Assembly (NCBI GenBank): GCA_963761825.1
Contig: CAVXIH010000009.1
Span: 542,632 to 606,631 of the forward strand
Source of the DNA: an uncultured Acidobacteriota bacterium
GTDB lineage: Bacteria > Acidobacteriota > UBA6911
DNA: 64,000 nt
Direction: 5' to 3'
The position numbers and the translations under genes were made by a program. Below the pieces are notes generated by a model that saw only the letters and a list, made by a program, of their open reading frames with translations, was not told the DNA's origin and did not search any database. Below are positions 1 through 64,000 of this stretch, in pieces (position 1 is the stretch's first letter; every line of letters starts with the position of its first letter).

Positions 1-65
1 TTGAGGAATTCATCATACTCAGGGCATTCGCCGGGATCAACATCCTAGTCCAATAGTTTTGGGAT

Positions 66-833
66 TTATAGAAATCGCAAGGCTAGCTTGAGTGCAGCGA
101 TCAGCAATATGCCGGCGGCGAAATTTATCAGGACGCGCGTGCGGCTGTGCTTTACCAGTTCGCCAAAGACCGCGTGAATAGCCAGGAATATGAATCCCCC
201 GCCGACATGCGCGATGATCGCATCCATCCAGAGCCCGGAGATCTGAGGAGCAGCCCACAGCCCAATCGCTCCGCCCAGCAGCGTCGTCGCCTCTACGGCG
301 GCAACCCATATCAGCGCAGTCCATCGCCCAAGTCCCGCAGCCAACAGCAAGGCGCACAGGGCGAGCCCTTCGGGCACTTTGTGCACGCAGATTGCGAGGA
401 GCAGAGAGAGATCGAGCCCCCCGGCCAATTCGGCTTCCTTCCCGATGGCGAGCGCCAGGCCGTCCATGGTGCTGTGCAAACCCAAAGCAATAACCATGGC
501 TGTGGCGATTTCGCTGAATCGGTGGGTCGTAGCTTCGTCAAAATGGCTCGCCGCGCATGCGGGACAAACATGAAATACATACCGGCTTATCAGCCAGAAG
601 AGCAGATATCCCGAAGCCAGCCCGAGCGCAAGCTGCCAGATTGGCAGTGCACTATAGCCTTCGGGAATGATGGAGAAGAGCGTAACGCCCAGGAGCGTGC
701 CGGCGGCAAGACTGATGAGGCGGCACAGCTTTTCATGCGTCATGGGCGTCAAAGAACTGATCACGCCTCCGAGCAAAGCTAGAGCAAAAGCCAGAAAAAC
801 CCTGAATGCCACCGCCCATGTGTCCTGCACCAT
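66..833 (-). CDS. ZIP family divalent metal (Zn/Fe) transporter, ZupT-like
   Basis: 255 aa polytopic membrane protein with a His-rich stretch and the HKVPEGLA ZIP signature helix. Confidence 0.75.
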   Translation of the reverse strand: MVQDTWAVAFRVFLAFALALLGGVISSLTPMTHEKLCRLISLAAGTLLGVTLFSIIPEGYSALPIWQLALGLASGYLLFWLISRYVFHVCPACAASHFDEATTHRFSEIATAMVIALGLHSTMDGLALAIGKEAELAGGLDLSLLLAICVHKVPEGLALCALLLAAGLGRWTALIWVAAVEATTLLGGAIGLWAAPQISGLWMDAIIAHVGGGFIFLAIHAVFGELVKHSRTRVLINFAAGILLIAALKLALRFL

Positions 834-951
834 GACTCACTCGCTTCCGTTACTCAGTTTCAGGGCTTTTGCCCGTTATGTCAATTGTGTTGGCATTTTC
901 CACATTCCTGTAGCGTTGTCAAGCCGCCAGAACAGCCGTCAGAACGCCAAC

Positions 952-993
952 GGTCGGAATCGGTATCGCTATCGCTATCGTATCGGTATCGGC
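952..993. repeat. GATACCG-unit intergenic repeat, copy A of 3
   Basis: ggtcggaatcggtatcgctatcgctatcgtatcggtatcggc. The same unit family recurs at 41288-41450 and 63718-63838. Confidence 0.5.
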
Positions 994-1137
994 TTTTAGC
1001 CGTCATTTGCAGCTATCTCCAAAAACCATTCCCGGAAACTCCTTAGTCCCATCCTTTTCGCTTGAGTTTTAGATCATCCGGACGGAAACTTTTAGCCTTT
1101 GGAGCAATCTATTATTTTCATGAAAAGGAGAATTTCG

Positions 1138-1794
1138 ATGCGTTTGAAAACACTGGTCTTGATGGTGATGGTTTCGATGTTTATGGCCGCGGTTGCCGGA
1201 TCGGCCATAGCGCAAGTCAACATGGATAAACTGATGAACCCCGCTCAATTGAACGAGACAGCCCCGGATAAATATAAAGTCAAATTTGACACTTCCAAGG
1301 GCGAATTTATGGTCGAGGTCACACGGGCCTGGGCGCCCAATGGAGCCGATCGCTTCTATAATCTGGTAAAAAATGGATTTTACGACAACTGCAAGTTCTT
1401 TAGGAATATAGAGGGCTTCATGGTGCAGTTCGGGATTAACGGCAATCCGAAGATAAACGCCGGAATGATGAAAGCCCGGATTAAAGACGACCCCGTCACA
1501 CAATCCAACAAGAGAGGATATATCACGTTCGCCATGGCCGGACCGAACACGCGTACGTCCCAGCTGTTTATCAACTTCGGAGACAATTCGAATCTGGACG
1601 CACAGGGATTCTCACCCTTTGGCAAAGTGACCAAGGGCATGAATGTAGTCGAATCGCTGTATAGCCAGTATGGCGGCAAGCCCAGCGATGCCCAGCAGCA
1701 AATCCAGATGGAAGGCAATGCGTTCCTGGAAAAGAATTATCCAAAGCTTGATTTCATCAAGACGGCGACTATCGTTCCTGCCGAAGAAAAATAG
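1138..1794 (+). CDS. peptidyl-prolyl cis-trans isomerase, cyclophilin type, secreted
   Basis: AAGGAG RBS 7 nt upstream of ATG 1138. Signal peptide MRLKTLVLMVMVSMFMAAVAGSAIA. Cyclophilin motifs FFRNIEGFMVQFG and FAMAGPNTRTSQLFINF. Confidence 0.8.
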   Translation: MRLKTLVLMVMVSMFMAAVAGSAIAQVNMDKLMNPAQLNETAPDKYKVKFDTSKGEFMVEVTRAWAPNGADRFYNLVKNGFYDNCKFFRNIEGFMVQFGINGNPKINAGMMKARIKDDPVTQSNKRGYITFAMAGPNTRTSQLFINFGDNSNLDAQGFSPFGKVTKGMNVVESLYSQYGGKPSDAQQQIQMEGNAFLEKNYPKLDFIKTATIVPAEEK

Positions 1795-1902
1795 ATCCAA
1801 CCAACATCCGGGACTTGGAGTCTTAGAGTAAACCGCACTTCTTATAACTCTAAGACTCCAAGCCTCAAACAAACCCGCCCCCAACATACAATGTACAATT
1901 AT

Positions 1903-1929
1903 GGTGACAGTCACCATAACCTCGAAATT
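1903..1929 (+). repeat. REP element, 27-nt family ggtgacagtcaccataacctcgaaatt, copy 1
   Basis: Contains the perfect palindrome GGTGACaGTCACC. Exact copy of the units flanking the RAYT gene at 17805. Confidence 0.7.
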
Positions 1930-1947
1930 TCCGCCTGGTGGTATTTC

Positions 1948-1974
1948 GGTGACAGTCACCATAACCTCGAAATT
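1948..1974 (+). repeat. REP element, same family, copy 2 (tandem with copy 1)
   Basis: Exact 27-nt repeat. The spacer tccgcctggtggtatttc is also found next to the copy at 18493. Confidence 0.7.
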
Positions 1975-2097
1975 CACTCCTATGAAAACAAAGGGTTTAT
2001 AGTGAGTGCCTCTATCCCATATTGGGGGCGTCTATAAACCTGTATTTATGCTAATTTATTCTTTTTATTAAGTTTATGCGAATTCATAGCCTAACGG

Positions 2098-2130
2098 AAT
2101 TTCGAGGTTATGGTGACTGTCACCGAAATT
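2098..2130 (-). repeat. REP element, same family, inverted copy
   Basis: aatttcgaggttatggtgactgtcaccgaaatt is the reverse complement of the REP unit. Together with 1903-1974 it forms an inverted cluster in the 5' region of the E1-alpha gene. Confidence 0.7.
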
Positions 2131-2150
2131 ACTTGCATCCTCCGGTGGCA

Positions 2151-3185
2151 ATGGCCTATAAACCCCACGTTGCCCGGCAGGGCTGCCATAATCTCAATGC
2201 TTTGGATGGGAGGTATCCCTTGGAATTGGATAAAAAGACGCTGATTGATTTATACACCACGATGTTGACCATTCGGCGCTTCGAGGAGCGGGCATACCAC
2301 GAGTTCTATACCGGGAACCTATTCGGCTTCGTCCACTCCTATATCGGCCAGGAAGCGATCGCCACCGGGGTGTGCGCACACTTGACCAAAGAAGACCGCA
2401 TCGTCAGCAATCACCGGGGACACGGTCACTGCATCGCCAAGGGTGCGGATATGAAGAAGATGATGGCCGAGATCTACGGCAAGAAGACCGGCTACTGCAA
2501 GGGCAAGGGCGGCTCCATGCACATCGCGGACTTCAGCATCGGCATGCTGGGAGCGGACGGCATTGTCGGAGCCGGGCTTCCGATCGCCAGCGGCGCGGCG
2601 TTCGCCGCTCAGCTCGAAAAAAAAGGCACCATCGCAGCCGTGTTCTTCGGCGACGGAGCCTGCAATGAAGGGGAATTCCACGAAGCACTCAATCTGGCTG
2701 GAATCTGGAAACTGCCGTTGCTCTTCGTGTGCGAAAATAATCAGTACGGGGTGAATACACCGGCAAGCTACGCAATGTCGGCAAAAGACATCACCCGAAT
2801 ACCGGAAGCGTATCACATCAAGAACAATGTCATTTACGGCAACGACGTCGAGACTGTCTACCAGGCGGCGGAAGAAGCCATCGCCATTCTTAGAAGAGGG
2901 GAGGGCCCTTACTTTCTGGAATGCCAGACCTACCGCTGGCATAAGCATTTCCTTTCCAAGGCGCTTGAAGATCTGCGCCCTGCAGAAGAACTTGAGGCAT
3001 GGAAGAAGAAATGCCCCGTGGCGGCATTCGAAACAAAATTGCTTCGCCAGGGAATTTTGACGCCTCCCGATGTTCAATCCATCAACGAAAAGATTATGGC
3101 GCAGATTGAGGAGGCGTGCAGGTTCGCCGTCGACAGCCCTTACCCTCAACCCCAGGATGCCCTGGAAGACGTGTACTCAGCCTGA
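2151..3185 (+). CDS. TPP-dependent 2-oxoacid (pyruvate/acetoin) dehydrogenase E1 component, alpha subunit
   Basis: MLTIRRFEERAY, YIGQEAIATG, GDGACNEGEFHEALNLA and NNQYG motifs typical of E1-alpha. Start chosen downstream of the REP (ORF track opens at 2076). Confidence 0.75.
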   Translation: MAYKPHVARQGCHNLNALDGRYPLELDKKTLIDLYTTMLTIRRFEERAYHEFYTGNLFGFVHSYIGQEAIATGVCAHLTKEDRIVSNHRGHGHCIAKGADMKKMMAEIYGKKTGYCKGKGGSMHIADFSIGMLGADGIVGAGLPIASGAAFAAQLEKKGTIAAVFFGDGACNEGEFHEALNLAGIWKLPLLFVCENNQYGVNTPASYAMSAKDITRIPEAYHIKNNVIYGNDVETVYQAAEEAIAILRRGEGPYFLECQTYRWHKHFLSKALEDLRPAEELEAWKKKCPVAAFETKLLRQGILTPPDVQSINEKIMAQIEEACRFAVDSPYPQPQDALEDVYSA

Positions 3186-3248
3186 TGGCAAAAGGATTTC
3201 ACCTGGGTGGGCCGTCCCCGAATCGGCCGGCAGGTGCGGGAGATACAG

Positions 3249-4205
3249 ATGAGAGAAATCACATACGAGCAGGCAACTCTGGAAGCGATTCAGGAGGAAT
3301 TCCGCAGAAACCCCAAAACGGTCCACATGTCCACGGATCTTCCGGCCGAGTTGCAGCGGGAGTTCGGTGCGGACAGGATACGCGTCACGCCGATTGCCGA
3401 AAATAATTTTGTTGGCGCATCGATAGGCCTGGCCGGATCAGGCTTCAGAACCGTCGCCAATATTCGCATGGCAACCTTCGGCTTTGTCGCGCTGGACCAG
3501 TTTATGAATCATGCCGCAAAAATCACCTACATGTTCGGCGGCCAGGCGAAGTTTCCAATTTTATACCGGATGACCGTGGGCGCCGGAATCTCCGCGGCTG
3601 CGGAGCATTCGATCAGCCCCTACTCCATGTACATGAACGTGCCGGGACTGAAGATCATTCTGCCGACGACTCCGTACGACGCAAAGGGTTTGCTCAAAAC
3701 CGCCCTAAGAGATAACAATCCTGTGATCTCCTTTGAACACGTGCTGCTGGGGGGGATGAAGGGCGAAGTGCCGGAAGAGGAATATTTCGTCCCTTTCGGC
3801 CAGGCCAAGATACGGAAGGAAGGCACGGATGTGACCGTGGTCGCTTTTGCCAAGATGGTGTATGACGCGCTGGAAGCCGCCGTCGATCTGGCAAAGGAGG
3901 GAATTTCGCTCGAAGTCATCGATCCGAGAACACTCGCCCCGCTGGACCGCGAGACCATTCTTCAATCCACCCGAAAGACCGGTCGCCTGGTAGTCGTGGA
4001 CGAAGCCTGTCAAACCTGCGGCGTTGCGGCCGAAATCATTGCCTCAGTAACTGCCGACAACGATACTTTCAGCAAATTGAAGGCTCATCCGGCGAGGGTC
4101 TGCGGGCTGGACATTCCTATTCCCTTCAGCCCGCCGATGGAAAAATTTGCTATCCCGGACAAAGCCAAAATCGTAAAGGCTGTAAAAGAAGTGATGGGCT
4201 GTTAG
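3249..4205 (+). CDS. 2-oxoacid dehydrogenase E1 component, beta subunit (transketolase-like)
   Basis: MREITYEQATLEAIQEEFRRNPKTVHMSTDL N-terminus and a transketolase C-terminal domain. No E2/E3 genes adjacent. Confidence 0.75.
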   Translation: MREITYEQATLEAIQEEFRRNPKTVHMSTDLPAELQREFGADRIRVTPIAENNFVGASIGLAGSGFRTVANIRMATFGFVALDQFMNHAAKITYMFGGQAKFPILYRMTVGAGISAAAEHSISPYSMYMNVPGLKIILPTTPYDAKGLLKTALRDNNPVISFEHVLLGGMKGEVPEEEYFVPFGQAKIRKEGTDVTVVAFAKMVYDALEAAVDLAKEGISLEVIDPRTLAPLDRETILQSTRKTGRLVVVDEACQTCGVAAEIIASVTADNDTFSKLKAHPARVCGLDIPIPFSPPMEKFAIPDKAKIVKAVKEVMGC

Positions 4206-4290
4206 AAAAGCAATCGGCAAGTTTTTCCTCATGTGAGTCGGGGCTTCAGCCTCGACCCACATGAAGAATTAGAAGAAGAAACTACGCTAC

Positions 4291-4959
4291 TCACACTTTG
4301 TGCTCTTTGCGGACGACTTTGCGGGCGCCGCTGTACCACGCCGAACTCCAGTCCTTGGGAGGGACAACTTCCTCGAGACGATCAAGCTGACCGATGTTTT
4401 TCAGCCTTTCATAGATGAGCTGCCAGGCACATGGCCGGTCTGAATCCACCTCGCACCGGTGCTCCAGCGAACCGCCGCAGGGTCCGTTCAACAGCCGTTT
4501 CGCGCATCGCGTCACGGGGCAAATCCCGCCGAATTGCGCCAGCATGCAGTCCCCGCAACCAAGACACTTTTCCGTCCAGACGGCCTGATCTTCCAGAACT
4601 CCCAGAAATTGCGTGTTCAGTCCGGCATACACCGGCTTGTCCGGAAAACGCTCCGCAATGGCCTGCACGCCCGCGCCGCATCCGAATGAAACAATTGCTT
4701 CGACCTTGGACGCCGGTTCGGCCAGATCCTTCAGGAATTCGTTTTCGCACTGCCGCTCGATAGTGATTTGAGTGATTTCGATGGGATTGCGGTCGAGCTT
4801 GCGCGCCATGCGGACCGCATAGGAGCTGATGCTGACTTCGCGCTCGCCGCCCGCGAGACAGACCGTCACGCACGTGCCGCATCCCACAAAAAGGACCTTT
4901 TTGTGTTGGGTAATTATGGATTTCAGTTCTGTGATGGATTTCGGTGAAGCAACGATCAT
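4291..4959 (-). CDS. metV: MetV, methylenetetrahydrofolate reductase C-terminal-domain zinc-ribbon protein
   Basis: Cys motifs GCGTCV, GCGAG, CLGCGDC and CAKRLLNGPCGG. 55-60% identical paralog at 48367-49038. Confidence 0.7.
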   Translation of the reverse strand: MIVASPKSITELKSIITQHKKVLFVGCGTCVTVCLAGGEREVSISSYAVRMARKLDRNPIEITQITIERQCENEFLKDLAEPASKVEAIVSFGCGAGVQAIAERFPDKPVYAGLNTQFLGVLEDQAVWTEKCLGCGDCMLAQFGGICPVTRCAKRLLNGPCGGSLEHRCEVDSDRPCAWQLIYERLKNIGQLDRLEEVVPPKDWSSAWYSGARKVVRKEHKV

Positions 4960-5456
4960 AATCTGCCTGCGCTTTCTTTCTTTTCAGGTTGTCTGAGCGG
5001 ATTGGGGCCCAGCGTCCCGATTTGGTCCATAATTTCCTGGATATGTTGCACAAATGCCGAGGCCATGGAATCGGAGAGGTTCACCATTTGGAGCCGCTCG
5101 CCACCAAGGCCGATTTCATCGAGGACTTCGCGGATCCGGTCCGTGCGTTTTCGCGCCCGCAGATTGCCCTCCACAAAATGGCAGCCGCCCTCGAGGCAAC
5201 CGACAATAAGAACTCCGTCGACGCCCTTTTCAAATGCTTCCAGGATGTGCTCCATTTCAAGCTTGCCTGTGCATGGGACAGAGATGATCCGCACGCCGAC
5301 AGGATATTGCATCCGTTTGGATCCCGCCAGGGCCGCCGCCGAAAACGCACAATAACTGCAGCAGAAGGCGATTATCTCCGGATCCCAGCTTAATTGCGGC
5401 GCCGGGCTTGCCGCCCCCGCGTTTACTTTTGCCGTTTGCCCGCCGACCTGAATCAT
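4956..5456 (-). CDS. mvhD: MvhD, methyl-viologen-reducing hydrogenase delta-subunit family protein (Hdr-associated)
   Basis: IIAFCCSYCAFSAAALAG...VPCTGK...GVDGVLIVGCLEGGCHF, the MvhD [2Fe-2S] signature. Confidence 0.8.
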   Translation of the reverse strand: MIQVGGQTAKVNAGAASPAPQLSWDPEIIAFCCSYCAFSAAALAGSKRMQYPVGVRIISVPCTGKLEMEHILEAFEKGVDGVLIVGCLEGGCHFVEGNLRARKRTDRIREVLDEIGLGGERLQMVNLSDSMASAFVQHIQEIMDQIGTLGPNPLRQPEKKESAGRL

Positions 5457-8400
5457 ACGGCACCTCCCACGAGCAGCTCATCGAGCATCGCCACCATGGT
5501 TTCGCTTTCCTGATGCTGCAGCGCAATCGTCCTGGCCGGACAGGCCGCCGCGCAACTTCCGCATCCGACACACTTGGTGCTCTGAATCTCCGCTTTCCTG
5601 AGTTCGTTGATCATCGGAGCGCCGTACGGACATATCTTGACGCACGTTGCGCACGCCACGCAGTCCACCTGCTTGATGAACGCGATCCGGCCCATGATTT
5701 CCAGCTGGCTCTTCGAAAGAATCGTGGAAGCGCGCGCAGCCACAGCCTGGGCCTGCGCGATGGTCTCATCCATGAAACGCGGCGAATGCGCCCATCCGCA
5801 CAGGTATTCGCCCTCGTTCGTTAAATCCACCGGGCGTAGTTTGGGATGCGCTTCCTGGAAAAACCCGTCTGCCCCCAGGGCGCTGCGCAGCAGGGTCGAG
5901 AGCGCCGGATTGTTCGCCGCCGGCGAAACACCCACTGAAAGCACCAGCAGATCCGCACCGATAGTTAAGTCCCGGTTGGCCGACGTATCGCAGACCTTCA
6001 CGTTGATCCGGCCGTTCACCTCTGAGACCTCCGGCGCAATCTTTCCGGTATGCCGGATAAACTGCACGCCCTGTTCGAGAGCTTTCTGAAAGAATAGTTC
6101 GCGGAATCCGCTGGTCCGCATATCACGCCCGACAATAATAACTTTGGCTTGCGGTAACCGGCGCTTGATTTCCAGAGCGTTTTTGACCGCCTCCGCACAA
6201 CAGACGCGGCTGCAATAGGGATTCTTTTCGTCACGGCTTTCCACGCATTGGATCATAAGAATGGTAGGCTCTTTTTTGTTTCGCAATCCCGCTGGCAGAT
6301 CACCGCCCGCCAACATGGACTCCAGCCTGCTCTGAGTCACCACGCGCCGGCTTTTCCCATGAAGAAATTGTTCGGTGGTCCGTTCCTGCCCTCCCGTGGC
6401 AACAATCACGACACCGTGTTCTATGGTCGTTTCCTTTCCCGCCACATTCAGAGTGCTCGTGAAATTGCCCGCCTGGCCGGCAATTCCTGCAAGCGCGGAA
6501 TTCAGGTAGACGCTGATCCTCGGGATTGGTCATGGTCCTGTCGATCATTTGCCGCAAGTGATCCTGAACATCGATCTGTTCCAGCGTCGTGTGAATATTT
6601 CGCAGCAGTCCGCCGAGAGAGGATTCCTGCTCCACGAGATGAACCCGGAATCCCTGGTCCGCAATATTTTGAGCAGCCGTCATTCCGGCCAGTCCTCCAC
6701 CCAGAACAAGTGCGGAGGCCGTCACCGGCATCTCGTACAGCGGCTGCGCCTTCAAATGCCTCGCCCGGGCAACGGCCATGGAGACCAGATCGAGGGCCTT
6801 GGCTGTAGCCGCCTTCGGATCGTCCCGATGCACCCAGGAACACTGGTCGCGGATATTCGTCATGGCGAAGAGGAACTGGTTCAGTCCGCTCTCGCGCAGA
6901 GTTTCCTGGAACAGGACTTCGTGCGTCCGCGACGAACAGGAGGCCACGACCAGGCGGTTAAGCCGGTGTTTGCGGATCAATTCCTTGATGTGTTGCTGGT
7001 TGGTATCCGAACACGTATACACGCTGGCTTCCGCATGCACGACATTGGGCATCTTCGCCGCCTTTCCGGCCACCCAATCCACATCGACTACCGACGAAAT
7101 ATTGCGTCCGCACTGGCAAACGAAAACGCCGATGCGCGGCGACTCATCCGTAATATCCCGCTCCCATGGATATTCGTGCTGCTGGATCATCGTCCCGCGC
7201 ACAGAGGTCAGCTGTCCCATGGCGCAGGCGGCCGCAGCAGATCCCTGTGCAACCGACTCCGGAATATCCTTCGGCTCCTGAAATGCCCCGGCCACGTAGA
7301 TGCCCGGACGGGAGGTGGCCAGCGGCTGAAGCCGTTGCGTTTGAGCGAAGCCGAACCGGTTGAGATCGAGGTTCAGCCTGCCGGCCATCTCCTTCACCTC
7401 CGAGGGGACCTGAATGCCCGCGCTCAGCACCACCAGGTCAAATTCCTGCTGCTGCCCTGCGCCGGCCGGGTCGACGTAGCTCAGCTGCAGGTTGTTTCCT
7501 GGAAGCTCCGCAACACGGAAAGAGCCCGCCCGGATGAACTTCACTCCATATTCATCGCCGGCCCGATCGATATAGCCATCGAACTCTTTGCCTGCGGCGC
7601 GCACATCCGAGCAGAAGATGGAAATATCCATGGGTGCGCCCTGGCTGTGTTCGGATGCGACGATCGCTTCCTTGACGGCGGCCATGCAGCAAACAGAGGA
7701 ACAATAGGCGTTGCCGCGGACAGGATCCCTGCTCCCTACGCACTGAAGGAAGGCAATTCTTTTCACCGCACTCCCGTCAGAAAGTCGCTGCAGGCTGCCT
7801 CCGGTCGGCCCCGTCGCCGCCAGCATGCGCTCGAACTGCATGCTGGATAGAACATTTGCGAAACGGCCGTAGCCCAGCTCTTCCCAAAGAGAGGCCTGGA
7901 ATTCCTCGACGCCGGGCGCAAAAATAATGCTGCCGACTTCGATGTCCGTCTCCACTGTCTGCTGATCATGCACAATCGCGCCTGCAGAGCATGCCTTGAC
8001 GCATTCCATGCATTCGCTGCACAGGCTGCAGGACAGACAGCGCTTCGCTTCGAGCATTGCTTGTTCAGAGACTGAATCCCAGGTCGATTTCAGACAGATC
8101 CCGCAGACGTGCTGCGACCTCCGCCTGCGGCATCCGGACACTATTCCGCAGTGCTGCGTCCGGTTTGGGATTGGGGGCAAGAGGCGCGCGCATTCGTTTT
8201 CACCGCAGCGGCATTCTTGGGAGCGTCGGTGCTTCGGATACTGGCAGCGCCGCGGATGAACGCATCGATCGATTCCGCCGCTTTGTGTCCCTGGGCTATC
8301 GCTTCAACAACGGACGCAGGACCCAGCGCCGCATCCCCTCCGGCAAAAATGCCTTTGATGCCGGTGGCAAGAGTATCTTTGTCCGCCAAAATCCTTCCGC

Positions 8401-9972
8401 CGGGACGCGGCTCCATGCCGATCCGGGAGGAGTTCGCTGCACGCCCGACAGCCACGAGGATCGTGTCGGTCTTGATAGAAGAGATTTGGGAATCGTCGAA
8501 CAGGGGATTGTAGCGTTTAAATCCTCTGTACACATCGAACACACTCGTGCAGGCGCGGAAAGTCACCGAAGAAACACGTTCGTGCTCCGCCTCTATTCTG
8601 GTTGGGCTTAAACCATTGTGGATTTCCACGCCTTCTTCAACAGCCTGGGCAACCCGCTCCGGAAGAGCGGACATTTCGGATCGGCTCTCCATGCAGGCGA
8701 GGTGCACGGACTTCACGCCCGGCAATCGCAGCGCTGTGCGCGCGGCATCCAAAGCAGGATCGGAACTGCCGATGCACCAGGACGCTGGGACCGATTTCGG
8801 GGAGCATTGCCGGAATTTGCCTCGCAAAGGAAATTTAATCCGTCCAGCACACCCTGCGCATCCTCGCCGGGAATTCCCAGTTTGCGATTCTCCCAGGCGC
8901 CGGTGGCGACAAAAACCGCATGAAACCCTTCCGCCGTTGCGGAGCTTCCGCTCGATTGCGGGTCGGACCGGAGAAGGTTCTTCGGTGCAGCCACTGTGGT
9001 GCCGGTTTTTACTTCCACTCCCAGGCTGATGATCGCCTGAATTTCCTTGTCGAGGACTTCTTTAGGCAGGCGGTACGCAGGGATGCCGTATCGGAGCATT
9101 CCACCCAGCTGCGGCTTCGCTTCAAACAGCGTCACACTATAGCCCATCAGCGTCAGATCGGTTGCCGCCGTCAATCCGGCAGGACCTCCGCCTATGACGG
9201 CGACTTTTTCTTCCAATGAAACGGGCGCAGGCGAAAACGCCGGGACAGGATTCGAATGAATGAAGTCACCGACAAACCGTTCCAGGTGGCCGAAATATAC
9301 GGCTTCATCGACCGCTGCGCGATTGCAGTGGTTCTGGCAGGGGTGCGGACAGACGCGTCCGCAGGAAGCCGGAATCGGGCAGCGCTGACGGATGAGCTCA
9401 TACGCTTCCGGAATTTTGCCCGCGGAAATAAGGGCTACCGCGCCCGGCACATTGATGCCCGCCGGACAAGCGGCTTTGCACGGGGCAGTCCCGGAGGCTT
9501 TGGAAATACTGTATGCGCTGGGAATCGCCTGAGGATACAGTTGAAAAATCGCCTTGCGCGAACTTAAGCCGCGGTCAAATTCGCTTGGAAGGTTGACAGG
9601 GCAGACGGCGGCGCAATCGCCGCAGGCCTCGCATTTTTTAATATCGACATAGCGCGGATTCTGGCGAATCTTGACTTTGAAACGCCCCGGCTGGCCGGAG
9701 ACATCCTGGATATCCGCCAGCGTGATAATTTCTATGTTCCTGTTCCGGGCGCACTCCACCAATTTGGGCGAGAGAATGCACATCGCGCAGTCGCCGGTTG
9801 GAAAAGTTTTATCGAGCTGCGCCATGCGTCCGCCAATCGCCGCGGCGGCATCCAGCAGGTAGACCTTGAAACCGCTCCCTGCAAGGTCAAGGGAAGCCTG
9901 AACTCCGGCAATCCCTCCTCCGCAAACCAGCACTGCCCCTATATTGTCGTTCTCTATCATTGTCATAACCAA
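5453..9972 (-). CDS. hdrA: HdrA-like megafusion: HdrA N-terminal FAD and ferredoxin, GltD/NfnB-like NAD(P)H-flavin oxidoreductase, then a complete second HdrA module. Disrupted by 3 frameshifts.
   Basis: Pieces are ORFs 8713-9972, 8141-8827, 6300-8180 and 5453-6445, all collinear with the plus-strand paralog at 43223-47717. Motifs GGGIAG, CEACGDC, GltD-type AVIGGGPAG and IFAGGD, HdrA CVGSRD...CSSVCC, FVCQCG...CSWVH, and C-terminal CVACATC...CVGCGSCAAACP. One shift was traced to a single extra G at about 6500. Confidence 0.75.
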
Positions 9973-9973
9973 T

Positions 9974-10004
9974 TTCAGATTCCAGATTCCAAATTCCAGA
10001 TTCG
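9974..10004. repeat. AGATTCC heptamer tandem array (intergenic)
   Basis: tttcagattccagattccaaattccagattcg lies between gltB1-B3 and hdrA. The same unit is repeated at 61131-61160. Confidence 0.5.
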
Positions 10005-10013
10005 CATCTCGAA

Positions 10014-12620
10014 TTATTTCTTCGATGACGCCAGCACAGATAGCTTTACGGCACTGACTTTGCGATACACATCGTGTGGCGCTTTGATTTGTCCATCCAC
10101 AGTCAACAGATCCTGTACGCGAATGCCGAACAGGCGCTCATTCTCGGCCAGGTACGGATGGATCAGCCTCCAGTCCTTGTCGGAGATCTCGGAGAAAACG
10201 CCTCCGTTCAGCTGTCTCTCGACCACCTGGCGATGAGGATCCCGGATGTAAATTGCGCCGCCGCTGGCCAGAGAAAACAGGTTACTGCCCGGATAGGGTT
10301 TCGGCTGGGGAATGATCCGGCCGCACCCGTCAAATTCCATGCCGTTCAACACAACAAATCCTCCGCCTGCCAGCGGGTCGCCGGCCATGAAGGATTCCGC
10401 CAGAAAATCCAGGCAGGTGCCGTTGATAACGACGCGCGGCCGGCCTACGGCGTTGATCAGCGGCCGGCCCGCCGCGTTGCCGCGAACATACACCTCGCCG
10501 CCCTTGGCGCCATACATGAATGTCTGACCGACATCGCCATAGATGACGAGTTTGCCGCTCTTAGCGATCTGAGCGACCTGGTCCTGCGCATTGCCGTGAA
10601 CGTTGATGTGCAGGCCATCCATGCCGCTGGCGGTGTAATCCCCGTCGGACCCATATAAATCGAGGCGAACATCGCCGGTATCGGGACCGAGCCCGGCGCC
10701 GTGGAATCGCTGCCCTCGCAGGCGATAGACAATGAAACGTCTCCAGCCCGCCCGGTAGGCTTTGCGTAAAAGGACTGCATCGCAATCGTCTCCTTCCGGG
10801 GGAAAACCCTGGGCGTCGACTACCAGGATTTCTTCACCGGCGCGCGGCGCGGCGATGCGATCTCGAGTCGCCCAATCGATACGCCGCCAGAAGCGGGTCG
10901 CCGGCTCCCCGAATAGAGGCGCACTGTCAAAAAGAGTGTCGAGCATTTTTTCAAAAACCCAGACTGCCGTCGCACGGCGCTTATCGCCGGTGAAGAAATG
11001 CTGGTCGTGGAGTTTTGTCAGCACTTCGATGGCGGTGGCCCTGGATTTGGTATTGTCCGCGCCCTGGACAACCAGGCGGCAGAAACGCATCAAATCCCCC
11101 GGAGACCAGGACGGCAGATCCAGCACATAGGTGAACAGGGCGTTCACATTTCCTTTTTGCAGCCACTGATTCACCAATTCCCTCAAGGCATCCGGCGCAT
11201 CCTTCTTCGCCATTGCTTCTTCCGGCGCATCGCACCGAACGGAACCGCCGTCCAGCGTCACTTCATGGCCAAACTTGTTCGTGCATGCCAGAGTCTTCTT
11301 GCCATCCTGATCGGAATCGACGGTGAAGATGAAGGCACCGCCGTCTGAACTGGATCCGCCGCGGGCATTCCAATACTTGTCCGCTATGGGGCAGAACCGC
11401 ATATCCTCGCGGGCGAGGCTGCGCAGGGTAGCGTCGATCGCCTGCTTTTCAGAGCAGATCAAACCGATTTGGACATCGCCGTTGTCGGAAAGCGCAAAGA
11501 CCTGCGGCCGGAGCATAGCGGTATCTGTGATGCCCAGCAGCTGAACTCTCTTTTTGTCAGGCTGACTGCGGGCAATGATGAAGAACCATGGTCCGTCGGG
11601 CGATGCGTGAATATGCGTCGCCTGTATCTGACGGTAGATGACCTGCTTCTCCTGCGGCAACTGGTCGAAATCCAGTTCTGTGGTGGGAGCCAGCGCTTCG
11701 ATGATGTACTCCAGGGGATACTTGTAAACACGGTCCCACAGATCGAACAGCTGGACCGAGACCTCGGTGTCGGTCAGGAACTGCTGGCGGATATTTCGCT
11801 GCCGCAGATATTCGCAGACTGAATAGTAGTTTGCAAAATCCCCGTTGTGTACCAGAGCCTCGTTCACTCCCACAAACGGATGCGCACCCCCGGGATGCCA
11901 CACCCGCCCCTTGGTCGGATAGCGCTGATGCGCGATCCAGGCATGAGCTTTAAAATCCTGGAGCTGGTAATACTCGACATTCTGTTCGGCATAGCCGACC
12001 AGTTTAAAGACCAGGAGATCTCTTCCGTGCGAAAGGACGAAGGCGCGCTTATCGCCGAGCGAGGCGTAGTAGGCGTCATTGAGCCGGTAGGAATTTCGAT
12101 AGATGAATTCATCTTCGAGATCCCGGGCAGAAAGGCTTTCAAGTCCGGTCTCTGCGGCAAAGGATTTCAAAACACCGGGTTTTGTGCGCACCACATACCG
12201 GTGCACATCGGGCGGGCGGACCTCGAGTCCGGGGATATCGCGATAGTCGTCAATATGGGACTGACGCGTAGACAGGACCACTTCAAAGTTCGGCAGGATG
12301 TACTGGCGCTCGAGTTCGGCGTGGCAGGAAGAATCCAGCAGAGCGATTTGAAGGAGATAATAATCATCGAGGATCTCGCGCGAAACTCCCATCTGCTCCG
12401 GAGTCAGGCCGACAGCCGCAATGCCGCCCCCTTTGCCGTTTCCGCGATTCTGCATCTGGACTGAGGGTTCGTAGATAAACCTCCCTGCCAGAGGCACGGT
12501 GCAGGCAAAGCCCGTCACGCCGCAGCCACCTTCTTCCGCCGATTTCGACAGGGAGAGCGGCTCCGGCCGGGAATATATCTGGGATCGCGTCGCCAGCAAT
12601 TTTTCAGCAATTTCGTTCAC
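10014..12620 (-). CDS. glutamate-synthase-like GltB1 (class II glutamine amidotransferase) fused to GltB3 (GXGXG beta-helix domain)
   Basis: N-terminal GGCGVTGF places the Ntn Cys right after the leader. C-terminal tandem GXGXG repeats (HINVHGNAQDQVAQIAKSGKLVIYGDVGQTF...YVRGNAGRP...VINGT). 868 aa, intact. Confidence 0.75.
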   Translation of the reverse strand: MNEIAEKLLATRSQIYSRPEPLSLSKSAEEGGCGVTGFACTVPLAGRFIYEPSVQMQNRGNGKGGGIAAVGLTPEQMGVSREILDDYYLLQIALLDSSCHAELERQYILPNFEVVLSTRQSHIDDYRDIPGLEVRPPDVHRYVVRTKPGVLKSFAAETGLESLSARDLEDEFIYRNSYRLNDAYYASLGDKRAFVLSHGRDLLVFKLVGYAEQNVEYYQLQDFKAHAWIAHQRYPTKGRVWHPGGAHPFVGVNEALVHNGDFANYYSVCEYLRQRNIRQQFLTDTEVSVQLFDLWDRVYKYPLEYIIEALAPTTELDFDQLPQEKQVIYRQIQATHIHASPDGPWFFIIARSQPDKKRVQLLGITDTAMLRPQVFALSDNGDVQIGLICSEKQAIDATLRSLAREDMRFCPIADKYWNARGGSSSDGGAFIFTVDSDQDGKKTLACTNKFGHEVTLDGGSVRCDAPEEAMAKKDAPDALRELVNQWLQKGNVNALFTYVLDLPSWSPGDLMRFCRLVVQGADNTKSRATAIEVLTKLHDQHFFTGDKRRATAVWVFEKMLDTLFDSAPLFGEPATRFWRRIDWATRDRIAAPRAGEEILVVDAQGFPPEGDDCDAVLLRKAYRAGWRRFIVYRLRGQRFHGAGLGPDTGDVRLDLYGSDGDYTASGMDGLHINVHGNAQDQVAQIAKSGKLVIYGDVGQTFMYGAKGGEVYVRGNAAGRPLINAVGRPRVVINGTCLDFLAESFMAGDPLAGGGFVVLNGMEFDGCGRIIPQPKPYPGSNLFSLASGGAIYIRDPHRQVVERQLNGGVFSEISDKDWRLIHPYLAENERLFGIRVQDLLTVDGQIKAPHDVYRKVSAVKLSVLASSKK

Positions 12621-12738
12621 TTCCCCAACTCCTTCTATTCATTCTTCCCTGGGAGCACCCTGGGAGCGCCGCCGTCTCGGCGGCAGAGCAGAATGCCGGC
12701 GAGGACGCCGGCGCTCCCAGGAATTCAACCCAAGCCGT

Positions 12739-14325
12739 CTACTTCATGTAGCACAAAACGTCGGTGCGGCCGCGCAGGTCGCGGATCGAAGTCATTCCCA
12801 GCTTCCTCAATACATCAAGCATCTGTTCGTGCCATGCATTCTGGAGATTGATCAGTCTCTGCGTCGCCCAATCCAGGCTCATAAGCTCTATCAATTCGGT
12901 ATCCGTGGAAGCGATTCCTCTCGGGCACCCTCTGCCGCTTTCGCAGGAGGCGCAGCGAACGCAGCCGAGCGCGACCATTTCGGCCGTGCCGATCACGACG
13001 CCATCGGCGCCCAGGGCGATGGCTTTCAGCGCGTCGTAGGCCGTGCGGATCCCGCCCGATGCAATCAGCGTAATTTTGTCGCGAATGCCTTCGGCACATA
13101 GGAACTTGTGAACCTTGGGCACGGCGTACTCGATGGGCATGGCGATGTTCTTCTTGGCGATATCCGGCGCAGCGCCCGTGCCTCCGTAGCTTCCGTCCAG
13201 GTGCACGATGTGCGCGCCGGCGTAATAGCTGCCTACCGCCACCATGTCTACATCCGTCGGCGTCGAAACCTTCACGCTGACGAGGCAGTGCGGATTTACC
13301 TCTTTAATCCAATCGAGGTGCTTCTTGTGGTCTTCCACGCTGTAGACGCTGTGAAACGGGAAAGGGCTGAACAGGGCGTTCCCCGGTACCGCGCCCCGCA
13401 TGCGCGCAACGGCGGGGGTGTTTTTGTCGCCAAGGAGATGCCCGCCCAGGCCGGGTTTCGCACCCTGCGCATACTTAAACTCGACGATTCTCACGCGCTG
13501 GATGGTTTCTTCGCGCACCCCGAACAGACCCGTCGCCACCTGCGTAATCATGTGGTCATCGTAGGGTTTGAGTCGGTCGGGATAGCCTCCCTCGCCCGTG
13601 CAGCTGAAGCTGTTCCAGGCTGCGGCCGCGCGAGCCTTGGCCAGGATCGTGTGGATGCTTACAGAACCAAAACTCATTCCGCCGCCGTATACCGGGATAT
13701 CGATATGGACCTGGGGCCGCCCGTCTGCGCGGCGATTGAGATCCAGGCTCGTGTCGATTTCCACCGGGGTTGCGTTTCTGAGTCCCCTCTTTTTTTCAGC
13801 AACCACGCTCTGCGATGTGGTATCGAACTCAGGCACTTCGAATTTGAACCGGATCCTGTCAAAGCCTCCGCCCGAATCGCCGCGGCGGTATTCCAGGTGC
13901 GGCGGAGGGATATGCCCCGTCTCGGCTTCATGCCAGGTAGAAAGGATCAGATCCCCGGTCCAGCGCGGATCGCCAAGGCACTCCACGTTGGGATTCAGCC
14001 GCAGCACCAGCGCCTTCGTGGGGCACTGGCTGATGCAGTAATGGTCGGTTTTAGCGCACGCAGGCCCGATGCAAAGATGGTCTTGCGGCCGGAGCATATA
14101 GGTGTAGCCTTCCGGCTTGACGTGCACACCCTGAGGGCAAAGTTCGGCGCAGCGCCCGCATGCGATGCAGCTCGCCAGACGGGTGACCTTGTATTTGCCT
14201 ATGGCATTGCGATATCGCTCGGGGACCGGGCGAACTTCCCGGCTGATGGTTTCCTGCGGCTCATCGCTGTGCCCGGGAGTCTTTTGAACCTCGAGGGGAA
14301 CATTCACTTCGGCAATGGTTGTCAT
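12739..14325 (-). CDS. glutamate-synthase domain-2 (GltB2, FMN-binding) family protein with N-terminal Fe-S cluster domain
   Basis: CIACGRCAELCP and CISQCP ferredoxin motifs. GltS FMN/3Fe-4S region signature LDGSYGGTGAAP and ASGGIRT. 528 aa, intact. Confidence 0.75.
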   Translation of the reverse strand: MTTIAEVNVPLEVQKTPGHSDEPQETISREVRPVPERYRNAIGKYKVTRLASCIACGRCAELCPQGVHVKPEGYTYMLRPQDHLCIGPACAKTDHYCISQCPTKALVLRLNPNVECLGDPRWTGDLILSTWHEAETGHIPPPHLEYRRGDSGGGFDRIRFKFEVPEFDTTSQSVVAEKKRGLRNATPVEIDTSLDLNRRADGRPQVHIDIPVYGGGMSFGSVSIHTILAKARAAAAWNSFSCTGEGGYPDRLKPYDDHMITQVATGLFGVREETIQRVRIVEFKYAQGAKPGLGGHLLGDKNTPAVARMRGAVPGNALFSPFPFHSVYSVEDHKKHLDWIKEVNPHCLVSVKVSTPTDVDMVAVGSYYAGAHIVHLDGSYGGTGAAPDIAKKNIAMPIEYAVPKVHKFLCAEGIRDKITLIASGGIRTAYDALKAIALGADGVVIGTAEMVALGCVRCASCESGRGCPRGIASTDTELIELMSLDWATQRLINLQNAWHEQMLDVLRKLGMTSIRDLRGRTDVLCYMK

Positions 14326-15779
14326 GCTATTTCCTGTTTCAATGGCATCGGAGCCAAATCACCGAATGCCTCTTTCTCAATCTCTTCCATGAAAATGGCG
14401 CGTCCCATCTCGCCGCGCAGCCTGCGGACTTCGCGGATGCCCATGGCACCGAGCACTTCAATCAGCTGGCTGTGCCATGCGCCCATAAGATTGACCATGC
14501 GCCGTGCGGCATACGCGCTGTCCTGCAGGCCAATCTCGGCGGGACAGGCGCAGGATGGAGGCTCGGGGTTCCGTGCGCCGCCGTCGATATTCAGCGTGTG
14601 GGCGTTGCGGCAGACGCGACAGCCGAGAGCCACCAGCAACGCGGTATCCACGGCGACCAAGTCGGCGCCGCAAATAATCGCTTTGGCCATGTGCTCGGCC
14701 AGGGCGATGCCTCCGGATATGATCAGCGTAAGTTCATCCCGGCATCCTTCATTCACCAGACGCCCGTGAATGTCGCGCAGTACATCTTTAATGTGCCGGC
14801 CCGGCAATCCGGGCCCTGTCCGCTCACAGCCATGCTGATCCGCGCAGAGGTGAAACACTTTCATTCCCTGCTGCGACAGTTCGAGGATGCGGTCTGCCGT
14901 CGACGGGCTTAGCGTCAGGCGGACCGAAAGGATCGCCTGCGGTTTCCGGGCGCGAATCGTTTTCGCCATTTCCAGCAAATCCGGGCCGTCGACAAGTTGC
15001 GCCATAGTCTGAATCATGTCGCAGAGTGTCCCGTCGCCGCGAAGATCGTCGCCGCTGAAAATGGGCGCAACATGGGGCAGCAGGTCCTGCGGAAGTTTTG
15101 CCGCATCGCGCGCCCACACCATGGCCAGGGTCTTCAATTCTTTGGCCGCGCTTACACGAGCCCGCGCGATCCTGATCTGGCGCACCGGCCAGGCAGGGAC
15201 ATCCAAGATGGCAGGAATCGGGAGTTCCAGGAGGTTGGAGGGCTCCGTGCGCATCTTGCCATCGGCCGTGAAGCTCAAGCGCATCGGCTTGAGGCCTACA
15301 TCCACGGAAGTGGAGATGTACTCGCGCCCGTGGATTCCGTCGCGCGTCGGGCGGACAATTTCCGACATATCCGTCCAGATAGAATCGAAGCCGGGGCCGT
15401 GGAACATGCCGCGATAGCCCGCGCCGGACACGGGGATTTTGCCCGAATCCGCCTGGTTCCATGTGCTGAAGATAATATCCGGCTTCCAGTAATCGTCTCC
15501 CATATCCAGGAACTCCGGATTGGCCGACAGGCTCAGCAATCCTTTCGTGCAGCCCTGGACGCAGGAGAAGCAGGCCTTGCATTCATACAGCGTCTGCATG
15601 GATGCCTGCGGACTGCGGTTATGAGCGGACTCGTGTTGATACACGTCGTAGCAGCAGCGGGGCTTGACGCAATTGGTGCAGCGCGAGCAGTCCTCGCGCC
15701 AGTCGATGCCGCCGAATTTCCCGATTCGGTGAAACTGTCCCGGAGTTGTCGTGGTGTGAATGTGATAACGGTCTGGCAT
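14322..15779 (-). CDS. divergent GltB2-like (glutamate synthase domain-2 family) Fe-S protein, paralog of 12739-14325
   Basis: N-terminal Cys clusters (CSRCTNCVKPRCC, CKACFSCVQGC). C-terminal ISGGIALAEHMAKAIICGADLVAVDTALLVALGC aligns with the paralog, but the GGTGA FMN motif is replaced by QHGCERTG. Confidence 0.6.
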   Translation of the reverse strand: MPDRYHIHTTTTPGQFHRIGKFGGIDWREDCSRCTNCVKPRCCYDVYQHESAHNRSPQASMQTLYECKACFSCVQGCTKGLLSLSANPEFLDMGDDYWKPDIIFSTWNQADSGKIPVSGAGYRGMFHGPGFDSIWTDMSEIVRPTRDGIHGREYISTSVDVGLKPMRLSFTADGKMRTEPSNLLELPIPAILDVPAWPVRQIRIARARVSAAKELKTLAMVWARDAAKLPQDLLPHVAPIFSGDDLRGDGTLCDMIQTMAQLVDGPDLLEMAKTIRARKPQAILSVRLTLSPSTADRILELSQQGMKVFHLCADQHGCERTGPGLPGRHIKDVLRDIHGRLVNEGCRDELTLIISGGIALAEHMAKAIICGADLVAVDTALLVALGCRVCRNAHTLNIDGGARNPEPPSCACPAEIGLQDSAYAARRMVNLMGAWHSQLIEVLGAMGIREVRRLRGEMGRAIFMEEIEKEAFGDLAPMPLKQEIA

Positions 15780-15858
15780 TTTATGTCTCTTCAGATTAGC
15801 TTTTTGCCGCTGATTTCGCAGATTTCACCAAGCGGATTGATGAAATCTGTTTGTGTTC

Positions 15859-16770
15859 TTAACAAAGTTTTGCGCGCTTGATGACCTCGCCGGCCAGCGA
15901 CTCGCAGCCGCCGCAAAGCACATGAATTCCCCGCACCCCGGGCATATCCTTTAAACTGCCGGCGATTTCCGCTGCGATCGCCACTCCCTCGCTGGCAGGG
16001 TCGGCAGCGTTGGCCATGCGATCGACAACGCTGTCGTCGATCGGCCCGTAGGTTGGATACCGCTGCAGTTTTTGGGCCTGCTCCACGCTGCACAAGGGGC
16101 AGGACGCTTGGAATGATGGCCGTACGCTTGTCCAGGCCTGCCGCACGCACGGCATCCAGCCATTCCGAAAAACCGTTCAGGTTAAACACCGCCTGAGTCA
16201 GCAGAAAGTCCGCTCCGACAACAATCTTTTTTCTCAGACGAAGGAGATTCAGTTCCATGGGACGCATGTACGGGTGTGCGGTTGCTCCGATCTGCAGATT
16301 CAGCTTGGGCTCAAGCTCTTTGCCGTTCAGCCCCGAGCCATAGAGCACTATCTTCTTCATGGCCTGAGTGAATTGGACGGAGTCGAAATCGTTGGCAGCG
16401 GAAGCCTGTGGGCAGACGCCGAGCGACTGATGATTTCCGGTCACGCAAAGGATGGCGGCAATATTGAGCGCCGCTGCGCCTAGAGCGTCGCTCATCAGCG
16501 CAATCCGGTTGCGGTCGCGCGTTGCCATCGTCAGGATGACGCTCGCCGTATCGCCTTGCTCAGAAGAATCGCTGCAGAAAAAGCTGAACCGCGAATTCTG
16601 TCGGGATTGTCCGCCACGACTACGGCATCCAGCTCCGGCGGCAGCACGGAGGATAGAGCTCGGATAGCCCCGGCATCGGAACCCAACGGGGGCAGGCATT
16701 CTGCCGTCACAACCAGGCGACCCGAATTTAATGCTTTAGCCAGCTTATTCATCGCAATCGTCCTCGCCAA
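15859..16770 (-). CDS. metF: 5,10-methylenetetrahydrofolate reductase MetF, disrupted by 2 frameshifts
   Basis: N-terminal piece 16531-16770 (LVVTAECLPP), middle piece in the 15791-16699 frame (IALMSDALGAAALNIAAILCVTGNHQ), and C-terminal piece 15859-16155 (GVRGIHVL). All align to the paralog at 49138-50057. Confidence 0.7.
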
Positions 16771-17332
16771 AGGCTGTGTTTTTCCCGGAAAAGCCTCCGG
16801 TCTGCATAGCTGGAAAAGGCAACTGCAAAGGATTTGGGGGATTAGCCCGAAGAGCCTGAATCACCTGATCGCGAATGGCGGCGACCTGGGCTTCCAGCGG
16901 ATCGGAACGATTTTTGCCGGCATCTTCGCCCGTTGCCAGTGCCAGATCTTCCATCGCAGAGCCCGGAAGATAGGAGAGCAGCAAACGCTCGTCACCGAGG
17001 CCGATTTCCTTCAGGATCGACCGAATATAGTCTACGCGCAGCGCGCATCTACGGCTCCCTTCGATATAGTGGCAGTTGTCATCCTGGCATGCGATAACCG
17101 ACACCACGCTGGAGCCGGTTTCAAATGCCTTCAGAACATGTTCAGGCTGCAGCCGCCCTGTGCAGGGAACGATGACTTGCCGGACCGTGCCGGGCAAGTG
17201 CAGGTCCGGGACCACGGGCCGAGCCCGCTTGGCGGAAGTCGTCTCCTTGGGTGGACGCGCGCAATTGGCACATACGAATACCGTAACTCCGGCAGTATTT
17301 TGTGTTGTTTCCACTTCTTGCCCCTCGATCAT
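16745..17332 (-). CDS. MvhD-like iron-sulfur protein (second MvhD-family gene in this operon)
   Basis: VFVCANCA...VPCTGRLQPEHVLKAFETG...VIACQDDNCHYIEG...LKEIGLGDERL. Confidence 0.65.
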   Translation of the reverse strand: MIEGQEVETTQNTAGVTVFVCANCARPPKETTSAKRARPVVPDLHLPGTVRQVIVPCTGRLQPEHVLKAFETGSSVVSVIACQDDNCHYIEGSRRCALRVDYIRSILKEIGLGDERLLLSYLPGSAMEDLALATGEDAGKNRSDPLEAQVAAIRDQVIQALRANPPNPLQLPFPAMQTGGFSGKNTAFGEDDCDE

Positions 17333-17550
17333 TTCTCTCCCCGGCCGATTTCAGTTGGATCCGCAAGGGCGGCATCGGCAGAAACAGCAGAAACGTTGTT
17401 CACGACCGGGTGTGTGCAAAACTCTTCGCACTGAATAACCTCAAGCTGGGGGATTCTTTTCAGTACGCAGGCCTGGTAATGATCGCAGGTCTCGCAAATA
17501 CCGGAATACTTGACCGCATTAGCCATGGCATCCATCCTTTCATCTTGCAT
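17329..17550 (-). CDS. small Cys-rich hypothetical protein (CxxC..C / CxxxC), first gene of the operon
   Basis: GICETCDHYQAC...CEEFC. Probable true start is the internal ATG at about 17535 (MDAMANAV), which has a GAAAGGA RBS. Confidence 0.4.
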   Translation of the reverse strand: MQDERMDAMANAVKYSGICETCDHYQACVLKRIPQLEVIQCEEFCTHPVVNNVSAVSADAALADPTEIGRGEK

Positions 17551-17570
17551 AACTTCCGCAACTTTACCTT

Positions 17571-17588
17571 AGCAAAGGACATGCCAAT
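17571..17588 (-). promoter_or_regulatory. sigma-54 (RpoN) -24/-12 promoter
   Basis: Minus-strand read is TTGGCATGtcctTTGCT. It matches consensus TGGCAC-N5-TTGCW with correct spacing, about 20-45 nt upstream of the first ORF. Confidence 0.65.
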
Positions 17589-17736
17589 ATCAGGGCAGCA
17601 GGAAATTAAATATTCCACCCATTAAATTCAATATCTTGGAATAATCATGAAATCAATTATCGATTAGCCTCACCCCAAACCAAACCCTCCATGGTCTATT
17701 TTATGTACCACTCCGAAAACTTTTTATACCATTTTC

Positions 17737-17763
17737 GGTGACAGTCACCATAACCTCGAAATT
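17737..17763 (+). repeat. REP element, 5' flank of the RAYT gene
   Basis: Exact 27-nt ggtgacagtcaccataacctcgaaatt. Confidence 0.75.
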
Positions 17764-17804
17764 ATTTTTGAAATAAAAAGCGAAGTTGCGAAACATTATA
17801 GATT

Positions 17805-18494
17805 ATGCCGAGACTTCAAAGAGTTGTCATCCCTGGACGCCCGCATCACGTTACTCAGCGCGGCAATCATCGCCAAAGAGTGTTTTTTTCTGATAGGGAC
17901 TATGAAACCTACCTGACCCTTATGCGCAAGTATTTCCGGAAATATGGAGTAGATTTGGCTGGCTACTCGCTGATGCCCAATCATGTCCACCAGGCGGCTA
18001 TACCAGCTCTGGAAAACTCTCTAGCTAAAGGAGTTGGGCTGCTACATAACGATTTCTCGAGGTGGCAGCAGATCCAGCGGGATCAGACTGGGCATCTCTG
18101 GCAAAACAGGTTCTTTTCAAATCCGATGGATGATTCCTATTTTTGGATGGCGCTGCGCTATATTGAGCTCAATCCAGTGCGGGCCGGATTGGTGCGGAAC
18201 GCTTGGGATTGGCCATGGTCCAGCGCCCGCGCCCATGTTACAGGTATGGATGAAACCGGGATGCTGAACATGGAGCTATGGGGAAAGTATTTCGACAAAA
18301 TCCGATGGAAGGAATTCCTCTTGGAGGGATTGAATAAAACTGATGAGATAGATCTTATACGCGTGGCGAACAGAACAGGACGTCCCATTGGCAGTGAGGA
18401 TTTTATTCGGAGCCTGGAAAAGATGACAGGGCGGTCGCTTTTTCCGAAAAAAAGAGGGCCAAAACCCAGATTGGGCAAAAAACTATCCCAGTAA
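17805..18494 (+). mobile_element. REP-associated tyrosine transposase (RAYT; IS200/IS605 TnpA-like Y1 HUH transposase)
   Basis: PRLQRVVIPGRPHHVTQRGNHRQRVFF N-terminus, HUH motif PNHVHQAA, flanked by inverted REP units. 229 aa, intact. Confidence 0.8.
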
Positions 18495-18524
18495 TTTCGA
18501 GGTTATGGCGCCTGTCACCGAAAT
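18493..18524 (-). repeat. REP element, 3' flank of the RAYT gene (inverted)
   Basis: aatttcgaggttatggcgcctgtcaccgaaat followed by accaccaggcgga, the same spacer as at 1930-1947. It is the 1925-1974 module in reverse complement with a gtcac to gcgcc variant. Confidence 0.7.
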
Positions 18525-18560
18525 ACCACCAGGCGGAATTTGAGAGGGGGTTAGAGGAGG

Positions 18561-20369
18561 TTAGAGGAGGTTGTAGTGGCTCAGCTTTTTTCTTAGGGTA
18601 ACGCGACTCATTGCCAGCAGGTCTGCCAGTTCGCGCTGGCTGTATTGGTTGGAATCCAAAAGGTAGCGCAGAAGCGTTTCCTCCACCGATTCCAGCAGCG
18701 CATCACGAATACCGGAAGTATCATTGCGGGAAACCAGGAAGCGGACGACCGCCTGGCGAAGTTCGGACTGTGGGTCCGCAACTTTTTCGGCATCGGGATT
18801 GGTCAGAAAATCTGGTCGGCCTTCCCTTATTTCCTCGGGTATCAGTTCAAGGGACACGGTATTGTCGGGGCTCATGACCACTGCCCTTTCAATGCAGTTT
18901 TCCAGTTCCCGTACATTTCCCGGCCACGAATGCGCCAGCAATGCGTCCAGCACTTCACGCGGCACCTGCGTAACCTGGCGATTTGCCTCGCGATTGTACT
19001 TTTCAAGAAAGTTATCCACCAGAAGCGGAATATCCTCGCGGCGATCGCGGAGCGGAGGCAGATGAATAGGGATGACGTTCAGCCGGTAGAACAGATCCTG
19101 GCGAAATCGTCCGGCCCGTATCTCCGCTCGCAGGTCCCGTCCGGTCGCGGCCACGATTCGGACATCCACCGTTATGGTTTTGCTCGATCCCACAGGTTCC
19201 AATTGATGTTCCTGCAGCACGCGCAGGAGCTTAACCTGAAGGCGCGGACTCATTTCGCTCACTTCATCGAGGAAGAGAGTCCCGCCTTCGGCCGTACGGA
19301 AGCGCCCTTCGTAATCGCGCACAGCCCCGGTAAAAGCGCCCTTCACATGACCGAACAGCTCTGTTTCAAGCAGGGTTTCCGGAAGCGCGCCGCAGTTTAC
19401 CTTAACGAGCGGACCCGCAGCTCGGTCGCTGTTATAATGCACGACATTCGCGATGAGTTCCTTGCCCGTGCCCGTCTCCCCTGTAATAAGGACCGACGAA
19501 CGCGAACGGGCGGCAGTCGCCGCCAATCCCAGCAGGCGCCGGATAGCCGCGCTTCCCCCTACGATGCTGTCGACTCGGTAGGTCCGCCGCAGTTCCTCGC
19601 CTCGCCGTGTCATCCGGTCGAGGTCCCGTTCTTTCCCCGCCTCGCGTTCCTGAACAGCGACTCCCTCATCCAAATCCAGAGCCTGCGGCGTCCCGATCGC
19701 GGCACTGCGCCCGGCGGCTTTGTGTATCGTAAGCGCCCTCTGCCCGTTGGACAGGGACACCTCGATGACAACCTGCGTAATGTGCCGCACTTTCGCCAGG
19801 AAAACTTCCGTGTGTGCTTCGGTTTCGATAAGCCAATACGCAAGGGTGGAAAGGTCATAGAGACGAGGGCACAAGTGCCCGAACAGTCGCGCGACCCGAT
19901 TCTCATCGCCCCAAAGATCCAGCATTCCGGTAAGCGAATCAAAAACATAGTTTGCCGACTGGCCTCCGCGCGTGCCAACTTCGATCAGAGCCTGCTCCAA
20001 CCGTGAGGGATCCGACGGGTCGGCAATATGGACCGGCGCATGCACTGCGTTGCGCGCAGGGTCATCAAAAAATTTGAGAAACATCTCGTCGGAATTTCCT
20101 TTGCCCGAGGAGAAGCAGTCGATAAGCGAAAACCGTCCGGGAGACATGAGCCTGGCGTACTTGGACGCTATGGTTTGAGGCGAACGGTTGAAGCTCACGT
20201 AAACAACCGGAATCCCACCCTGCTCGCAGGATTGAACAAAACTGGAGATGAAATGATCGCCGGCCACGCCGGAGTCGATTTCCCACACCAGATTATCCCC
20301 GGTGATCACTCCGCCAATCGCTTTGTCCACTTCGGGTATGCCCGTAGTGGGCTTATATCGAAATGCCAT
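18561..20369 (-). CDS. sigma-54-dependent transcriptional activator (bEBP) with N-terminal degenerate KaiC/RecA-like domain and C-terminal Fis-type HTH
   Basis: AAA+ sigma-54 interaction domain with GETGTGKE, GAFTGA and the LQVKLLRVLQE arginine-finger region. C-terminal HTH RELADLLAMSRVTLRKKL. N-terminal TGIPEVDKAIGGVITGDNLVWEIDSG resembles KaiC/RadA but has no Walker-A GKT. Confidence 0.8.
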   Translation of the reverse strand: MAFRYKPTTGIPEVDKAIGGVITGDNLVWEIDSGVAGDHFISSFVQSCEQGGIPVVYVSFNRSPQTIASKYARLMSPGRFSLIDCFSSGKGNSDEMFLKFFDDPARNAVHAPVHIADPSDPSRLEQALIEVGTRGGQSANYVFDSLTGMLDLWGDENRVARLFGHLCPRLYDLSTLAYWLIETEAHTEVFLAKVRHITQVVIEVSLSNGQRALTIHKAAGRSAAIGTPQALDLDEGVAVQEREAGKERDLDRMTRRGEELRRTYRVDSIVGGSAAIRRLLGLAATAARSRSSVLITGETGTGKELIANVVHYNSDRAAGPLVKVNCGALPETLLETELFGHVKGAFTGAVRDYEGRFRTAEGGTLFLDEVSEMSPRLQVKLLRVLQEHQLEPVGSSKTITVDVRIVAATGRDLRAEIRAGRFRQDLFYRLNVIPIHLPPLRDRREDIPLLVDNFLEKYNREANRQVTQVPREVLDALLAHSWPGNVRELENCIERAVVMSPDNTVSLELIPEEIREGRPDFLTNPDAEKVADPQSELRQAVVRFLVSRNDTSGIRDALLESVEETLLRYLLDSNQYSQRELADLLAMSRVTLRKKLSHYNLL

Positions 20370-20580
20370 AAAGCCATGTTAGAGCCATGCCCCATCTGCG
20401 TCAAGGCATTGGACAAGGTTCCGCCGACTCTAATCCCTATCACGGTGACATCCCATTCTCGGGATTTCATTTCCTCCGTGATTGCCATAAATGCGAACTA
20501 AATCCAGCTACGGATTGCCGATAGACGCGCTTTCCCTCTCGACCTTGAGTGGAGCTTGGGGATAGAATATCTCGCGGGAG

Positions 20581-22044
20581 TTGCTAAGAGCCTTGAATTC
20601 GCGACCATTGCGGGTACTTACGTCACTTTTTATTCTGGCCGTGCTCACATTCACGGCGCACTCGACCTTTCACGTCAATGCCACCACGGCGGGTTTCATA
20701 TACCTGCTGCTTGTGCTGGTGATCGCAAGCATCTGGGGATTTATTGAAGCGTCCATCCTTTCCATGGCAGCAACACTCGTATTCAATTACTTTTTTTTCC
20801 CCCCGGTTGGAACGTTCAACATCGCCGATCCGCACAATTGGGTTTCCCTGTTCAGTTTCCTCGGCACATCGTTGATTGCCAGCCGTCTTTCGACCAAGGC
20901 GAAGCGAAGAGCTTTAGATGCAATCGAGCGGCAGCAGGACATCGAGAGATTGTACACATTCAGCCGCGCCATTCTTCTAATCGATAATTCAGAGCCGTTT
21001 GGGACGCAGCTTATCCGAAAGCTGGGGGACATTTTCCAGTTGAGCGCTGCATCCCTATATGATCGGCGGACCGGAGATTTTCACCGGGCCGGCTCATCAG
21101 AACTCGATGGCATGGATGACAGGTTGCGCGAAATGGCGTTGCACGGCACCGCATATTCGAACAACCAATCCGGGTGCGTTTTAACCGCTGTCCGTCTGGG
21201 GTCGGAACCTATTGCAAGTCTCGCCATCCAGGGCGCACGGATGCCGGATTCTGTTCTACAGGGGATCGCGAACCTTGTGGCGATTGGTTTGGAAAGGGCA
21301 AGAGCACAGGATCTTGCGCGGCAGGTTGAGGCCGCGCGACAGAGCGAGCAGTTAAGAACGACGCTCATCGACGCCATGGCTCACGAATTCAAGACGCCTC
21401 TCACATCCATAAAGGCTGCAACCACAGCGCTGCTGGCCGATCCCGATCAACTAAAGGAGAATCGCACGGAATTGCTCAATATTGCGGATGAGGAAGCAGA
21501 GCATTTGCGGCAGCTCATCGATGACACGGTAGCCATGGCTCGTCTTGACACCGCACATATAGAGATCAACCCGCAAATTTCGGATATTATTGAAATTGTC
21601 CATGAAGTGGTTTATTCAATGAGAACCGAGCTTGAGGGGCGTCCTCTGGAGATATCCAACGAGGAACCGATCCCGGAGATTGCTTTTGACCGTCGGTTGA
21701 TAAAGCTCGCGATCAAACAACTGATCGACAATGCCGTCAAATATTCGCCCGCAGGAACTCCGCTGGAGATTCAGGTGCGGCGGGGCAATGATGTAATCGA
21801 CGTGGAATTGACGGATCACGGCGAGGGAATACCCGAAAAGGAGCAGCGTCACATTTTCGAAAGGTTTTTCAGAAGCCCTTCTGTGCTGCATCAGATACCG
21901 GGCTCCGGTCTCGGGCTGAGCATCGCCCATGGCATTCTGCGTGCCCATCATGGAGATTTGACGGTACAAAGTCGGCCGGGCAAAACCACATTTCGTTTAA
22001 CCTTGCCTGCAAACTATGGAGGAGAAGCCTTTGAGCGCGGGTAG
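20581..22044 (+). CDS. kdpD: KdpD C-terminal half: membrane (DUF4118-like) domain, GAF, HisKA and HATPase sensor histidine kinase
   Basis: 4 TM helices, HEFKTPLTSI H-box, N/G1/G2 ATPase boxes. It lacks the KdpD N-terminal sensor domain, which is encoded separately at 30439 and 31527. Confidence 0.75.
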   Translation: MLRALNSRPLRVLTSLFILAVLTFTAHSTFHVNATTAGFIYLLLVLVIASIWGFIEASILSMAATLVFNYFFFPPVGTFNIADPHNWVSLFSFLGTSLIASRLSTKAKRRALDAIERQQDIERLYTFSRAILLIDNSEPFGTQLIRKLGDIFQLSAASLYDRRTGDFHRAGSSELDGMDDRLREMALHGTAYSNNQSGCVLTAVRLGSEPIASLAIQGARMPDSVLQGIANLVAIGLERARAQDLARQVEAARQSEQLRTTLIDAMAHEFKTPLTSIKAATTALLADPDQLKENRTELLNIADEEAEHLRQLIDDTVAMARLDTAHIEINPQISDIIEIVHEVVYSMRTELEGRPLEISNEEPIPEIAFDRRLIKLAIKQLIDNAVKYSPAGTPLEIQVRRGNDVIDVELTDHGEGIPEKEQRHIFERFFRSPSVLHQIPGSGLGLSIAHGILRAHHGDLTVQSRPGKTTFRLTLPANYGGEAFERG

Positions 22045-22729
22045 AATTCTCGTAATTGACGATGAGCCTCAAATTCGGCGTCTCATGCGCACAACGCTGA
22101 TCAGCGCCGGATATGAAGTGGACGATGCCAGAACGGGAGAAGAGGGACTTGAAAAAATAGGCGAGTATCATCCGGATCTGGTATTGCTTGATATTAACAT
22201 GCCCGGAATGGGTGGTTTGGCAACCTGCGAAGCTCTCCGGGCAGACAAAAACATAGCCATTATCATGCTCACCGTCCGCGATTCTGAAGCGGATAAGGTT
22301 GCCGCACTGGATGCGGGCGCCGATGATTTCGTCACGAAACCATTCAGCACGCCGGAGCTTTTGGCGCGAATACGTGCAGCCCTCCGGCGAGTGCCGGTCT
22401 CGCAGGCGTCCCCCGCGAGAATTCAGATCGGCAGTCTCGTCATCGACTTCGTAGCCCGGACCGTCTCAAAAGGCGACAAACCGACACACCTGACACCCAA
22501 AGAGCTGGAATTGCTTCGCTACCTTTCCCAGCATGCGAATCAGGTAGTTTCCCACCGCGAATTGCTGCAGGCCATTTGGGGCCCGGATTACGGCAACCAG
22601 GTCGATTACCTTCGAGTATTCATTAAAAACCTGCGCAAGAAAATAGAGTTGAATCCCGATCACCCTGAATACATCACGACCGAGCCTTGGGTCGGATATC
22701 GATTCAACGGCCTTCCGGAATCTTTATGA
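22016..22729 (+). CDS. kdpE: KdpE OmpR-family response regulator
   Basis: Receiver RILVIDDEPQIRRL...LLDINMPGMGG plus winged-helix output domain. Overlaps the kinase stop. Confidence 0.8.
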   Translation: MEEKPLSAGRILVIDDEPQIRRLMRTTLISAGYEVDDARTGEEGLEKIGEYHPDLVLLDINMPGMGGLATCEALRADKNIAIIMLTVRDSEADKVAALDAGADDFVTKPFSTPELLARIRAALRRVPVSQASPARIQIGSLVIDFVARTVSKGDKPTHLTPKELELLRYLSQHANQVVSHRELLQAIWGPDYGNQVDYLRVFIKNLRKKIELNPDHPEYITTEPWVGYRFNGLPESL

Positions 22730-22807
22730 TTTCTTCATTAATTTTCCATCATTTCTTTATGTCATCTCCATGATTTCTTTAGCTCGCCCGGCGTATGCTT
22801 TTACGCC

Positions 22808-25081
22808 ATGAATAGAAACGGGAAAGTCCTGTCAAATCCTGATCGATCTGCCACAACGAAGGTGGTGGTTGCCAGCACCGTAATGCTTTCATTCATATCC
22901 ATGTGGCGCGCTGCGGCCATCGTTCTTAACGACCTTGGTTCCAGTGTGTACTACGCCGGAGGCATTGCAGAGCAGGCGATCGGGCAGAGCGCCCCGTGGT
23001 TCATCATGGGAGTGATGCTGTTCAGCTTTGCTGTCCGATCCGTGTATATGGAAAGCAGCAGCATGTTTGTGCGCGGGGGCGTGTATGTTGTGGTCCGGGA
23101 TGCCATGGGCTCGTTTGTTGCGCGGCTCTCCGTATCCGCTCTGCTGTTCGACTATATTCTCACGGGTCCCATCAGCAGCGTCAGCGCCGGTCAATATCTC
23201 GGGCGGCTTATCAATGAAGCGGCCGCATCCACAAGATTTGGAATACAGGTTTCGCCGGATTTTTTTGCAGTCGTATTCGCGATTGCCGTGACGCTTTATT
23301 TCTGGTGGCAGAACATCAAGGGAATTCCCGAGTCCAGCACTAAAGCGCTGCGCATCATGCAGGTAATGACCGTGATGGTTGTCATGTTTCTTGTGTGGTG
23401 TTCCGTTACCTTGATCGCCCGGGGACCGTCTCAAATGCCGCCGGCGCCCACGCCTGCGAATCTGCAATTCAATCAGGAAAGCCTCGGATGGTTTCACGGG
23501 ACAGTTTGGCCGACGATTCCAATGATAGCGATCATCATCGCATTCGGCCACTCCATGCTTTCCATGAGCGGCTTTGAAACGCTGGCCCAGATATATCGAG
23601 AAATAGCGGCCCCAAAGCTGAAAAACCTGAAGATTACCGGGACGGTTGTCTGCATTTATGCCGCAATGTCCACCGGCCTTATTACTCTCCTGGCGGCGAT
23701 GATCATTCCCGATCAAGCCAGGAAGAACTACGTCGACAACCTACTCGGCGGACTGGCCATGCATCTGGCCGGCCCGGAACTGCTGCGGCTCGCTTTTCAC
23801 TTCTTTGTGGTCGTGGTCGGAGTCCTCATCCTTTCAGGCGCGGTCAACACCTCCATCATCGGCGCGAATGGCGTCATGAACCGCGTAGCCGAAGACAGGG
23901 TCCTCCACAAAGCATTTCAAAAACCGCATCCGCGATTCGGCACGACCTATCGAATCATCAATCTGGTCACGGCGATGCAAATCATCACGATTATCGCGAG
24001 TCGCGGCCATATTTATCTGCTCGGCGAAGCCTACGCCTTCGGGATCGTTTGGAGTTTCTTCCTGAAAACTCTGAGCGTGCTTGTGCTCCGATTTCAGCGG
24101 AACGATCAGGGATACAAGATGCCGCTGAATATCAGAATCGGCCGTCTGGAAATTCCTCTCGGACTCGGGATCACAAGTCTGGTGTTATTTGTGGTGGCTT
24201 TGGCAAATATGTTTTCAAAGAGGATCGCCACCCTTTCGGGCGTTTCGTTCATGATTGTTTTATTCCTCATATTCACAATCTCCGAGCGAATGATGCGCGC
24301 CAAAAAGCAGGACAGCGGATTGGAGCAGTTTAATCTGGATATCCGGAGTGATGTCTCTGCAGAAACGATGCACGTGCGGCCGGGCTGCGTACTGGTGGCG
24401 GTTCGGGATCACAACCGAATGCAGCACCTGCAATCGGTTTTGAATAAAACAAGCGTTCGCAAGCACGACATCGTCGTCATGAGCATGCGCAGAGTCTCTA
24501 AAGCGGGCGCAGGCGAATATGAGTTGAGCAGGAATCAGCTTTTTGCGGAATATGAGCAGGTTTTATTTTCGCATGTTGTCAGCATGGCGGAGAAAGAGGG
24601 CAAACCGGTGGAGCTTGTCGTTGCTCCAGGCTTTAATCCCTTCGATGCAATGGTGCAAACCGCCTCGAGATTGAAGGCCTCGCGCCTGGTCACGGGAGTT
24701 TCGGCCCGGATGGCTTCGGAAGAATTGGCGCGCAGGATCGGGCGTGCATGGGAAAGATTGCCGGAACCCCGACATCCATTTTCTCTGGAAATCATTTCGG
24801 AAGGCCGGCCATCGATTTTTGTCAACCTGGGACCGCATCCGCCGCGACTCTGGCCGGGAGATATTGATCTCGCTCACAGGATGTGGCTCGAGTTAAGCGC
24901 GAAATTTGGCTCGAGGCTGCATCATCGGGATGTCATCGGCGTCGCACTGCGCCGCATGAACAAAGACATGCAATCTCTGCAACGGCAAAATGTGATGTCC
25001 GACATGTCTGAAGAACTATTGCACCACCCCGAACTGCAATCGACCCAAGATCAGAAAAACGAGGATCCCGGCCTTGCATAA
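22808..25081 (+). CDS. APC-superfamily amino-acid/cation permease fused to a C-terminal UspA-like domain
   Basis: About 12 TM helices (residues 1-480), then a cytoplasmic Usp-like alpha/beta domain (VLVAVRDHNRMQHL...LVTGVSAR). 757 aa, intact. Confidence 0.6.
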   Translation: MNRNGKVLSNPDRSATTKVVVASTVMLSFISMWRAAAIVLNDLGSSVYYAGGIAEQAIGQSAPWFIMGVMLFSFAVRSVYMESSSMFVRGGVYVVVRDAMGSFVARLSVSALLFDYILTGPISSVSAGQYLGRLINEAAASTRFGIQVSPDFFAVVFAIAVTLYFWWQNIKGIPESSTKALRIMQVMTVMVVMFLVWCSVTLIARGPSQMPPAPTPANLQFNQESLGWFHGTVWPTIPMIAIIIAFGHSMLSMSGFETLAQIYREIAAPKLKNLKITGTVVCIYAAMSTGLITLLAAMIIPDQARKNYVDNLLGGLAMHLAGPELLRLAFHFFVVVVGVLILSGAVNTSIIGANGVMNRVAEDRVLHKAFQKPHPRFGTTYRIINLVTAMQIITIIASRGHIYLLGEAYAFGIVWSFFLKTLSVLVLRFQRNDQGYKMPLNIRIGRLEIPLGLGITSLVLFVVALANMFSKRIATLSGVSFMIVLFLIFTISERMMRAKKQDSGLEQFNLDIRSDVSAETMHVRPGCVLVAVRDHNRMQHLQSVLNKTSVRKHDIVVMSMRRVSKAGAGEYELSRNQLFAEYEQVLFSHVVSMAEKEGKPVELVVAPGFNPFDAMVQTASRLKASRLVTGVSARMASEELARRIGRAWERLPEPRHPFSLEIISEGRPSIFVNLGPHPPRLWPGDIDLAHRMWLELSAKFGSRLHHRDVIGVALRRMNKDMQSLQRQNVMSDMSEELLHHPELQSTQDQKNEDPGLA

Positions 25082-25692
25082 ATTTTCCATTCATTCCGGG
25101 CAATCGGCTTGCCGATTCCTTAATTAATTCTTCATAACTTCTCCATTGCTTCTTCCCGGCTTTGCTACGAGATCTTCAGGGGTGACGGCGTATGCTTTTT
25201 CCATGAGGAGCGTGCATATGCAAGTTTCTTCTGATTTGAAAATGTTCGTGGGCAAAAAAACTGAGATGAATAAACGGAGTTCTAACATTCCGAATTGTTC
25301 GCGACCGGTGGTCGTTTTATTCACATCTGCGAACCGGACGCTAAAAGCATTAGAGTCGGCACGCAGCCTGGCGAAGACGCTTTGCCGCCCTATCGTGGTT
25401 CTGGCGACACCGGTCATTCCCTACCCTCTACAGCTTGAAGAACCGCAGGTTCCCTTTGATTTCACAATAAGACAGTTCGCTGAAACGGCCGAAAAATTTC
25501 CCGAAAATATTTCGGTTGTCGCCTACCGCTGCCGCGACCGGCTGGAGACGCTGAAACAGGTTCTCCCGCCCGATTCTCCCGATCCTTATCGGCATCAGGA
25601 AAAGATGGTGGCCAACCCGCGATGAGCGATTAGCCAGGAAACTGGGGCGCGCCGGCTATTCGGTGACTGTAGTCGAAACGGAATGAACCACT

Positions 25693-25776
25693 ATGCTCGA
25701 CCTTTTTTATCTCGCAATTGGAACGGCTGTCCTCCTGATTTTTTGGGCCTTCACAAAAGCGTGCGACAAGCTGTAG
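25693..25776 (+). CDS. 27-aa hydrophobic micro-peptide (MLDLFYLAIGTAVLLIFWAFTKACDKL), KdpF-like, unannotated
   Basis: Single TM helix, located 10 nt upstream of kdpF. Not in the ORF track because it is under 60 aa. Confidence 0.35.
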   Translation: MLDLFYLAIGTAVLLIFWAFTKACDKL

Positions 25777-25785
25777 GAGATTGCA

Positions 25786-25869
25786 ATGGAATACATCATC
25801 GCCGGCCTGGTATCCATCGGCCTGTTTGTTTACCTGATTTATGCGCTTCTGAAGCCGGAGCGCTTCTGA
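25786..25869 (+). CDS. kdpF: KdpF, K+-transporting ATPase small subunit
   Basis: MEYIIAGLVSIGLFVYLIYALLKPERF. GGAGA RBS. Immediately upstream of kdpA. Confidence 0.8.
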   Translation: MEYIIAGLVSIGLFVYLIYALLKPERF

Positions 25870-25879
25870 GGAACACACC

Positions 25880-27650
25880 ATGACAAGCCAGGGTATCCTC
25901 CAGATACTTTTTTATTTTGCCGTGCTTCTTGCGCTGACGATGCCTCTCGGTTCGTACATGGCGCGGGTTTATGAAGGGCGAAGGACCTTTCTGCATCCCG
26001 ATCCTCCGTCCACTGGAGCGCCTGTTGTATGCCGCTGGGCGGAGTCAAGGAGGGGGCTGAGCAGCGCTGGACTCAGTATGCAGCTTCGCTTCTGGCCTTC
26101 AGCTTGTTTGTTTTGTTTTCACCTATGCCTTGCAGCGCTTCAGGGAATCCTGCCGCTGAATCCGGCGGGTTTCGGAGCAAAGCAGGCAACGCCGGATCTT
26201 TCCTTCAATACCGCCGTCAGCTTCATGACAAATACGAACTGGCAGGCTTATGGCGGCGAAACGACCCTGAGTTATTTCGTCCAGATGGTCGCGCTGACCG
26301 TGCAAAATTTCGTTTCGGCCGCGGCCGGGATGGCCGTTGCCGATAGCGCTGATCCGGGGATTTGCCCGGCGGCAGCAGAACACGATCGGCAATTTCTGGG
26401 TCGATCTGTGCGGGGAACCGTATACATCCTGTTGCCGCTTGCATTGGTTGGCGCCCTTTTGCTCTGCTCGCAGGGCGTGGTTCAGAACTTCAGATCCTAT
26501 ACGACGGCCACCACGCTTGAGGGTGAAACGCAGACGATCGCGCAAGGTCCGGCGGCGTCCCAGATCTCGATCAAGCAATTGGGCACAAATGGCGGAGGCT
26601 TTTTCAACGCCAATTCCGCGCATCCGCTCGAAAATCCGACGCCGCTTTCCAACTTCCTCGAGAGCTCTGTTCATCCTTCTGATACCCGCCGGCCTGGTTT
26701 ACACATTCGGGAAGATGGTGAAGGACACCCGGCAGGGCTGGGCCGTATTTGCGACGATGAGCCTTCTGTTTTTGGCCGGGGTCTTCATCTGCTATCCGGC
26801 GGAGCAGTCGGGCAATCCCAATCTCGCCCGACTGGGCGTGCAGATGGAAGCAACGGCAGACGCAGCCCGGCGGCAATATGGAAGGGAAGGAAGTCCGTTT
26901 CGGCATTGCGCCGTCTGCTCTATGGGCCGTGGCGACTACCGACGCCAGCAACGGCAGCGTCAACAGCATGCACGACAGCTATACGCCGCTCGGCGGCCTG
27001 GTCCCGCTGTTCAATATACAGACCGGCGAGGTCATCTTCGGCGGCGTCGGCGCCGGCCTCTACGGGATGCTTCTGTTTGCCATCATTGCCGTATTCATCG
27101 CCGGCCTGATGGTTGGACGCACGCCGGAATATCTGGGCAAGAAGATTGAGGGCAAGGAAGTCAAAATGGCGATGCTGGCTCTGATCGCATGCGCCGCCAG
27201 CATTCTGGTCTTCACGCGCGGTCAGCTCCCAAATCAGCTTTGCCCAAGGCAGCTACTGGAATGCGCCGGGAGCCAGCCGCCGCCAATCTGAACAATAGCG
27301 GCCCGCACGGCCTCTCAGAGATTCTCTACGCCTATTCGAGCGGCACCGGCAACAATGGCAGCGCCTTCGCAGGACTGAACGCCAACACTCCCTGGTACAA
27401 CCTGACGATCGGATTGGCAATGCTCATCGGGCGTTTCCTGATCATCATTCCTATGCTGGCGGTGGCCGGAAGCCTGGCAACCAAGAAAGCCGTGCCTGCC
27501 ACAAGCGGCACCCTCCCGACACACGGACTCCTGTTCGTCGGCCTCCTGGCTGGAACTGTAATCATCGTCGGAGCGCTGACATTTTTCCCGGCACTATCGC
27601 TGACACCGATTGTGGAGCATTTTCTGATGAATGGCGGCCGGCTCTTTTAG
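25880..27650 (+). CDS. kdpA: KdpA, K+-transporting ATPase subunit A (disrupted by 3 or more frameshifts)
   Basis: [31 protein letters not shown]-terminus and [10 protein letters not shown]-terminus. Pieces 25880-, 26337-, 26878-, 27189-27650 are collinear with KdpA. Confidence 0.75.
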
Positions 27651-27677
27651 CCTGGTTGCAGTGGAGGGATTAGAACC

Positions 27678-29817
27678 ATGTCGACAATGACTGCGCACCC
27701 GAGCTTCAACACAACTGTCGTTCCAGCAAGACGATCCGCTTCGCTTCTTCCCAAGAAACTCATGCGATCGCGTCCCTTGTTCGATCGCGAAATCGTCAGC
27801 CGTGCGGTTCGTGCATCTTTTGTCAAGCTGAATCCGATTGCGCTGATGAAGAATCCGGTGATGTTTGTTGTCGAAACAGGAGCGGCGCTCACCACGTTGT
27901 TTCTGATCCGCGATATATTTGTCGGTGGAACGCGGCATCGGCTTTTCATTTCAGATCGCGCTGTGGCTTTGGTTCACTGTGCTGTTTGCCAACTTCGCCG
28001 AAGCTATGGCGGAAGCGCGCGGGAAAGCTCAGGCGGATGCGCTCCGAAAGACCCGGACGGAGGCGCTGGCAAAACGGCTGGGATCCGGAGGCAAAATCGA
28101 CCCGCGTGCCCGGTTCGGCGCTGCGCAGTCGGGGATATTGTGCTTTGCGAGCGGGCGATCTGATTCCGGGAGACGGCGAGGTGATTGAGGGCATCGCTAC
28201 GGTCGATGAATCGGTGATTACGGGTGAAAGCGCACCCGTCATTCGCGAATCAGGCGGCGACCGCAGCGCGGTGACCGGCGGCACCAAGGTGCTGTCAGAC
28301 CATATCAAGATCCGCATCACCTCCAATCCGGGCGAGACGTTTCTGGACCGGATGATTGCCCTGGTTGAGGGGGCGGAACGCCAGAAAACTCCGAATGAGA
28401 TTGCCCTGAATATCCTGATCGCCGGTCTGACTCTCATATTTCTGCTTGCGGTGGTTACGCTGCATCCCTATGCGGCATTCAGCGTTGGATCAGGCGGGTT
28501 CGGGAACCGTTCCTTCGGTGGCGGTCTTGGTTTCGTTGCTCGTTTGCCTGATTCCGACAACCATTGGCGGTCTGTTGTCTGCCATCGGCATAGCGGGCAT
28601 GGATCGGGTCATGCAGCACAACGTGCTGGCGCTGAGCGGGAAAGCGGTGGAAGCCGCAGGGGATGTCAATTCGCTGCTGCTGGATAAGACCGGCACGATC
28701 ACGCTCGGGAATCGACAGGCGGTCGAATTTCTGCCGGTCCACGGCGTGAGTCCGGAAGAATTGGCGGACGCAGCCCAATTATCAAGCCTGGCTGACGAAA
28801 CGCCGGAAGGGCCGTTCCATCGTCGTGCTGGCCAAAGAAAAGTATCGGCTGCGGGGACGGCACATTCCCGAAGGCGAGGCTGTCTTCATTCCCTTTTCGG
28901 CCTATACGCGCATGAGCGGCGTCGATTTCGCCGGAACGACGCTTCCGCAAGGGAGCCACGGATGCAATCTGCAAATATCGTGCGCGAGTGTGGCGGCCGG
29001 GTGGCAGACGAGATCCAGGAAATAAGCGATCGCATCGCGCGCAACGGCGGGACGCCTCTTGCCGTGGCCGATGGGGAACGGCTGCTTGGCATCATTCACC
29101 TGAAGGATATCGTGAAGGGCGGCATGAAGGAACGGATCGCACAACTGCGGTGCATGGGGATCCGCACGGTGATGATTACCGGAGATAATCCTCTCACCGC
29201 GGCCGCAATTGCCGGCGAGGCCGGCGTAGATGATTTCATTGCCCAGGCCACTCCCAAGGCAAAGCTCGAATACATTAAGAGGGAGCAGGTCGCCGGCCGC
29301 CTCGTCGCAATGACCGGCGATGGCACCAACGATGCCCCGGCTTTGGCTCAGGCCGACGTCGGGTTGGCAATGAATACCGGAACGATGGCAGCCAAAGAAG
29401 CCGGCAACATGGTGGATCTGGACAGCAATCCGACCAAGCTCATCGAGGTCGTGGCCATAGGAAAGCAGTTGCTGATCACCCGAGGCGCTCTGACCACCTT
29501 CTCCATCGCCAATGACGTGGCCAAATATTTCGCGATCATCCCCGCCATGTTCATGGCGACCTATCCCGCGCTCCGCGCACTGAACATCATGGGACTGCAC
29601 ACGCCCGCAAAGCGCGGTGCTCTCGGCGGTGATCTTCAACGCCCTGATCATCATCGCCCTGGTTCCGCTGGCTCTGCGCGGAGTGCGATATCGGCCTCTC
29701 GATGCCGCCAGCCTGCTGCGGCGGAATCTGCTGATCTACGGGCTCGGCGGTATCATCGCGCCCTTTCCCTGCATCTGGCTCATCGACCAAATGATTTGCG
29801 CGCTTGGCTTGGCATGA
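27678..29817 (+). CDS. kdpB: KdpB, K+-transporting P-type ATPase subunit B (disrupted by several frameshifts)
   Basis: KdpB N-terminus ([19 protein letters not shown]), phosphorylation site DKTGTIT, and [17 protein letters not shown] hinge, spread over 4 or more frames. Confidence 0.75.
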
Positions 29818-29827
29818 GGAGAGAGAA

Positions 29828-30397
29828 ATGCTCAAACAAATTATCCCGGCACTTCGAATCGCCCTGGCAATGACCATACTCACCGGACTTCTCTACTCCG
29901 GAGTCGTCACCGGGCTTTGCCAAATTCTTTTCCGTCAAAAGGCGAACGGAAGCCTGATTTCGAAGGACAATCGGGTTGTGGGGTCCAGTCTCATTGGCCA
30001 GAACTTCACCAGCCCCGGATACTTTCATTCGCGGCCGTCGGCAGCCGGCTATGATGCCTCGGCTTCAAGCGGATCGAATCTGGGACCTACGAGCAGAAAA
30101 TTGATCGATCGCGTGAAAAGGGATATTGAAAGTTTCCGCAAGGAGAATCCAGAGTATCGTGGACCGATCCCCGCGGATCTGACAACATCTTCAGGAAGCG
30201 GCCTGGATCCGCATATCAGCCCTGCTTCAGCCCATGCACAGGCCGCCAGAGTGGCGAACGCCCGAGGCGTAGCAACAGCCCAAATCGAGAAACTCATCGA
30301 GCAGTTCACTGAAGACCCATCGCTTGGATTCATCGGCGAGCCGAGGGTAAATGTTCTTGAGCTCAATCTGGCTTTGAATCGATTTGTCCCTCAATGA
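29828..30397 (+). CDS. kdpC: KdpC, K+-transporting ATPase subunit C
   Basis: [27 protein letters not shown]...[21 protein letters not shown]. Confidence 0.8.
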
Positions 30398-30438
30398 GAC
30401 ATCGAGTCTTCAGGCCCTAAGCGTATACTGGTGATATT

Positions 30439-31524
30439 ATGAGTCGTGAAATCCGCCGCAAAACGCCGGATGAACTCCTGCGCGAAATCCAGGCCGAACA
30501 GGCGGGCTCCAGGGGACATCTCAAGATATTCCTGGGTTATGCGTCCGGTGTGGGCAAATCCTCCCGAATGCTCGATGAGGCGCGCCGGCGCCGTGATCGA
30601 GGACAAGATGTGGTCATCGGCGCAATCCAGCCTGTCGTACCTCCCGAAGTCGCGAGACTACTTCCGGGCATTGAAATTTTTCCCCTGAAGCAATGCCAAT
30701 TCGGCGCCACGGCCATCGATGTCGAGTCCATCCTCCGCCGGCGTCCGGCCGTTTGCATCATCGACGGCCTTGCCTATAGCAACCCCCCGGGATTGCGGAA
30801 TCAGACGCGATGGCAGGATGCCCAGGATCTGGTACGCGCAGGGATGAAGGTGATCGGATCCATCAACATCCAATATATCGAGGAGTTGCGGGAGCAGACA
30901 GAGAGCATTACCGGCAAACATGTAACGGAGACTGTCCCGGTTTCGTTTATTAACAGCGCAGACGAGATTGAAATCGTGGATGCCCCGGAGGAAGAACCGA
31001 TGGAGCGTTCGACAGAACAGCAACTGGATGCCGAAAAACGCCGGGAACGGCTGTCCACGTTGCGCGAGATGGCATTGGTACTGGCGGCCGATGTAGTGGA
31101 CCATCAGTTAAGCAGTTATCTCGAAATGCACGGCATAACGCATCATTTCGGGGCACAGGAAAGAATTCTCGTGTATCTCACGCCCCGCTCCAACTCGCAC
31201 GCGATGATCAAGAGCGCCGCCACGATCGCAGATAGCTTTCACGCACAAATGACAGCTGTCTATGTCAAGAAGCGCGGTCTCTCGGTCGGAGACGAGGCAG
31301 AATTGCAGGACAGCCTGGCATTGGCCCGATCAGCGGGAGCAGTTACCGAAATTCTGGATAGCGAAGATCCGGTGGATACGCTCCTGGACTTTGCGCGGGT
31401 GCACGGCATAACGCAGTTATTCATTGGCCACACTCAGAGATCGAAAGGCTGGAACCGGCATGATCCGGTGCGTCAGCTGATCCGCCGGTCTCAGGGCATG
31501 GACATACGCATCTTCCCTCAATAG
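30439..31524 (+). CDS. stand-alone KdpD N-terminal sensor protein (KdpD domain + Usp domain), paralog 1
   Basis: GHLKIFLGYASGVGKSSRML...QDVVIG...IDGLAY matches the KdpD N-terminal (PF02702-like) region, followed by a Usp-like half. No kinase domain. Confidence 0.7.
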   Translation: MSREIRRKTPDELLREIQAEQAGSRGHLKIFLGYASGVGKSSRMLDEARRRRDRGQDVVIGAIQPVVPPEVARLLPGIEIFPLKQCQFGATAIDVESILRRRPAVCIIDGLAYSNPPGLRNQTRWQDAQDLVRAGMKVIGSINIQYIEELREQTESITGKHVTETVPVSFINSADEIEIVDAPEEEPMERSTEQQLDAEKRRERLSTLREMALVLAADVVDHQLSSYLEMHGITHHFGAQERILVYLTPRSNSHAMIKSAATIADSFHAQMTAVYVKKRGLSVGDEAELQDSLALARSAGAVTEILDSEDPVDTLLDFARVHGITQLFIGHTQRSKGWNRHDPVRQLIRRSQGMDIRIFPQ

Positions 31525-31526
31525 AT

Positions 31527-32648
31527 ATGGCGGAAAAGGCGCGCGGAAAATTGAAGTTGTACATGGGCTATGCCGCCGGTGTCGGCAAGACCTATAAGAT
31601 GCTGGAAGAAGCTCAGACGCTAAAAGCTCAAGGGATGGACATCGCCATCGGCTATTTCGAGCCGCACGGCCGCAAGGATACAATCGAAAAAACAGAAGGC
31701 CTGGAGATGATACCGCGGGCAAAGATCCGGTATCGCGACTTAACGTTTGAGGAAATGGACACAGACGCCATTTTAGCCAGGCATCCTCAGATATGCCTGG
31801 TCGACGAATTCGCACATACCAACGTCCCGGGTTCGCCTCGTGTAAAGCGATGGGAAGACGTCGAGATTCTTCAGAGCGCGGGAATTGATGTTTGCACCAC
31901 TATGAATATCCAGCATTTGGAAAGTCTGAATGATCAGATTTGGCAAATAGCCGGGATTCGAGTGCGAGAAACAGTCCCTGATTGGGTAGCGCAAAAGGCG
32001 GACGAGATTGTCGTCATCGATCTATCCCCACGCTCTCTGATTCACCGTCTCCAACGGGGAGTCATTTACGATCAGGAAAAGATAGAACCGGCGCTCAAAA
32101 ACTTCTTCAGGGAATCTTCGTTGGCGGCGTTGCGGGAACTGGCGTTGCGGGAAACGGCCCGTGAAATAGAGCAGCGGGATGTTCAGAACGAATCCAGACT
32201 TACGGTTGAAGACGGCGAGAGCCGGCGCAGTCGCCACAAAATCCTGATTTTGGCAACGGCCGATCCTGAAACCGCAATGCTTATCCGCCGAGCCAAGCGT
32301 GTCGGAGATTTTCTCGGCGCCGAATGTTTCGCGGCCGCGGTACAGCCTTCGGGCGACTTGAGACGGATGCCTGAAGAAAAGCGGGAAATGATCGAACGGC
32401 ATCTGAATTTTGCGCGTAATATGCGCATCGAAACGCGGATACTCGAGGGAAACGATACGGCACAATCCTTGGTTGAGTTTGCGCGCCGCAATCAGATCAC
32501 CCAGATCTTTCTTGCACGACCCCGCAAGCAGTCGTGGATTCGGCTGGATTCATACCGGCTGCTGCAAAAAATCGTGAGCCTCGCCACAGATATGCAGATC
32601 GTCATAGTATCGGAAAGAACACCGATCCCGGACCCCACGCAACAGTAG
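31527..32648 (+). CDS. stand-alone KdpD N-terminal sensor protein, paralog 2
   Basis: GKLKLYMGYAAGVGKTYKML...MDIAIGYFEPHGR...VDEFAHTN plus Usp-like C-terminal half. Confidence 0.7.
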   Translation: MAEKARGKLKLYMGYAAGVGKTYKMLEEAQTLKAQGMDIAIGYFEPHGRKDTIEKTEGLEMIPRAKIRYRDLTFEEMDTDAILARHPQICLVDEFAHTNVPGSPRVKRWEDVEILQSAGIDVCTTMNIQHLESLNDQIWQIAGIRVRETVPDWVAQKADEIVVIDLSPRSLIHRLQRGVIYDQEKIEPALKNFFRESSLAALRELALRETAREIEQRDVQNESRLTVEDGESRRSRHKILILATADPETAMLIRRAKRVGDFLGAECFAAAVQPSGDLRRMPEEKREMIERHLNFARNMRIETRILEGNDTAQSLVEFARRNQITQIFLARPRKQSWIRLDSYRLLQKIVSLATDMQIVIVSERTPIPDPTQQ

Positions 32649-32751
32649 AAAGCTTTTGATCGAAGCCTGTCGCGATCGAAAACTCTTAAGGAGTTTTGGG
32701 CAATGGGCTATACTGGGCGCACAGCAAGCCAACTCGGGGAGGGAAAGCATC

Positions 32752-33675
32752 ATGAAAAGAGGAATCGTCGCGGCCATAGCACTAATTTCCGTAATGACCG
32801 GCTCGGCTTTCGCGCAAGGCACATGCGACCGGGCATGCCTGCAGGGCTTTGTCGACCAGTACCTCAAGGCGATCGTGGCGCACGATCCGTCCCGCCTGCC
32901 GCTGGCCAGGAATGCGCGCTATACCGAAAACGGCCAGACGCTGAAAATGAACGACGGCATGTGGCGCGTCGCCACGGCCGTCGGCGATAAGAATCTTTAT
33001 TTTGCGGATCCTCGATCAGGCCAGGTGGCGTGGCGCGGAATTATTGAAGAAAATGGCCACAAGCAGATCGTGATGCTGCGGCTCAAAATCGAGAACCGCA
33101 CAATCAGCGAAATGGAAGCCATCATCTGCCGCGAGGGAGGCGCCCTGCACAATCCGAAGGGATTGACGGATCACCCGATTTTTGCCGAAGCGCTGCAGCC
33201 CGACGACCGGCCTTCCCGCCAGGAACTAACCGCAATTGCCAACTCCTACTTCGAGGGCCTGGAACAGGTCACCGGCAAGATCACGCCGTTTGACCCCAAC
33301 TGCACGCGCATGGAAAACGGCACTGTCACCGCCAATAATCCGGAATCGAAAGATCACGGCCGCATGAGCTGCGGGGATCAGTTCAACATACCGGGATTTT
33401 CCGCGGTGATCACAAAAGTGCGCGAACGGCGATTCCCCGTCGTGGATGAAGAACGCGGTCTTGTCTATGCCCTCGTCTTTTTCGATCACGCCGGCATCCC
33501 GGAGGTGAAATTGCCCGACGGCACCGTGCGCAAAATAAACATGCCACCCTTTGATGCGCCGTTTACTTTCATGATCGGGGAACTGTTCAAGATCCGGAAC
33601 AAGAAGATTACACGCGTGGAAGCCGTGCTGCTTTCCGTCCCTTACGGCATGCCCTCCGGCTGGAGCACACGTTAG
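32752..33675 (+). CDS. secreted hypothetical protein
   Basis: Signal peptide MKRGIVAAIALISVMTGSAFAQG. No recognisable motifs. Confidence 0.4.
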   Translation: MKRGIVAAIALISVMTGSAFAQGTCDRACLQGFVDQYLKAIVAHDPSRLPLARNARYTENGQTLKMNDGMWRVATAVGDKNLYFADPRSGQVAWRGIIEENGHKQIVMLRLKIENRTISEMEAIICREGGALHNPKGLTDHPIFAEALQPDDRPSRQELTAIANSYFEGLEQVTGKITPFDPNCTRMENGTVTANNPESKDHGRMSCGDQFNIPGFSAVITKVRERRFPVVDEERGLVYALVFFDHAGIPEVKLPDGTVRKINMPPFDAPFTFMIGELFKIRNKKITRVEAVLLSVPYGMPSGWSTR

Positions 33676-33776
33676 AGCCTCAAGTCTTGGAGTCTTTGAG
33701 TTCATTCAAAGAGCAAACGCCGATAAAAAGTGCTGTTCCCTCTGAAACTCTCCCGAAGCTCATCCGTAGAAACAGC

Positions 33777-34320
33777 ATGAATGCGATGTCGGAACGGCTG
33801 ATGGATACTGAACGGGATTTTGAAGATATCTATCAAGAGCATCACCGAAAGGTATTCAACCTCTGCGCCTATCTGCTGAACTCTCATAATGCGGCCGAGG
33901 ATGCGGCTCACGAGGTCCTTATGCGCGCCCAGCGCAGAATAGGACACCTACGATCCCGCACTCCCTTTTTCAAGCTGGATTCTGAAGGTAGCAAGCAACT
34001 ACTGCGTTGACATTCTGAGACGGCGCGGATTGGAGAAGCGGCTGTTTGGAGTTGACAGTTCAGAATCTCTGGCCCTTTCGTCGGGCAAGCCGGGGCCGCT
34101 GGCCCAGATGCTTTCAGCCGAGCAGGGCAAGACCGTTCGGCAAGCCCTGGGATCTTTGCCGGACAGGTTTCGCGTCCCGCTCGTGCTGGCCTATTACAAC
34201 GAGTATAGCTATGACCAGATTGCCGCTGTCATGCGCATCCCCAGAAATACGGTAGCCACGTTGCTCTTCCGCGGAAAGCAGCATGCTGCGAGAGAAACTC
34301 AGGAAGGAGAAACACTATGA
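33777..34320 (+). CDS. ECF-type RNA polymerase sigma factor (sigma-70 family), one frameshift
   Basis: Region-2-like FEDIYQEHHRKVFNLCAYLL and region-4 PDRFRVPLVLAYYNEYSYDQIAAVMRIPRNTVATLLFRGK, in two frames that join at about 34000. Confidence 0.65.
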
Positions 34321-35953
34321 AATGCCCTAACGAATTTATTCTATCTCAATACGCCGATTGCGAGTTGTCGGAAAGCGAAAACAGGGAATTGGCAGCGCAT
34401 CTGGAAGCTTGCCTCGTTTGCCGAGAACAGGTGGCGGACCTGAAAGCCGAAAACCGGCTGTTGGTTGAGAGCGTGCAGGGCATCGATTTGTGTGATCCGC
34501 ACGAGAGGCCGTCCAACCGCAGCAACCGGAGTTTACAGGCATGGACCGCGTGGCCGCTGTTTCTATCGTCGCAGCGATCTTATTGCGCGTGGGCATCGGA
34601 TTTGTTCGGGATGTGGAGCTTCCTTCAGCACTGCAGTGGCTGCAGCCGTGGAGCTTGTCGGGGCTATTAAATTGGATTGCGAATGGATTGTTTTACATCG
34701 TCGAAGAAGGGGGAAACATCATGACATCTCTTATCGAAACAACGGGCTTTGTTATTCTGGGATTCCTGATCCTGGGGGCCGCGATTGCCGTAACTCGCCG
34801 CGCAATACGAACAAAGGCCGTCCTGGGATTGATTTCCTTAGTGTTTGTTTTCGCAGTACCCGGCTATGCCCTCGATGTCCGAAAAGCGGAAAAGGGAACA
34901 GGTGGTGAGGTATCGGTTGCGGCTAACGAAACAGTAGATGATACGATGGTGGTTTTTGCGGACTCCGTCAGAATAAGCGGAACGATCACAGGCGATCTTA
35001 TTGTCTTTGCACGGAATGTCGACATCCAGGGAACGGTTCAAGGAAATGTGATTGGCTTCGGTCAGAGAATCGAAATCTCCGGAAACGTCGGCGGCGACAT
35101 TTTCGCGTTTGGGCAATCCATCCGGACGGACGGGCAGATAGGACAGAACCTCTGGGGATTCGGTCAGACAGTGACTGTCGGTAAAGATGCCCGACTGAAC
35201 CATGACGCAGCGATCTTCGCAACCAACTCTTATATAAACGGCGATATAAGTCGCGATGGCATGATCCGTTCAGGGACACTGGATGTCGGAGGAAGAATCG
35301 GGCGCGACCTTAGCTATGCGGGCGGCACACTTTTGATTCACGCCCCTTCGGTGATCGGCCGCAATCTGGATAGCATGACGAAGTCCGAAAAAGAGGTGAA
35401 AATCGATCCGGGGGTAACCATCGGAGGCAAAAAAAAGCTGGAATTCTTTAAAACCCAGCCAAGCCAATACCGCACATTCAGCTTCTACACCAAGCAGGCA
35501 CTTCGAATCGGCGCTGCATTTTTCATGGGATTGTTGCTGTGCTGGATAATTCCCGGAATGAGGCGTATTTCACTCTCAACCGGCCGCGCGCTGTTGACTT
35601 CGGGCGGAATCGGTTTTCTGGCTGCAGTCGCGGCTCCCATCGCAGCCATAATACTGGCGATAACGCTGATCGGCATTCCGGTCGCATTGCTTCTTGTCGT
35701 TTTATGGTTACTGGGTCTTTATCTGGCCAAGATTGTCGTCGCAAAATGTATCGGCAGCGCAATCCTGGGATCGAAAAGCAACGGATTATCCTCCACTCTT
35801 CTGCCGCTTCTCCTCGGACTTGTCATCGTCATTATTGCCGTAAATCTGCCGTATATAGGAGGCGTGCTTAATTTTCTTCTGATGATTACAGGCCTGGGTG
35901 CCCTGGTGTTAGCTATTTACCGTATGCGGCCAGCCGCGGCCTCTCAAGATTAG
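34317..35953 (+). CDS. anti-sigma factor (zf-HC2 N-terminus) fused to bactofilin-like beta-helical repeats and C-terminal TM helices; probable frameshift at about 34540-34670
   Basis: CELSESENRELAAHLEACLVC zinc finger. Repeats ISGTITGDLIVFARNVDIQGTVQGNVIGFGQRIEISGNV. 4-5 C-terminal TM helices. Translationally coupled to the ECF sigma gene. Confidence 0.55.
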
Positions 35954-35980
35954 ACTTTTCCTCACGCGCAAGCTGAAAAA

Positions 35981-36033
35981 GCAGCCGCAAATCACACAAG
36001 TTAAAATTCATGTGATTTGCGGCTGTTTTGCGT
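35981..36033. terminator. bidirectional rho-independent terminator
   Basis: 15-bp stem cagccgcaaatcaca/tgtgatttgcggctg with T-runs on both strands, between the convergent anti-sigma and tyrS genes. Confidence 0.6.
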
Positions 36034-36075
36034 TTATGCATTGCGGAAATAGAGGCTGAAAGCTGATAGCAAAAC

Positions 36076-37347
36076 TCAGTGGCCGATGCGTACGAGCCAG
36101 TAATTCTTCCTGCCGCGGCGCAGCACCATGAATTGATTGTCGATCGCGTCTGCCAGCGTGGCCTTGAGCGCAACATCGGAAACGCGGCGGTTGTTCAAAT
36201 AGATGCCGCCGGCCTCAATCGCTCGGCGCGCCTCTCCTTTGGAGGCGAAAACGCTGCACTCAAGCAGCAAATCCCCGATCGGCAGGCCATCACCCTGCAG
36301 CTTTTCCCTTGAAATCTCGCACGAAGGAACGTCGGCAAAAATGTCGTCAACCTCGGCGGCCGACAATCCCGCGATTTCTCCTCCGAACAGAACCTGTGTC
36401 GCCTGTTCGGCCTTCTGCAGCGCCGTCTCATCGTGGACCATGCGCGTCATCTCGTTTGCCAGGCGCCGCTGCGCTTCCCGCTGCTCGGGCCGCTGCGCGA
36501 CGGCCTCCTCCAGTTCACGAACATCCGGCTCGCCAAGCCAGGTGAAAAACTTCAGGTAGTTGACGACATCGCGGTCCTCCGTATTGAGCCAGAACTGGTA
36601 AAAGCGATACGGAGACGTCCGCTGGGGTGCAAGCCATACCGAGCCCGATTCGGTTTTGCCGAACTTCGTGCCGTCGGCCTTGGTGATAAGCGGATACACC
36701 AGGGCTCCGGCGGACTTCCCTCTCACGCGGCGGATCAACTCAACGCCTGCCGTGATATTGCCCCACTGATCGCTCCCGCCCGTCTGAAGCGTGCAGTTGA
36801 AGTGATCGTGCAGATGCAGAAAATCGTACGACTGCAGCAGCATGTAGCAGAACTCGGTGAAGGAGATGCCGTCCTCGCGGTCGAGCCGCATCTTCACCGA
36901 CTCTTTGTTGATCATGTAATTCACCGTGAAGTGCTTGCCGATGTCGCGCAAAAAATCGACCAGGTTCAGAGACAGGAGCCAGTCCGCGTTGTTCACAAGG
37001 CGCGCCGGATTCGTTTTGGTTTCAAAATCGAGAAAATGCGCAAGCTGCTGCTTGACGGTCGCGATGTTGGCTTCTATGGCCTCGCGCGACAGCAGCTGGC
37101 GCTCTGCAGTTTTGCCGCTGGGATCGCCGATCATGCTCGTGCCGCCGCCCGCAACCGCGATGGGAATATGCCCGAATCGCTGCAGGCGGGCCAGCGCCAT
37201 CAACGGGACCATGTGCCCGACATGCAGGCTGTCGGCAGTTGCATCAAAACCGTTGTAAACCGCCACAGGCCCGTCGCACCAGCATCTCCGGCACACTTTC
37301 CGTATTGTCGTAGACCAGCCCTCTCCATTTCAGTTCGTCGTAAGCAT
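36076..37347 (-). CDS. tyrS: tyrosyl-tRNA synthetase (N-terminal frameshift at about 37270)
   Basis: HVGHMVPL (HIGH), KFGKTESG (KMSKS) and C-terminal S4 domain. True N-terminus [21 protein letters not shown] is in another frame from 37347. Confidence 0.8.
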
Positions 37348-37527
37348 TGTTCCCCATCTGTCGCTCCTTGCTCCTTTTTCATGCGAAAACATACCGAATT
37401 TGGATTGCGGCTGCTAGTATAGCAGCTGTCGGCCGTCAGCCGTCAGCTGTCAGCAATATTTTTATGAGGGAAAACAGTCCAAAATATAACGCCGACTAAC
37501 GACTGCCGACCCAAAAGAGAGGTTCTT

Positions 37528-38412
37528 ATGAGACGGACAATCCTGACCATTATCGCATCGATTCTATGCCTGGCTGCGGCACTGCAGGCGCAGCAGCCTC
37601 AAGCCAAATTCACACTCACGCCGGTCGCCGGGCAGATTTACCTGCTTCAGGGCGACGGTGGAAATATCGGCGTCCTGGCGGATCCTGGCGGCGTGCTCAT
37701 GATCGACTCCATGTATCAGCGCTCTGCTCCATCCATCCGCGAGGCGATCAAGTCGCTTCCCGGCGGAGACAAAGTGCGATTTCTGATCAACACCCATTGG
37801 CACAGCGATCATACGGAGGGCAACATCGCTTTTGGCCCGGGAGCAACTATTGTCGCACACGAGAATGTCCGCGCTCTCCTCGCAAAGCCTCAAGCCCTGT
37901 TAGGCCAGCAATCCAATGCCTATCCCGCCGGCGCCTTGCCTTCCGTAACCTATTCCAACACTATGACGCTCTACGTGGGAAACGAACCGGTCCGGCTGGT
38001 GCACTATCCGAATGCCCATTCCAACGGAGACACGGTTGTGTTCTTCGACAAATCAAAAGTCATGCAGACGGGAGACATGTTTTTTCAGGGCATGTTCCCA
38101 TTTATGGATGTGGACAATGGCGGAAACATAGAAAATTGGATTCGGCAACTTGACACGATCATAGCCGGCGTTCCCGCCGATATAAAAATCATTCCGGGGC
38201 ACGGACCGCTGTCGGGCGTCGCGGAACTCAAGGCTTTTCGCCAGATGCTCTTCGACTCCGCCGACATCGTGCGCAAACAGATGAAGGAAGGGAAAACACT
38301 GGAACAGATCAAAGCGGCGGGACTACCCGAAAGATTCGCCCCGTGGACCAAGGGCTTCTTTACCACCCCTCAATGGCTGGAATTGGTCCATCGCAGCCTC
38401 GAGAAAAAATAG
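37528..38412 (+). CDS. MBL-fold metallo-hydrolase, secreted
   Basis: Signal peptide. HWHSDH metal-binding motif. Confidence 0.7.
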   Translation: MRRTILTIIASILCLAAALQAQQPQAKFTLTPVAGQIYLLQGDGGNIGVLADPGGVLMIDSMYQRSAPSIREAIKSLPGGDKVRFLINTHWHSDHTEGNIAFGPGATIVAHENVRALLAKPQALLGQQSNAYPAGALPSVTYSNTMTLYVGNEPVRLVHYPNAHSNGDTVVFFDKSKVMQTGDMFFQGMFPFMDVDNGGNIENWIRQLDTIIAGVPADIKIIPGHGPLSGVAELKAFRQMLFDSADIVRKQMKEGKTLEQIKAAGLPERFAPWTKGFFTTPQWLELVHRSLEKK

Positions 38413-38432
38413 ACCGTAGGCAAACCGGCTAA

Positions 38433-39231
38433 TTAGAGCGCGCCGGACAGGTTGAACATTGAACTTACGGCGGCGGCGATCACGGCATAGATTGCATACC
38501 CGAGCACCAGCCAGGAAGCGGCGGTGCCGGTCTTCAGTTTCTTTGACACAACCGAATAGCCGATCGCGAGAAGGACAATCTTCCAGATTGCAAAAGCGTC
38601 AACAGCGTTAGCCAGACCGATCACAAATTTTGGCAGCGCATCATCTCCCATAATGCTCGTGAGTATCGCGCCCAGGCTCGAAGCCACGACCGACCCCATA
38701 TGCGCGAGATCCACTTCTCCCGGGCCCTTTAGCTGCATGATCAGAATCGTCAATCCGGATTGTATAACCGATATGGCAATCAAAACATAAAGGGTAACCG
38801 ACAGGAGAGGCTTAAACCTGCTCTCGGCGCCGGAAAAAACACTCACAAGCTTGGCATATCCGGCGATAACCAGGGCCAGCAAAAGGGATGAAATCATGCT
38901 CCCCAGAATCAATTGAATCCCGGCGAACTTCGACATCATCGCCAACTGCTGATCCATCTGCTGCTGGGTGATGCTGCCCTGTTGCACCGCGCTTTCCAAT
39001 TGAGATGCCAGCATGGACTCCACATCCAGGTTTTTTGACTAAATAAAAGCCAACCAGCAGGCCAATGATGATCAGAATTACCATCGGCACCAAAACCCTG
39101 GGCGCACGGCCGATTTCCCCGAAAGCGTCGCGGGGGGACGCATACACTCCTCCAATGCGGCTGAAAAAACTTCTCGGCTTGGGCGCTTCTTCCATTTCAG
39201 ACATGGATTCATTTGCGGATTCCGGTTCCAT
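38433..39231 (-). CDS. Yip1-family integral membrane protein (one frameshift)
   Basis: MEPESANE N-terminus in the 38812-39285 frame joins the 5-TM body in the 38433-39023 frame. Confidence 0.5.
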
Positions 39232-39337
39232 GGATCCTCCTCGGTTAAAAAAATGGGGATGAAAATCGATATAAGTATACAGCAAATTATGCTTTGAAGT
39301 TTGTAGTAGTTTGCGTGGCTACAGTCTAAAAAGCATT

Positions 39338-39403
39338 GGCCACAGATTCCACTGATTTCACAGATTATATTTTTTTTCTGTGAAATCAGTGAAATCTGTG
39401 GCC
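39338..39403. terminator. rho-independent terminator hairpin
   Basis: ggccacagattccactgatttcacag / ctgtgaaatcagtgaaatctgtggcc with a T8 run, downstream of typA. Confidence 0.6.
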
Positions 39404-39412
39404 TCCTTTTTA

Positions 39413-41206
39413 TTACCGTTGGTGAACCGAGAGCGCTTTTTTGCGGAGGCGGATGGATTTTGGGGTTACTTCGACCAGTTCATCGTCATTAATGATTTCG
39501 AGCGCCTGTTCGAGAGAAAGATCCCTGAACGGCACGAGCCGGATTGCCTCGTCGGCACTTGAGGCTCGCATATTGGTCTGCTTTTTCTCTTTGGTTACAT
39601 TGACATCCAGATCGACGGCCCGCGCGTTTTCCCCGATAATCATCCCTTCATAGACTTCGGTTCCCGGACGGACAAAGAGCTCTCCGCGTTCCTGAAGATT
39701 GTACAGCGCATAGCTGGTAGTCGATCCCGCTCTGTCCGCTACCATGGCCCCGGTCAACCTGTTGGTTATATCCCCTGCCCAGGCCCCCCAGCGCAAAAAC
39801 ATGGAGTTCAACAATCCCGTCCCTTTTGTGCTGGTCAAAAACTCGGAGCGAAATCCGATCAGGCCTCTCGAAGGAACTTCAAAATCCATCCGAACGCGAC
39901 CCGCGCCATGATCCACAATCCTGGTCATCTTGCCCTTGCGTCGTCCCAAGGCTTCCGTAATAACACCGATGAAATTGTCAGGGCAATCGATGATAACCTG
40001 TTCAATCGGCTCCATGAGGTTTCCGTCAATGGTGCGTGTAATGACGTGCGGCTTGGAAACCTGCATTTCGAAATCCTCGCGGCGCATCATTTCAATCAGG
40101 ATGCCCAGCTGGAGCTCTCCGCGCCCGGAAACCTTGAAGCTGTCCATCTCGTCGGTCTCCTCAATGCGAATTGCCACATTGGCGAGCGCTTCCTTTTCGA
40201 GGCGCGCTCTGAGATGCCGCGAAGTCACATATTTCCCGTCCCGCCCGGACAAGGGAGAAGTATTGGGGTGAAAAATCATCGATATGGTCGGCTCGTCGAC
40301 CTGGATGGTCGGCAGCCGGATGGGATCTTCCTCATCCGCAACGGTTTCTCCTATGTAGATGCCTTCGATGCCGGCCAGGGCGATGATTTCGCCGGCGCTT
40401 GCTTCGGGGACGGGCTGCTGCTTCAATCCTTCAAACGTAAACAGCTTGGTAATCCGTGTCTTTTCGATGGAGCCGTCCAGTTTGCATACGGATACATTTT
40501 GTCCGACTGCCACTTTGCCGGAAAAAATCCTGCCAATCGCGATTCGCCCGACATAGTCGTTGTATTCGAGCGTGGTGACCAGGACCTGAAGCTTGTCGGG
40601 AAGGATCGGCTCCGGCGCCGGAATGGTTTCCAGGATCTGCTCGAACAGGGGCCGCAGGTCTTCTGAGCCATCGTTGAGTTCCTTTTTGGCAATCCCAAAT
40701 TTGCTGACCGCATACAGGATCGGGAAATTGATGAGGTCTTCGCCCGCATCCAGATCTATAAAGAGATCGTAGATCTCATTCACGACCTCCTGAGGCCGCG
40801 CGTCGGACCGGTCGATTTTGTTGACGACGACGATCGCAGGGAGCTTCTGCTCCAGCGCTTTTCGGAGCACGAACCGGGTCTGAGGCAGCGGGCCTTCCGA
40901 AGCATCCACCAGGAGCATCACGCCGTCGACCATTTTCAGCACGCGCTCGACTTCACCTCCGAAATCGGAATGACCCGGCGTATCCACGATATTGATTTTG
41001 ACCGACTTATAGTGGATGGCGGTGTTCTTTGCCATGATGGTGATGCCGCGCTCCCGCTCGAGGTCCATGTTGTCCATAACCCGTTCCGTCAATCGTTCGT
41101 TCTCGCGAAAGGTGCCGCTCTGTCTAAGCATGGCATCCACCAGCGTCGTCTTCCCGTGGTCGACGTGCGCGATGATGGCAATATTCCGAATATCTTCTCT
41201 TTTCAT
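39413..41206 (-). CDS. typA: TypA/BipA translational GTPase
   Basis: [28 protein letters not shown], and full EF-G-like domain order. 597 aa, intact. Confidence 0.9.
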
Positions 41207-41287
41207 GAATCCTCGTCAAAATGGAGTATAAACATACGCCCAATATGCCAATACTCCAAGGATGAAGGTGTATTTGCGGATGAGCGC

Positions 41288-41450
41288 CGACGTCAAGCCC
41301 ATCGGAATCGGTATCGGAATCGGTATCGGAATCGGGTATCGGGTATCGGTTTTGGTTTTCGGCCATCGAAAAGAAAAGCCGATTGCGATTGCGATTATCG
41401 ATACCGATTCCGATAGCGATAGCGATTCCGAAGCGATAAGGCACAGCCAT
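41288..41450. repeat. GATACCG-unit long imperfect hairpin repeat, copy B
   Basis: Left arm ggaatcggtatcggaatcggtatcggaatcgggtatcgggtatcgg, centre ttttggttttcggccatcgaaaagaaaagcc, right arm cgataccgattccgatagcgatagcgattccgaagcgat. Lies in the typA / hdrC divergent intergenic region. Confidence 0.55.
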
Positions 41451-41710
41451 CTCTATGTGTCAAGATTGCATGGGAGCAGGCACTCTCCGCGCTCTATAAA
41501 CAGCTTGCCAATCGGGCCCTTTCCGTTTAAATTTAGGGTGGTATTAATAGCGGTTTTTGGGGTTAAGTTACGTAGGATGTGTGGCTTTATGAGTACGGTA
41601 GTGCCGCAAAGAAGTCGGGGTTGGTGAACAACATTGAATTTTCCGCCGCAACCAATACCCCTGCGGACTATCTCTGGAAAATCCTCCCGACCAAGAATTG
41701 GAGCAAAGGA

Positions 41711-42268
41711 ATGGACCTAAGCGGGCAGGCAACTAATAAAGATGTGTCCCTGCAATCTGAAATTTTTCGGATTAGCGGAGAAAAAATACAGAACTGTTTT
41801 CAATGCCAGAAGTGTTCGGCAGGATGTCCTTTGAATTTTGCGATGGATATCCTGCCCAACCAGATATTCCGCCATATCCAGTATGGCCATCAGGATAAGG
41901 TACTGGCCGCAAACAGCATATGGCTCTGCGCTTCCTGCCACACCTGCAGCGTCCGGTGCCCCAACAGCATTGATATCGCTAAGGTTATGGATACTTTGAG
42001 GAGCATCTCGAATAAATCCCGCGCTGTTCCCGGGGACAAAAATATCTCGTTGTTTCACAGGATCTTTTTGGGGCTTACGAAATACACCGGCCGGACCTAT
42101 GAACCCGGGATGGGAATTTATGTGATGCAGACCGGAGGTTTGGGCGGAATGATGGGATGGACGATGAAAATGTTTCTGAGAGGGAAAATCGGCATTATCC
42201 CGACATTCAAAGGCGGGAGACAATTCAGGAAGCTTTTCAGTACGCTGGGAAAGGGAGGCGCAAAATGA
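41711..42268 (+). CDS. hdrC: HdrC, heterodisulfide reductase subunit C (2x[4Fe-4S])
   Basis: CFQCQKCSAGCP and CASCHTCSVRCP. RBS GGAGCAAAGGA before ATG 41711. Confidence 0.75.
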   Translation: MDLSGQATNKDVSLQSEIFRISGEKIQNCFQCQKCSAGCPLNFAMDILPNQIFRHIQYGHQDKVLAANSIWLCASCHTCSVRCPNSIDIAKVMDTLRSISNKSRAVPGDKNISLFHRIFLGLTKYTGRTYEPGMGIYVMQTGGLGGMMGWTMKMFLRGKIGIIPTFKGGRQFRKLFSTLGKGGAK

Positions 42269-43117
42269 AGGAATTCTCCTATTTCCCCGGATGCTCTCTT
42301 CATGGCACATCCAGAGAGTTTGATGAGTCAATCAAGGGCGTCATGGATCTTCTCAATATCAGGCTCCATGAACTTGAAGACTGGACTTGCTGCGGATCCA
42401 CTTCCGCCCACTGCCTGGACGAAAATCTGGCCACCGAAATGTCTGCCCGGAATCTGGCGATCGCCGAAAAGAGCGATCGGGACTTGCTGGTTCCCTGCGC
42501 CAGCTGCTACAGCCGGTTTAAGGCAGCCGAATATGAGGTCAAGGAGCACGGGAAAAAGGTCAGTTTCCCGTACCAAGGAAAAGTGCCAATCCGGTTTGCG
42601 ATGGATTATCTGTGCGACAAACCGGTCATGGAAGAAGTGAAGAAAAAGATGGTGAAGCCGCTCGCGGGGCTTAAGGCGGTCTGTTACTACGGATGCCTTC
42701 CCGTCCGGCCACCGAAGCTTACCGGGATCAAGGACTACGAGAATCCCATGCACATGGACCGGCTTCTGAAGCAACTTGGCGTCGAGCCGATTCAGTGGTC
42801 CTACAAAACCGACTGTTGCGGCGCCAGCCTGATGGTTACGCGCATGGATCTTTTCAGGCAACTGATCGGCAAGATCCTGGTCCACGCGAAGGAAACTGGA
42901 GCAGACTGCGTTGTTGTCGGCTGCTCGATGTGCCAGATGAACCTGGACACGCGCCAGGAACTCGTGGAAGAGCGACCTCGGCAGAAAAATCGATTTACCG
43001 ATCCTGTTCTTTTCGGAACTGATGGGATTGGCGATGGGACACAAGGATGTCGGCAAATGGTTCAAGCGGCATTTCAAGGATCCCATCCCGATGTTGAGTG
43101 CGAAAGGATTGATGTAG
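42265..43117 (+). CDS. hdrB: HdrB, heterodisulfide reductase subunit B (two CCG domains), C-terminal frameshift at about 42970
   Basis: FPGCSL...WTCCGS and CYYGC...TDCCGAS...VVGCSMCQMNL. The true C-terminus RKIDLPILFFSELMGLAMGH...KGLM is in the +1 frame. Confidence 0.8.
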
Positions 43118-43124
43118 ATTAGTA

Positions 43125-43207
43125 AGAGTTCCAGTTCCCAGGAGTTCCAGGTTAAACCGGTTGAGCTAATCCTGAATTCTGACTGAACCTGAATTCTGAC
43201 TCCTGAG
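43125..43207. repeat. short tandem repeats between hdrB and hdrA
   Basis: gttccag x3-like array, then a 14-mer gaacctgaattctgact x2. Confidence 0.35.
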
Positions 43208-43222
43208 ATTGAGAGGAAATGT

Positions 43223-46200
43223 ATGACTGATAAGGTTGGGGCCGTAATGGTTGTAGGCGGAGGGATTGCCGGGATCCAGGCGTCCATTGACTTGGCGGAA
43301 TCGGGTTATTACGTCTACATGGTGGAAACTTCACCCGCCATCGGCGGAGTGATGGCTCAGCTGGATAAGACCTTCCCCACCAACGATTGCTCCATGTGCG
43401 TGATTTCTCCGAAATTGGTGGAAGCAGGCTGCAATCTGAACATCAATATATTGACGGCCACCGATGTGGAAGCGCATTTCGGGTGAGCCTGGGAATTTCA
43501 CCGTTCGCGTTCGCAAACGCGCTCGTTTCGTGGATATCGACAAATGCACCGCCTGCGGAGACTGTGCTACCGCTTGCCCAATATCCCGCCCCAATGAATT
43601 CAATGCTCTGATCAACAACCGCAAGGCCATCTACAAGAGATATCCCCAGGCGATTCCGAATGCCTTCGCCATTGAAAAACGCGGCGAAGCGCCCTGCCGC
43701 AATGCCTGCCCGATTGAGCAGCGCGCCATGGGTTATGTGGCGCTGATTCGCGAGAAGCGGTTTGCCGAAGCCTATCGGACCATTAAGGAAGACAATCCCT
43801 TCCCCTCTGTTTGCGGCCGCGTCTGTAATCATAAGTGCGAGGAGGCCTGCACCCGCGGCGAAAACGGACACGAAGCGGTCAACATCATGCACTTGAAGCG
43901 CTTTGTGACCGACTGGGCATTTGCTCATCCCGAAGAGGTCCAGAAAGCGTATGCAGCCGGCATCCAGATAAGCCCCGGACACCACCGGATTGGGCAAGAA
44001 GGTAGCCATCATCGGCGCCGGCCCGGCCGGATTGACGGCAGCAAACGATCTGATCGCCAAGAATTACGCCGTCACGGTGTTCGAAGCGCTGCCCGCAGCC
44101 GGCGGGATGATGCGCGTGGGCATTCCCGAATATCGCATGCCGTACGATCTGGTCCAGAAAGAAGTCGATGAAATAGTCTCCAAAGGCGTCGAGCTGAAGC
44201 TGAACAGCCGCGTGGACGATGCCGCCGGATTGCTGGGTGAATATCAGGCGGTATTTGTTGCGACCGGCGCTCATGTCGGCCTCAAGACCGGCATCCCCGG
44301 AAACGATCTGCCGGAGGTCCATGTTGCGACCGATTTCCTGCGGGCGGTAAGCCTCAGAGACGCGTCCGCCAACCTACCGATTGTCAAGGGCAAGCGCGTG
44401 CTGGTGCTGGGCGGCGGCAATGTCGCGGTCGATGCGGCCATGTCCTCGGTACGGCTTGGCGCGAGCTGGGTCGGGATGACCTGCCTCGAGGGCGAAGGCA
44501 AAATGCTTGCCCACGACTGGGAAGTCCGCGATTGCCGCGATGAAGGAATCGATGTGATGCCCGGCAGGAACTTCCTGGAAATCACGAACAAGGACGGCAA
44601 GGTCACCGGAGTGCGGACCGTCAATGTGAATTTCCGCGGCTTCGTCGACGGGAAGATCGACATGGACGTAGATCCCGGGAACGGAGACTGTCGTTCCCTG
44701 CGATATCGTTATTTATGCCATCAGCCAGAGGCCCGACTAACCCTTTTGAAAGACAAGGTCGAAACGGCGCGCGGCCGCAGTGGCGGTGGACAAAAACACG
44801 CTCGCGACCAACGTTCCGGGCATTTTCGCCGGCGGCGATGCGGTCACAGGCACAACGTGGGTCGTCGAAGCCATCGATGCGGGACACAAGGCAGCCCGCG
44901 CGATCGAAGCGTATCTGAAGGAAGAAACCGCCAAGGCATGGCCTCCTGCCGTAACCGTTCTCGAGAGATTGCCTGAAGCCACGATCGATCCGGAACAGAA
45001 GGAGCAGTTAATGGAAGATCTACTCGCCAGGCTTCCCGTTTTGAACCCGCGAAGCGCGACGCCGCCGAGCGCAAGCACGACTTCAATGAAGTGGAAGCCG
45101 CGCTCAGCGAAGAGGAAGTGGTCGAGGCCGCCAAGCGGTGCCTGGAATGCGGCATCTGCTCCGAATGCAACCAGTGCGTCTATGCCTGCCGCGCCGGCGC
45201 CATCAATCATGACGACCGCGATGAGGTCGTGGACCTGAAAGTGGGCGCGGTAATTCTCACGCCGGGATTCAAGACGGTGGACGGCAATATCCGGCCCGAG
45301 TTGGGCTACGGACAGTATGCCAATGTGGTGACCAGCCTGGAATTCGAACGAATCCTGAGCGCCAGCGGCCCGTTTGCCGGCGTCGTCCAGCGCCGCTCCG
45401 ACGGCAAGCATCCGAAAAAGATCGCCTTCATCCAGTGCGTGGGAAGCCGCGACACTTCGTGCGGCAATGATTATTGTTCTTCCGTCTGCTGCATGTACGC
45501 CACCAAGGAAGCCATCATCGCCAGAGAGCATGACAACAATATTCGAGCCCACGATCTTCTACATGGATATCCGGGCTTACGGCAAAAACTTCGAAACCTA
45601 CTATGAAAGGGCCAAGACCGAATCCGGCGTCCGTTACGTCAAATGCGCGGTTTCAAGAGTCCGGGAAGAGTTCAACACCAAGAACCTGCTGATCACCTAC
45701 ATCGACGAAGCCGGAAAGATCGTCGAAGAGGAATTCGAGATGGTGGTCCTCTCCGTGGGCCTCGAGCCGGCCAAGCATACGGTTGCGATGGCCAAGCGGC
45801 TCGGCGTCGAAGTGGACAAATACGGATTTGCCAGCACGAAGCCCTTTACCCCTCATTCGACATCAAAAGACGGCATCTATGTCTGCGGCGTCTATCAGGG
45901 CCCGAAGGATATTCCCGAGACTGTTGCGCAGGCCAGCGGGGCGGCGGCCGATGCCATGGCGCCTCTCGCTATTGGCGCGCGGAACGATGATCGTCAAGAG
46001 AGAATATCCGCCTGAAATGGATGTCAAAGGCGAGGAACCCCGGATCGGAGTGTTCGTCTGCAACTGCGGCATCAACATCGGCGGCGTCGTCAATGTTCCC
46101 AAGGTGAGGGAATATGCAAGAACGCTCGAAAATGTCGTCCATGTCGAAGACAACCTTTATACCTGCTCGCAGGACACCCAGGCGAAGATCAAGGATGCGA

Positions 46201-47717
46201 TCAAGGAGCACAAGCTGAACCGGGTCATCGTGGCCTCCTGTTCTCCCAGAACCCATGAACCGATGTTCCGGGAAACCGTGCGGCAGGCCGGATTGAACAA
46301 GTACCTGTTCGAGATGGCGAACATTCGCGACCAGTGCTCCTGGGTTCACATGAAGCAGAAGGGAGAAGCGACGGACAAGGCGGAGGACCTTGTCCGGATG
46401 GCGGTCGCCAACGCGCGGTTGATCCAGCCCCTCGGTGAATCCGCGTTGCCGGTGATTCACAAAGCGATCGTCATCGGAGGCGGCATCGCCGGCATGACGT
46501 CTGCTCTGAAGATCGCCGACCAGGGCTATGAGGTCTTCCTGCTCGAAAAGGAGGACAAGCTGGGAGGCAACCTGTGGAATCTCCACTACACCCTCGACGG
46601 GCAGGATGTCCAGGCTCTGCTCGAAAGCACCATCAACCGGGTCAAAAACCATCCGATGATCCACGTCCTGATGAATGCCAGCGTCGTGGATTCCAGCGGA
46701 TCCAAGGGCAACTTCACTACCGGCGTAAAAGTCGGGCCGAACGGTGACTATCAGAAAATCCAGCACGGCGTCGTCATCCTGGCGACCGGCGCTCAGGAAG
46801 CGAAGCCGACCGAATTCCTCTACGGTGAAGATCCGCGGATCGTCACGCAGCTCGAATTGGAAAGCAAGATCGTCAGCAAATCCGCCGATGTCGCGAAAGC
46901 GAAAAAGATCGTGATGATTCAGTGCGTGGGATCCAGAAATGCGGAACGGCCGAACTGCAGCCGAACCTGTTGTGCCACGGCCGTCAAGAACGCTTTGAAA
47001 CTCAAAGAACTGAATCCCGAGGCGGAAATCACGGTCCTCTACAGGGATGTGCGGACCTATGGGCTGGCGGAACCCTATTATGCCAAGGCGCGCGAAAAGG
47101 GAGTCCTGTTCGTCCGCTACGAGCCGGAAGAGAAGCCTGAAGTGAAGAAGGATGGGCAGAAGCTCACGGTTTCCTTCATGGACAAGATCATCCGGGAACG
47201 GATGGATATAACGCCGGATCTCCTGGTTCTTTCGGCGGCAACGCATGCGAGGGATAACGAGGAAATCGCTTCCGTTCTGAAGATTCCGCGCACGCTGGAA
47301 GGCTTCTTCCTGGAAGCGCACATGAAGCTGCGGCCGGTGGATTTCGCCACGGACGGCATGTATCTCGCCGGCGGCGCGCATGGGCCGAAACTGATCACCG
47401 AAACGATCTCCCAGGCAAGCGCCGCAGCAGCCCGCGCGTGCACCATCCTTTCGAAAGAAAAGATGATGGTGGGCGGGGTTGTGGCGGTCGTCGATGGGGA
47501 ACGCTGTGCAGCCTGCCTGACGTGTGTGCGAGTATGTCCCTATGAAGTGCCCGTCATCAATATCGAGGGGGCGGCTGAAATCGATCTGGCAAAATGCAAA
47601 GGCTGCGGCAGCTGCGCGGCCGAATGTCCGGCCATGGCCATCGAGTTGATGCACTTCAGGGAATCTCAACTATGGGCGAAGGCCAAGCGCTCTGACAGCT
47701 GGCGGTCAGCCGAATAG
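43223..47717 (+). CDS. hdrA: HdrA-like megafusion (HdrA N-terminus, GltD/NfnB-like NAD(P)H oxidoreductase, full second HdrA), disrupted by 6 or more frameshifts
   Basis: Seven collinear ORF pieces from 43223 to 47717. VMVVGGGIAGIQASIDLAESGYYV, CTACGDCATACP, GltD-type KKVAIIGAGPAGLTAAND...GIFAGGDAVTG, IAFIQCVGSRD...CSSVCCMYATKEA, VFVCNCGIN...CSWVHMK, IVIGGGIAGMTSAL, and C-terminal CAACLTCVRVCP...CKGCGSCAAECPA. Shifts were traced to G-run or GC-run indels at about 43475 and 45990. Confidence 0.8.
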
Positions 47718-47800
47718 AGTGTATGTGAGAATGGCTCTGAAGAGCCGTCCGATGCAAAGGCCGGACGGTCCGGCAGAGCCGTCCTCACAAGGAGTAAAGG

Positions 47801-48353
47801 ATGGAAGCGATACAACAATCGGTACAGGAAAACGTGCAACCGGCGGGCTTTGAACCGGAAATCGTGGCTTTCTGTTGCGAGTTTTGAGCGTACAGCGCTG
47901 CGGACCTGGCAGGTTCGATGAGGCTCAATTACCCGACATTCATTAAAGATCGTTAAAGTGCCCTGTACGGGAAGAGTGGATGTACTAACCATCCTCAAGG
48001 CTTTTGAATCCGGAGTGGATGGGGTATATCTCGCGGGATGCCTGGAAGGAGAATGCCATTTCCTAAAAGGCAATCTCAGGGCCAGGAAAAGAGTGAATTA
48101 TGCCAAGACGCTATTGAAGGAAGTGGGGATAGAACCGGAGCGGCTGGAAATGTACAACATGAGTTCCGCTCAGGGACAGCGATTTGCCGCTATCGCCAAT
48201 GAAATGACGGAAAAGATCCGCGCTCTGGGGCCAAGCCCCATAAAAAAGGCAAAGGAACATTCAAAGCATAAGAGCGAGTTTCCCGTTTCCCGTTCCCCAT
48301 TATCCGGGGCTTTCAACGGGAAACCGGAAACGGGAAACGGGAACACAAGGTAA
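47801..48353 (+). CDS. mvhD: MvhD family protein with in-frame TGA (candidate selenocysteine) at 47885-47887 and one +1 frameshift at about 47948
   Basis: MEAIQQSVQENVQPAGFEPEIVAFCCEF-TGA-AYSAADLAGSMRLNYPTFIK / IVKVPCTGRVD...GCLEGECHF. Aligns residue for residue with MvhD at 4956-5456, where the TGA position is Cys (FCCSYCAFSAAALAG). Confidence 0.7.
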
Positions 48354-48366
48354 TTAGGAGGACGCA

Positions 48367-49038
48367 ATGATAGTAGGGAACAGGAAGTCGCTGGAAGAAA
48401 TCCTGCAAATGATAAAGCCCTATAAGAAGATATTGCTTCTGGGTTGCAGAGAATGTATTACCGTCTGCGCGGCAGGGGGAGAGCGGGAAGTCGGCGTTTT
48501 GGCTTCGGAGTTGAAGATGTCCCGGGCAAAAGACGGCCAGGAGATCGAAATCAAGGAATTTACGCTGGAGCGCCAGTGCGATTTTGAGTACATCGACCAG
48601 ATAAAGCCTTTTGTGGACGAATACGAAGTGATCGTTTCGATGGCCTGCGGAGCGGGAATCCAGTACACGGCCGAGAGATTTCCGAAAAAAATCGTGCTTC
48701 CTGCAATCAACACTACTTTCCTCGGCGTGACGCTGGAGCAGGGAGTGTGGAGCGAGCGGTGCCAGGGATGCGGCGAGTGCATCCTGCATCTGACCGGCGG
48801 CGTATGCCCGGTTGCCCGCTGCGCCAAGAGCCTGTTCAACGGTCCTTGCGGGGGATCTTCGACCGGCAAGTGCGAAGTGAACAAGGAAACGGATTGTGCC
48901 TGGCAATTGATCGTGGACCGTTTGAAAGAGCTCGGTCAATTGGAAAAGTACGAAGAGATCATCCCGGTAAAGGATTGGACGACATCGAGAGACGGCGGAC
49001 CCCGCACAAGAGTGAGGGAAGATTTGAGATTAGGCTAA
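48367..49038 (+). CDS. metV: MetV, MTHFR C-terminal-domain zinc-ribbon protein
   Basis: Paralog of 4291-4959 with the same Cys spacing. Intact. Confidence 0.7.
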   Translation: MIVGNRKSLEEILQMIKPYKKILLLGCRECITVCAAGGEREVGVLASELKMSRAKDGQEIEIKEFTLERQCDFEYIDQIKPFVDEYEVIVSMACGAGIQYTAERFPKKIVLPAINTTFLGVTLEQGVWSERCQGCGECILHLTGGVCPVARCAKSLFNGPCGGSSTGKCEVNKETDCAWQLIVDRLKELGQLEKYEEIIPVKDWTTSRDGGPRTRVREDLRLG

Positions 49039-49137
49039 GAAGCATTTATACGATTGACGATTGACGATTGACGATTGCCGTGAGATCGTCAATCGTAAAT
49101 CGTCAATCGTCAATTTCTTAATGGAGGATTTGAGACG

Positions 49138-50057
49138 GTGAAGACGAAATCGAACATTGAGCGTCTCTTGGAAGAGGGAAAGTTTGTAGTGACATCGGAA
49201 TGCGGTCCGCCGAGAGGGGCGGATCCGGAGGTCATCCGGAAGAAAGGGGAGTTTGCTCAAGGGTGTGGTGGATGCAGTAAACGTCACCGACAATCAGACC
49301 TCCATCGTGAGGATGAGTTCCCTTTCCTCCTGCCTGATTCTCAAGGAAATGGGATTTGACCCGATCTGGCAGATGGTGTGCCGGGACCGCAACCGGATAG
49401 CGATTCAGAGCGACATCCTGGGCGCCGCAGCATTGGGGATCAACAACATCCTCTGTCTGTCGGGCGATCATCAGAGCTTTGGCGACAATCCGAAAGCAAA
49501 GAACGTCTATGACATCGACTCCATCCAATTGATCCAGACCGTCAAGACGCTGCGCGATGAAGGCAAGTTCCTCAGCGGAGAAGAAGTAAAAGGAAAGCCG
49601 AATCTGTTCATCGGCGCCGCGGAAAATCCCTTCGGCGATCCTTTTGAAATCCGCGCCATGCGGCTGGGCAAAAAGGTGAAGGCGGGCTGCGACTTCATCC
49701 AGACCCAGGGCATCTACAACCTGGAAAAGTTCGCGAAGTGGATGGAGATGGTGCGGGAACGCGGATTGCATGAAAAATGCGCGATTCTGGCCGGCGTGAT
49801 TCCGCTTGAAGTCCGCGGGGATGGCGAAACATATGAAGAAGAATGTGCCCGGCATGGATGTGCCGGATGCGCTGATTGAACGGCTGAGCGGCGTGCCCAA
49901 GGAAAAGCAGGCGGAAGAAGGGATCAAGATCTGCGTGGAGATGATCCAGCAGCTGAAGGAGATCAAGGGCGTGCGCGGCGTGCACATCATGGCGATCGAG
50001 TGGGAACAGAAGGTGGCCGAGATTGCGAAGGCCGCCGGATTGCTCCCCAGGCCATAA
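49138..50057 (+). CDS. metF: 5,10-methylenetetrahydrofolate reductase MetF (2 frameshifts)
   Basis: Pieces 49138-49359, 49253-49879 and 49806-50057. KFVVTSECGPP, CLSGDHQSFGDNP, GVRGVHIMAIEWEQ. Confidence 0.75.
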
Positions 50058-50083
50058 AACGGAGAAACAAGTCAGGAATCCAG

Positions 50084-50146
50084 AGCCACAAATTACGCGA
50101 ATTGCCAAAATGGTCAATTTCGTGTAGTTTGTGGCTGTTTTTTTAT
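50084..50146 (+). terminator. rho-independent terminator after metF
   Basis: agccacaaattacg...cgtgtagtttgtggct followed by T8. Confidence 0.55.
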
Positions 50147-50546
50147 GGCGCGAATTCTTGTTATTGATGATGACTTGCACATGAGGACCGCCTGCGCGCG
50201 CGTGCTCGCAAAGGCCGGGCATACGGTCACATGCGCCGAAACCGGCAATGAGGGACTCAAGATGCTCGGCAGCAGCGCAGCCGGGTTCGAGGTGGTTCTG
50301 CTGGACCAGCTGATGCCCGGCATGAGCGGCATGGAAACGCTGGCAGGGATCAAGGTCATGGCGCCGGACCTTCCGGTCATCATTATCACAGGTTCGGTCT
50401 CCGACGAAACCTCGGCAGAGCTCGTTGACCGGGGTGCCTGTGATTGCCTGCCCAAGCCCTTCAACCCCGAACAACTCCGCACGGCCGTCGAAAAAGCCCG
50501 AAAAGGGAGTCGTCTAGTAAAATACGCCACGGATTCCACGGATTAA
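50145..50546 (+). CDS. single-domain CheY-like response regulator receiver protein
   Basis: ILVIDDD...VLLDQLMPGMSG...LPKPF. ATG abuts the terminator T-run with no SD. Confidence 0.65.
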   Translation: MARILVIDDDLHMRTACARVLAKAGHTVTCAETGNEGLKMLGSSAAGFEVVLLDQLMPGMSGMETLAGIKVMAPDLPVIIITGSVSDETSAELVDRGACDCLPKPFNPEQLRTAVEKARKGSRLVKYATDSTD

Positions 50547-50598
50547 CACAGATTGAAAATTTCGGAGATCTGTAAAATCCGTGGAATCCGTGGCGTAT
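50521..50598 (+). terminator. perfect 24-bp inverted repeat with T-rich tail, overlapping the receiver gene stop
   Basis: aatacgccacggattccacggatt ... aatccgtggaatccgtggcgtatt, then ttgtttggg. Confidence 0.55.
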
Positions 50599-50666
50599 TT
50601 TGTTTGGGAATTCGATGACTGTGCGCGGGTTTTGTATTAGTCTTTGGTGACATTTATGGAGATTGA

Positions 50667-52440
50667 ATGGTAGCACTCATAAGACTTTTCCGTTTTCTGC
50701 AGGGATCCGTCGGCCCGCTGACCATTTCGCTGATTCTGCTGCTGGCGTCCACCGGCATCCTACTGGTGCAGCCGCGGCTCATCGAATATGCGATCGACAG
50801 CGGGATCAAGACCGGCAGCGTCACCGCAATCATCTGGGGCGCGGCCGGCATCATCCTTACCGCAATCCTGGCGGCGGCGCTCAACCTGGCTTCCGGTTAC
50901 ACGCTTGATCAAGTCCTCGCAGCTGATGGGCTACGAGATGCGCAACGCTCTGTACCGGAAGGTCATGAGCTTTTCATTCGAAAACCTGGATCGCTGGCGC
51001 ACCGGCGAGCTGATGGTGCGGCTGAACTCCGATGTCAACACGATACGCATGTTCGTGCGCATGGGCATGTTCATGATCGTCCAATCGATCATCATGATTA
51101 TCGGCACGGTCATCGCCATGTACCTCAAAGATCCCGGGCTGGCACACATCATGGCGATCTTCATGCCACTGACCCTGGTCCTGTTTTTTGCCGTCGCCAT
51201 GCTTATCCGTCCGCTGTTCATGAAAGTCCAGGACCGCGCTGGATCGAATTGAACAACACGCTCCAGGAAAATCTCGCGGGCGCCAAGATCGTGCGCGCAT
51301 TCGCCCGTCAAAAACAGGAACTGGACAAGTTCCGGATCCGAAACAAAAACGTGTATGACATCAGCCAGAACGTGGGTTACAAGCTTTCTCTCTTTTTCCC
51401 CTTGTTCTTCCTGATCGCTCAGCTGGCTACGGTGATCGTCCTGTGGTCGGGAGGATCAACGCTTGTCCACAATGCGTCTACGGGCATCTCCGGCGGCCTG
51501 ACGCTGGGCAAGCTGATTGCATTCAACAACTATGCGACGATGGCGATGTTCCCGCTTATTGATGCTGGGCATGGTGCTGAATTTCATCAGCATGGCGATG
51601 GCATCGGCCGTGCGGCTGGACGCCCTGTTCCGAGAAAAGCCCTGCATCGAGGAAAAGCCCGGCGCTCGCAGCCTGCTTCCCTGAAGGGGAAGATCGAATT
51701 CCGCGGCGTTTCTTTTCGCTATGGGCAGGGCGAGAAGGCCCTGAACAACATTGACCTGGTCATCCAGCCCGGAGAAAAAGCTGGGCATTATCGGCACGAC
51801 CGGAGCCGGCAAATCCAGCCTGGTGCACCTGATTCCGCGATTTTATGACCCGGAAGAAGGCAGTGTGCTCATCGACGATATCGACGTGCGCGATCTCTCC
51901 TTCGACACCCTGCGCACGCGCGTCGCGATGGTCCTTCAGGAGACCGTGCTCTTCAGCGGAACAATCCGCGACAATATGGCTTTTGGCGCGCCCGACGCCA
52001 GCCAGCCCGATCTGGAACGGGCCGCGGAAATCGCCTGCGCCGATGGAATTCATCAATGAAAGACCGGAGCGGCTGGGATGCCTCCGTAGGAGAGCGCGGC
52101 GCAGGGCTCTCCGGAGGACAGCGGCAGCGCGTCGCCATCGCGCGCGCCATTGCGGCAGAGCCGGACATCATAATTCTGGATGACGTGACTTCCTCCCTGG
52201 ATGCAACAACAGAACGGCGGATTGTCGAAGCGCTGTATCGTGAATTCAAGGACCGCACCGCCATCATCATCAGCCAGAAAATCAACACGATCCGCCATGC
52301 AGACCGAATCGTGGTCATGGAAGACGGCCGCATTATCGCGACGGGAACGCACGAGGAACTGCTGCAATCCGACGCAACCTACCGCACGATTTTCGAAACC
52401 CAATCCGGGTCTCGCAGCGCCCTATGGGAGGATTCCGGCA
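50667..52440 (+). CDS. ABC exporter (MsbA/MdlB-like fused permease-ATPase), subunit 1, multiple frameshifts; 3' end approximate
   Basis: TMD pieces 50667-, 50788-51252, 51253-51590. NBD with GTTGAGKSSL Walker A, LSGGQRQRVAIARA signature, and IIILDDVTSSLD Walker B, in 3 or more frames. Confidence 0.65.
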
Positions 52441-54373
52441 TGAGCGCTGGCAAAACCTCCCGCACAAACGCCCCAACGCCTCCGCCGCCGGGGCGAGCCA
52501 GGACACGGCCGCGCGGCCCGATGATGTTCGGCTCCGCACATCGAAGCGCCCAGGGATTACCGCAAGATCCCTGCAGCGCCTGATGCGCTACTTCGGCGGC
52601 AACAGAGCTCTGATGATGCGTCGACTGTTTTCATCGCCGCCGGAACCCTGCTGCAGAGCGCTGGGCCCGGCACTGATCGGCGAGGCGATCAAGAATGATC
52701 TGGAGCTGTCGCAAGAACCTCCCCGATTTCGTCTACCAGAATGGAAATCGTGCTGGCGACCGTTCTCGGCGCCTGGGTGGCCGATGCAGCATCCGGCATC
52801 ATGCTGACGCGCCTCTCCAACAAAATCGTCTACCGCCTCCGCGAAGACTCCTTTGCGCACGTCCAAACGCTCTCGATGGGATCCTTCGACAAGCGCGGGA
52901 TCGGCGATTTCATCAGCCGCATGACCAACGACATCGAAATGGTCTTCAATGCGATGAACAACGGCTTCTCCAGCCTGGTCGGCGGCCTGCTTTCCATGAT
53001 CACCGTCCTGGTCGCGATGTTTGTGCTCTCCGTTCCGCTTTCGTTCGTAGTCCTCGCCGTCGTGCCGGTGATGGCGGTTCTGACCGGAATTATCGGGAAG
53101 AAAATCCGGGGAGCTTTCCGCAAAAACCAGGAATGGGTCGGCCGGTTGACTTCCAGCATCGAAGAGTCCGTTTCGGGAGTCAAAGTCATCAAAACATTCC
53201 GCCGCGAAGAAGCGGAGTTCGCAAAATTTGAAAAAGTGAACGATGAAAGCCAGCGCGTGGGCGTGGAAGCGGAACTGATTTCCTACGCATTCATGCCGCT
53301 GATGAATATCATGACGTCGCTGACGCTTGGACTGATTGTCGGCGTGGGCGGTTACATGGCGCTCAAATCCGCTGCCGCCTCAGCCGCCGGACGGCACAGC
53401 AGCCGGCGGGAGGCGTCTCCATCGGGCTTTTGACGGCCTTCATCCTGTATTCTCAGCGCTTCTTCGAACCCGCTGCGCCAGATCACGCAGGTGTACAGCA
53501 TGATTCAATCGGCCCTGGCGGGAGCGGAACGCCTGTTCGAAATGATGGATATGAAGCAGGAGGTCGTTGAAAAACCGGACGCGCTTCCTTTGAATGACAT
53601 TCAAGGAGTCGTCGAGTTCAACGGTGTCGGCTTTGCATATGAGGAAAGCAAGACCGTCCTTGAAGACATTCAATTCCAGACCCAGCCCGGCCAGGTCGTC
53701 GCCATCGTCGGGCCCGACCGGCGCAGGCAAAACGACGATCATCAACCTGCTGAGCCGCTTTTACGATGTGCGCAGCGGCAGTATTGCAATCGACGGCATC
53801 GATATCCGCGGTATCAAGCTGGACGATCTGCGCACCCGGATGGGCGTGGTGTTGCAGGAGCCCTTCTTCTTCGCCACCACGATCCGGGAGAACCTGCTGT
53901 ATGCGCGCCCGGACGCAACGGAAGAACAGATGATATCCGCGGCGAAAACAGCGAACGCCCATTATTTCATATCACGCCTGCCGCACGGCTACGACACGAT
54001 GCTGTCCGAGCGCGGCAACAACCTGTCGCAGGGAGAGCGTCAACTGCTGGGCATCGCGCGCGCCATCCTGGCGGACCCGCGCATACTGATCCTGGACGAA
54101 GCCACCTCCAGCGTGGACAGCCTGACGGAAGCGCACATACAGGAAGGGTTGATCCGGCTGATGAAGGGCCGAACCAGCTTTATCATCGCCCATCGCCTTT
54201 CGACGATCCGCAATGCAGACCAAGTCCTGGTCCTGCACAATCACCGCATCATCGAGTCCGGCACGCACGAACAGCTCATGAGCAAACCCGGTGGCTTTTA
54301 TGCAAAGCTCTACGGCATGCAGGATCAGAAGCCGGAAATACTGGAATCCGATTTTACGGGAGAGCAGGCGTAG
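52440..54373 (+). CDS. ABC exporter subunit 2 (heterodimer partner), 5 or more frameshifts; 5' end approximate
   Basis: SLQRLMRYFGG N-terminus, TMD 52741-53433, NBD with GPTGAGKTTIINLL, LSQGERQLLGIARA and ILILDEATSSVD (53594-54373). Confidence 0.65.
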
Positions 54374-54396
54374 CCATCAGGCAGAAAACGTGGAAA

Positions 54397-54446
54397 ACGT
54401 GGACACCCACTATTTACATAGAAAGAAACGTGGACACCCACTATTT
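54397..54446. repeat. REP-like doublet, family 2 (aacgtggacacccactattt x2)
   Basis: Two direct copies 30 bp apart. Inverted relative to the doublet at 55855-55913 on the other side of the Y1 transposase gene. Confidence 0.55.
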
Positions 54447-54583
54447 CTATGTTTGATTTTTGTTGACTAAATCCGGGTCTCTGCGAGGAAGGGCTATTAG
54501 GGATAGAGGAAACGGATGCGCCCAGTGAATAAGACAAATCGACAGAGTGGCGGACTTTAGCTCAGTCTCCGGCATGGAGATAG

Positions 54584-55790
54584 TCAAATGATGCAGGAAA
54601 CGATCGATGGGATCAGAGGATCTCGCGGGAGTTGCAGAGGAAGGACTGATGGAGGGATAGGGTTCAGGCCGATTGCGGTGGCGAGACTGCAAAGGAGGCT
54701 CGAGCCGCGGCAACGCCGGTAAGCCAGCGTCTGGCCGAGCTGATCTGCAAAACTGCGCAGACTGGAAACCAGACCGGCTGCGAGGCGGAATTTGGATGCG
54801 AAGAGGGAAACGGTGTCAATCCACGCTTCGGGATTGGCCCCGATCCGCAGGAGGATCGGGGCAAGACCGGCATCGATGGCTCCGCGCTTGTCGGACCGCA
54901 GTATGCGCCCTGATTTATCCACCAGATCGAAATACTCGGTTGCCGTCATCGGGAGGATGCCGCGGCGTTGGGAATCCGATTGGATAGGACACAGCCAGCA
55001 AGAGGAAGGGGCACGAAGGGAATTGAAAGGAAGGCATTCGGGGATAGCGTTGGAACTGTCGGCCCTATCTTCCAGTGTCTGCAGGTCTTGGCTGAAAGAG
55101 CCAGACGGACAGTTTTGATTGGGCTCACCGGGAACGGAGCCTGCGGCCATCATTTCGCTTATGCCATGCGCGGATTCGTTCCTGGATGCTGGTGAAGTTG
55201 CTTTCTTCAGGAGTGGCAGCGAGAGCGGCGCGGATAGGATTGAGATCGACATAAACCATGCAAGCGGCGATGGCCGCATCGTCGAGCAGGTTCTGGCATT
55301 TGAAGCGCGATTCCCAGAACCGGCCTTTGACGCTATCTTCTTTGTTTGCAGCGCGGGCGATGAATTCGTTAAGCCGGCCCATGAACCAGCTCAGGCTACA
55401 CAAACGTTTACGCAGTTGGGCGATACGTTCCGGGCAATCGGCCAGGGCGCGGATTTGCTCGTCGGTAGGGGGCACGGCGGCATCCTTGAGAGGGAAGAGG
55501 GTCAGCCAGCGGATTGCCACGTCCCAATCGGACCAGGTAGCGACGATGTCGGGGCGAGTGCGCAGAATAGAGTGGTAGTGAGTCTCCATGATGGCGTAAG
55601 CGCAGACTTCGATAGCGAAAATAGCGGCGAGATGCCGCAACCTGTCGACCAGCCATGTTTTGCGGTGGGAGAAGTCGCGTTGTGTGAGGGTGTCGTAGCC
55701 GCAAAGAAACGCCCTGCGGACGCACCGGCTGAAGCAGTGATAGACGCCTTCTTTTCCTTCCTTGACATATTTGCTGCGCGGGAGAGCCAT
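54584..55790 (-). mobile_element. Y1 (HUH) IS200/RAYT-like transposase, apparently frameshifted at about 55125-55279, with C-terminal extension
   Basis: N-terminal ORF 55125-55790 carries a HUH motif (METHYHSIL) and a downstream catalytic-Tyr region. A second frame (54584-55279) continues with an alpha-helical extension. Flanked by inverted REP-like doublets. Confidence 0.55.
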
Positions 55791-55854
55791 GGTTCACCTC
55801 GTTTCATATAACTAATGGCGAACTCATGGAATGAGCCAAAATATATTTATAAAT

Positions 55855-55913
55855 AAGTGGGTGTCCAGGGTCTCCTTGGTCTACTGGTCTAATAAAGAAG
55901 TGGGTGTCCAGGG
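55855..55913. repeat. REP-like doublet, family 2 (aagtgggtgtccaggg x2), inverted partner of 54397-54446
   Basis: Core gtgggtgtcca is the reverse complement of tggacacccac. Followed by gttgctg micro-repeats at 55921-55960. Confidence 0.55.
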
Positions 55914-56047
55914 TTACTGTCCAGGGTTGCTGCTGGTGTTGCTGGTTATGTTGCTGCTATATTTCTTTCCCGTGTACGTTAACGGGATGCTATAGTACCT
56001 CGCATTTAGCGGATTACAGGCAAAGCGGTTCATCCCGGAGGTTTATA

Positions 56048-58426
56048 TGAGGACTAGTACCGGAGCACCTATCCGTTCATTCAGGATACTGCTTTTTTCG
56101 CTGATTGGCTGCCTGCCGGCAGTTTCTGCTTTATCGCAGGGAAATCCTCCATACCGCAATCCTAACTCTGCCGATTGAACAGAGGGTCGCCGATCTTCTG
56201 TCCCGCATGACGCTGGAAGAAAAAATCGCGCAGCTGACCAGCGCCATGGAAAGGACCGTGAACTCCTCCGATCCCAAATCCTCGCTGGTCGACGCCAAAG
56301 GATCGTTCCAGCCGGAACGCGCAGCCGTCCTGATCAAAGACGGCATCGGACAGATCTCGCGACCCAGCGGGATGCGCGGACCGCGCCAAATGGCCGAGTT
56401 CACCAACTCCATCCAGAAATGGGCCAAGGAGAATACGCGCCTGGGAATCCCGATTTTATTCCATGAAGAGTGCCTGCACGGCCACGCGGCGGTGAAGGGG
56501 ACGTCCTTTCCACAAGCCATTGCCCTGGCATCGACCTGGGACCCGAAAATTGTGGAGGACGTATTCTCCGCCACTGCAAATGAAGTCCGCGCCCGCGGCT
56601 CGCATCAGTGCCTGACGCCCGTATTGGACGTGGCGCGCGATCCGCGATGGGGACGCACGGAAGAGACCTATGGCGAAGATCCCTATCTCGCATCGCGCAT
56701 CGGAGTCGCAGCCGTCAAAGGGTTCCAGGGCACCGGGCCTAACATCGACAGATCTCACGTGATTGCGACGGCGAAGCATTTCGCAGTGCACGGCCAGCCC
56801 GAAGGCGGCGCCAACGTGGGGCCGGGCAATTATTCGGAGCGAATCATTCGCGAATTTTTCCTGAAACCGTTCGAAGCGGCTGTAAGGGAAGGCTCCATCC
56901 AGAGCGTGATGGCATCCTACAACGAAATCGACGGCGTCCCGTCGCATGGCAACAAGTTTCTGCTCGACAACATTCTGCGGCAGGAATGGGGATTTAATGG
57001 AATCGTGGTTTCGGATTATTTCGGCATCCGGCAATTGAGGTCCAAGCATTTCGTTGTGGGCACCGGCGAAGAAGCCGCCAAGCTGGCTTTGGAATCCGGC
57101 GTGGACATCGAGCTTCCCTACATCGAGGTCAATCATCTGCTCCTGGACCAGGTGAAGCAGGGCAAGGTTTCGGAAGCGTATATCGACCGCGCTGCAGCCC
57201 GCATCCTGCGATCGAAATTCATCACGGGCCTTTTCGACGATCCTTTCGTGGATCCTGACATTGCCGAAAAAGTAACCAACAACGGCGAACACCGGCAGCT
57301 TGCGCTCGAGGCCGCGCGCAAATCCATCATCCTTCTCAAAAACGAAGGGGGTTTGCTGCCGCTTCATAAGGCCAACTACAAGCGGATCGCAGTGATCGGC
57401 CCTAATGCGAAGGAAGTGCACCTCGGCGGCTACAGCGGCACCCCGGGACGCGGCGTCAGCATCCTGGACGGGATTAAAGCGAAGGTCGGCACCGGAATCG
57501 ACATTCAGTATGCCGTGGGAGTGAAAATCACGGAGACGCGCGGCGACTCGGAGACGATGCCGACGTTTGAAGACAAGCTCACGCTCGGCGACCCGGTTCT
57601 GAATGCAAAGCGCATCCGGGAAGCAGTGGGTGTCGCAGAAAAATCCGACCTTATCATTCTCGCGCTGGGAGGAAACGAACAGACATGCCGCGAGGCCTGG
57701 GCCAATCATCTTGGCGACCGCAACGATCTCGACCTGCTCGGCAACCAGGACGACCTCGTCAAAGCCATGCTTGAGCTGGGCAAGCCCGTCGTGGTGTTCC
57801 TGATTCACGGCCGCCCGAACTCCATCAACTATATCGCCCAAACTGTTCCCGCAATCCTCGAAGGGTGGTACCTGGGACAGGAAACAGGGACGGCAGTCGC
57901 GGACGTGCTGTTTGGCGACTATAATCCGGGCGGCAAACTGCCCATTACGGTGCCTCGTTCGGTCGGCCAATTGCCAATTTACTATTATCAAAAACCTTCC
58001 GCCCGACTCGAATACGTCGATTCGGCCTCGTCGCCGCTGTATCCCTTCGGCTGGGGACTGAGCTACACCACGTTTAAATATGGAAAGATCACTCTATTGC
58101 CGGATACGATCGGTCTCGAAGGCAAAACAAGAGTTTCGGTGGACGTCACCAATGCCGGTACCACCAGCGGGGACGAAGTTGTGCAGCTGTACATTCGGGA
58201 CGAAGTCAGTTCCATAACACGACCGGTCAAGGAACTCCGCGGATTCCGCCGCATCACGCTCGATCCCGGAAAAACGCAGACCGTTGAATTCACCCTGGGA
58301 CCCGAGGAGCTTTCATTCCTCAACCGGGACATGCGGCGGGTCGTGGAACCCGGAACATTCAAGATCATGATTGGCGGTAATTCCGTGGATCTGATCGAAA
58401 CAACACTCAACGTAATCGCCAAATGA
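56048..58426 (+). CDS. glycoside hydrolase family 3 beta-glucosidase (BglX-like), secreted; one frameshift at about 56150
   Basis: Signal peptide MRTSTGAPIRSFRILLFSLIGCLPAVSA in the frame from 56048. GH3 N- and C-terminal domains and fibronectin-like tail (773-aa ORF from 56105). Confidence 0.8.
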
Positions 58427-59535
58427 AACGTGCCGGGATTCACCAGATTGCCGAGCTGGCCGGAGTTTCGATCGGCACCGTCGATAGAGCACTGCACGGC
58501 CGCCCTGGTATCCGCGAGACCACCAGGAAGCGAGTACTTCGCATCGCGAAGAAGCTTTCCTACACGCCGCACCTGGCAGCCCGCATCCTCTCCGCGCGCC
58601 GCGCGGACTTGCGCATCGGCGTCTGCATTCCCGAAGAAATTCATTTTTTCTATGACCAGATCCGCGCCGGGATCTACGACGAGGCGCAGCGATCCGATGG
58701 ACTGGGCGTCAGGATTACGTATCGCGCCGTTCCGGGCCTGGGCGAAGGGGAGCGCGAGCGGATTTCCGATCTACTGGCCGAAGGTGTTCATGCGCTGATC
58801 GTCACCCCGGGAAACCCGAAATCGGTTACACCGCTGATCGACAAGGCAGAGGAACGCAATGTGCGCGTCGTCTGCATCACAACGGATGCGCCGCAAAGCC
58901 GCCGCACGTCTTTCGTTGGAGTGAACCCGGAACTCAGCGGCAGGCTCGCGGCCGAACTCATGTCCAAGTTTGTGCCGCACGGATCTGAGGTGGCCGTCAT
59001 CACTGGCATGCTGACAACTGAGGAACACCGTCGAAAAAGCGAAGGATTCCAATCCGGCTTCCGGAAAGACTGCCGCGGCGGCAAAATCGCCGCAGTCCTC
59101 GAAGCGCACGAATCCGAAGAGGAGAGCTACCGGAAGACCTGCCGGCTCATCGCCGACCATCCGGATTTGCAGGGCATTTACGTGAGCACTGTCAACTGTC
59201 TGCCCGTTTGCCGCGCGCTGAAGGACAACAAAAGAGCGGGCCACATACAGCTCATCACCACGGATCTTTTTCCCGAGATGGCGCCCTATTTCAAGCGCGG
59301 AACGATTCGGGCCTCGATTTATCAGGACCCCTATCTTCAGGGCAAGACCGCCGTGCGGGCACTCACGGATTTTCTATTGAATAGGACGGAGATCCCCAGG
59401 ATACAGTTCCTGAACCCGGGGATCGTATTGCGTACGAATCTCGCACTATTTCGCGAATCGTCGAAACAAAGGATCAAAGGATATCAAAGGGGTAAAGGAG
59501 TAAAGGGGCAAAGGGAAAGAGGGAAAGGCGGATAG
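58423..59535 (+). CDS. LacI-family transcriptional regulator (true stop probably about 59460; ORF tail runs into the AAAGGAT repeat)
   Basis: HTH IAELAGVSIGTVDRALHGRPGIRETTRKRV and periplasmic-binding-fold effector domain. Last ~25 codons (KGYQRGKGVKGQRERGKGG) are repeat-encoded. Confidence 0.7.
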   Translation: MKRAGIHQIAELAGVSIGTVDRALHGRPGIRETTRKRVLRIAKKLSYTPHLAARILSARRADLRIGVCIPEEIHFFYDQIRAGIYDEAQRSDGLGVRITYRAVPGLGEGERERISDLLAEGVHALIVTPGNPKSVTPLIDKAEERNVRVVCITTDAPQSRRTSFVGVNPELSGRLAAELMSKFVPHGSEVAVITGMLTTEEHRRKSEGFQSGFRKDCRGGKIAAVLEAHESEEESYRKTCRLIADHPDLQGIYVSTVNCLPVCRALKDNKRAGHIQLITTDLFPEMAPYFKRGTIRASIYQDPYLQGKTAVRALTDFLLNRTEIPRIQFLNPGIVLRTNLALFRESSKQRIKGYQRGKGVKGQRERGKGG

Positions 59536-59627
59536 AGGATAGTGGGATGAAGAGGAACGGGGATAGCGGTTCTTTCCCCTTTAATCCTTTAATCCTTTAA
59601 TCCTTTAATCCTTGATTCCTTTGGTCC
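59464..59627. repeat. AAAGGAT / TAATCCT heptamer arrays forming a long imperfect hairpin
   Basis: caaaggatcaaaggatatcaaagggg... opposite cccctttaatcctttaatcctttaatcctttaatccttgattcctttgg, immediately upstream of uxaC. Confidence 0.55.
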
Positions 59628-59639
59628 TGAGGAGCAAAC

Positions 59640-61056
59640 ATGAACCGAAAACTCAACCTACATCAAGACCGTCTCTTCCCGGCAGATGCGACGCAACGGG
59701 CGATTGCACGGCGGCTCTATGAGGAAGTGCGCGGGCTGCCGATTATCAGCCCGCACGGGCATACGGATCCGCAATGGTTTGCGGACAACAAACCATTCCC
59801 TGACCCGGCGACGCTGCTGGTCATTCCGGATCACTATGTCTATCGGATGCTGTACAGCCAGGGAGTTTCACTGGAATCGCTGGGTATCCCGAGGATGGAT
59901 GAAGGGCCGGTTGAGAAGGATTCCCGCAAGATCTGGCGGCTTGTTTGCGCAGCACTGGTATCTCTTTCGCGGCACACCCACACAGATGTGGTTCCAACAT
60001 GTGCTGCACGAAGTGTTCGGGATCCGGGAACGGTTGACTCCGGAATCTGCCGAAAGAATCTATGACGCTATCGCGGACTGTCTCTCGCGGCCGGAGTTTC
60101 TGCCGCGGGCTTTGTACGAGCGCTTCAACATCGAGGTGCTGTCTACGACCGAGTCGCCGCTCGATCCGCTGGTGCATCATCAGAAACTGCGCGCGTCAGG
60201 ATGGAAAGGACGTATCGTTCCGACATATCGCCCCGACCCGGTGGTGGATCCGGAATTCGCCGGCTTTGCGAACAATGTTCTGAAACTCGGCGAGATGACG
60301 GGAGAGGACACGGCTACGTGGTCCGGATATCTGCGGGCCTTATCGAATCGCCGCCGGTTTTTCGCTGCGCAGGGCGCGACTGCAACCGATCACGGCCACT
60401 CTTCCGCAATTACCTATGACCTGCCGCGTTCGCGATGCGAGGCTTTGCTGGCCAAAGCTTGCGCGGGAAACATCACTTCCATGGAGGCTCAGGAATTTCG
60501 CGGGCAGATGCTGAGCGAAATGGCGCAGATGAGCCTCGAGGATGGCCTGGTGATGCAGATCCATCCCGGGGCTTATCGCAACCATAATCCTTCCGTCTTC
60601 GGCGCGTTCGGTCTCGATAAGGGCTGCGACATTCCGATGCGCACGGATTATGTGCATGATCTCAAACCGCTGCTCGATCGCTTCGGGAACGAAAAGCGGC
60701 TAACCATCATTCTTTTTACGCTGGATGAATCGACGTACTCGCGCGAACTTGCTCCGCTGGCCGGCCACTATCCGGCTCTGAAGCTGGGTCCGGCATGGTG
60801 GTTTTACGATAGTCCTGAAGGCATGCGGTTTTACCGCGAGCGGGTGACTGAAACGGCCGGATTTTACAACACGGTCGGGTTTAACGACGACACGCGGGCA
60901 TTCCCGTCTATTCCTGCGCGGCACGACGTCGCGCGGCGCGTGGACTGCGCTTTCCTCGCGCGGCTGGTGGCCGAACATCGCCTCGATGAAGATGAAGCGC
61001 GCGAAGTGGCAATCGATCTCGCATACAGGCTGGCCAAACAGGCATACCGGATCTGA
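59640..61056 (+). CDS. uxaC: glucuronate isomerase UxaC (one frameshift at about 59940)
   Basis: IISPHGHTDPQWFADN N-terminus in the 59640 frame. Remainder in the 59686-61056 frame (WYLFRGTPTQMWF, LTIILFTLDE, GFNDDTRAF). Confidence 0.8.
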
Positions 61057-61130
61057 TGGCAAGCATGGTCCGCACTTCTCGCGGCATTTTTAGCGAAGCG
61101 GCGCAGATGGGCGTGGATATAATTGATACT

Positions 61131-61207
61131 GGATTCCAGATTCCAGATTCCAGATATCAGGTTGCAGGACGCTAGCTGTCGTTAATCCGGAATTTGGAAT
61201 CTGAATT
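61131..61207. repeat. AGATTCC heptamer tandem array with downstream inverted partner
   Basis: ggattccagattccagattccagatatcag ... ccggaatttggaatctgaatt. Same unit as at 9974-10004. Confidence 0.5.
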
Positions 61208-61225
61208 AACCTGCAAGGAAGACAT

Positions 61226-62506
61226 ATGTCTGATGCTTTTAAAATAAAAAATTTGCGATGGTGGATCGCAATCCTGCTCATGGGCATCACCACCATCAAT
61301 TATCTTGACCGCATCACGCTCTCGGTCGCGGCGCCAGAATTCAAGAAGAGCCTGGGCATTGGCGAGGTGGATTATTCCCAATCGTCATGGCGTTCCAGTT
61401 GGCTTATCTGATCATGATGCCGGTTGTAGGACGATTCATCGATTGGCTGGGATTAAGAGCTGGGATTCACACTCTCGATAATTACGTGGTCCATCGCTCA
61501 GATGATTACCGCACTCGCCACTGGATGGCGCTCGTTTGCCGTATTTCGTTCACTGCTTGGCATCACCGAGGCCGGCAATTTCCCGGGCGGTGCGAAAGCA
61601 GTCGCTGAATGGTTCCGGCCAAAAGAAAGGACTCTCGCCACAGGGATCTTCAATATGGGCGCAGGGATTGGGGCACTTATCGCTCCGCCGCTGGTTGCCT
61701 TCCTGATCCTGAAGTACAACTGGCAGACTGCCTTTGTTGTAACCGGTGCTTTCGGCCTGTTCTGGGCGATCCTGTGGGCGTGGCTGTATCGGTCTCCTGA
61801 AAAGCATCCGTGGCTTTCAAAAGAAGAGCTGTCGCATATCAGGGAAGGAGAGCAAGAGCTCGCCACAGTAAAAGCGCCCAAAGGGAAAGGTGTTTGGAAA
61901 ATTGTTTTGCCGCAGAGAAACTTCTGGGCTCTGGGAATCGCGCGATTTTTTTCCGAACCGGCCTGGCAGTTTTTCAGCTACTGGATCCCGCTCTATCTGG
62001 CCACCGAGCGGAATATGAATCTGAAGCAGATCGGATATTTTGCATGGCTTCCTTTCCTGGCAGCGGACCTCGGCTCCATGTTCGGAGGTGTGCTGTCGCC
62101 GTTTTTCATTAATAAAATGCGCATGTCCGTTCTGACGGCGCGCAAGTGCGCCGCCACCGTGAGCGCTTTCTTGATGGTATTTGCGGTTTTCATCGGCAGA
62201 GCGCCTTCGCCTGGATGGGCCATATTCTTTTTCTGCATAGGCACATTTGCCCACCAGTCCATGTCCGCCACGCTGATGACTTTGCCGGCGGACCTCTTCC
62301 CGAAAACGACGGTCGCCACAGCGAACGGCTTGTCAGGCACTACAGCCGTGCTCGGTGGAATGATATTTACAGCGATTGTGGGGATTGTTGCCCAGACCAT
62401 CGGCTATGGTCCATTGTTTACGGCTATCGCTTTTCTTGACATTATCGGCGTCGCATTTCTGTGGTCGTTGCTGCGCGAGCCCAAACATTTCGCTGAGGGG
62501 AAGTAA
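61226..62506 (+). CDS. MFS transporter, hexuronate/anion:cation symporter (ExuT-like), 2-3 frameshifts
   Basis: LRWWIAILLMGITTINYLDRITLSVAAPE N-terminus, then 61387-61608 and 61502-62506 frames carry GITEAGNFPGGAKAVAEWF and the C-terminal 6 TM helices. Confidence 0.65.
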
Positions 62507-62546
62507 CTCAAGATTTCGAATCTCGAATCCCGAAGGAGCATGTTAG

Positions 62547-63702
62547 ATGCGGTTCAAGACACTGCCGATTTTCCTGGCCTTTTTTCTCATGGGGCTCGCC
62601 GATGCAATGGGACCCATGTCGGATGGGGTGAAAAAGCAGTATGAGCTGAGCAACCTGGTGGCGACGCTACTGCCGTTTTTCGTCTTCATCGCTTTCGCCA
62701 TTTTCAGCATCCCCGGAGGGCTTCTGGCGGCGCGCATCGGCAAGAAGAAACTGCTGCTCCTGGGGCTTGGGCTCAACGCGGCTGCACTGCTGGTGCCATC
62801 GCTTCAAATGCCGAGTTTTGCGCTTCTGCTTGCGTGCATCTTTCTCCTCGGCGTCGGCACGACGCTTCCTTCAGGTAGCCGGCAATCCCATCATGCGCGA
62901 TGTGAGTCCGGAGGGCGCCTATAGCCGGAATCTCAGCTTTGCCCAGGGCATCAAAGGTATCGGCAGCACGCTGTCAACCTATCTGATCAGTGCGCTGGCC
63001 GGCCTTGCTGTTTTCCAGGGCTTGGGATGGCGCGGCGCATTCCCGCTGTTTTTCGTGCTCATGGCTCTGGCCTTCCTGTCGGTTGCATCGTTGAAGATTG
63101 AGGAGACCAAGGCGGACAAGCCTCCCAGCCTCGCATCCAGTCTCAGGCTGCTAAAAGAGCCCATTTTCCTTCTCGCCGTGGTCGGCATTTTCCTTTATGT
63201 CGGCGCCGAGTCCTGCATGTCGCGTTTTCTCAATCCCACGCTGCAGGCTTTTGGCATGGATGCTCAAGCTGCCAACAAATGGGGACCGACTCTCTTCTTT
63301 TTAATGCTCACTATCGGCCGGCTTTTGGGTGGTGCAATTCTCACCATCATGAGCCCGCGCAACTGTTTTCGTCTCTCGGCACTGCTGGGAGTCTTGGGCG
63401 CGGGCTCTCTCATGACGGGAGCAGCCGGCGTGGCGATTCCGGCTATCATTGCCGCGGGTCTGGGTTTTGCCAATATCTGGCCCATGCTCTTTTCAATCAC
63501 AATCGAAAATAAACCGGAATGCGCAAACGAGCTCAGCGGCCTGATGTGCATGGCCATCTCCGGCGGTGCGCTTGTGCCTTTGCTCATGGGGTGGCTGGTG
63601 GATATGGATTGGAAGGCAACAGCCTTCATCGTGCCCTTGGCTTGCTTTGTGTATCTGCTGCTGCTTTCGCTAAAGGGAGAGCAGCGGCCTACAATGGTTT
63701 AA
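62547..63702 (+). CDS. MFS transporter (sugar permease-like), one frameshift at about 62900
   Basis: Two frames (62547-62924, 62767-63702). 12 predicted TM helices. Confidence 0.55.
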
Positions 63703-63717
63703 TAAAAAAGAGTGTGG

Positions 63718-63838
63718 TTTAGGCCTGACAAGTCGGCATCGGAATCGCTATCGGGATCGGTATCGGCTTTTCAGATCGAGGATCGATTTCCGAGATTCGA
63801 TACCGATAGCGATAGCGATTCCGATACCGACCTTATTG
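63718..63838. repeat. GATACCG-unit hairpin repeat, copy C
   Basis: gtcggcatcggaatcgctatcgggatcggtatcggc ... tcgataccgatagcgatagcgattccgataccgacc (arms are reverse complements). Confidence 0.55.
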
Positions 63839-63877
63839 GATTGCGGCTATACCGATGCGATTCAAAGGAGAATCAGC

Positions 63878-64000
63878 ATGGACCTGAAAAGCGACAAACG
63901 AATTGTCATGACGCTCGATGCCGGGGGGACTAGTTTCCGTTTCTCGGCGATGAGCGGCGGCAAATCCGTGACCGAAAACGTCACAATGCCCTCCAGCGGC
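63878..64000 (+). CDS. glucokinase-like sugar kinase, 5' partial (runs off window)
   Basis: AAAGGAG RBS. MTLDAGGTSFRFSAM resembles the Glk/ROK phosphate-1 motif (DVGGTNARFAL). Confidence 0.45.
   Translation, partial: MDLKSDKRIVMTLDAGGTSFRFSAMSGGKSVTENVTMPSSG

Follow-up and report, generated by a model that had tools for sequence, protein, structure and literature searches.

The N-terminal domain of KdpD is a serine kinase that phosphorylates S162 of KdpB and switches KdpB off, and the E110A substitution in E. coli KdpD abolishes this phosphorylation (PMC11018627). The KdpD of Deinococcus geothermalis (DgKdpD) is an experimentally validated serine kinase that is stimulated by c-di-AMP (PMC11018627). 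Silberberg et al. reported in 2024 that the arrangement "KdpD/Usp chain + TM/GAF/DHpCA kinase" is present in 31 of 37 Acidobacteriota species, and in this split form the serine-kinase chain stays downstream of the pump (PMC11018627). The principle of a split KdpD has also been described for Deinococcus radiodurans, Anabaena, and Alicyclobacillus acidocaldarius. Split KdpD itself is not new; the presence of two N-terminal chains, one of which is degenerate, is less familiar.

The locus described here lies in a 64,000-nt window, which is the whole stretch of DNA that was analysed, from an uncultured Acidobacteriota bacterium. Judged from its sequence, it is a kdp (high-affinity K+ pump) regulon in the split-KdpD layout that is usual for Acidobacteriota. 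The gene order is kinase, kdpE, APC permease, small Usp gene, micro-ORF, kdpF, kdpA, kdpB, kdpC, N1, and N2 (Table 1). The order kdpFABC-N1-N2 is kept in nine of nine related Acidobacteriota loci, and the kinase-kdpE pair is found upstream of the pump genes in most of them. A preliminary description of this DNA had recognized a split KdpD with the kinase half beside kdpE and the N-terminal/Usp genes after kdpC, and the domain and homology assignments agree with it. The arrangement was called unusual, however, the same split is the commonest form of KdpD in Acidobacteriota (31/37 species, PMC11018627). The value of the present analysis is corrective in this respect, as the split is the norm within the phylum and is already accounted for by KdpD being a tandem serine/histidine kinase. 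Less familiar in this locus are a second copy of the sensor/serine kinase, which is probably inactive, and a linked transporter. The description also counted three Usp-type modules and treated kdpFABC as intact, whereas the locus features four such modules, the additional one being the small Usp-like gene before kdpF, and kdpA and kdpB are broken by ~21 one-base indels. Promoter and terminator scans gave nothing beyond chance. The locus is very probably a split-KdpD regulon with two arms, one transcriptional and one post-translational, in which N1 is non-catalytic and the kdpA and kdpB frameshifts are artefactual.

Table 1. Features of the kdp locus, with positions counted from the first nucleotide of the window.
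Feature	Position	Strand	Length	Basis or remark
Histidine kinase, KdpD C-terminal half	20581-22044	+	487 aa	DUF4118, HisKA, HATPase_c (Pfam)
kdpE, OmpR-type response regulator	22016-22729	+		Response_reg + Trans_reg_C
APC-superfamily permease	22808-25081	+	757 aa	AA_permease_2
Small Usp-like protein	25218-25686	+	155 aa in relatives	conserved upstream of kdpF
Hydrophobic micro-ORF MLDLFYLAIGTAVLLIFWAFTKACDKL	25693-25776	+	27 aa	directly 5' of kdpF
kdpF	25786-25869	+		TIGR02115 45.3 bits (cutoff 26.85), PF09604
kdpA	25880-27650	+		tblastn to E. coli KdpA; ~10 private 1-nt indels
kdpB	27678-29817	+		tblastn; ~11 private 1-nt indels
kdpC	29804-30397	+		PF02669 249.8 bits
N1, KdpD-N + Usp	30439-31524	+	361 aa	Pfam KdpD 180 bits; degenerate catalytic site
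N2, KdpD-N + Usp	31527-32648	+	373 aa	Pfam KdpD (PF02702) 301.6 bits

The histidine kinase features a 4-TM DUF4118 region, a GAF-like linker, a HisKA domain with the H-box HEFKTPL, and a HATPase_c domain. It aligns with residues 424-886 of E. coli KdpD (tblastn) and covers positions 406-883 of the NCBIfam KdpD model in a continuous alignment. The kinase had been described as starting with the 4-TM, GAF, and HisKA portion and as overlapping kdpE. DUF4118, HisKA, and a gene overlap of 29 nt are found as described, however, the GAF part is placed by the continuous KdpD alignment alone, because Pfam calls no GAF domain in the kinase. The stretch 5' of the kinase gene leaves no space for an N-terminal remnant, as a divergent sigma-54 activator gene begins at 20369. 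Kinase orthologs with 60-70% identity are located upstream of kdp in three of the related loci (L003, L004, and L013). KdpE is 39.5% identical to E. coli KdpE and scores 199 bits against the NCBIfam KdpE model. By homology, the membrane kinase (TM/GAF-like/DHp-CA) would sense K+ and phosphorylate KdpE, and the phosphorylated KdpE would switch on the downstream genes.

N1 and N2 align with residues 1-368 and 18-377 of E. coli KdpD, respectively (41% identity for N2; tblastn), and the alignment of both runs through the Usp region at residues ~250-377. The Pfam Usp profile matches N1 with an E-value of 1.3e-4 and precomputed PF00582 matches exist for many N1 homologs, while the Pfam Usp search on N2 alone gave no significant match. 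The N1 stop codon (31522-31524) lies 2 nt before the N2 start at 31527. The earlier description had considered that N1 and N2 could be fragments of one full-length kdpD. Each of them is complete and spans the whole KdpD-N + Usp region, the two share only 30% identity, and they are kept as separate genes (~360 and 373 aa) in the nine related loci; the N1-N2 pair is therefore not a broken full-length kdpD. The N1 type has a length of ~360 aa in 120 database homologs, and the family comprises at least 120 sequence clusters.

N2 features an intact Walker A motif (GYAAGVGKT), a D-E Walker B motif (VDEF), and the equivalent of R190, and it is presumed from these motifs to be an atypical serine kinase for KdpB. 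N1 keeps the P-loop with the Walker A motif GVGKS, however, its Walker B motif is D-G instead of D-E. The D-G motif is found in six of six orthologs, and Gly occupies the position equivalent to E110, the Walker B Glu, in 119 of 120 homologs. Additionally, N1 is without the HGRKDT motif, the NVQHLESLND motif is changed to NIQYIEELRE, and a deletion of 10 residues follows the R190 position, which is occupied by Arg in 108 of 120 homologs in one alignment. N1 is likely a pseudo-kinase, because the Walker B Glu is replaced by Gly. With a dN/dS of 0.09, it appears to be an old paralog under purifying selection that has kept the P-loop and lost the serine-activating Walker B Glu. The sensor had been described as duplicated, which is accurate in that there are two complete KdpD-N + Usp genes, but N1 is without the catalytic Walker B glutamate. 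An alternative acidic residue or another substrate could still let N1 be catalytic.

N2 would be co-transcribed after kdpC and, as in its homologs, would phosphorylate the TGES serine of KdpB when K+ is sufficient, which would shut the pump. N2 has no K+-sensing TM/GAF domain, and for this reason its input signal probably comes from its own Usp domain; by analogy with the KdpD of Deinococcus geothermalis, this signal may be c-di-AMP. The S. aureus c-di-AMP motif SXS-X20-FTAXY has no conserved form in N1 or N2. The N2 Usp domain features an E. coli-like RxxxR-x8 pattern in its place, and the N1 protein of the window has SNS...MTAVY with a 17-residue spacing, which is not kept among N1 orthologs. 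N1 is most likely a nucleotide-binding, non-catalytic regulator of, or scaffold for, N2, KdpB, or the kinase/KdpE pair.

Two other readings of the pair were weighed. In E. coli KdpD, the N-terminal domain can function in trans when it is separated from the rest, and its Walker A site influences phosphatase activity. N1 retains the ATP-binding elements without the catalytic ones, and it could on these grounds be a detached input domain that acts in trans on the kinase/KdpE pair, with N2 alone serving the pump. This reading is doubtful, however, as N1 always adjoins N2 and the pump genes and never the kinase, and one related locus (L005) has N1 although the 10 kb upstream of it yielded no kinase/kdpE pair. 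It is less probable still that N1 and N2 are both active serine kinases on KdpB with Usp domains tuned to different signals. N1 and N2 both retain the lysine of the P-loop and the aspartate of Walker B, both are under purifying selection, and most N1 homologs have Arg at the R190 position in the one alignment, all of which would suit two active kinases. The nearly invariant Gly falls, however, on the residue whose E110A substitution abolishes the phosphorylation of KdpB by E. coli KdpD (PMC11018627), and the loss of HGRKDT, the altered NVQHLESLND motif, and the 10-residue deletion point in the same direction. A non-catalytic N1 beside an active N2 is the preferred reading. Many members of the N1 family are named "sensor histidine kinase KdpD" by JGI annotation. 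As a natural Walker B-defective serine kinase, the family could reveal how regulation of the KdpD domain works, or how this domain docks to KdpB in the absence of catalysis.

The pump genes kdpA and kdpB are recognized across several reading frames. The tblastn alignment of kdpA passes through frames 2>3>1>3 with garbled stretches and that of kdpB through frames 3>1>2>3>1; KdpB has the TGES motif that holds the target serine (VITGESAPV). Each indel is private to the window, and neither close relative has any of them. Once the indels are corrected, kdpA and kdpB read through without internal stops and show 92-94% identity to the genes of L002, the nearest relative (93% nt identity), and their dN/dS values (0.13 for kdpA and 0.11 for kdpB) are similar to those of neighbouring genes. 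The indels are almost certainly assembly errors and not biology, because they are private, the dN/dS is normal, and correction leaves no internal stop in either gene. In L002 kdpA and kdpB are intact and the permease and N1 are shifted instead, which is a signature of assembly noise, and L014 carries 14 different kdpA/B indels of its own. L002 is labelled as an MFD MAG, and similarly styled contigs (L012-L014) also have broken genes; Microflora Danica MAGs derive from Nanopore sequencing (PMC12313526).

The opposing explanation is that kdpA and kdpB are real pseudogenes, so that the pump is dead and its regulators are left as orphans or have been put to another use, such as control of the APC permease. 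It would fit several observations: the frame-breaking indels (at least 21) are confined to kdpA/B and the end of the small Usp gene, with all regulators intact; they are not homopolymer slips; kdpA/B are broken in other related contigs as well; and L010 and L011 have the permease with a KdpD-like kinase and regulator but no kdp genes. Against these stand the lack of any indel in common with either close relative, dN/dS values that match those of intact neighbours, the absence of nonsense codons once the indels are removed, and the opposite pattern of breakage in L002. Old pseudogenes were rejected on the first three of these, and a dead pump is very improbable. Most of the indels are insertions that lie outside homopolymers, and in several assemblies they cluster in kdpA/B; this pattern is unusual for random error, and high strain divergence in the kdpA/B stretch explains it only in part. 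The site pattern agrees with the window being a chimeric consensus of two haplotypes, but a short private branch would account for it just as well. Automatic annotation would misreport this assembly problem in kdpA and kdpB as pseudogenes.

The region between the permease gene and kdpF (25082-25785), which had been suggested as the place of a ydaO-type riboswitch, is almost wholly coding, because the gene for the Usp-like protein and the micro-ORF occupy it. Rfam searches gave no match at gathering score across the whole window and noise only at E ≤ 10 in 24900-26000, and a c-di-AMP riboswitch of the ydaO/kimA type in this region was rejected. The small Usp gene is found upstream of kdpF in L002-L006, L013, and L014. 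In the window a 1-nt insertion at 25582 shifts its C-terminus and the open frame reads 25146-25625. The protein has no Pfam or NCBIfam match; hhalign comparison with the KdpD Usp domain gave an E-value of 1e-4 and a probability of 57% over 110 columns, and one JGI homolog is named UspA-family. The micro-ORF MLDLFYLAIGTAVLLIFWAFTKACDKL is at the same place in all nine related loci examined, with no family match. The small Usp-like protein and the 27-aa peptide, a putative membrane peptide, would be co-transcribed with kdpF, and as members of this lineage's kdp operon both lack annotation.

An APC permease with a C-terminal Usp-like domain had been described between kdpE and kdpF, and both Pfam and a fold search confirm it. 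The protein scores 169 bits against AA_permease_2 (cutoff 27) over profile positions 1-427, which is the whole 12-TM core. A cytoplasmic Usp-fold domain spans residues ~520-675 and is followed by a helical tail. The Usp assignment comes from the five-stranded alpha/beta Usp fold returned by the fold search, because the sequence and profile comparisons are not significant (no PF00582 match in Pfam at E ≤ 5; 0.7% probability against the KdpD Usp domain by hhalign). The KimA/KUP K+ importers and the cation-chloride cotransporters (SLC12) belong to the APC superfamily and feature cytoplasmic regulatory C-terminal domains. The window permease, in contrast, does not detectably resemble any solved transporter in sequence, as single-sequence and profile searches of the PDB were empty even at E ≤ 10. 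Foldseek ranks KimA third for the full-length permease model, with TM-scores of 0.33-0.43 for a model whose mean pLDDT is only 58.7; in the membrane part the pLDDT is 35-65, which is too poor for substrate-site residues. The permease is found beside KdpD-like kinase/regulator pairs or kdp in five of five contexts examined. The pairs adjacent to it in L008 and L010 are just 39-59% identical to the pair of the window, and the link may therefore involve a paralogous system. The permease is probably a separate transporter that recurs near KdpD-like two-component systems and is co-regulated with them. Its family is very abundant in soil Terriglobia and has no characterized relative, and linkage to K+-sensing two-component systems is recurrent.

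A wider reading, which is tentative and on balance unlikely in its entirety, is that one Acidobacteriota lineage has divided KdpD into three separately encoded modules, a histidine kinase, the active serine kinase N2, and the conserved pseudo-kinase N1, and that the pump operon also includes a free-standing Usp protein and a membrane peptide of 27 aa. N1 would then sense a nucleotide or a second messenger and either gate N2 or connect the pump with the kinase, and the abundant APC-Usp permease of ~750 aa would be a new transporter of K+, or of a K+-coupled osmolyte, under KdpD/KdpE-type control.

Several known systems resemble parts of this locus. The NCBIfam family NF038185, "KdpD-like non-kinase potassium sensor", is matched by N1 over positions 2-369 and by N2 over positions 15-372 of 373, and the architecture is alike; the scores of 210 bits for N1 and 343.8 bits for N2 are, however, below the cutoff of 550 bits and the proteins are not members of the curated group. 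The (KdpD-Usp)x2 proteins of Bacillota, such as Ammonifex degensii C9R8E9 (PMC11018627), feature the same order, with a defective Walker B in the first unit and an intact one in the second. Their units are fused in one polypeptide and occur mostly in genomes without KdpE, and the first unit is also without Walker A, whereas the window has two genes, an N1 that keeps the P-loop, and both kinase and KdpE. N1 is no nearer to the first Ammonifex unit than N2 and E. coli KdpD are (25-29% identity) and its origin may therefore be independent; a common origin with the Bacillota first unit was rejected, as there is no special similarity. The KdpD of Deinococcus geothermalis (Q1J2K3) is a KdpD/Usp-only protein to which N2 is 39% identical over its full length, with the same length and architecture and all catalytic motifs. 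The Deinococcus system is without a KdpD-type kinase and KdpE, whereas the window has both. The closest match is the split KdpD of Acidobacteriota and Chloroflexota (PMC11018627), with which the window shares the split point, the presence of KdpE, the serine-kinase chain directly after kdpC, and the kinase apart from it beside kdpE. The window holds each element of this split KdpD/KdpE system, namely the KdpD domain of N2, a Usp domain, a separate kinase chain, KdpE, and the location of N2 downstream of kdpC. It differs from the described form in its two tandem N-terminal chains, one of which features a degenerate Walker B, in the Usp-like gene and micro-ORF before kdpF, and in the APC-Usp permease between kdpE and the pump operon.

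The kdp locus features a closely packed run of genes, all on the + strand, that ends with two stand-alone proteins, N1 and N2. The histidine kinase matches E. coli KdpD residues 424-886 and covers the NCBIfam KdpD model from position 406 to 883. In E. coli KdpD, N1 aligns to residues 1-368 and N2 to residues 18-377, so each protein holds the entire KdpD domain together with the Usp domain. A divergent sigma-54 activator gene lies upstream of the kinase gene, and therefore no N-terminal KdpD remnant is hidden there. The preliminary description had correctly placed the kinase, kdpE, the permease, kdpF, kdpC, N1 and N2, and its observation is real, but it overlooked frameshifts in kdpA and kdpB. 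The 339-aa ORF has the same placement in L002 and L014, two related Acidobacteriota loci, and the L014 homologue matches DUF8021. Because no homologue was found after N2 in more distant relatives, this ORF is probably outside the kdp system.

Features of the kdp locus and its surroundings (window positions)
Feature	Position	Strand	Remarks
Glutamate-synthase-like gene cluster		-	farther upstream than the transposase and sigma-54 activator genes
IS200-like Y1 transposase gene	17805-18494	+	upstream of the kinase region
Sigma-54 activator	18561-20369	-	just upstream of the kinase; N-terminus is a weak KaiC-like match
Histidine kinase, 487 aa	20581-22044	+	DUF4118, HisKA and HATPase_c domains
kdpE	22016-22729	+	29-nt overlap with the kinase gene
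AA_permease_2 protein, 757 aa	22808-25081	+	downstream of kdpE
Small Usp-like gene	25146-25625	+	open frame, no Pfam match; between permease and kdpF
Micro-ORF, 27 aa, hydrophobic, MLDLFYLAIGTAVLLIFWAFTKACDKL	25693-25776	+	directly upstream of kdpF
kdpF	25786-25869	+	TIGR02115, 45 bits
kdpA, then kdpB	between kdpF and kdpC	+	frame-broken in the window
kdpC	29804-30397	+	downstream of kdpB
N1 (KdpD-N protein)	30439-31524	+	cluster end
N2 (KdpD-N protein)	31527-32648	+	2 nt after N1; last in cluster
339-aa ORF	32656-33675	+	signal-peptide-like N-terminus; 7 nt after N2

With the E. coli proteins as tblastn queries, kdpA follows the frame path 2>3>1>3 and kdpB the path 3>1>2>3>1, and both genes contain additional garbled segments that drop out of frame and return. 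Scanning a single genome for each species yielded six Acidobacteriota MAG loci related to the window. L002 is the nearest of them, with 93% DNA identity and an unchanged gene order; both kdpA and kdpB are intact in L002, while its permease gene carries two shifts and its N1 gene one. Between 25996 and 29604 the window differs from L002 by about 22 one-base indels, predominantly insertions and outside homopolymers. A further indel, an insertion at 25582, puts the C-terminus of the small Usp-like gene upstream of kdpF out of frame and cuts its ORF short. The one-base indels of the window are restricted to kdpA, kdpB and the tail of this small gene. A three-way alignment of the window, L002 and L014 determined that the 21 short kdpA/B indels of the window are private, as are the 14 indels of L014; no indel is shared between sequences, and kdpC, N1 and N2 are free of them. 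Selection on codons is normal, with dN/dS values of 0.13 for kdpA and 0.11 for kdpB compared with 0.04-0.18 for the intact neighbours. When the private indels are taken out, both genes are open with no internal stops and are 92-94% identical to L002. L002 is labelled as an MFD MAG, the similarly named contigs L012-L014 carry many broken genes as well, and deep Nanopore sequencing is the source of the Microflora Danica MAGs (PMC12313526). On these grounds we conclude that the kdpA and kdpB frameshifts are assembly errors. In the related long-read contigs L013 and L014 kdpA/B are also broken, at positions other than those of the window. Identity between L002 and L014 is 82% in kdpA/B and 94-95% in N1/N2; the errors may cluster in kdpA/B due to this stretch having the greatest strain divergence, and a collapsed or mixed-haplotype consensus is a possible cause of the indels.

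The possibility that N1 and N2 are pieces of one kdpD gene broken in sequencing is ruled out. In each of the nine related loci read, the two are separate genes that come after the pump genes, and with only ~30% identity between them this conserved pair consists of old paralogs and not fragments, which confirms the split KdpD of the preliminary description. Ortholog identity across the related loci is 51-95% for N1 and 57-98% for N2. Among the 120 top-scoring database homologs of N1 almost all are ~360 aa long, and many come from JGI metagenome assemblies that are independent of MFD-style contigs; additionally, the contig name of the related locus L006 (k141) is MEGAHIT-style. The spacing between kdpC and N1 varies among the loci. 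L002 features a 224-bp insertion (9755-9978, equivalent to window position 30417) with ~30-nt terminal inverted repeats, which looks like a miniature transposable element and is absent from the window. A second kdpB-like gene is found at this place in L006 (7897-9924), a BBP2-family outer-membrane beta-barrel gene in L012 (8347-9945), and gaps of ~1.2-1.7 kb in L004, L005 and L007, the last of which is a Bryobacteraceae MAG that carries the N1-N2 pair.

As an atypical serine kinase, the N-terminal domain of KdpD inhibits the pump by phosphorylating Ser162 of KdpB (PMC11018627, Silberberg et al. 2024). The isolated domain suffices for this reaction, which needs the Walker A motif, D109, E110, W39 and R190, and the E. 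coli E110A mutation abolishes KdpB phosphorylation (PMC11018627). Alignment of N1, N2 and their orthologs with E. coli KdpD revealed that the N2 clade keeps the Walker A G-x5-GKT, HGR[KA][DE]T, the Walker B D-E, N[VI]QHL[ED]SLND and R190. The W39 position is aromatic in all N2 orthologs but one (Tyr in 6 of 7). The N1 clade keeps G-x5-GK[ST] and D109, lacks HGRKDT, features NIQYIEELRE where NVQHLESLND is expected, and misses 10 residues after the R190 position. Gly occupies the E110 position in all six N1 orthologs and in 119 of the 120 homologs from the database. Both proteins are under purifying selection, with a dN/dS of 0.09 for N1. The simplest reading of these sequences is that N1 would be a conserved nucleotide-binding pseudo-kinase beside an active enzyme, N2. 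The S. aureus c-di-AMP motif was found in conserved form in neither N1 nor N2 when the two proteins and their orthologs were aligned.

A riboswitch had been proposed between the permease gene and kdpF. That stretch returned no Rfam match; the small Usp-like gene fills it together with the micro-ORF. The former is a conserved gene located upstream of kdpF in seven relatives, where its product is 155 aa counted from the Met at 25218. The protein shows a Usp-type beta-alpha pattern, its C-terminal 'G..KRWWPT..RLA' is similar to the end of the KdpD Usp domain, and profile comparison with KdpD Usp gave an E-value of 1e-4 at 57% probability, moderate evidence that it is Usp-like. The micro-ORF holds the same position in nine of nine related loci, including the Bryobacteraceae MAG, matches no Pfam or NCBIfam family, and may encode an additional small pump subunit.

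The permease belongs to a highly conserved family with more than 8000 matches of ~750 aa annotated solely as 'APC family permease', and a sequence search against solved structures gave no match. Its modeled tail adopts a Usp fold. A model of the full-length protein is of poor quality (pLDDT 58.7). The PDB entries nearest to it are NKCC/NCC/KCC and KimA, above amino-acid transporters, which is only a hint. In every context examined (the window, L002, L003, L013, L010/L011 and L008) the permease adjoins kdp genes or KdpD-like kinase/regulator pairs. In L003 and L013 it follows N2 on the opposite strand. In L010 (7825-12265) and L011 (1686-6126) the APC-Usp permease forms a tight trio with an OmpR-type regulator and a histidine kinase of the DUF4118 type, and the vicinity lacks kdp genes; this suggests that the family has a KdpD/KdpE-like control system of its own. 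The kinase/regulator pairs of L008 and L010 share just 39-59% identity with that of the window.

The domain content, motif states and gene-order conservation of the locus are established, and a division of labor may be proposed from what is known biochemically of homologs. Transcription would be under the control of the kinase and KdpE, N2 would phosphorylate the serine of the KdpB TGES motif and switch the pump off, and the N2 Usp domain would be the likely input, possibly sensing c-di-AMP. N1 may serve as a regulator or scaffold without catalytic activity, the micro-ORF and the small Usp protein may be accessory to the pump, and the permease may be co-regulated and possibly K+-related.

The KdpD split is real and not new. 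The arrangement had been called unusual; however, the class 'KdpD domain, Usp domain + TM, GAF, DHpCA' accounts for 31 of 37 Acidobacteriota, making the split the published norm for the phylum (PMC11018627). In split-KdpD species the serine-kinase chain remains downstream of the pump, and read-through expression was suggested to give enough serine kinase for pump inhibition when required (PMC11018627). N1 and N2 both match the NCBIfam family 'KdpD-like non-kinase potassium sensor', itself stand-alone, from end to end, below its cutoff. Over its full length N2 shares 39% identity with D. geothermalis KdpD, a KdpD/Usp-only serine kinase that is stimulated by c-di-AMP (PMC11018627). The first unit of Bacillota (KdpD-Usp)x2 proteins, such as Ammonifex degensii C9R8E9, has a defective Walker B; N1 has no special similarity to this unit, so the parallel may be convergent. 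The novelty of the locus is modest: an unfused pseudo-kinase/kinase pair occurs alongside a kinase/KdpE system, and to this are added a further Usp gene, the micro-ORF and an APC-Usp permease linked to them.

Follow-up and report, generated by a model that had tools for sequence, protein, structure and literature searches.

A very likely selenocysteine codon and a SECIS-type hairpin in the mvhD gene of an uncultured Acidobacteriota bacterium

MvhD is an adaptor protein whose [2Fe-2S] cluster supplies the bifurcating FAD of HdrA with electrons, and the family to which it belongs, described in Pfam as "methyl-viologen-reducing hydrogenase delta subunit" (PF02662, FlpD) and including MvhD, VhuD and FrhD, is found on the list of selenoprotein families with the motif CxxU (PMC13188914). 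FrhD/MvhD is the most abundant selenoprotein family in the deltaproteobacterial symbionts of Olavius, where it is represented by 12 genes, and it contains a single Sec in bacteria as opposed to two in archaea (PMC1976440). [quoted passage not shown] In methanogen MvhD a Cys near the [2Fe-2S] cluster is reported to form a regulatory disulfide; the equivalent residue of BamF is given as Sec19, for which a selenenylsulfide intermediate has been suggested (preprint 10.64898/2026.04.10.717634).

The DNA analysed here, hereafter called the window, is a stretch of 64,000 nucleotides from an uncultured Acidobacteriota bacterium (GCA_963761825.1 CAVXIH010000009.1:542632-606631), on whose plus strand a PF02662 gene, mvhD (47801–48271), is embedded in a co-linear series of genes in the order hdrC, hdrB, hdrA, mvhD, metV and metF. 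The upstream partners, recognized by their Pfam domains, are an hdrC-like gene (41576–42265, plus strand; Fer4_17/Fer4_8) and hdrB (42157–43122, plus strand; CCG domains), followed by a giant HdrA/GltD fusion, "HdrL" (approximately 43265–47717, plus strand), identified from its HdrA-like FAD/Fer4 Pfam domains, from tblastn and from the gene calls of the related contig L001; in the relatives HdrL is an uninterrupted protein of 1491 amino acids. Both in the window and in the relatives mvhD lies directly downstream of the HdrA/HdrL gene, and is followed by metV (48367–49038, plus strand; PF12225, DUF5981) and by metF (approximately 49126–50057, plus strand; PF02219, MTHFR), both also identified by tblastn, the latter with two frame switches. 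The same order of these six genes is found in L001–L005, and the genes that come after metF, namely a response regulator and ABC transporters, are likewise arranged identically in the relatives.

The methylene-tetrahydrofolate reductase complex of acetogens of the Moorella type, MetFV-HdrABC-MvhD, is encoded by hdrC, hdrB, hdrA, mvhD, metV and metF. The gene set is the same as that of the window; in the complex predicted for the latter, however, HdrA carries a fused GltD-like NAD(P)H module (the HdrL of 1491 amino acids) and MvhD would, on the reading set out below, be a selenoprotein. By its gene content the cluster resembles the MetFV-HdrABC-MvhD methylene-tetrahydrofolate reductase clusters of Wood-Ljungdahl organisms, and a corresponding function may be proposed for it.

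The resemblance to the described selenium-containing members of the family is close, albeit with differences. As in D. autotrophicum, a PF02662 protein with one in-frame UGA is encoded directly 3' of an HdrA/HdrL gene, and Cys-type paralogues are present within the same genome; however, D. autotrophicum is a deltaproteobacterial sulfate reducer and the host here most likely an uncultured Acidobacteriota bacterium, the present locus runs on into metV-metF, and hdrL1 and hdrL3 of D. autotrophicum contain Sec, whereas HdrL here is of the Cys type, without an in-frame TGA. VhuD has the same fold and belongs to the same family (E = 2.2e-37), and plays the same role as [2Fe-2S] adaptor to HdrA, but it couples hydrogenase or formate dehydrogenase while the MvhD of the window adjoins MetVF; furthermore, Cys80 of the window protein is matched in VhuD by a second non-standard residue (AGXKPNEC in VhuD vs AGCLEGEC), and the archaeal SECIS is situated in the 3' UTR instead of just past the codon. 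BamF, from the class II benzoyl-CoA reductase of Geobacter metallireducens, is an MvhD-homologous [2Fe-2S] adaptor with one Sec near the cluster and likewise feeds an HdrA-type bifurcating FAD, but is more than 100 residues longer, has extra domains and is part of an aromatic-ring reductase. From its N-terminal position and from the existence of a single bacterial Sec site, Sec19 of BamF is inferred to occupy the same alignment column as residue 29 of the protein described here. With respect to the FrhD/MvhD family as defined by Zhang and Gladyshev, the Pfam family, the single bacterial Sec and the clustering with hdrA are the same, and no essential difference is seen.

The reading frame of mvhD can be taken directly from the DNA. 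A Shine-Dalgarno sequence, AGGAG (47790–47794, plus strand), is located 6 nt 5' of the ATG at 47801, and in a DNA alignment AGGAG occurs at the same place upstream of mvhD in the relatives L001 and L005–L009. The frame that begins at this ATG reads MEAIQQSVQENVQPAGFEPEIVAFCCEF*AYSAADLAGSMRLNYPTFIK, and its codon 29, as pointed out by the first-pass annotation of this DNA, is a TGA (47885–47887, plus strand). When the TGA is read as Cys and one frameshift is repaired, the protein matches PF02662 with E = 1.5e-49, its residues 21–143 covering profile positions 1–123 of 123, that is, the full-length domain. The motif formed around the TGA is CxxU (C26-E-F-U29), and in the alignment with M. maripaludis VhuD (PDB 9sfi_K), where FCCEFU is opposite FVCYQX, residue 29 coincides with the first "X" of FVCYQXGYGAADLAG; since archaeal VhuD is known from the literature to have two Sec, this "X" is presumably Sec. 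The earlier remark that MvhD/VhuD is a known selenoprotein family is borne out by both the listed motif and this alignment, and, as judged from the sequence, the plus-locus mvhD would be a true selenoprotein gene of a known family, with the Sec at the position known for that family.

The TGA is not peculiar to the window. Among 85 related loci, consisting of 80 loci from species-representative genomes and five metagenome contigs, 74 have TGA at the aligned codon, 11 have TGC or TGT and none has TAA or TAG; for the species-representative genomes taken separately the corresponding figures are 69/80 for TGA and 11/80 for TGC or TGT. The best of the latter loci belong to Acidobacteriota MAGs with 80–92% identity, among them the complete 6.9-Mb chromosome OY761556.1, and are followed by those of Thermodesulfobacteriota, Syntrophales and Syntrophorhabdales; it is on the 11 best syntenic loci that the assignment of the window to Acidobacteriota is based. 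In L001–L005 (four JGI contigs and one ENA contig, obtained as the DNA underlying two database protein calls of 117 amino acids), an intact in-frame upstream ORF, MEATQQS…FCCEF, is followed by TGA in all five cases. A control in which HdrB, HdrL, MvhD, MetV, MetF, the response regulator and the ABC transporter were compared by tblastn with the 85 loci revealed that, over approximately 3000 residues of cluster proteins, codon 29 of mvhD is the sole recurrent in-frame stop, occurring in 74 loci, always as TGA and always opposite Cys29, whereas the other in-frame stops appear in only one or two loci each and are mainly found at the ends of genes or in a single error-rich contig. The TGA/Cys correspondence, regarded in the first-pass annotation as the mark of a selenoprotein, can thus be traced through 69 genomes and five contigs with TGA and 11 loci with Cys codons.

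These data also bear on the possibility that the codon is actually TGC or TGT and that its A is a substitution introduced by sequencing or assembly. This explanation could appeal to the fact that the window is visibly error-rich, with frame switches in hdrB, hdrL, mvhD, metF and the ABC gene; yet the errors of the window are indels and not substitutions, as had been noticed earlier, the same TGA is present in 74 independent assemblies originating from many studies and platforms, and the RNA constraint found downstream (see below) is specific to the TGA-bearing genes. The occurrence of TGA at the same codon in 74 loci excludes a substitution error in the window, so that the chance left to this explanation is practically nil.

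Protein searches yield two classes of homologues. The first consists of full-length proteins of about 141–150 amino acids, 70–77% identical, with Cys at the column of residue 29; the second comprises the closest matches (85–92% identity), all of which have 117 amino acids and start at Met40, eleven codons past the TGA, which is how selenoproteins typically look once gene callers have cut them short. Should the TGA be a genuine stop, the gene would give rise to a 28-residue peptide and to a separate MvhD of 117 amino acids starting from Met40, as in the public annotations, and dozens of database entries are indeed exactly such a protein. Against termination, however, stand several facts: the Pfam domain begins at residue 21, 5' of the TGA; a product starting at Met40 would lose the conserved cysteines of CCxxC/U; the 10 codons from the TGA to Met40 are in frame and encode an invariant peptide (AYSAADLAGS) in common with the full-length Cys-type homologues; no TAA or TAG ever takes the place of the TGA; and it is the ATG at 47801, and not Met40, that has an RBS in front of it. 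The probability of a genuine stop is consequently considered exceedingly slim.

The recoding of TGA is local, the codon otherwise being an ordinary stop in this organism. A genome-wide change of the code that would make TGA a sense codon can be rejected, since 9 of the 27 Pfam-supported ORFs of the window end in TGA, as do two genes of L001, the hdrC-like gene and that of the response regulator. Further TGA/Cys pairs in redox genes, which the first-pass annotation had suggested looking for, did not turn up: homology-based checks of both hdrL copies, metV, metF, hdrB and a third FlpD-like gene gave none. These checks took the place of a mechanical scan for TGA flanked by open frames, which in this GC-rich window returned 262 candidates and was useless.

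As to the decoding machinery, ARAGORN found no tRNA gene either in the 64-kb window, which corresponds to about 1% of such a genome, or in the flanks of 60 of the related loci, and Pfam found no SelA, SelB or SelD domains among approximately 60 ORFs of the window, a result that for 64 kb is uninformative. The only EF-Tu-like GTPase of the window (39416–41215) is TypA/BipA. Acidobacteria were listed among the phyla possessing selenoproteins already in 2006 (PMC1794560), and the mvhD gene would imply that the lineage in question decodes UGA as selenocysteine.

In the window itself mvhD is disturbed by two single-base indels, of a kind typical for this indel-rich assembly, which were placed by DNA alignment with seven relatives. 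An extra base is present near 47948 (plus strand; AAA[G]ATCGTT vs AAA-(G/A)TCAT in the relatives), past which the homology continues in the +1 frame (…IVKVPCTGRVD…), and the frame is restored by a missing base at 48257–48258 (plus strand; GGA-ACATTC vs GGACGCATTC in the relatives). The ORF resulting from the repair of both indels extends from 47801 to 48271 and encodes 156 amino acids, residue 29 being the Sec, with the end ...KKAKEAFKA followed by TAA (48269–48271). Taken at face value, the two frame-disrupting indels together with the TGA would make of mvhD a pseudogene, inactive in this organism, whose work is done by the Cys-type paralogue, and an intact Cys-type paralogous locus does exist on the minus strand. 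On the other hand, the TGA is an ancestral and conserved feature and not a lesion, the protein, apart from the indels, is 86–92% identical to its Acidobacteriota orthologues, and the block with the SECIS has suffered no damage. Moreover, essentially all long genes nearby, including kdpA and metF, are frame-switched: by comparison with the uninterrupted genes of L001, frame switches are found in hdrB, in hdrL (at least five), in metF (two) and in the ABC gene (at least two). In view of these similar frame switches in the neighbouring genes the two mvhD indels are best read as assembly errors and not as pseudogenization; an assembly error is the most likely origin of the extra base at 47948, and a pseudogene is judged to be most unlikely.

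Downstream of the TGA, the first-pass annotation had proposed that a 6-bp stem with a UGGCA loop might represent a bacterial SECIS. The hairpin is indeed present (47901–47917, plus strand) and consists of CGGACC (47901–47906), the loop UGGCA (47907–47911), reducible to a GGC triloop by pairing of its U with its A, and GGUUCG (47912–47917), but its distance from the codon, previously put at about 10 nt, is actually 13 nt. In the numbering used here the T of TGA is +1. RNA folding had been suggested as a check, and its outcome is twofold. The RNAalifold consensus of 71 distinct Sec-type sequences is precisely the 47901–47917 hairpin: the pairs from 18-32 to 22-28 are kept in 71/71 sequences, the loop residues G24 and G25 are invariant in all 71, U23-A27 is changed to a still compatible U-G in four, and four sequences break the bottom pair C17-G33, which the other 67 keep. 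On the other hand, the MFE of single sequences is no better than that of dinucleotide shuffles (z-scores from -0.2 to -0.35, not significant) and the top MFE structures change with the length of the sequence folded, so that energy alone was not taken as evidence. Two helices that emerged from MFE folding were rejected, +3-7/+11-15 on the grounds that two of its five pairs are kept in as few as 22–29 of the 71 sequences, and the long-range +1-5/+39-43 on the grounds that three of its five pairs are broken in 12–20 of the 71.

The invariance of the hairpin means that two-sided compensatory covariation is not on offer. The comparison of synonymous positions gives a strong signal. The peptide past residue 29 (AYSAADLAGSM, including AADLAGS) is shared by Sec-type and Cys-type genes, so that each of the two types is a natural control for the other. 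In the 71 Sec-type sequences the synonymous third positions +18, +21, +24, +27, +30 and +33 have entropies of 0, 0, 0, 0.31, 0 and 0.36 bit, with a mean of 0.11 bit for these six sites compared to 1.31 bit for 26 flanking third positions (Mann-Whitney p = 9e-5); the flanking values range from 0.52 to 1.88 bit, so that each value inside is below each value outside. In the 11 Cys-type sequences, on the other hand, the inside and flanking means do not differ (1.44 and 1.34 bit, respectively; p = 0.81). What is frozen is a block of 18 nt, GCGGACCUGGCAGGUUCG, which comprises the 17-nt hairpin and the one base preceding it and begins 12 nt past the codon; the pairwise identity of the Sec-type sequences is 96% inside this block and 46% outside. 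When the base-pairing of the hairpin is forced on the Cys-type sequences the energies range from -1.2 to +7.9 kcal/mol, as against a mean of -5.9 kcal/mol for the Sec-type. This pattern of sequence conservation shows that the 18-nt block is subject to selection for which the encoded protein does not account.

The hairpin also agrees with the published bSECIS model, which calls for a loop of 3–9 nt and an upper stem of 4–16 bp downstream of the UGA, a G at loop position 1 or 2 within the pattern N1-G-[G|U]-N-N2 with N1 and N2 pairable, a UGA-to-loop spacing of 16–37 nt and an MFE of -7.5 kcal/mol or lower (PMC13188914). Here the loop has 5 nt (UGGCA) or 3 nt (GGC) and the stem 6–7 bp, U-G-G-C-A fits the loop pattern exactly and the distance from the UGA amounts to 19 nt for U23 and 20 nt for G24. 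The energy is marginal, amounting to -8.2 kcal/mol in a 25-nt context, which is beyond the threshold, and to -6.9 kcal/mol, slightly short of it, for the bare 17 nt; the segment from +1 to +45 with the hairpin enforced has -13.8 kcal/mol. All four published features being found, and the synonymous sites being frozen in the Sec-type genes only, the earlier proposal of a bacterial SECIS is upheld, and the hairpin may be described as a canonical-looking bacterial SECIS and a putative SelB-binding element. Rfam at gathering thresholds reported no SECIS family over the whole window, and with E ≤ 10 on 47780–48000 its only match was mir-427 (E = 2.2), which is noise.

The explanation that best accounts for these observations, and to which we assign a probability of about 0.93, is that the TGA at 47885–47887 is the selenocysteine codon of a bacterial MvhD, the [2Fe-2S] adaptor to HdrA-type bifurcating modules. 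Mechanistically, SelB carrying Sec-tRNA(Sec) would bind the hairpin through its UGGCA loop, whose G residues lie about 20 nt from the UGA, and the SelB-borne Sec-tRNA(Sec) would insert selenocysteine at the UGA, where no termination would take place. [quoted passage not shown]

A hairpin-dependent UGA might in principle be recoded, at least in part, as Cys by a tRNA-Sec-like tRNA-Cys(UCA) (selC*) acting with a dedicated SelB*, a system that has been proposed for some Syntrophobacterales and Desulfobacterales (PMC5389517). DNA cannot tell the insertion of Sec from that of Cys at a SECIS-dependent UGA, and tRNAs of the selC* type as well as SelB copies have been described in the lineages of the nearest non-acidobacterial orthologues (PMC5389517). 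Nevertheless, selC* has been reported in Firmicutes, Thermodesulfobacteria, Nitrospirae and Proteobacteria but not in Acidobacteria (PMC5389517), and MvhD is an established selenoprotein family. We regard such a recoding as very unlikely; in any event it is compatible with Sec decoding, of which it would be a complement and not a replacement.

If the TGA encodes selenocysteine, the correct call for mvhD is a selenoprotein of 156 amino acids (47801–48271) with U29, and neither a stop-interrupted gene nor a protein of 117 amino acids, and the annotation needs to be corrected in the same way in dozens of database clusters, as well as in no fewer than 69 species-representative genomes. Since the MvhD family was already known to use selenium, the finding is ordinary, and what is known of selenocysteine insertion and of MvhD is left unchanged by it. 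What is new is modest: the lineage, probably an uncultured Acidobacteriota; the link of the selenoprotein with an HdrL-MetVF cluster; the invariance of the SECIS across phyla; and the systematic truncation of these genes in public gene calls. In the comparison of Sec-type and Cys-type genes that encode the same peptide, moreover, an RNA signal superimposed on a conserved protein motif can be cleanly seen. The literature was searched for descriptions of a Sec-MvhD/MetF in Acidobacteria, and nothing specific turned up.

A broader reading, whose odds we place slightly below even, would join these elements. According to it, uncultured Acidobacteriota would have a selenium-dependent HdrL-MvhD-MetVF methylene-tetrahydrofolate reductase, whose Sec-MvhD would have been exchanged between phyla, its 18-nt SECIS being the same as in Thermodesulfobacteriota, Syntrophales and Syntrophorhabdales; the SECIS would be frozen because it must at once encode the invariant AADLAGS and bind SelB; and, the annotations giving a fragment of 117 amino acids, the selenoproteomes of soil and sediment Acidobacteriota would be underestimated. 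[quoted passage not shown]

The Cys-type paralogue of mvhD is found on the minus strand of the window (4956–5456), within a second hdrL-mvhD-metV locus. The first-pass annotation had placed a Cys of this paralogue opposite the TGA, with the two proteins alignable on both sides, and this holds in detail: the codon is TGT (5349–5351), in FCCSYCAFSAAALAG, its Cys36 is opposite the TGA, and the two proteins align without gaps over 133 residues with 50% identity. The Sec reading of the plus-strand gene implies that one electron-input subunit of the Hdr-linked methylene-tetrahydrofolate reductase would be selenium-dependent; by analogy with Vhu/Vhc, the Cys-type locus could serve as a backup when selenium is scarce. 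On the sequence of the paralogue the base-pairing of the hairpin is worth only -1.2 kcal/mol.

Among the species-representative genomes (L006–L085), the 18-nt SECIS block of mvhD (+16 to +33, the T of the TGA being +1) is identical across several phyla and lineages, the genomes sharing it being labeled Acidobacteriota, Thermodesulfobacteriota, Syntrophaceae, Syntrophorhabdales and Desulfobacteraceae, whereas the synonymous sites flanking the block are saturated in the same genomes. This combination suggests that the block would represent either the unique solution to a joint protein and RNA constraint or the result of a transfer of the cluster between phyla.

Public gene calls systematically cut the Sec-type orthologues short, to a 117-residue product starting at Met40, 11 codons past the TGA; such calls make up ~55 of the 120 top-ranking database clusters (e.g., proteins P0010, P0012, P0018 and P0032; related loci L001–L061), and leave unannotated both the Sec codon and the true, exon-like N-terminal part of 28 codons.

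The spacer between mvhD and metV contains a long near-perfect hairpin (48272–48350; –35 kcal/mol for 79 nt) built of tandem heptamers (GTTTCCC GTTTCCC GTTCCCC … GGGAAAC CGGAAAC GGGAAAC GGGAAC). A hairpin occupies the same position in L001, L005–L009 and L011, those at the equivalent site of the Acidobacteriota relatives having energies of –34 to –56 kcal/mol and retaining self-complementarity despite their differing sequence; in L010, L017 and L025 it is absent or weak. The structure may be a terminator, a REP-like element or a stabilizer acting between the two cistrons.

The minus strand carries a paralogous second hdrL-mvhD-metV locus (4291–10137), whose MvhD is of the Cys type and whose proteins are 42–51% identical to the plus-locus proteins of the metagenome contig L001. 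An in-frame TGA was looked for in this locus and not found; its metV is not followed by metF, and the adjoining plus-strand genes encode E1 alpha and E1 beta of a 2-oxoacid dehydrogenase. A run of genes on the minus strand (10014–17332) lies immediately upstream of the hdrL of this locus and is headed by a third FlpD/MvhD-like gene (16745–17332; CxxC as VFVCANCA; E = 2.4e-23), after which come four more genes, namely an MTHFR-like gene (15794–16735), two genes with glutamate-synthase domains (12739–15824) and a GXGXG/GATase gene (10014–12620). An ORF for an IS200-like Y1 transposase (17802–18491, plus strand; PF01797, E = 2.9e-11) is flanked by this minus-strand redox cluster and by a sigma-54 activator gene.

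Single-base indels are abundant in the assembly of the window, within 41500–52500 and also within 25853–29870. Compared with the uninterrupted genes of L001, frame switches are seen in hdrB, hdrL (at least five), mvhD (two), metF (two) and an ABC transporter gene (at least two); kdpA is broken into two ORFs, and kdpB, too, seems to be split. The nearest relative, contig L005 (ENA ERZ25039461; 90.6% nucleotide identity), is error-rich in a similar way.
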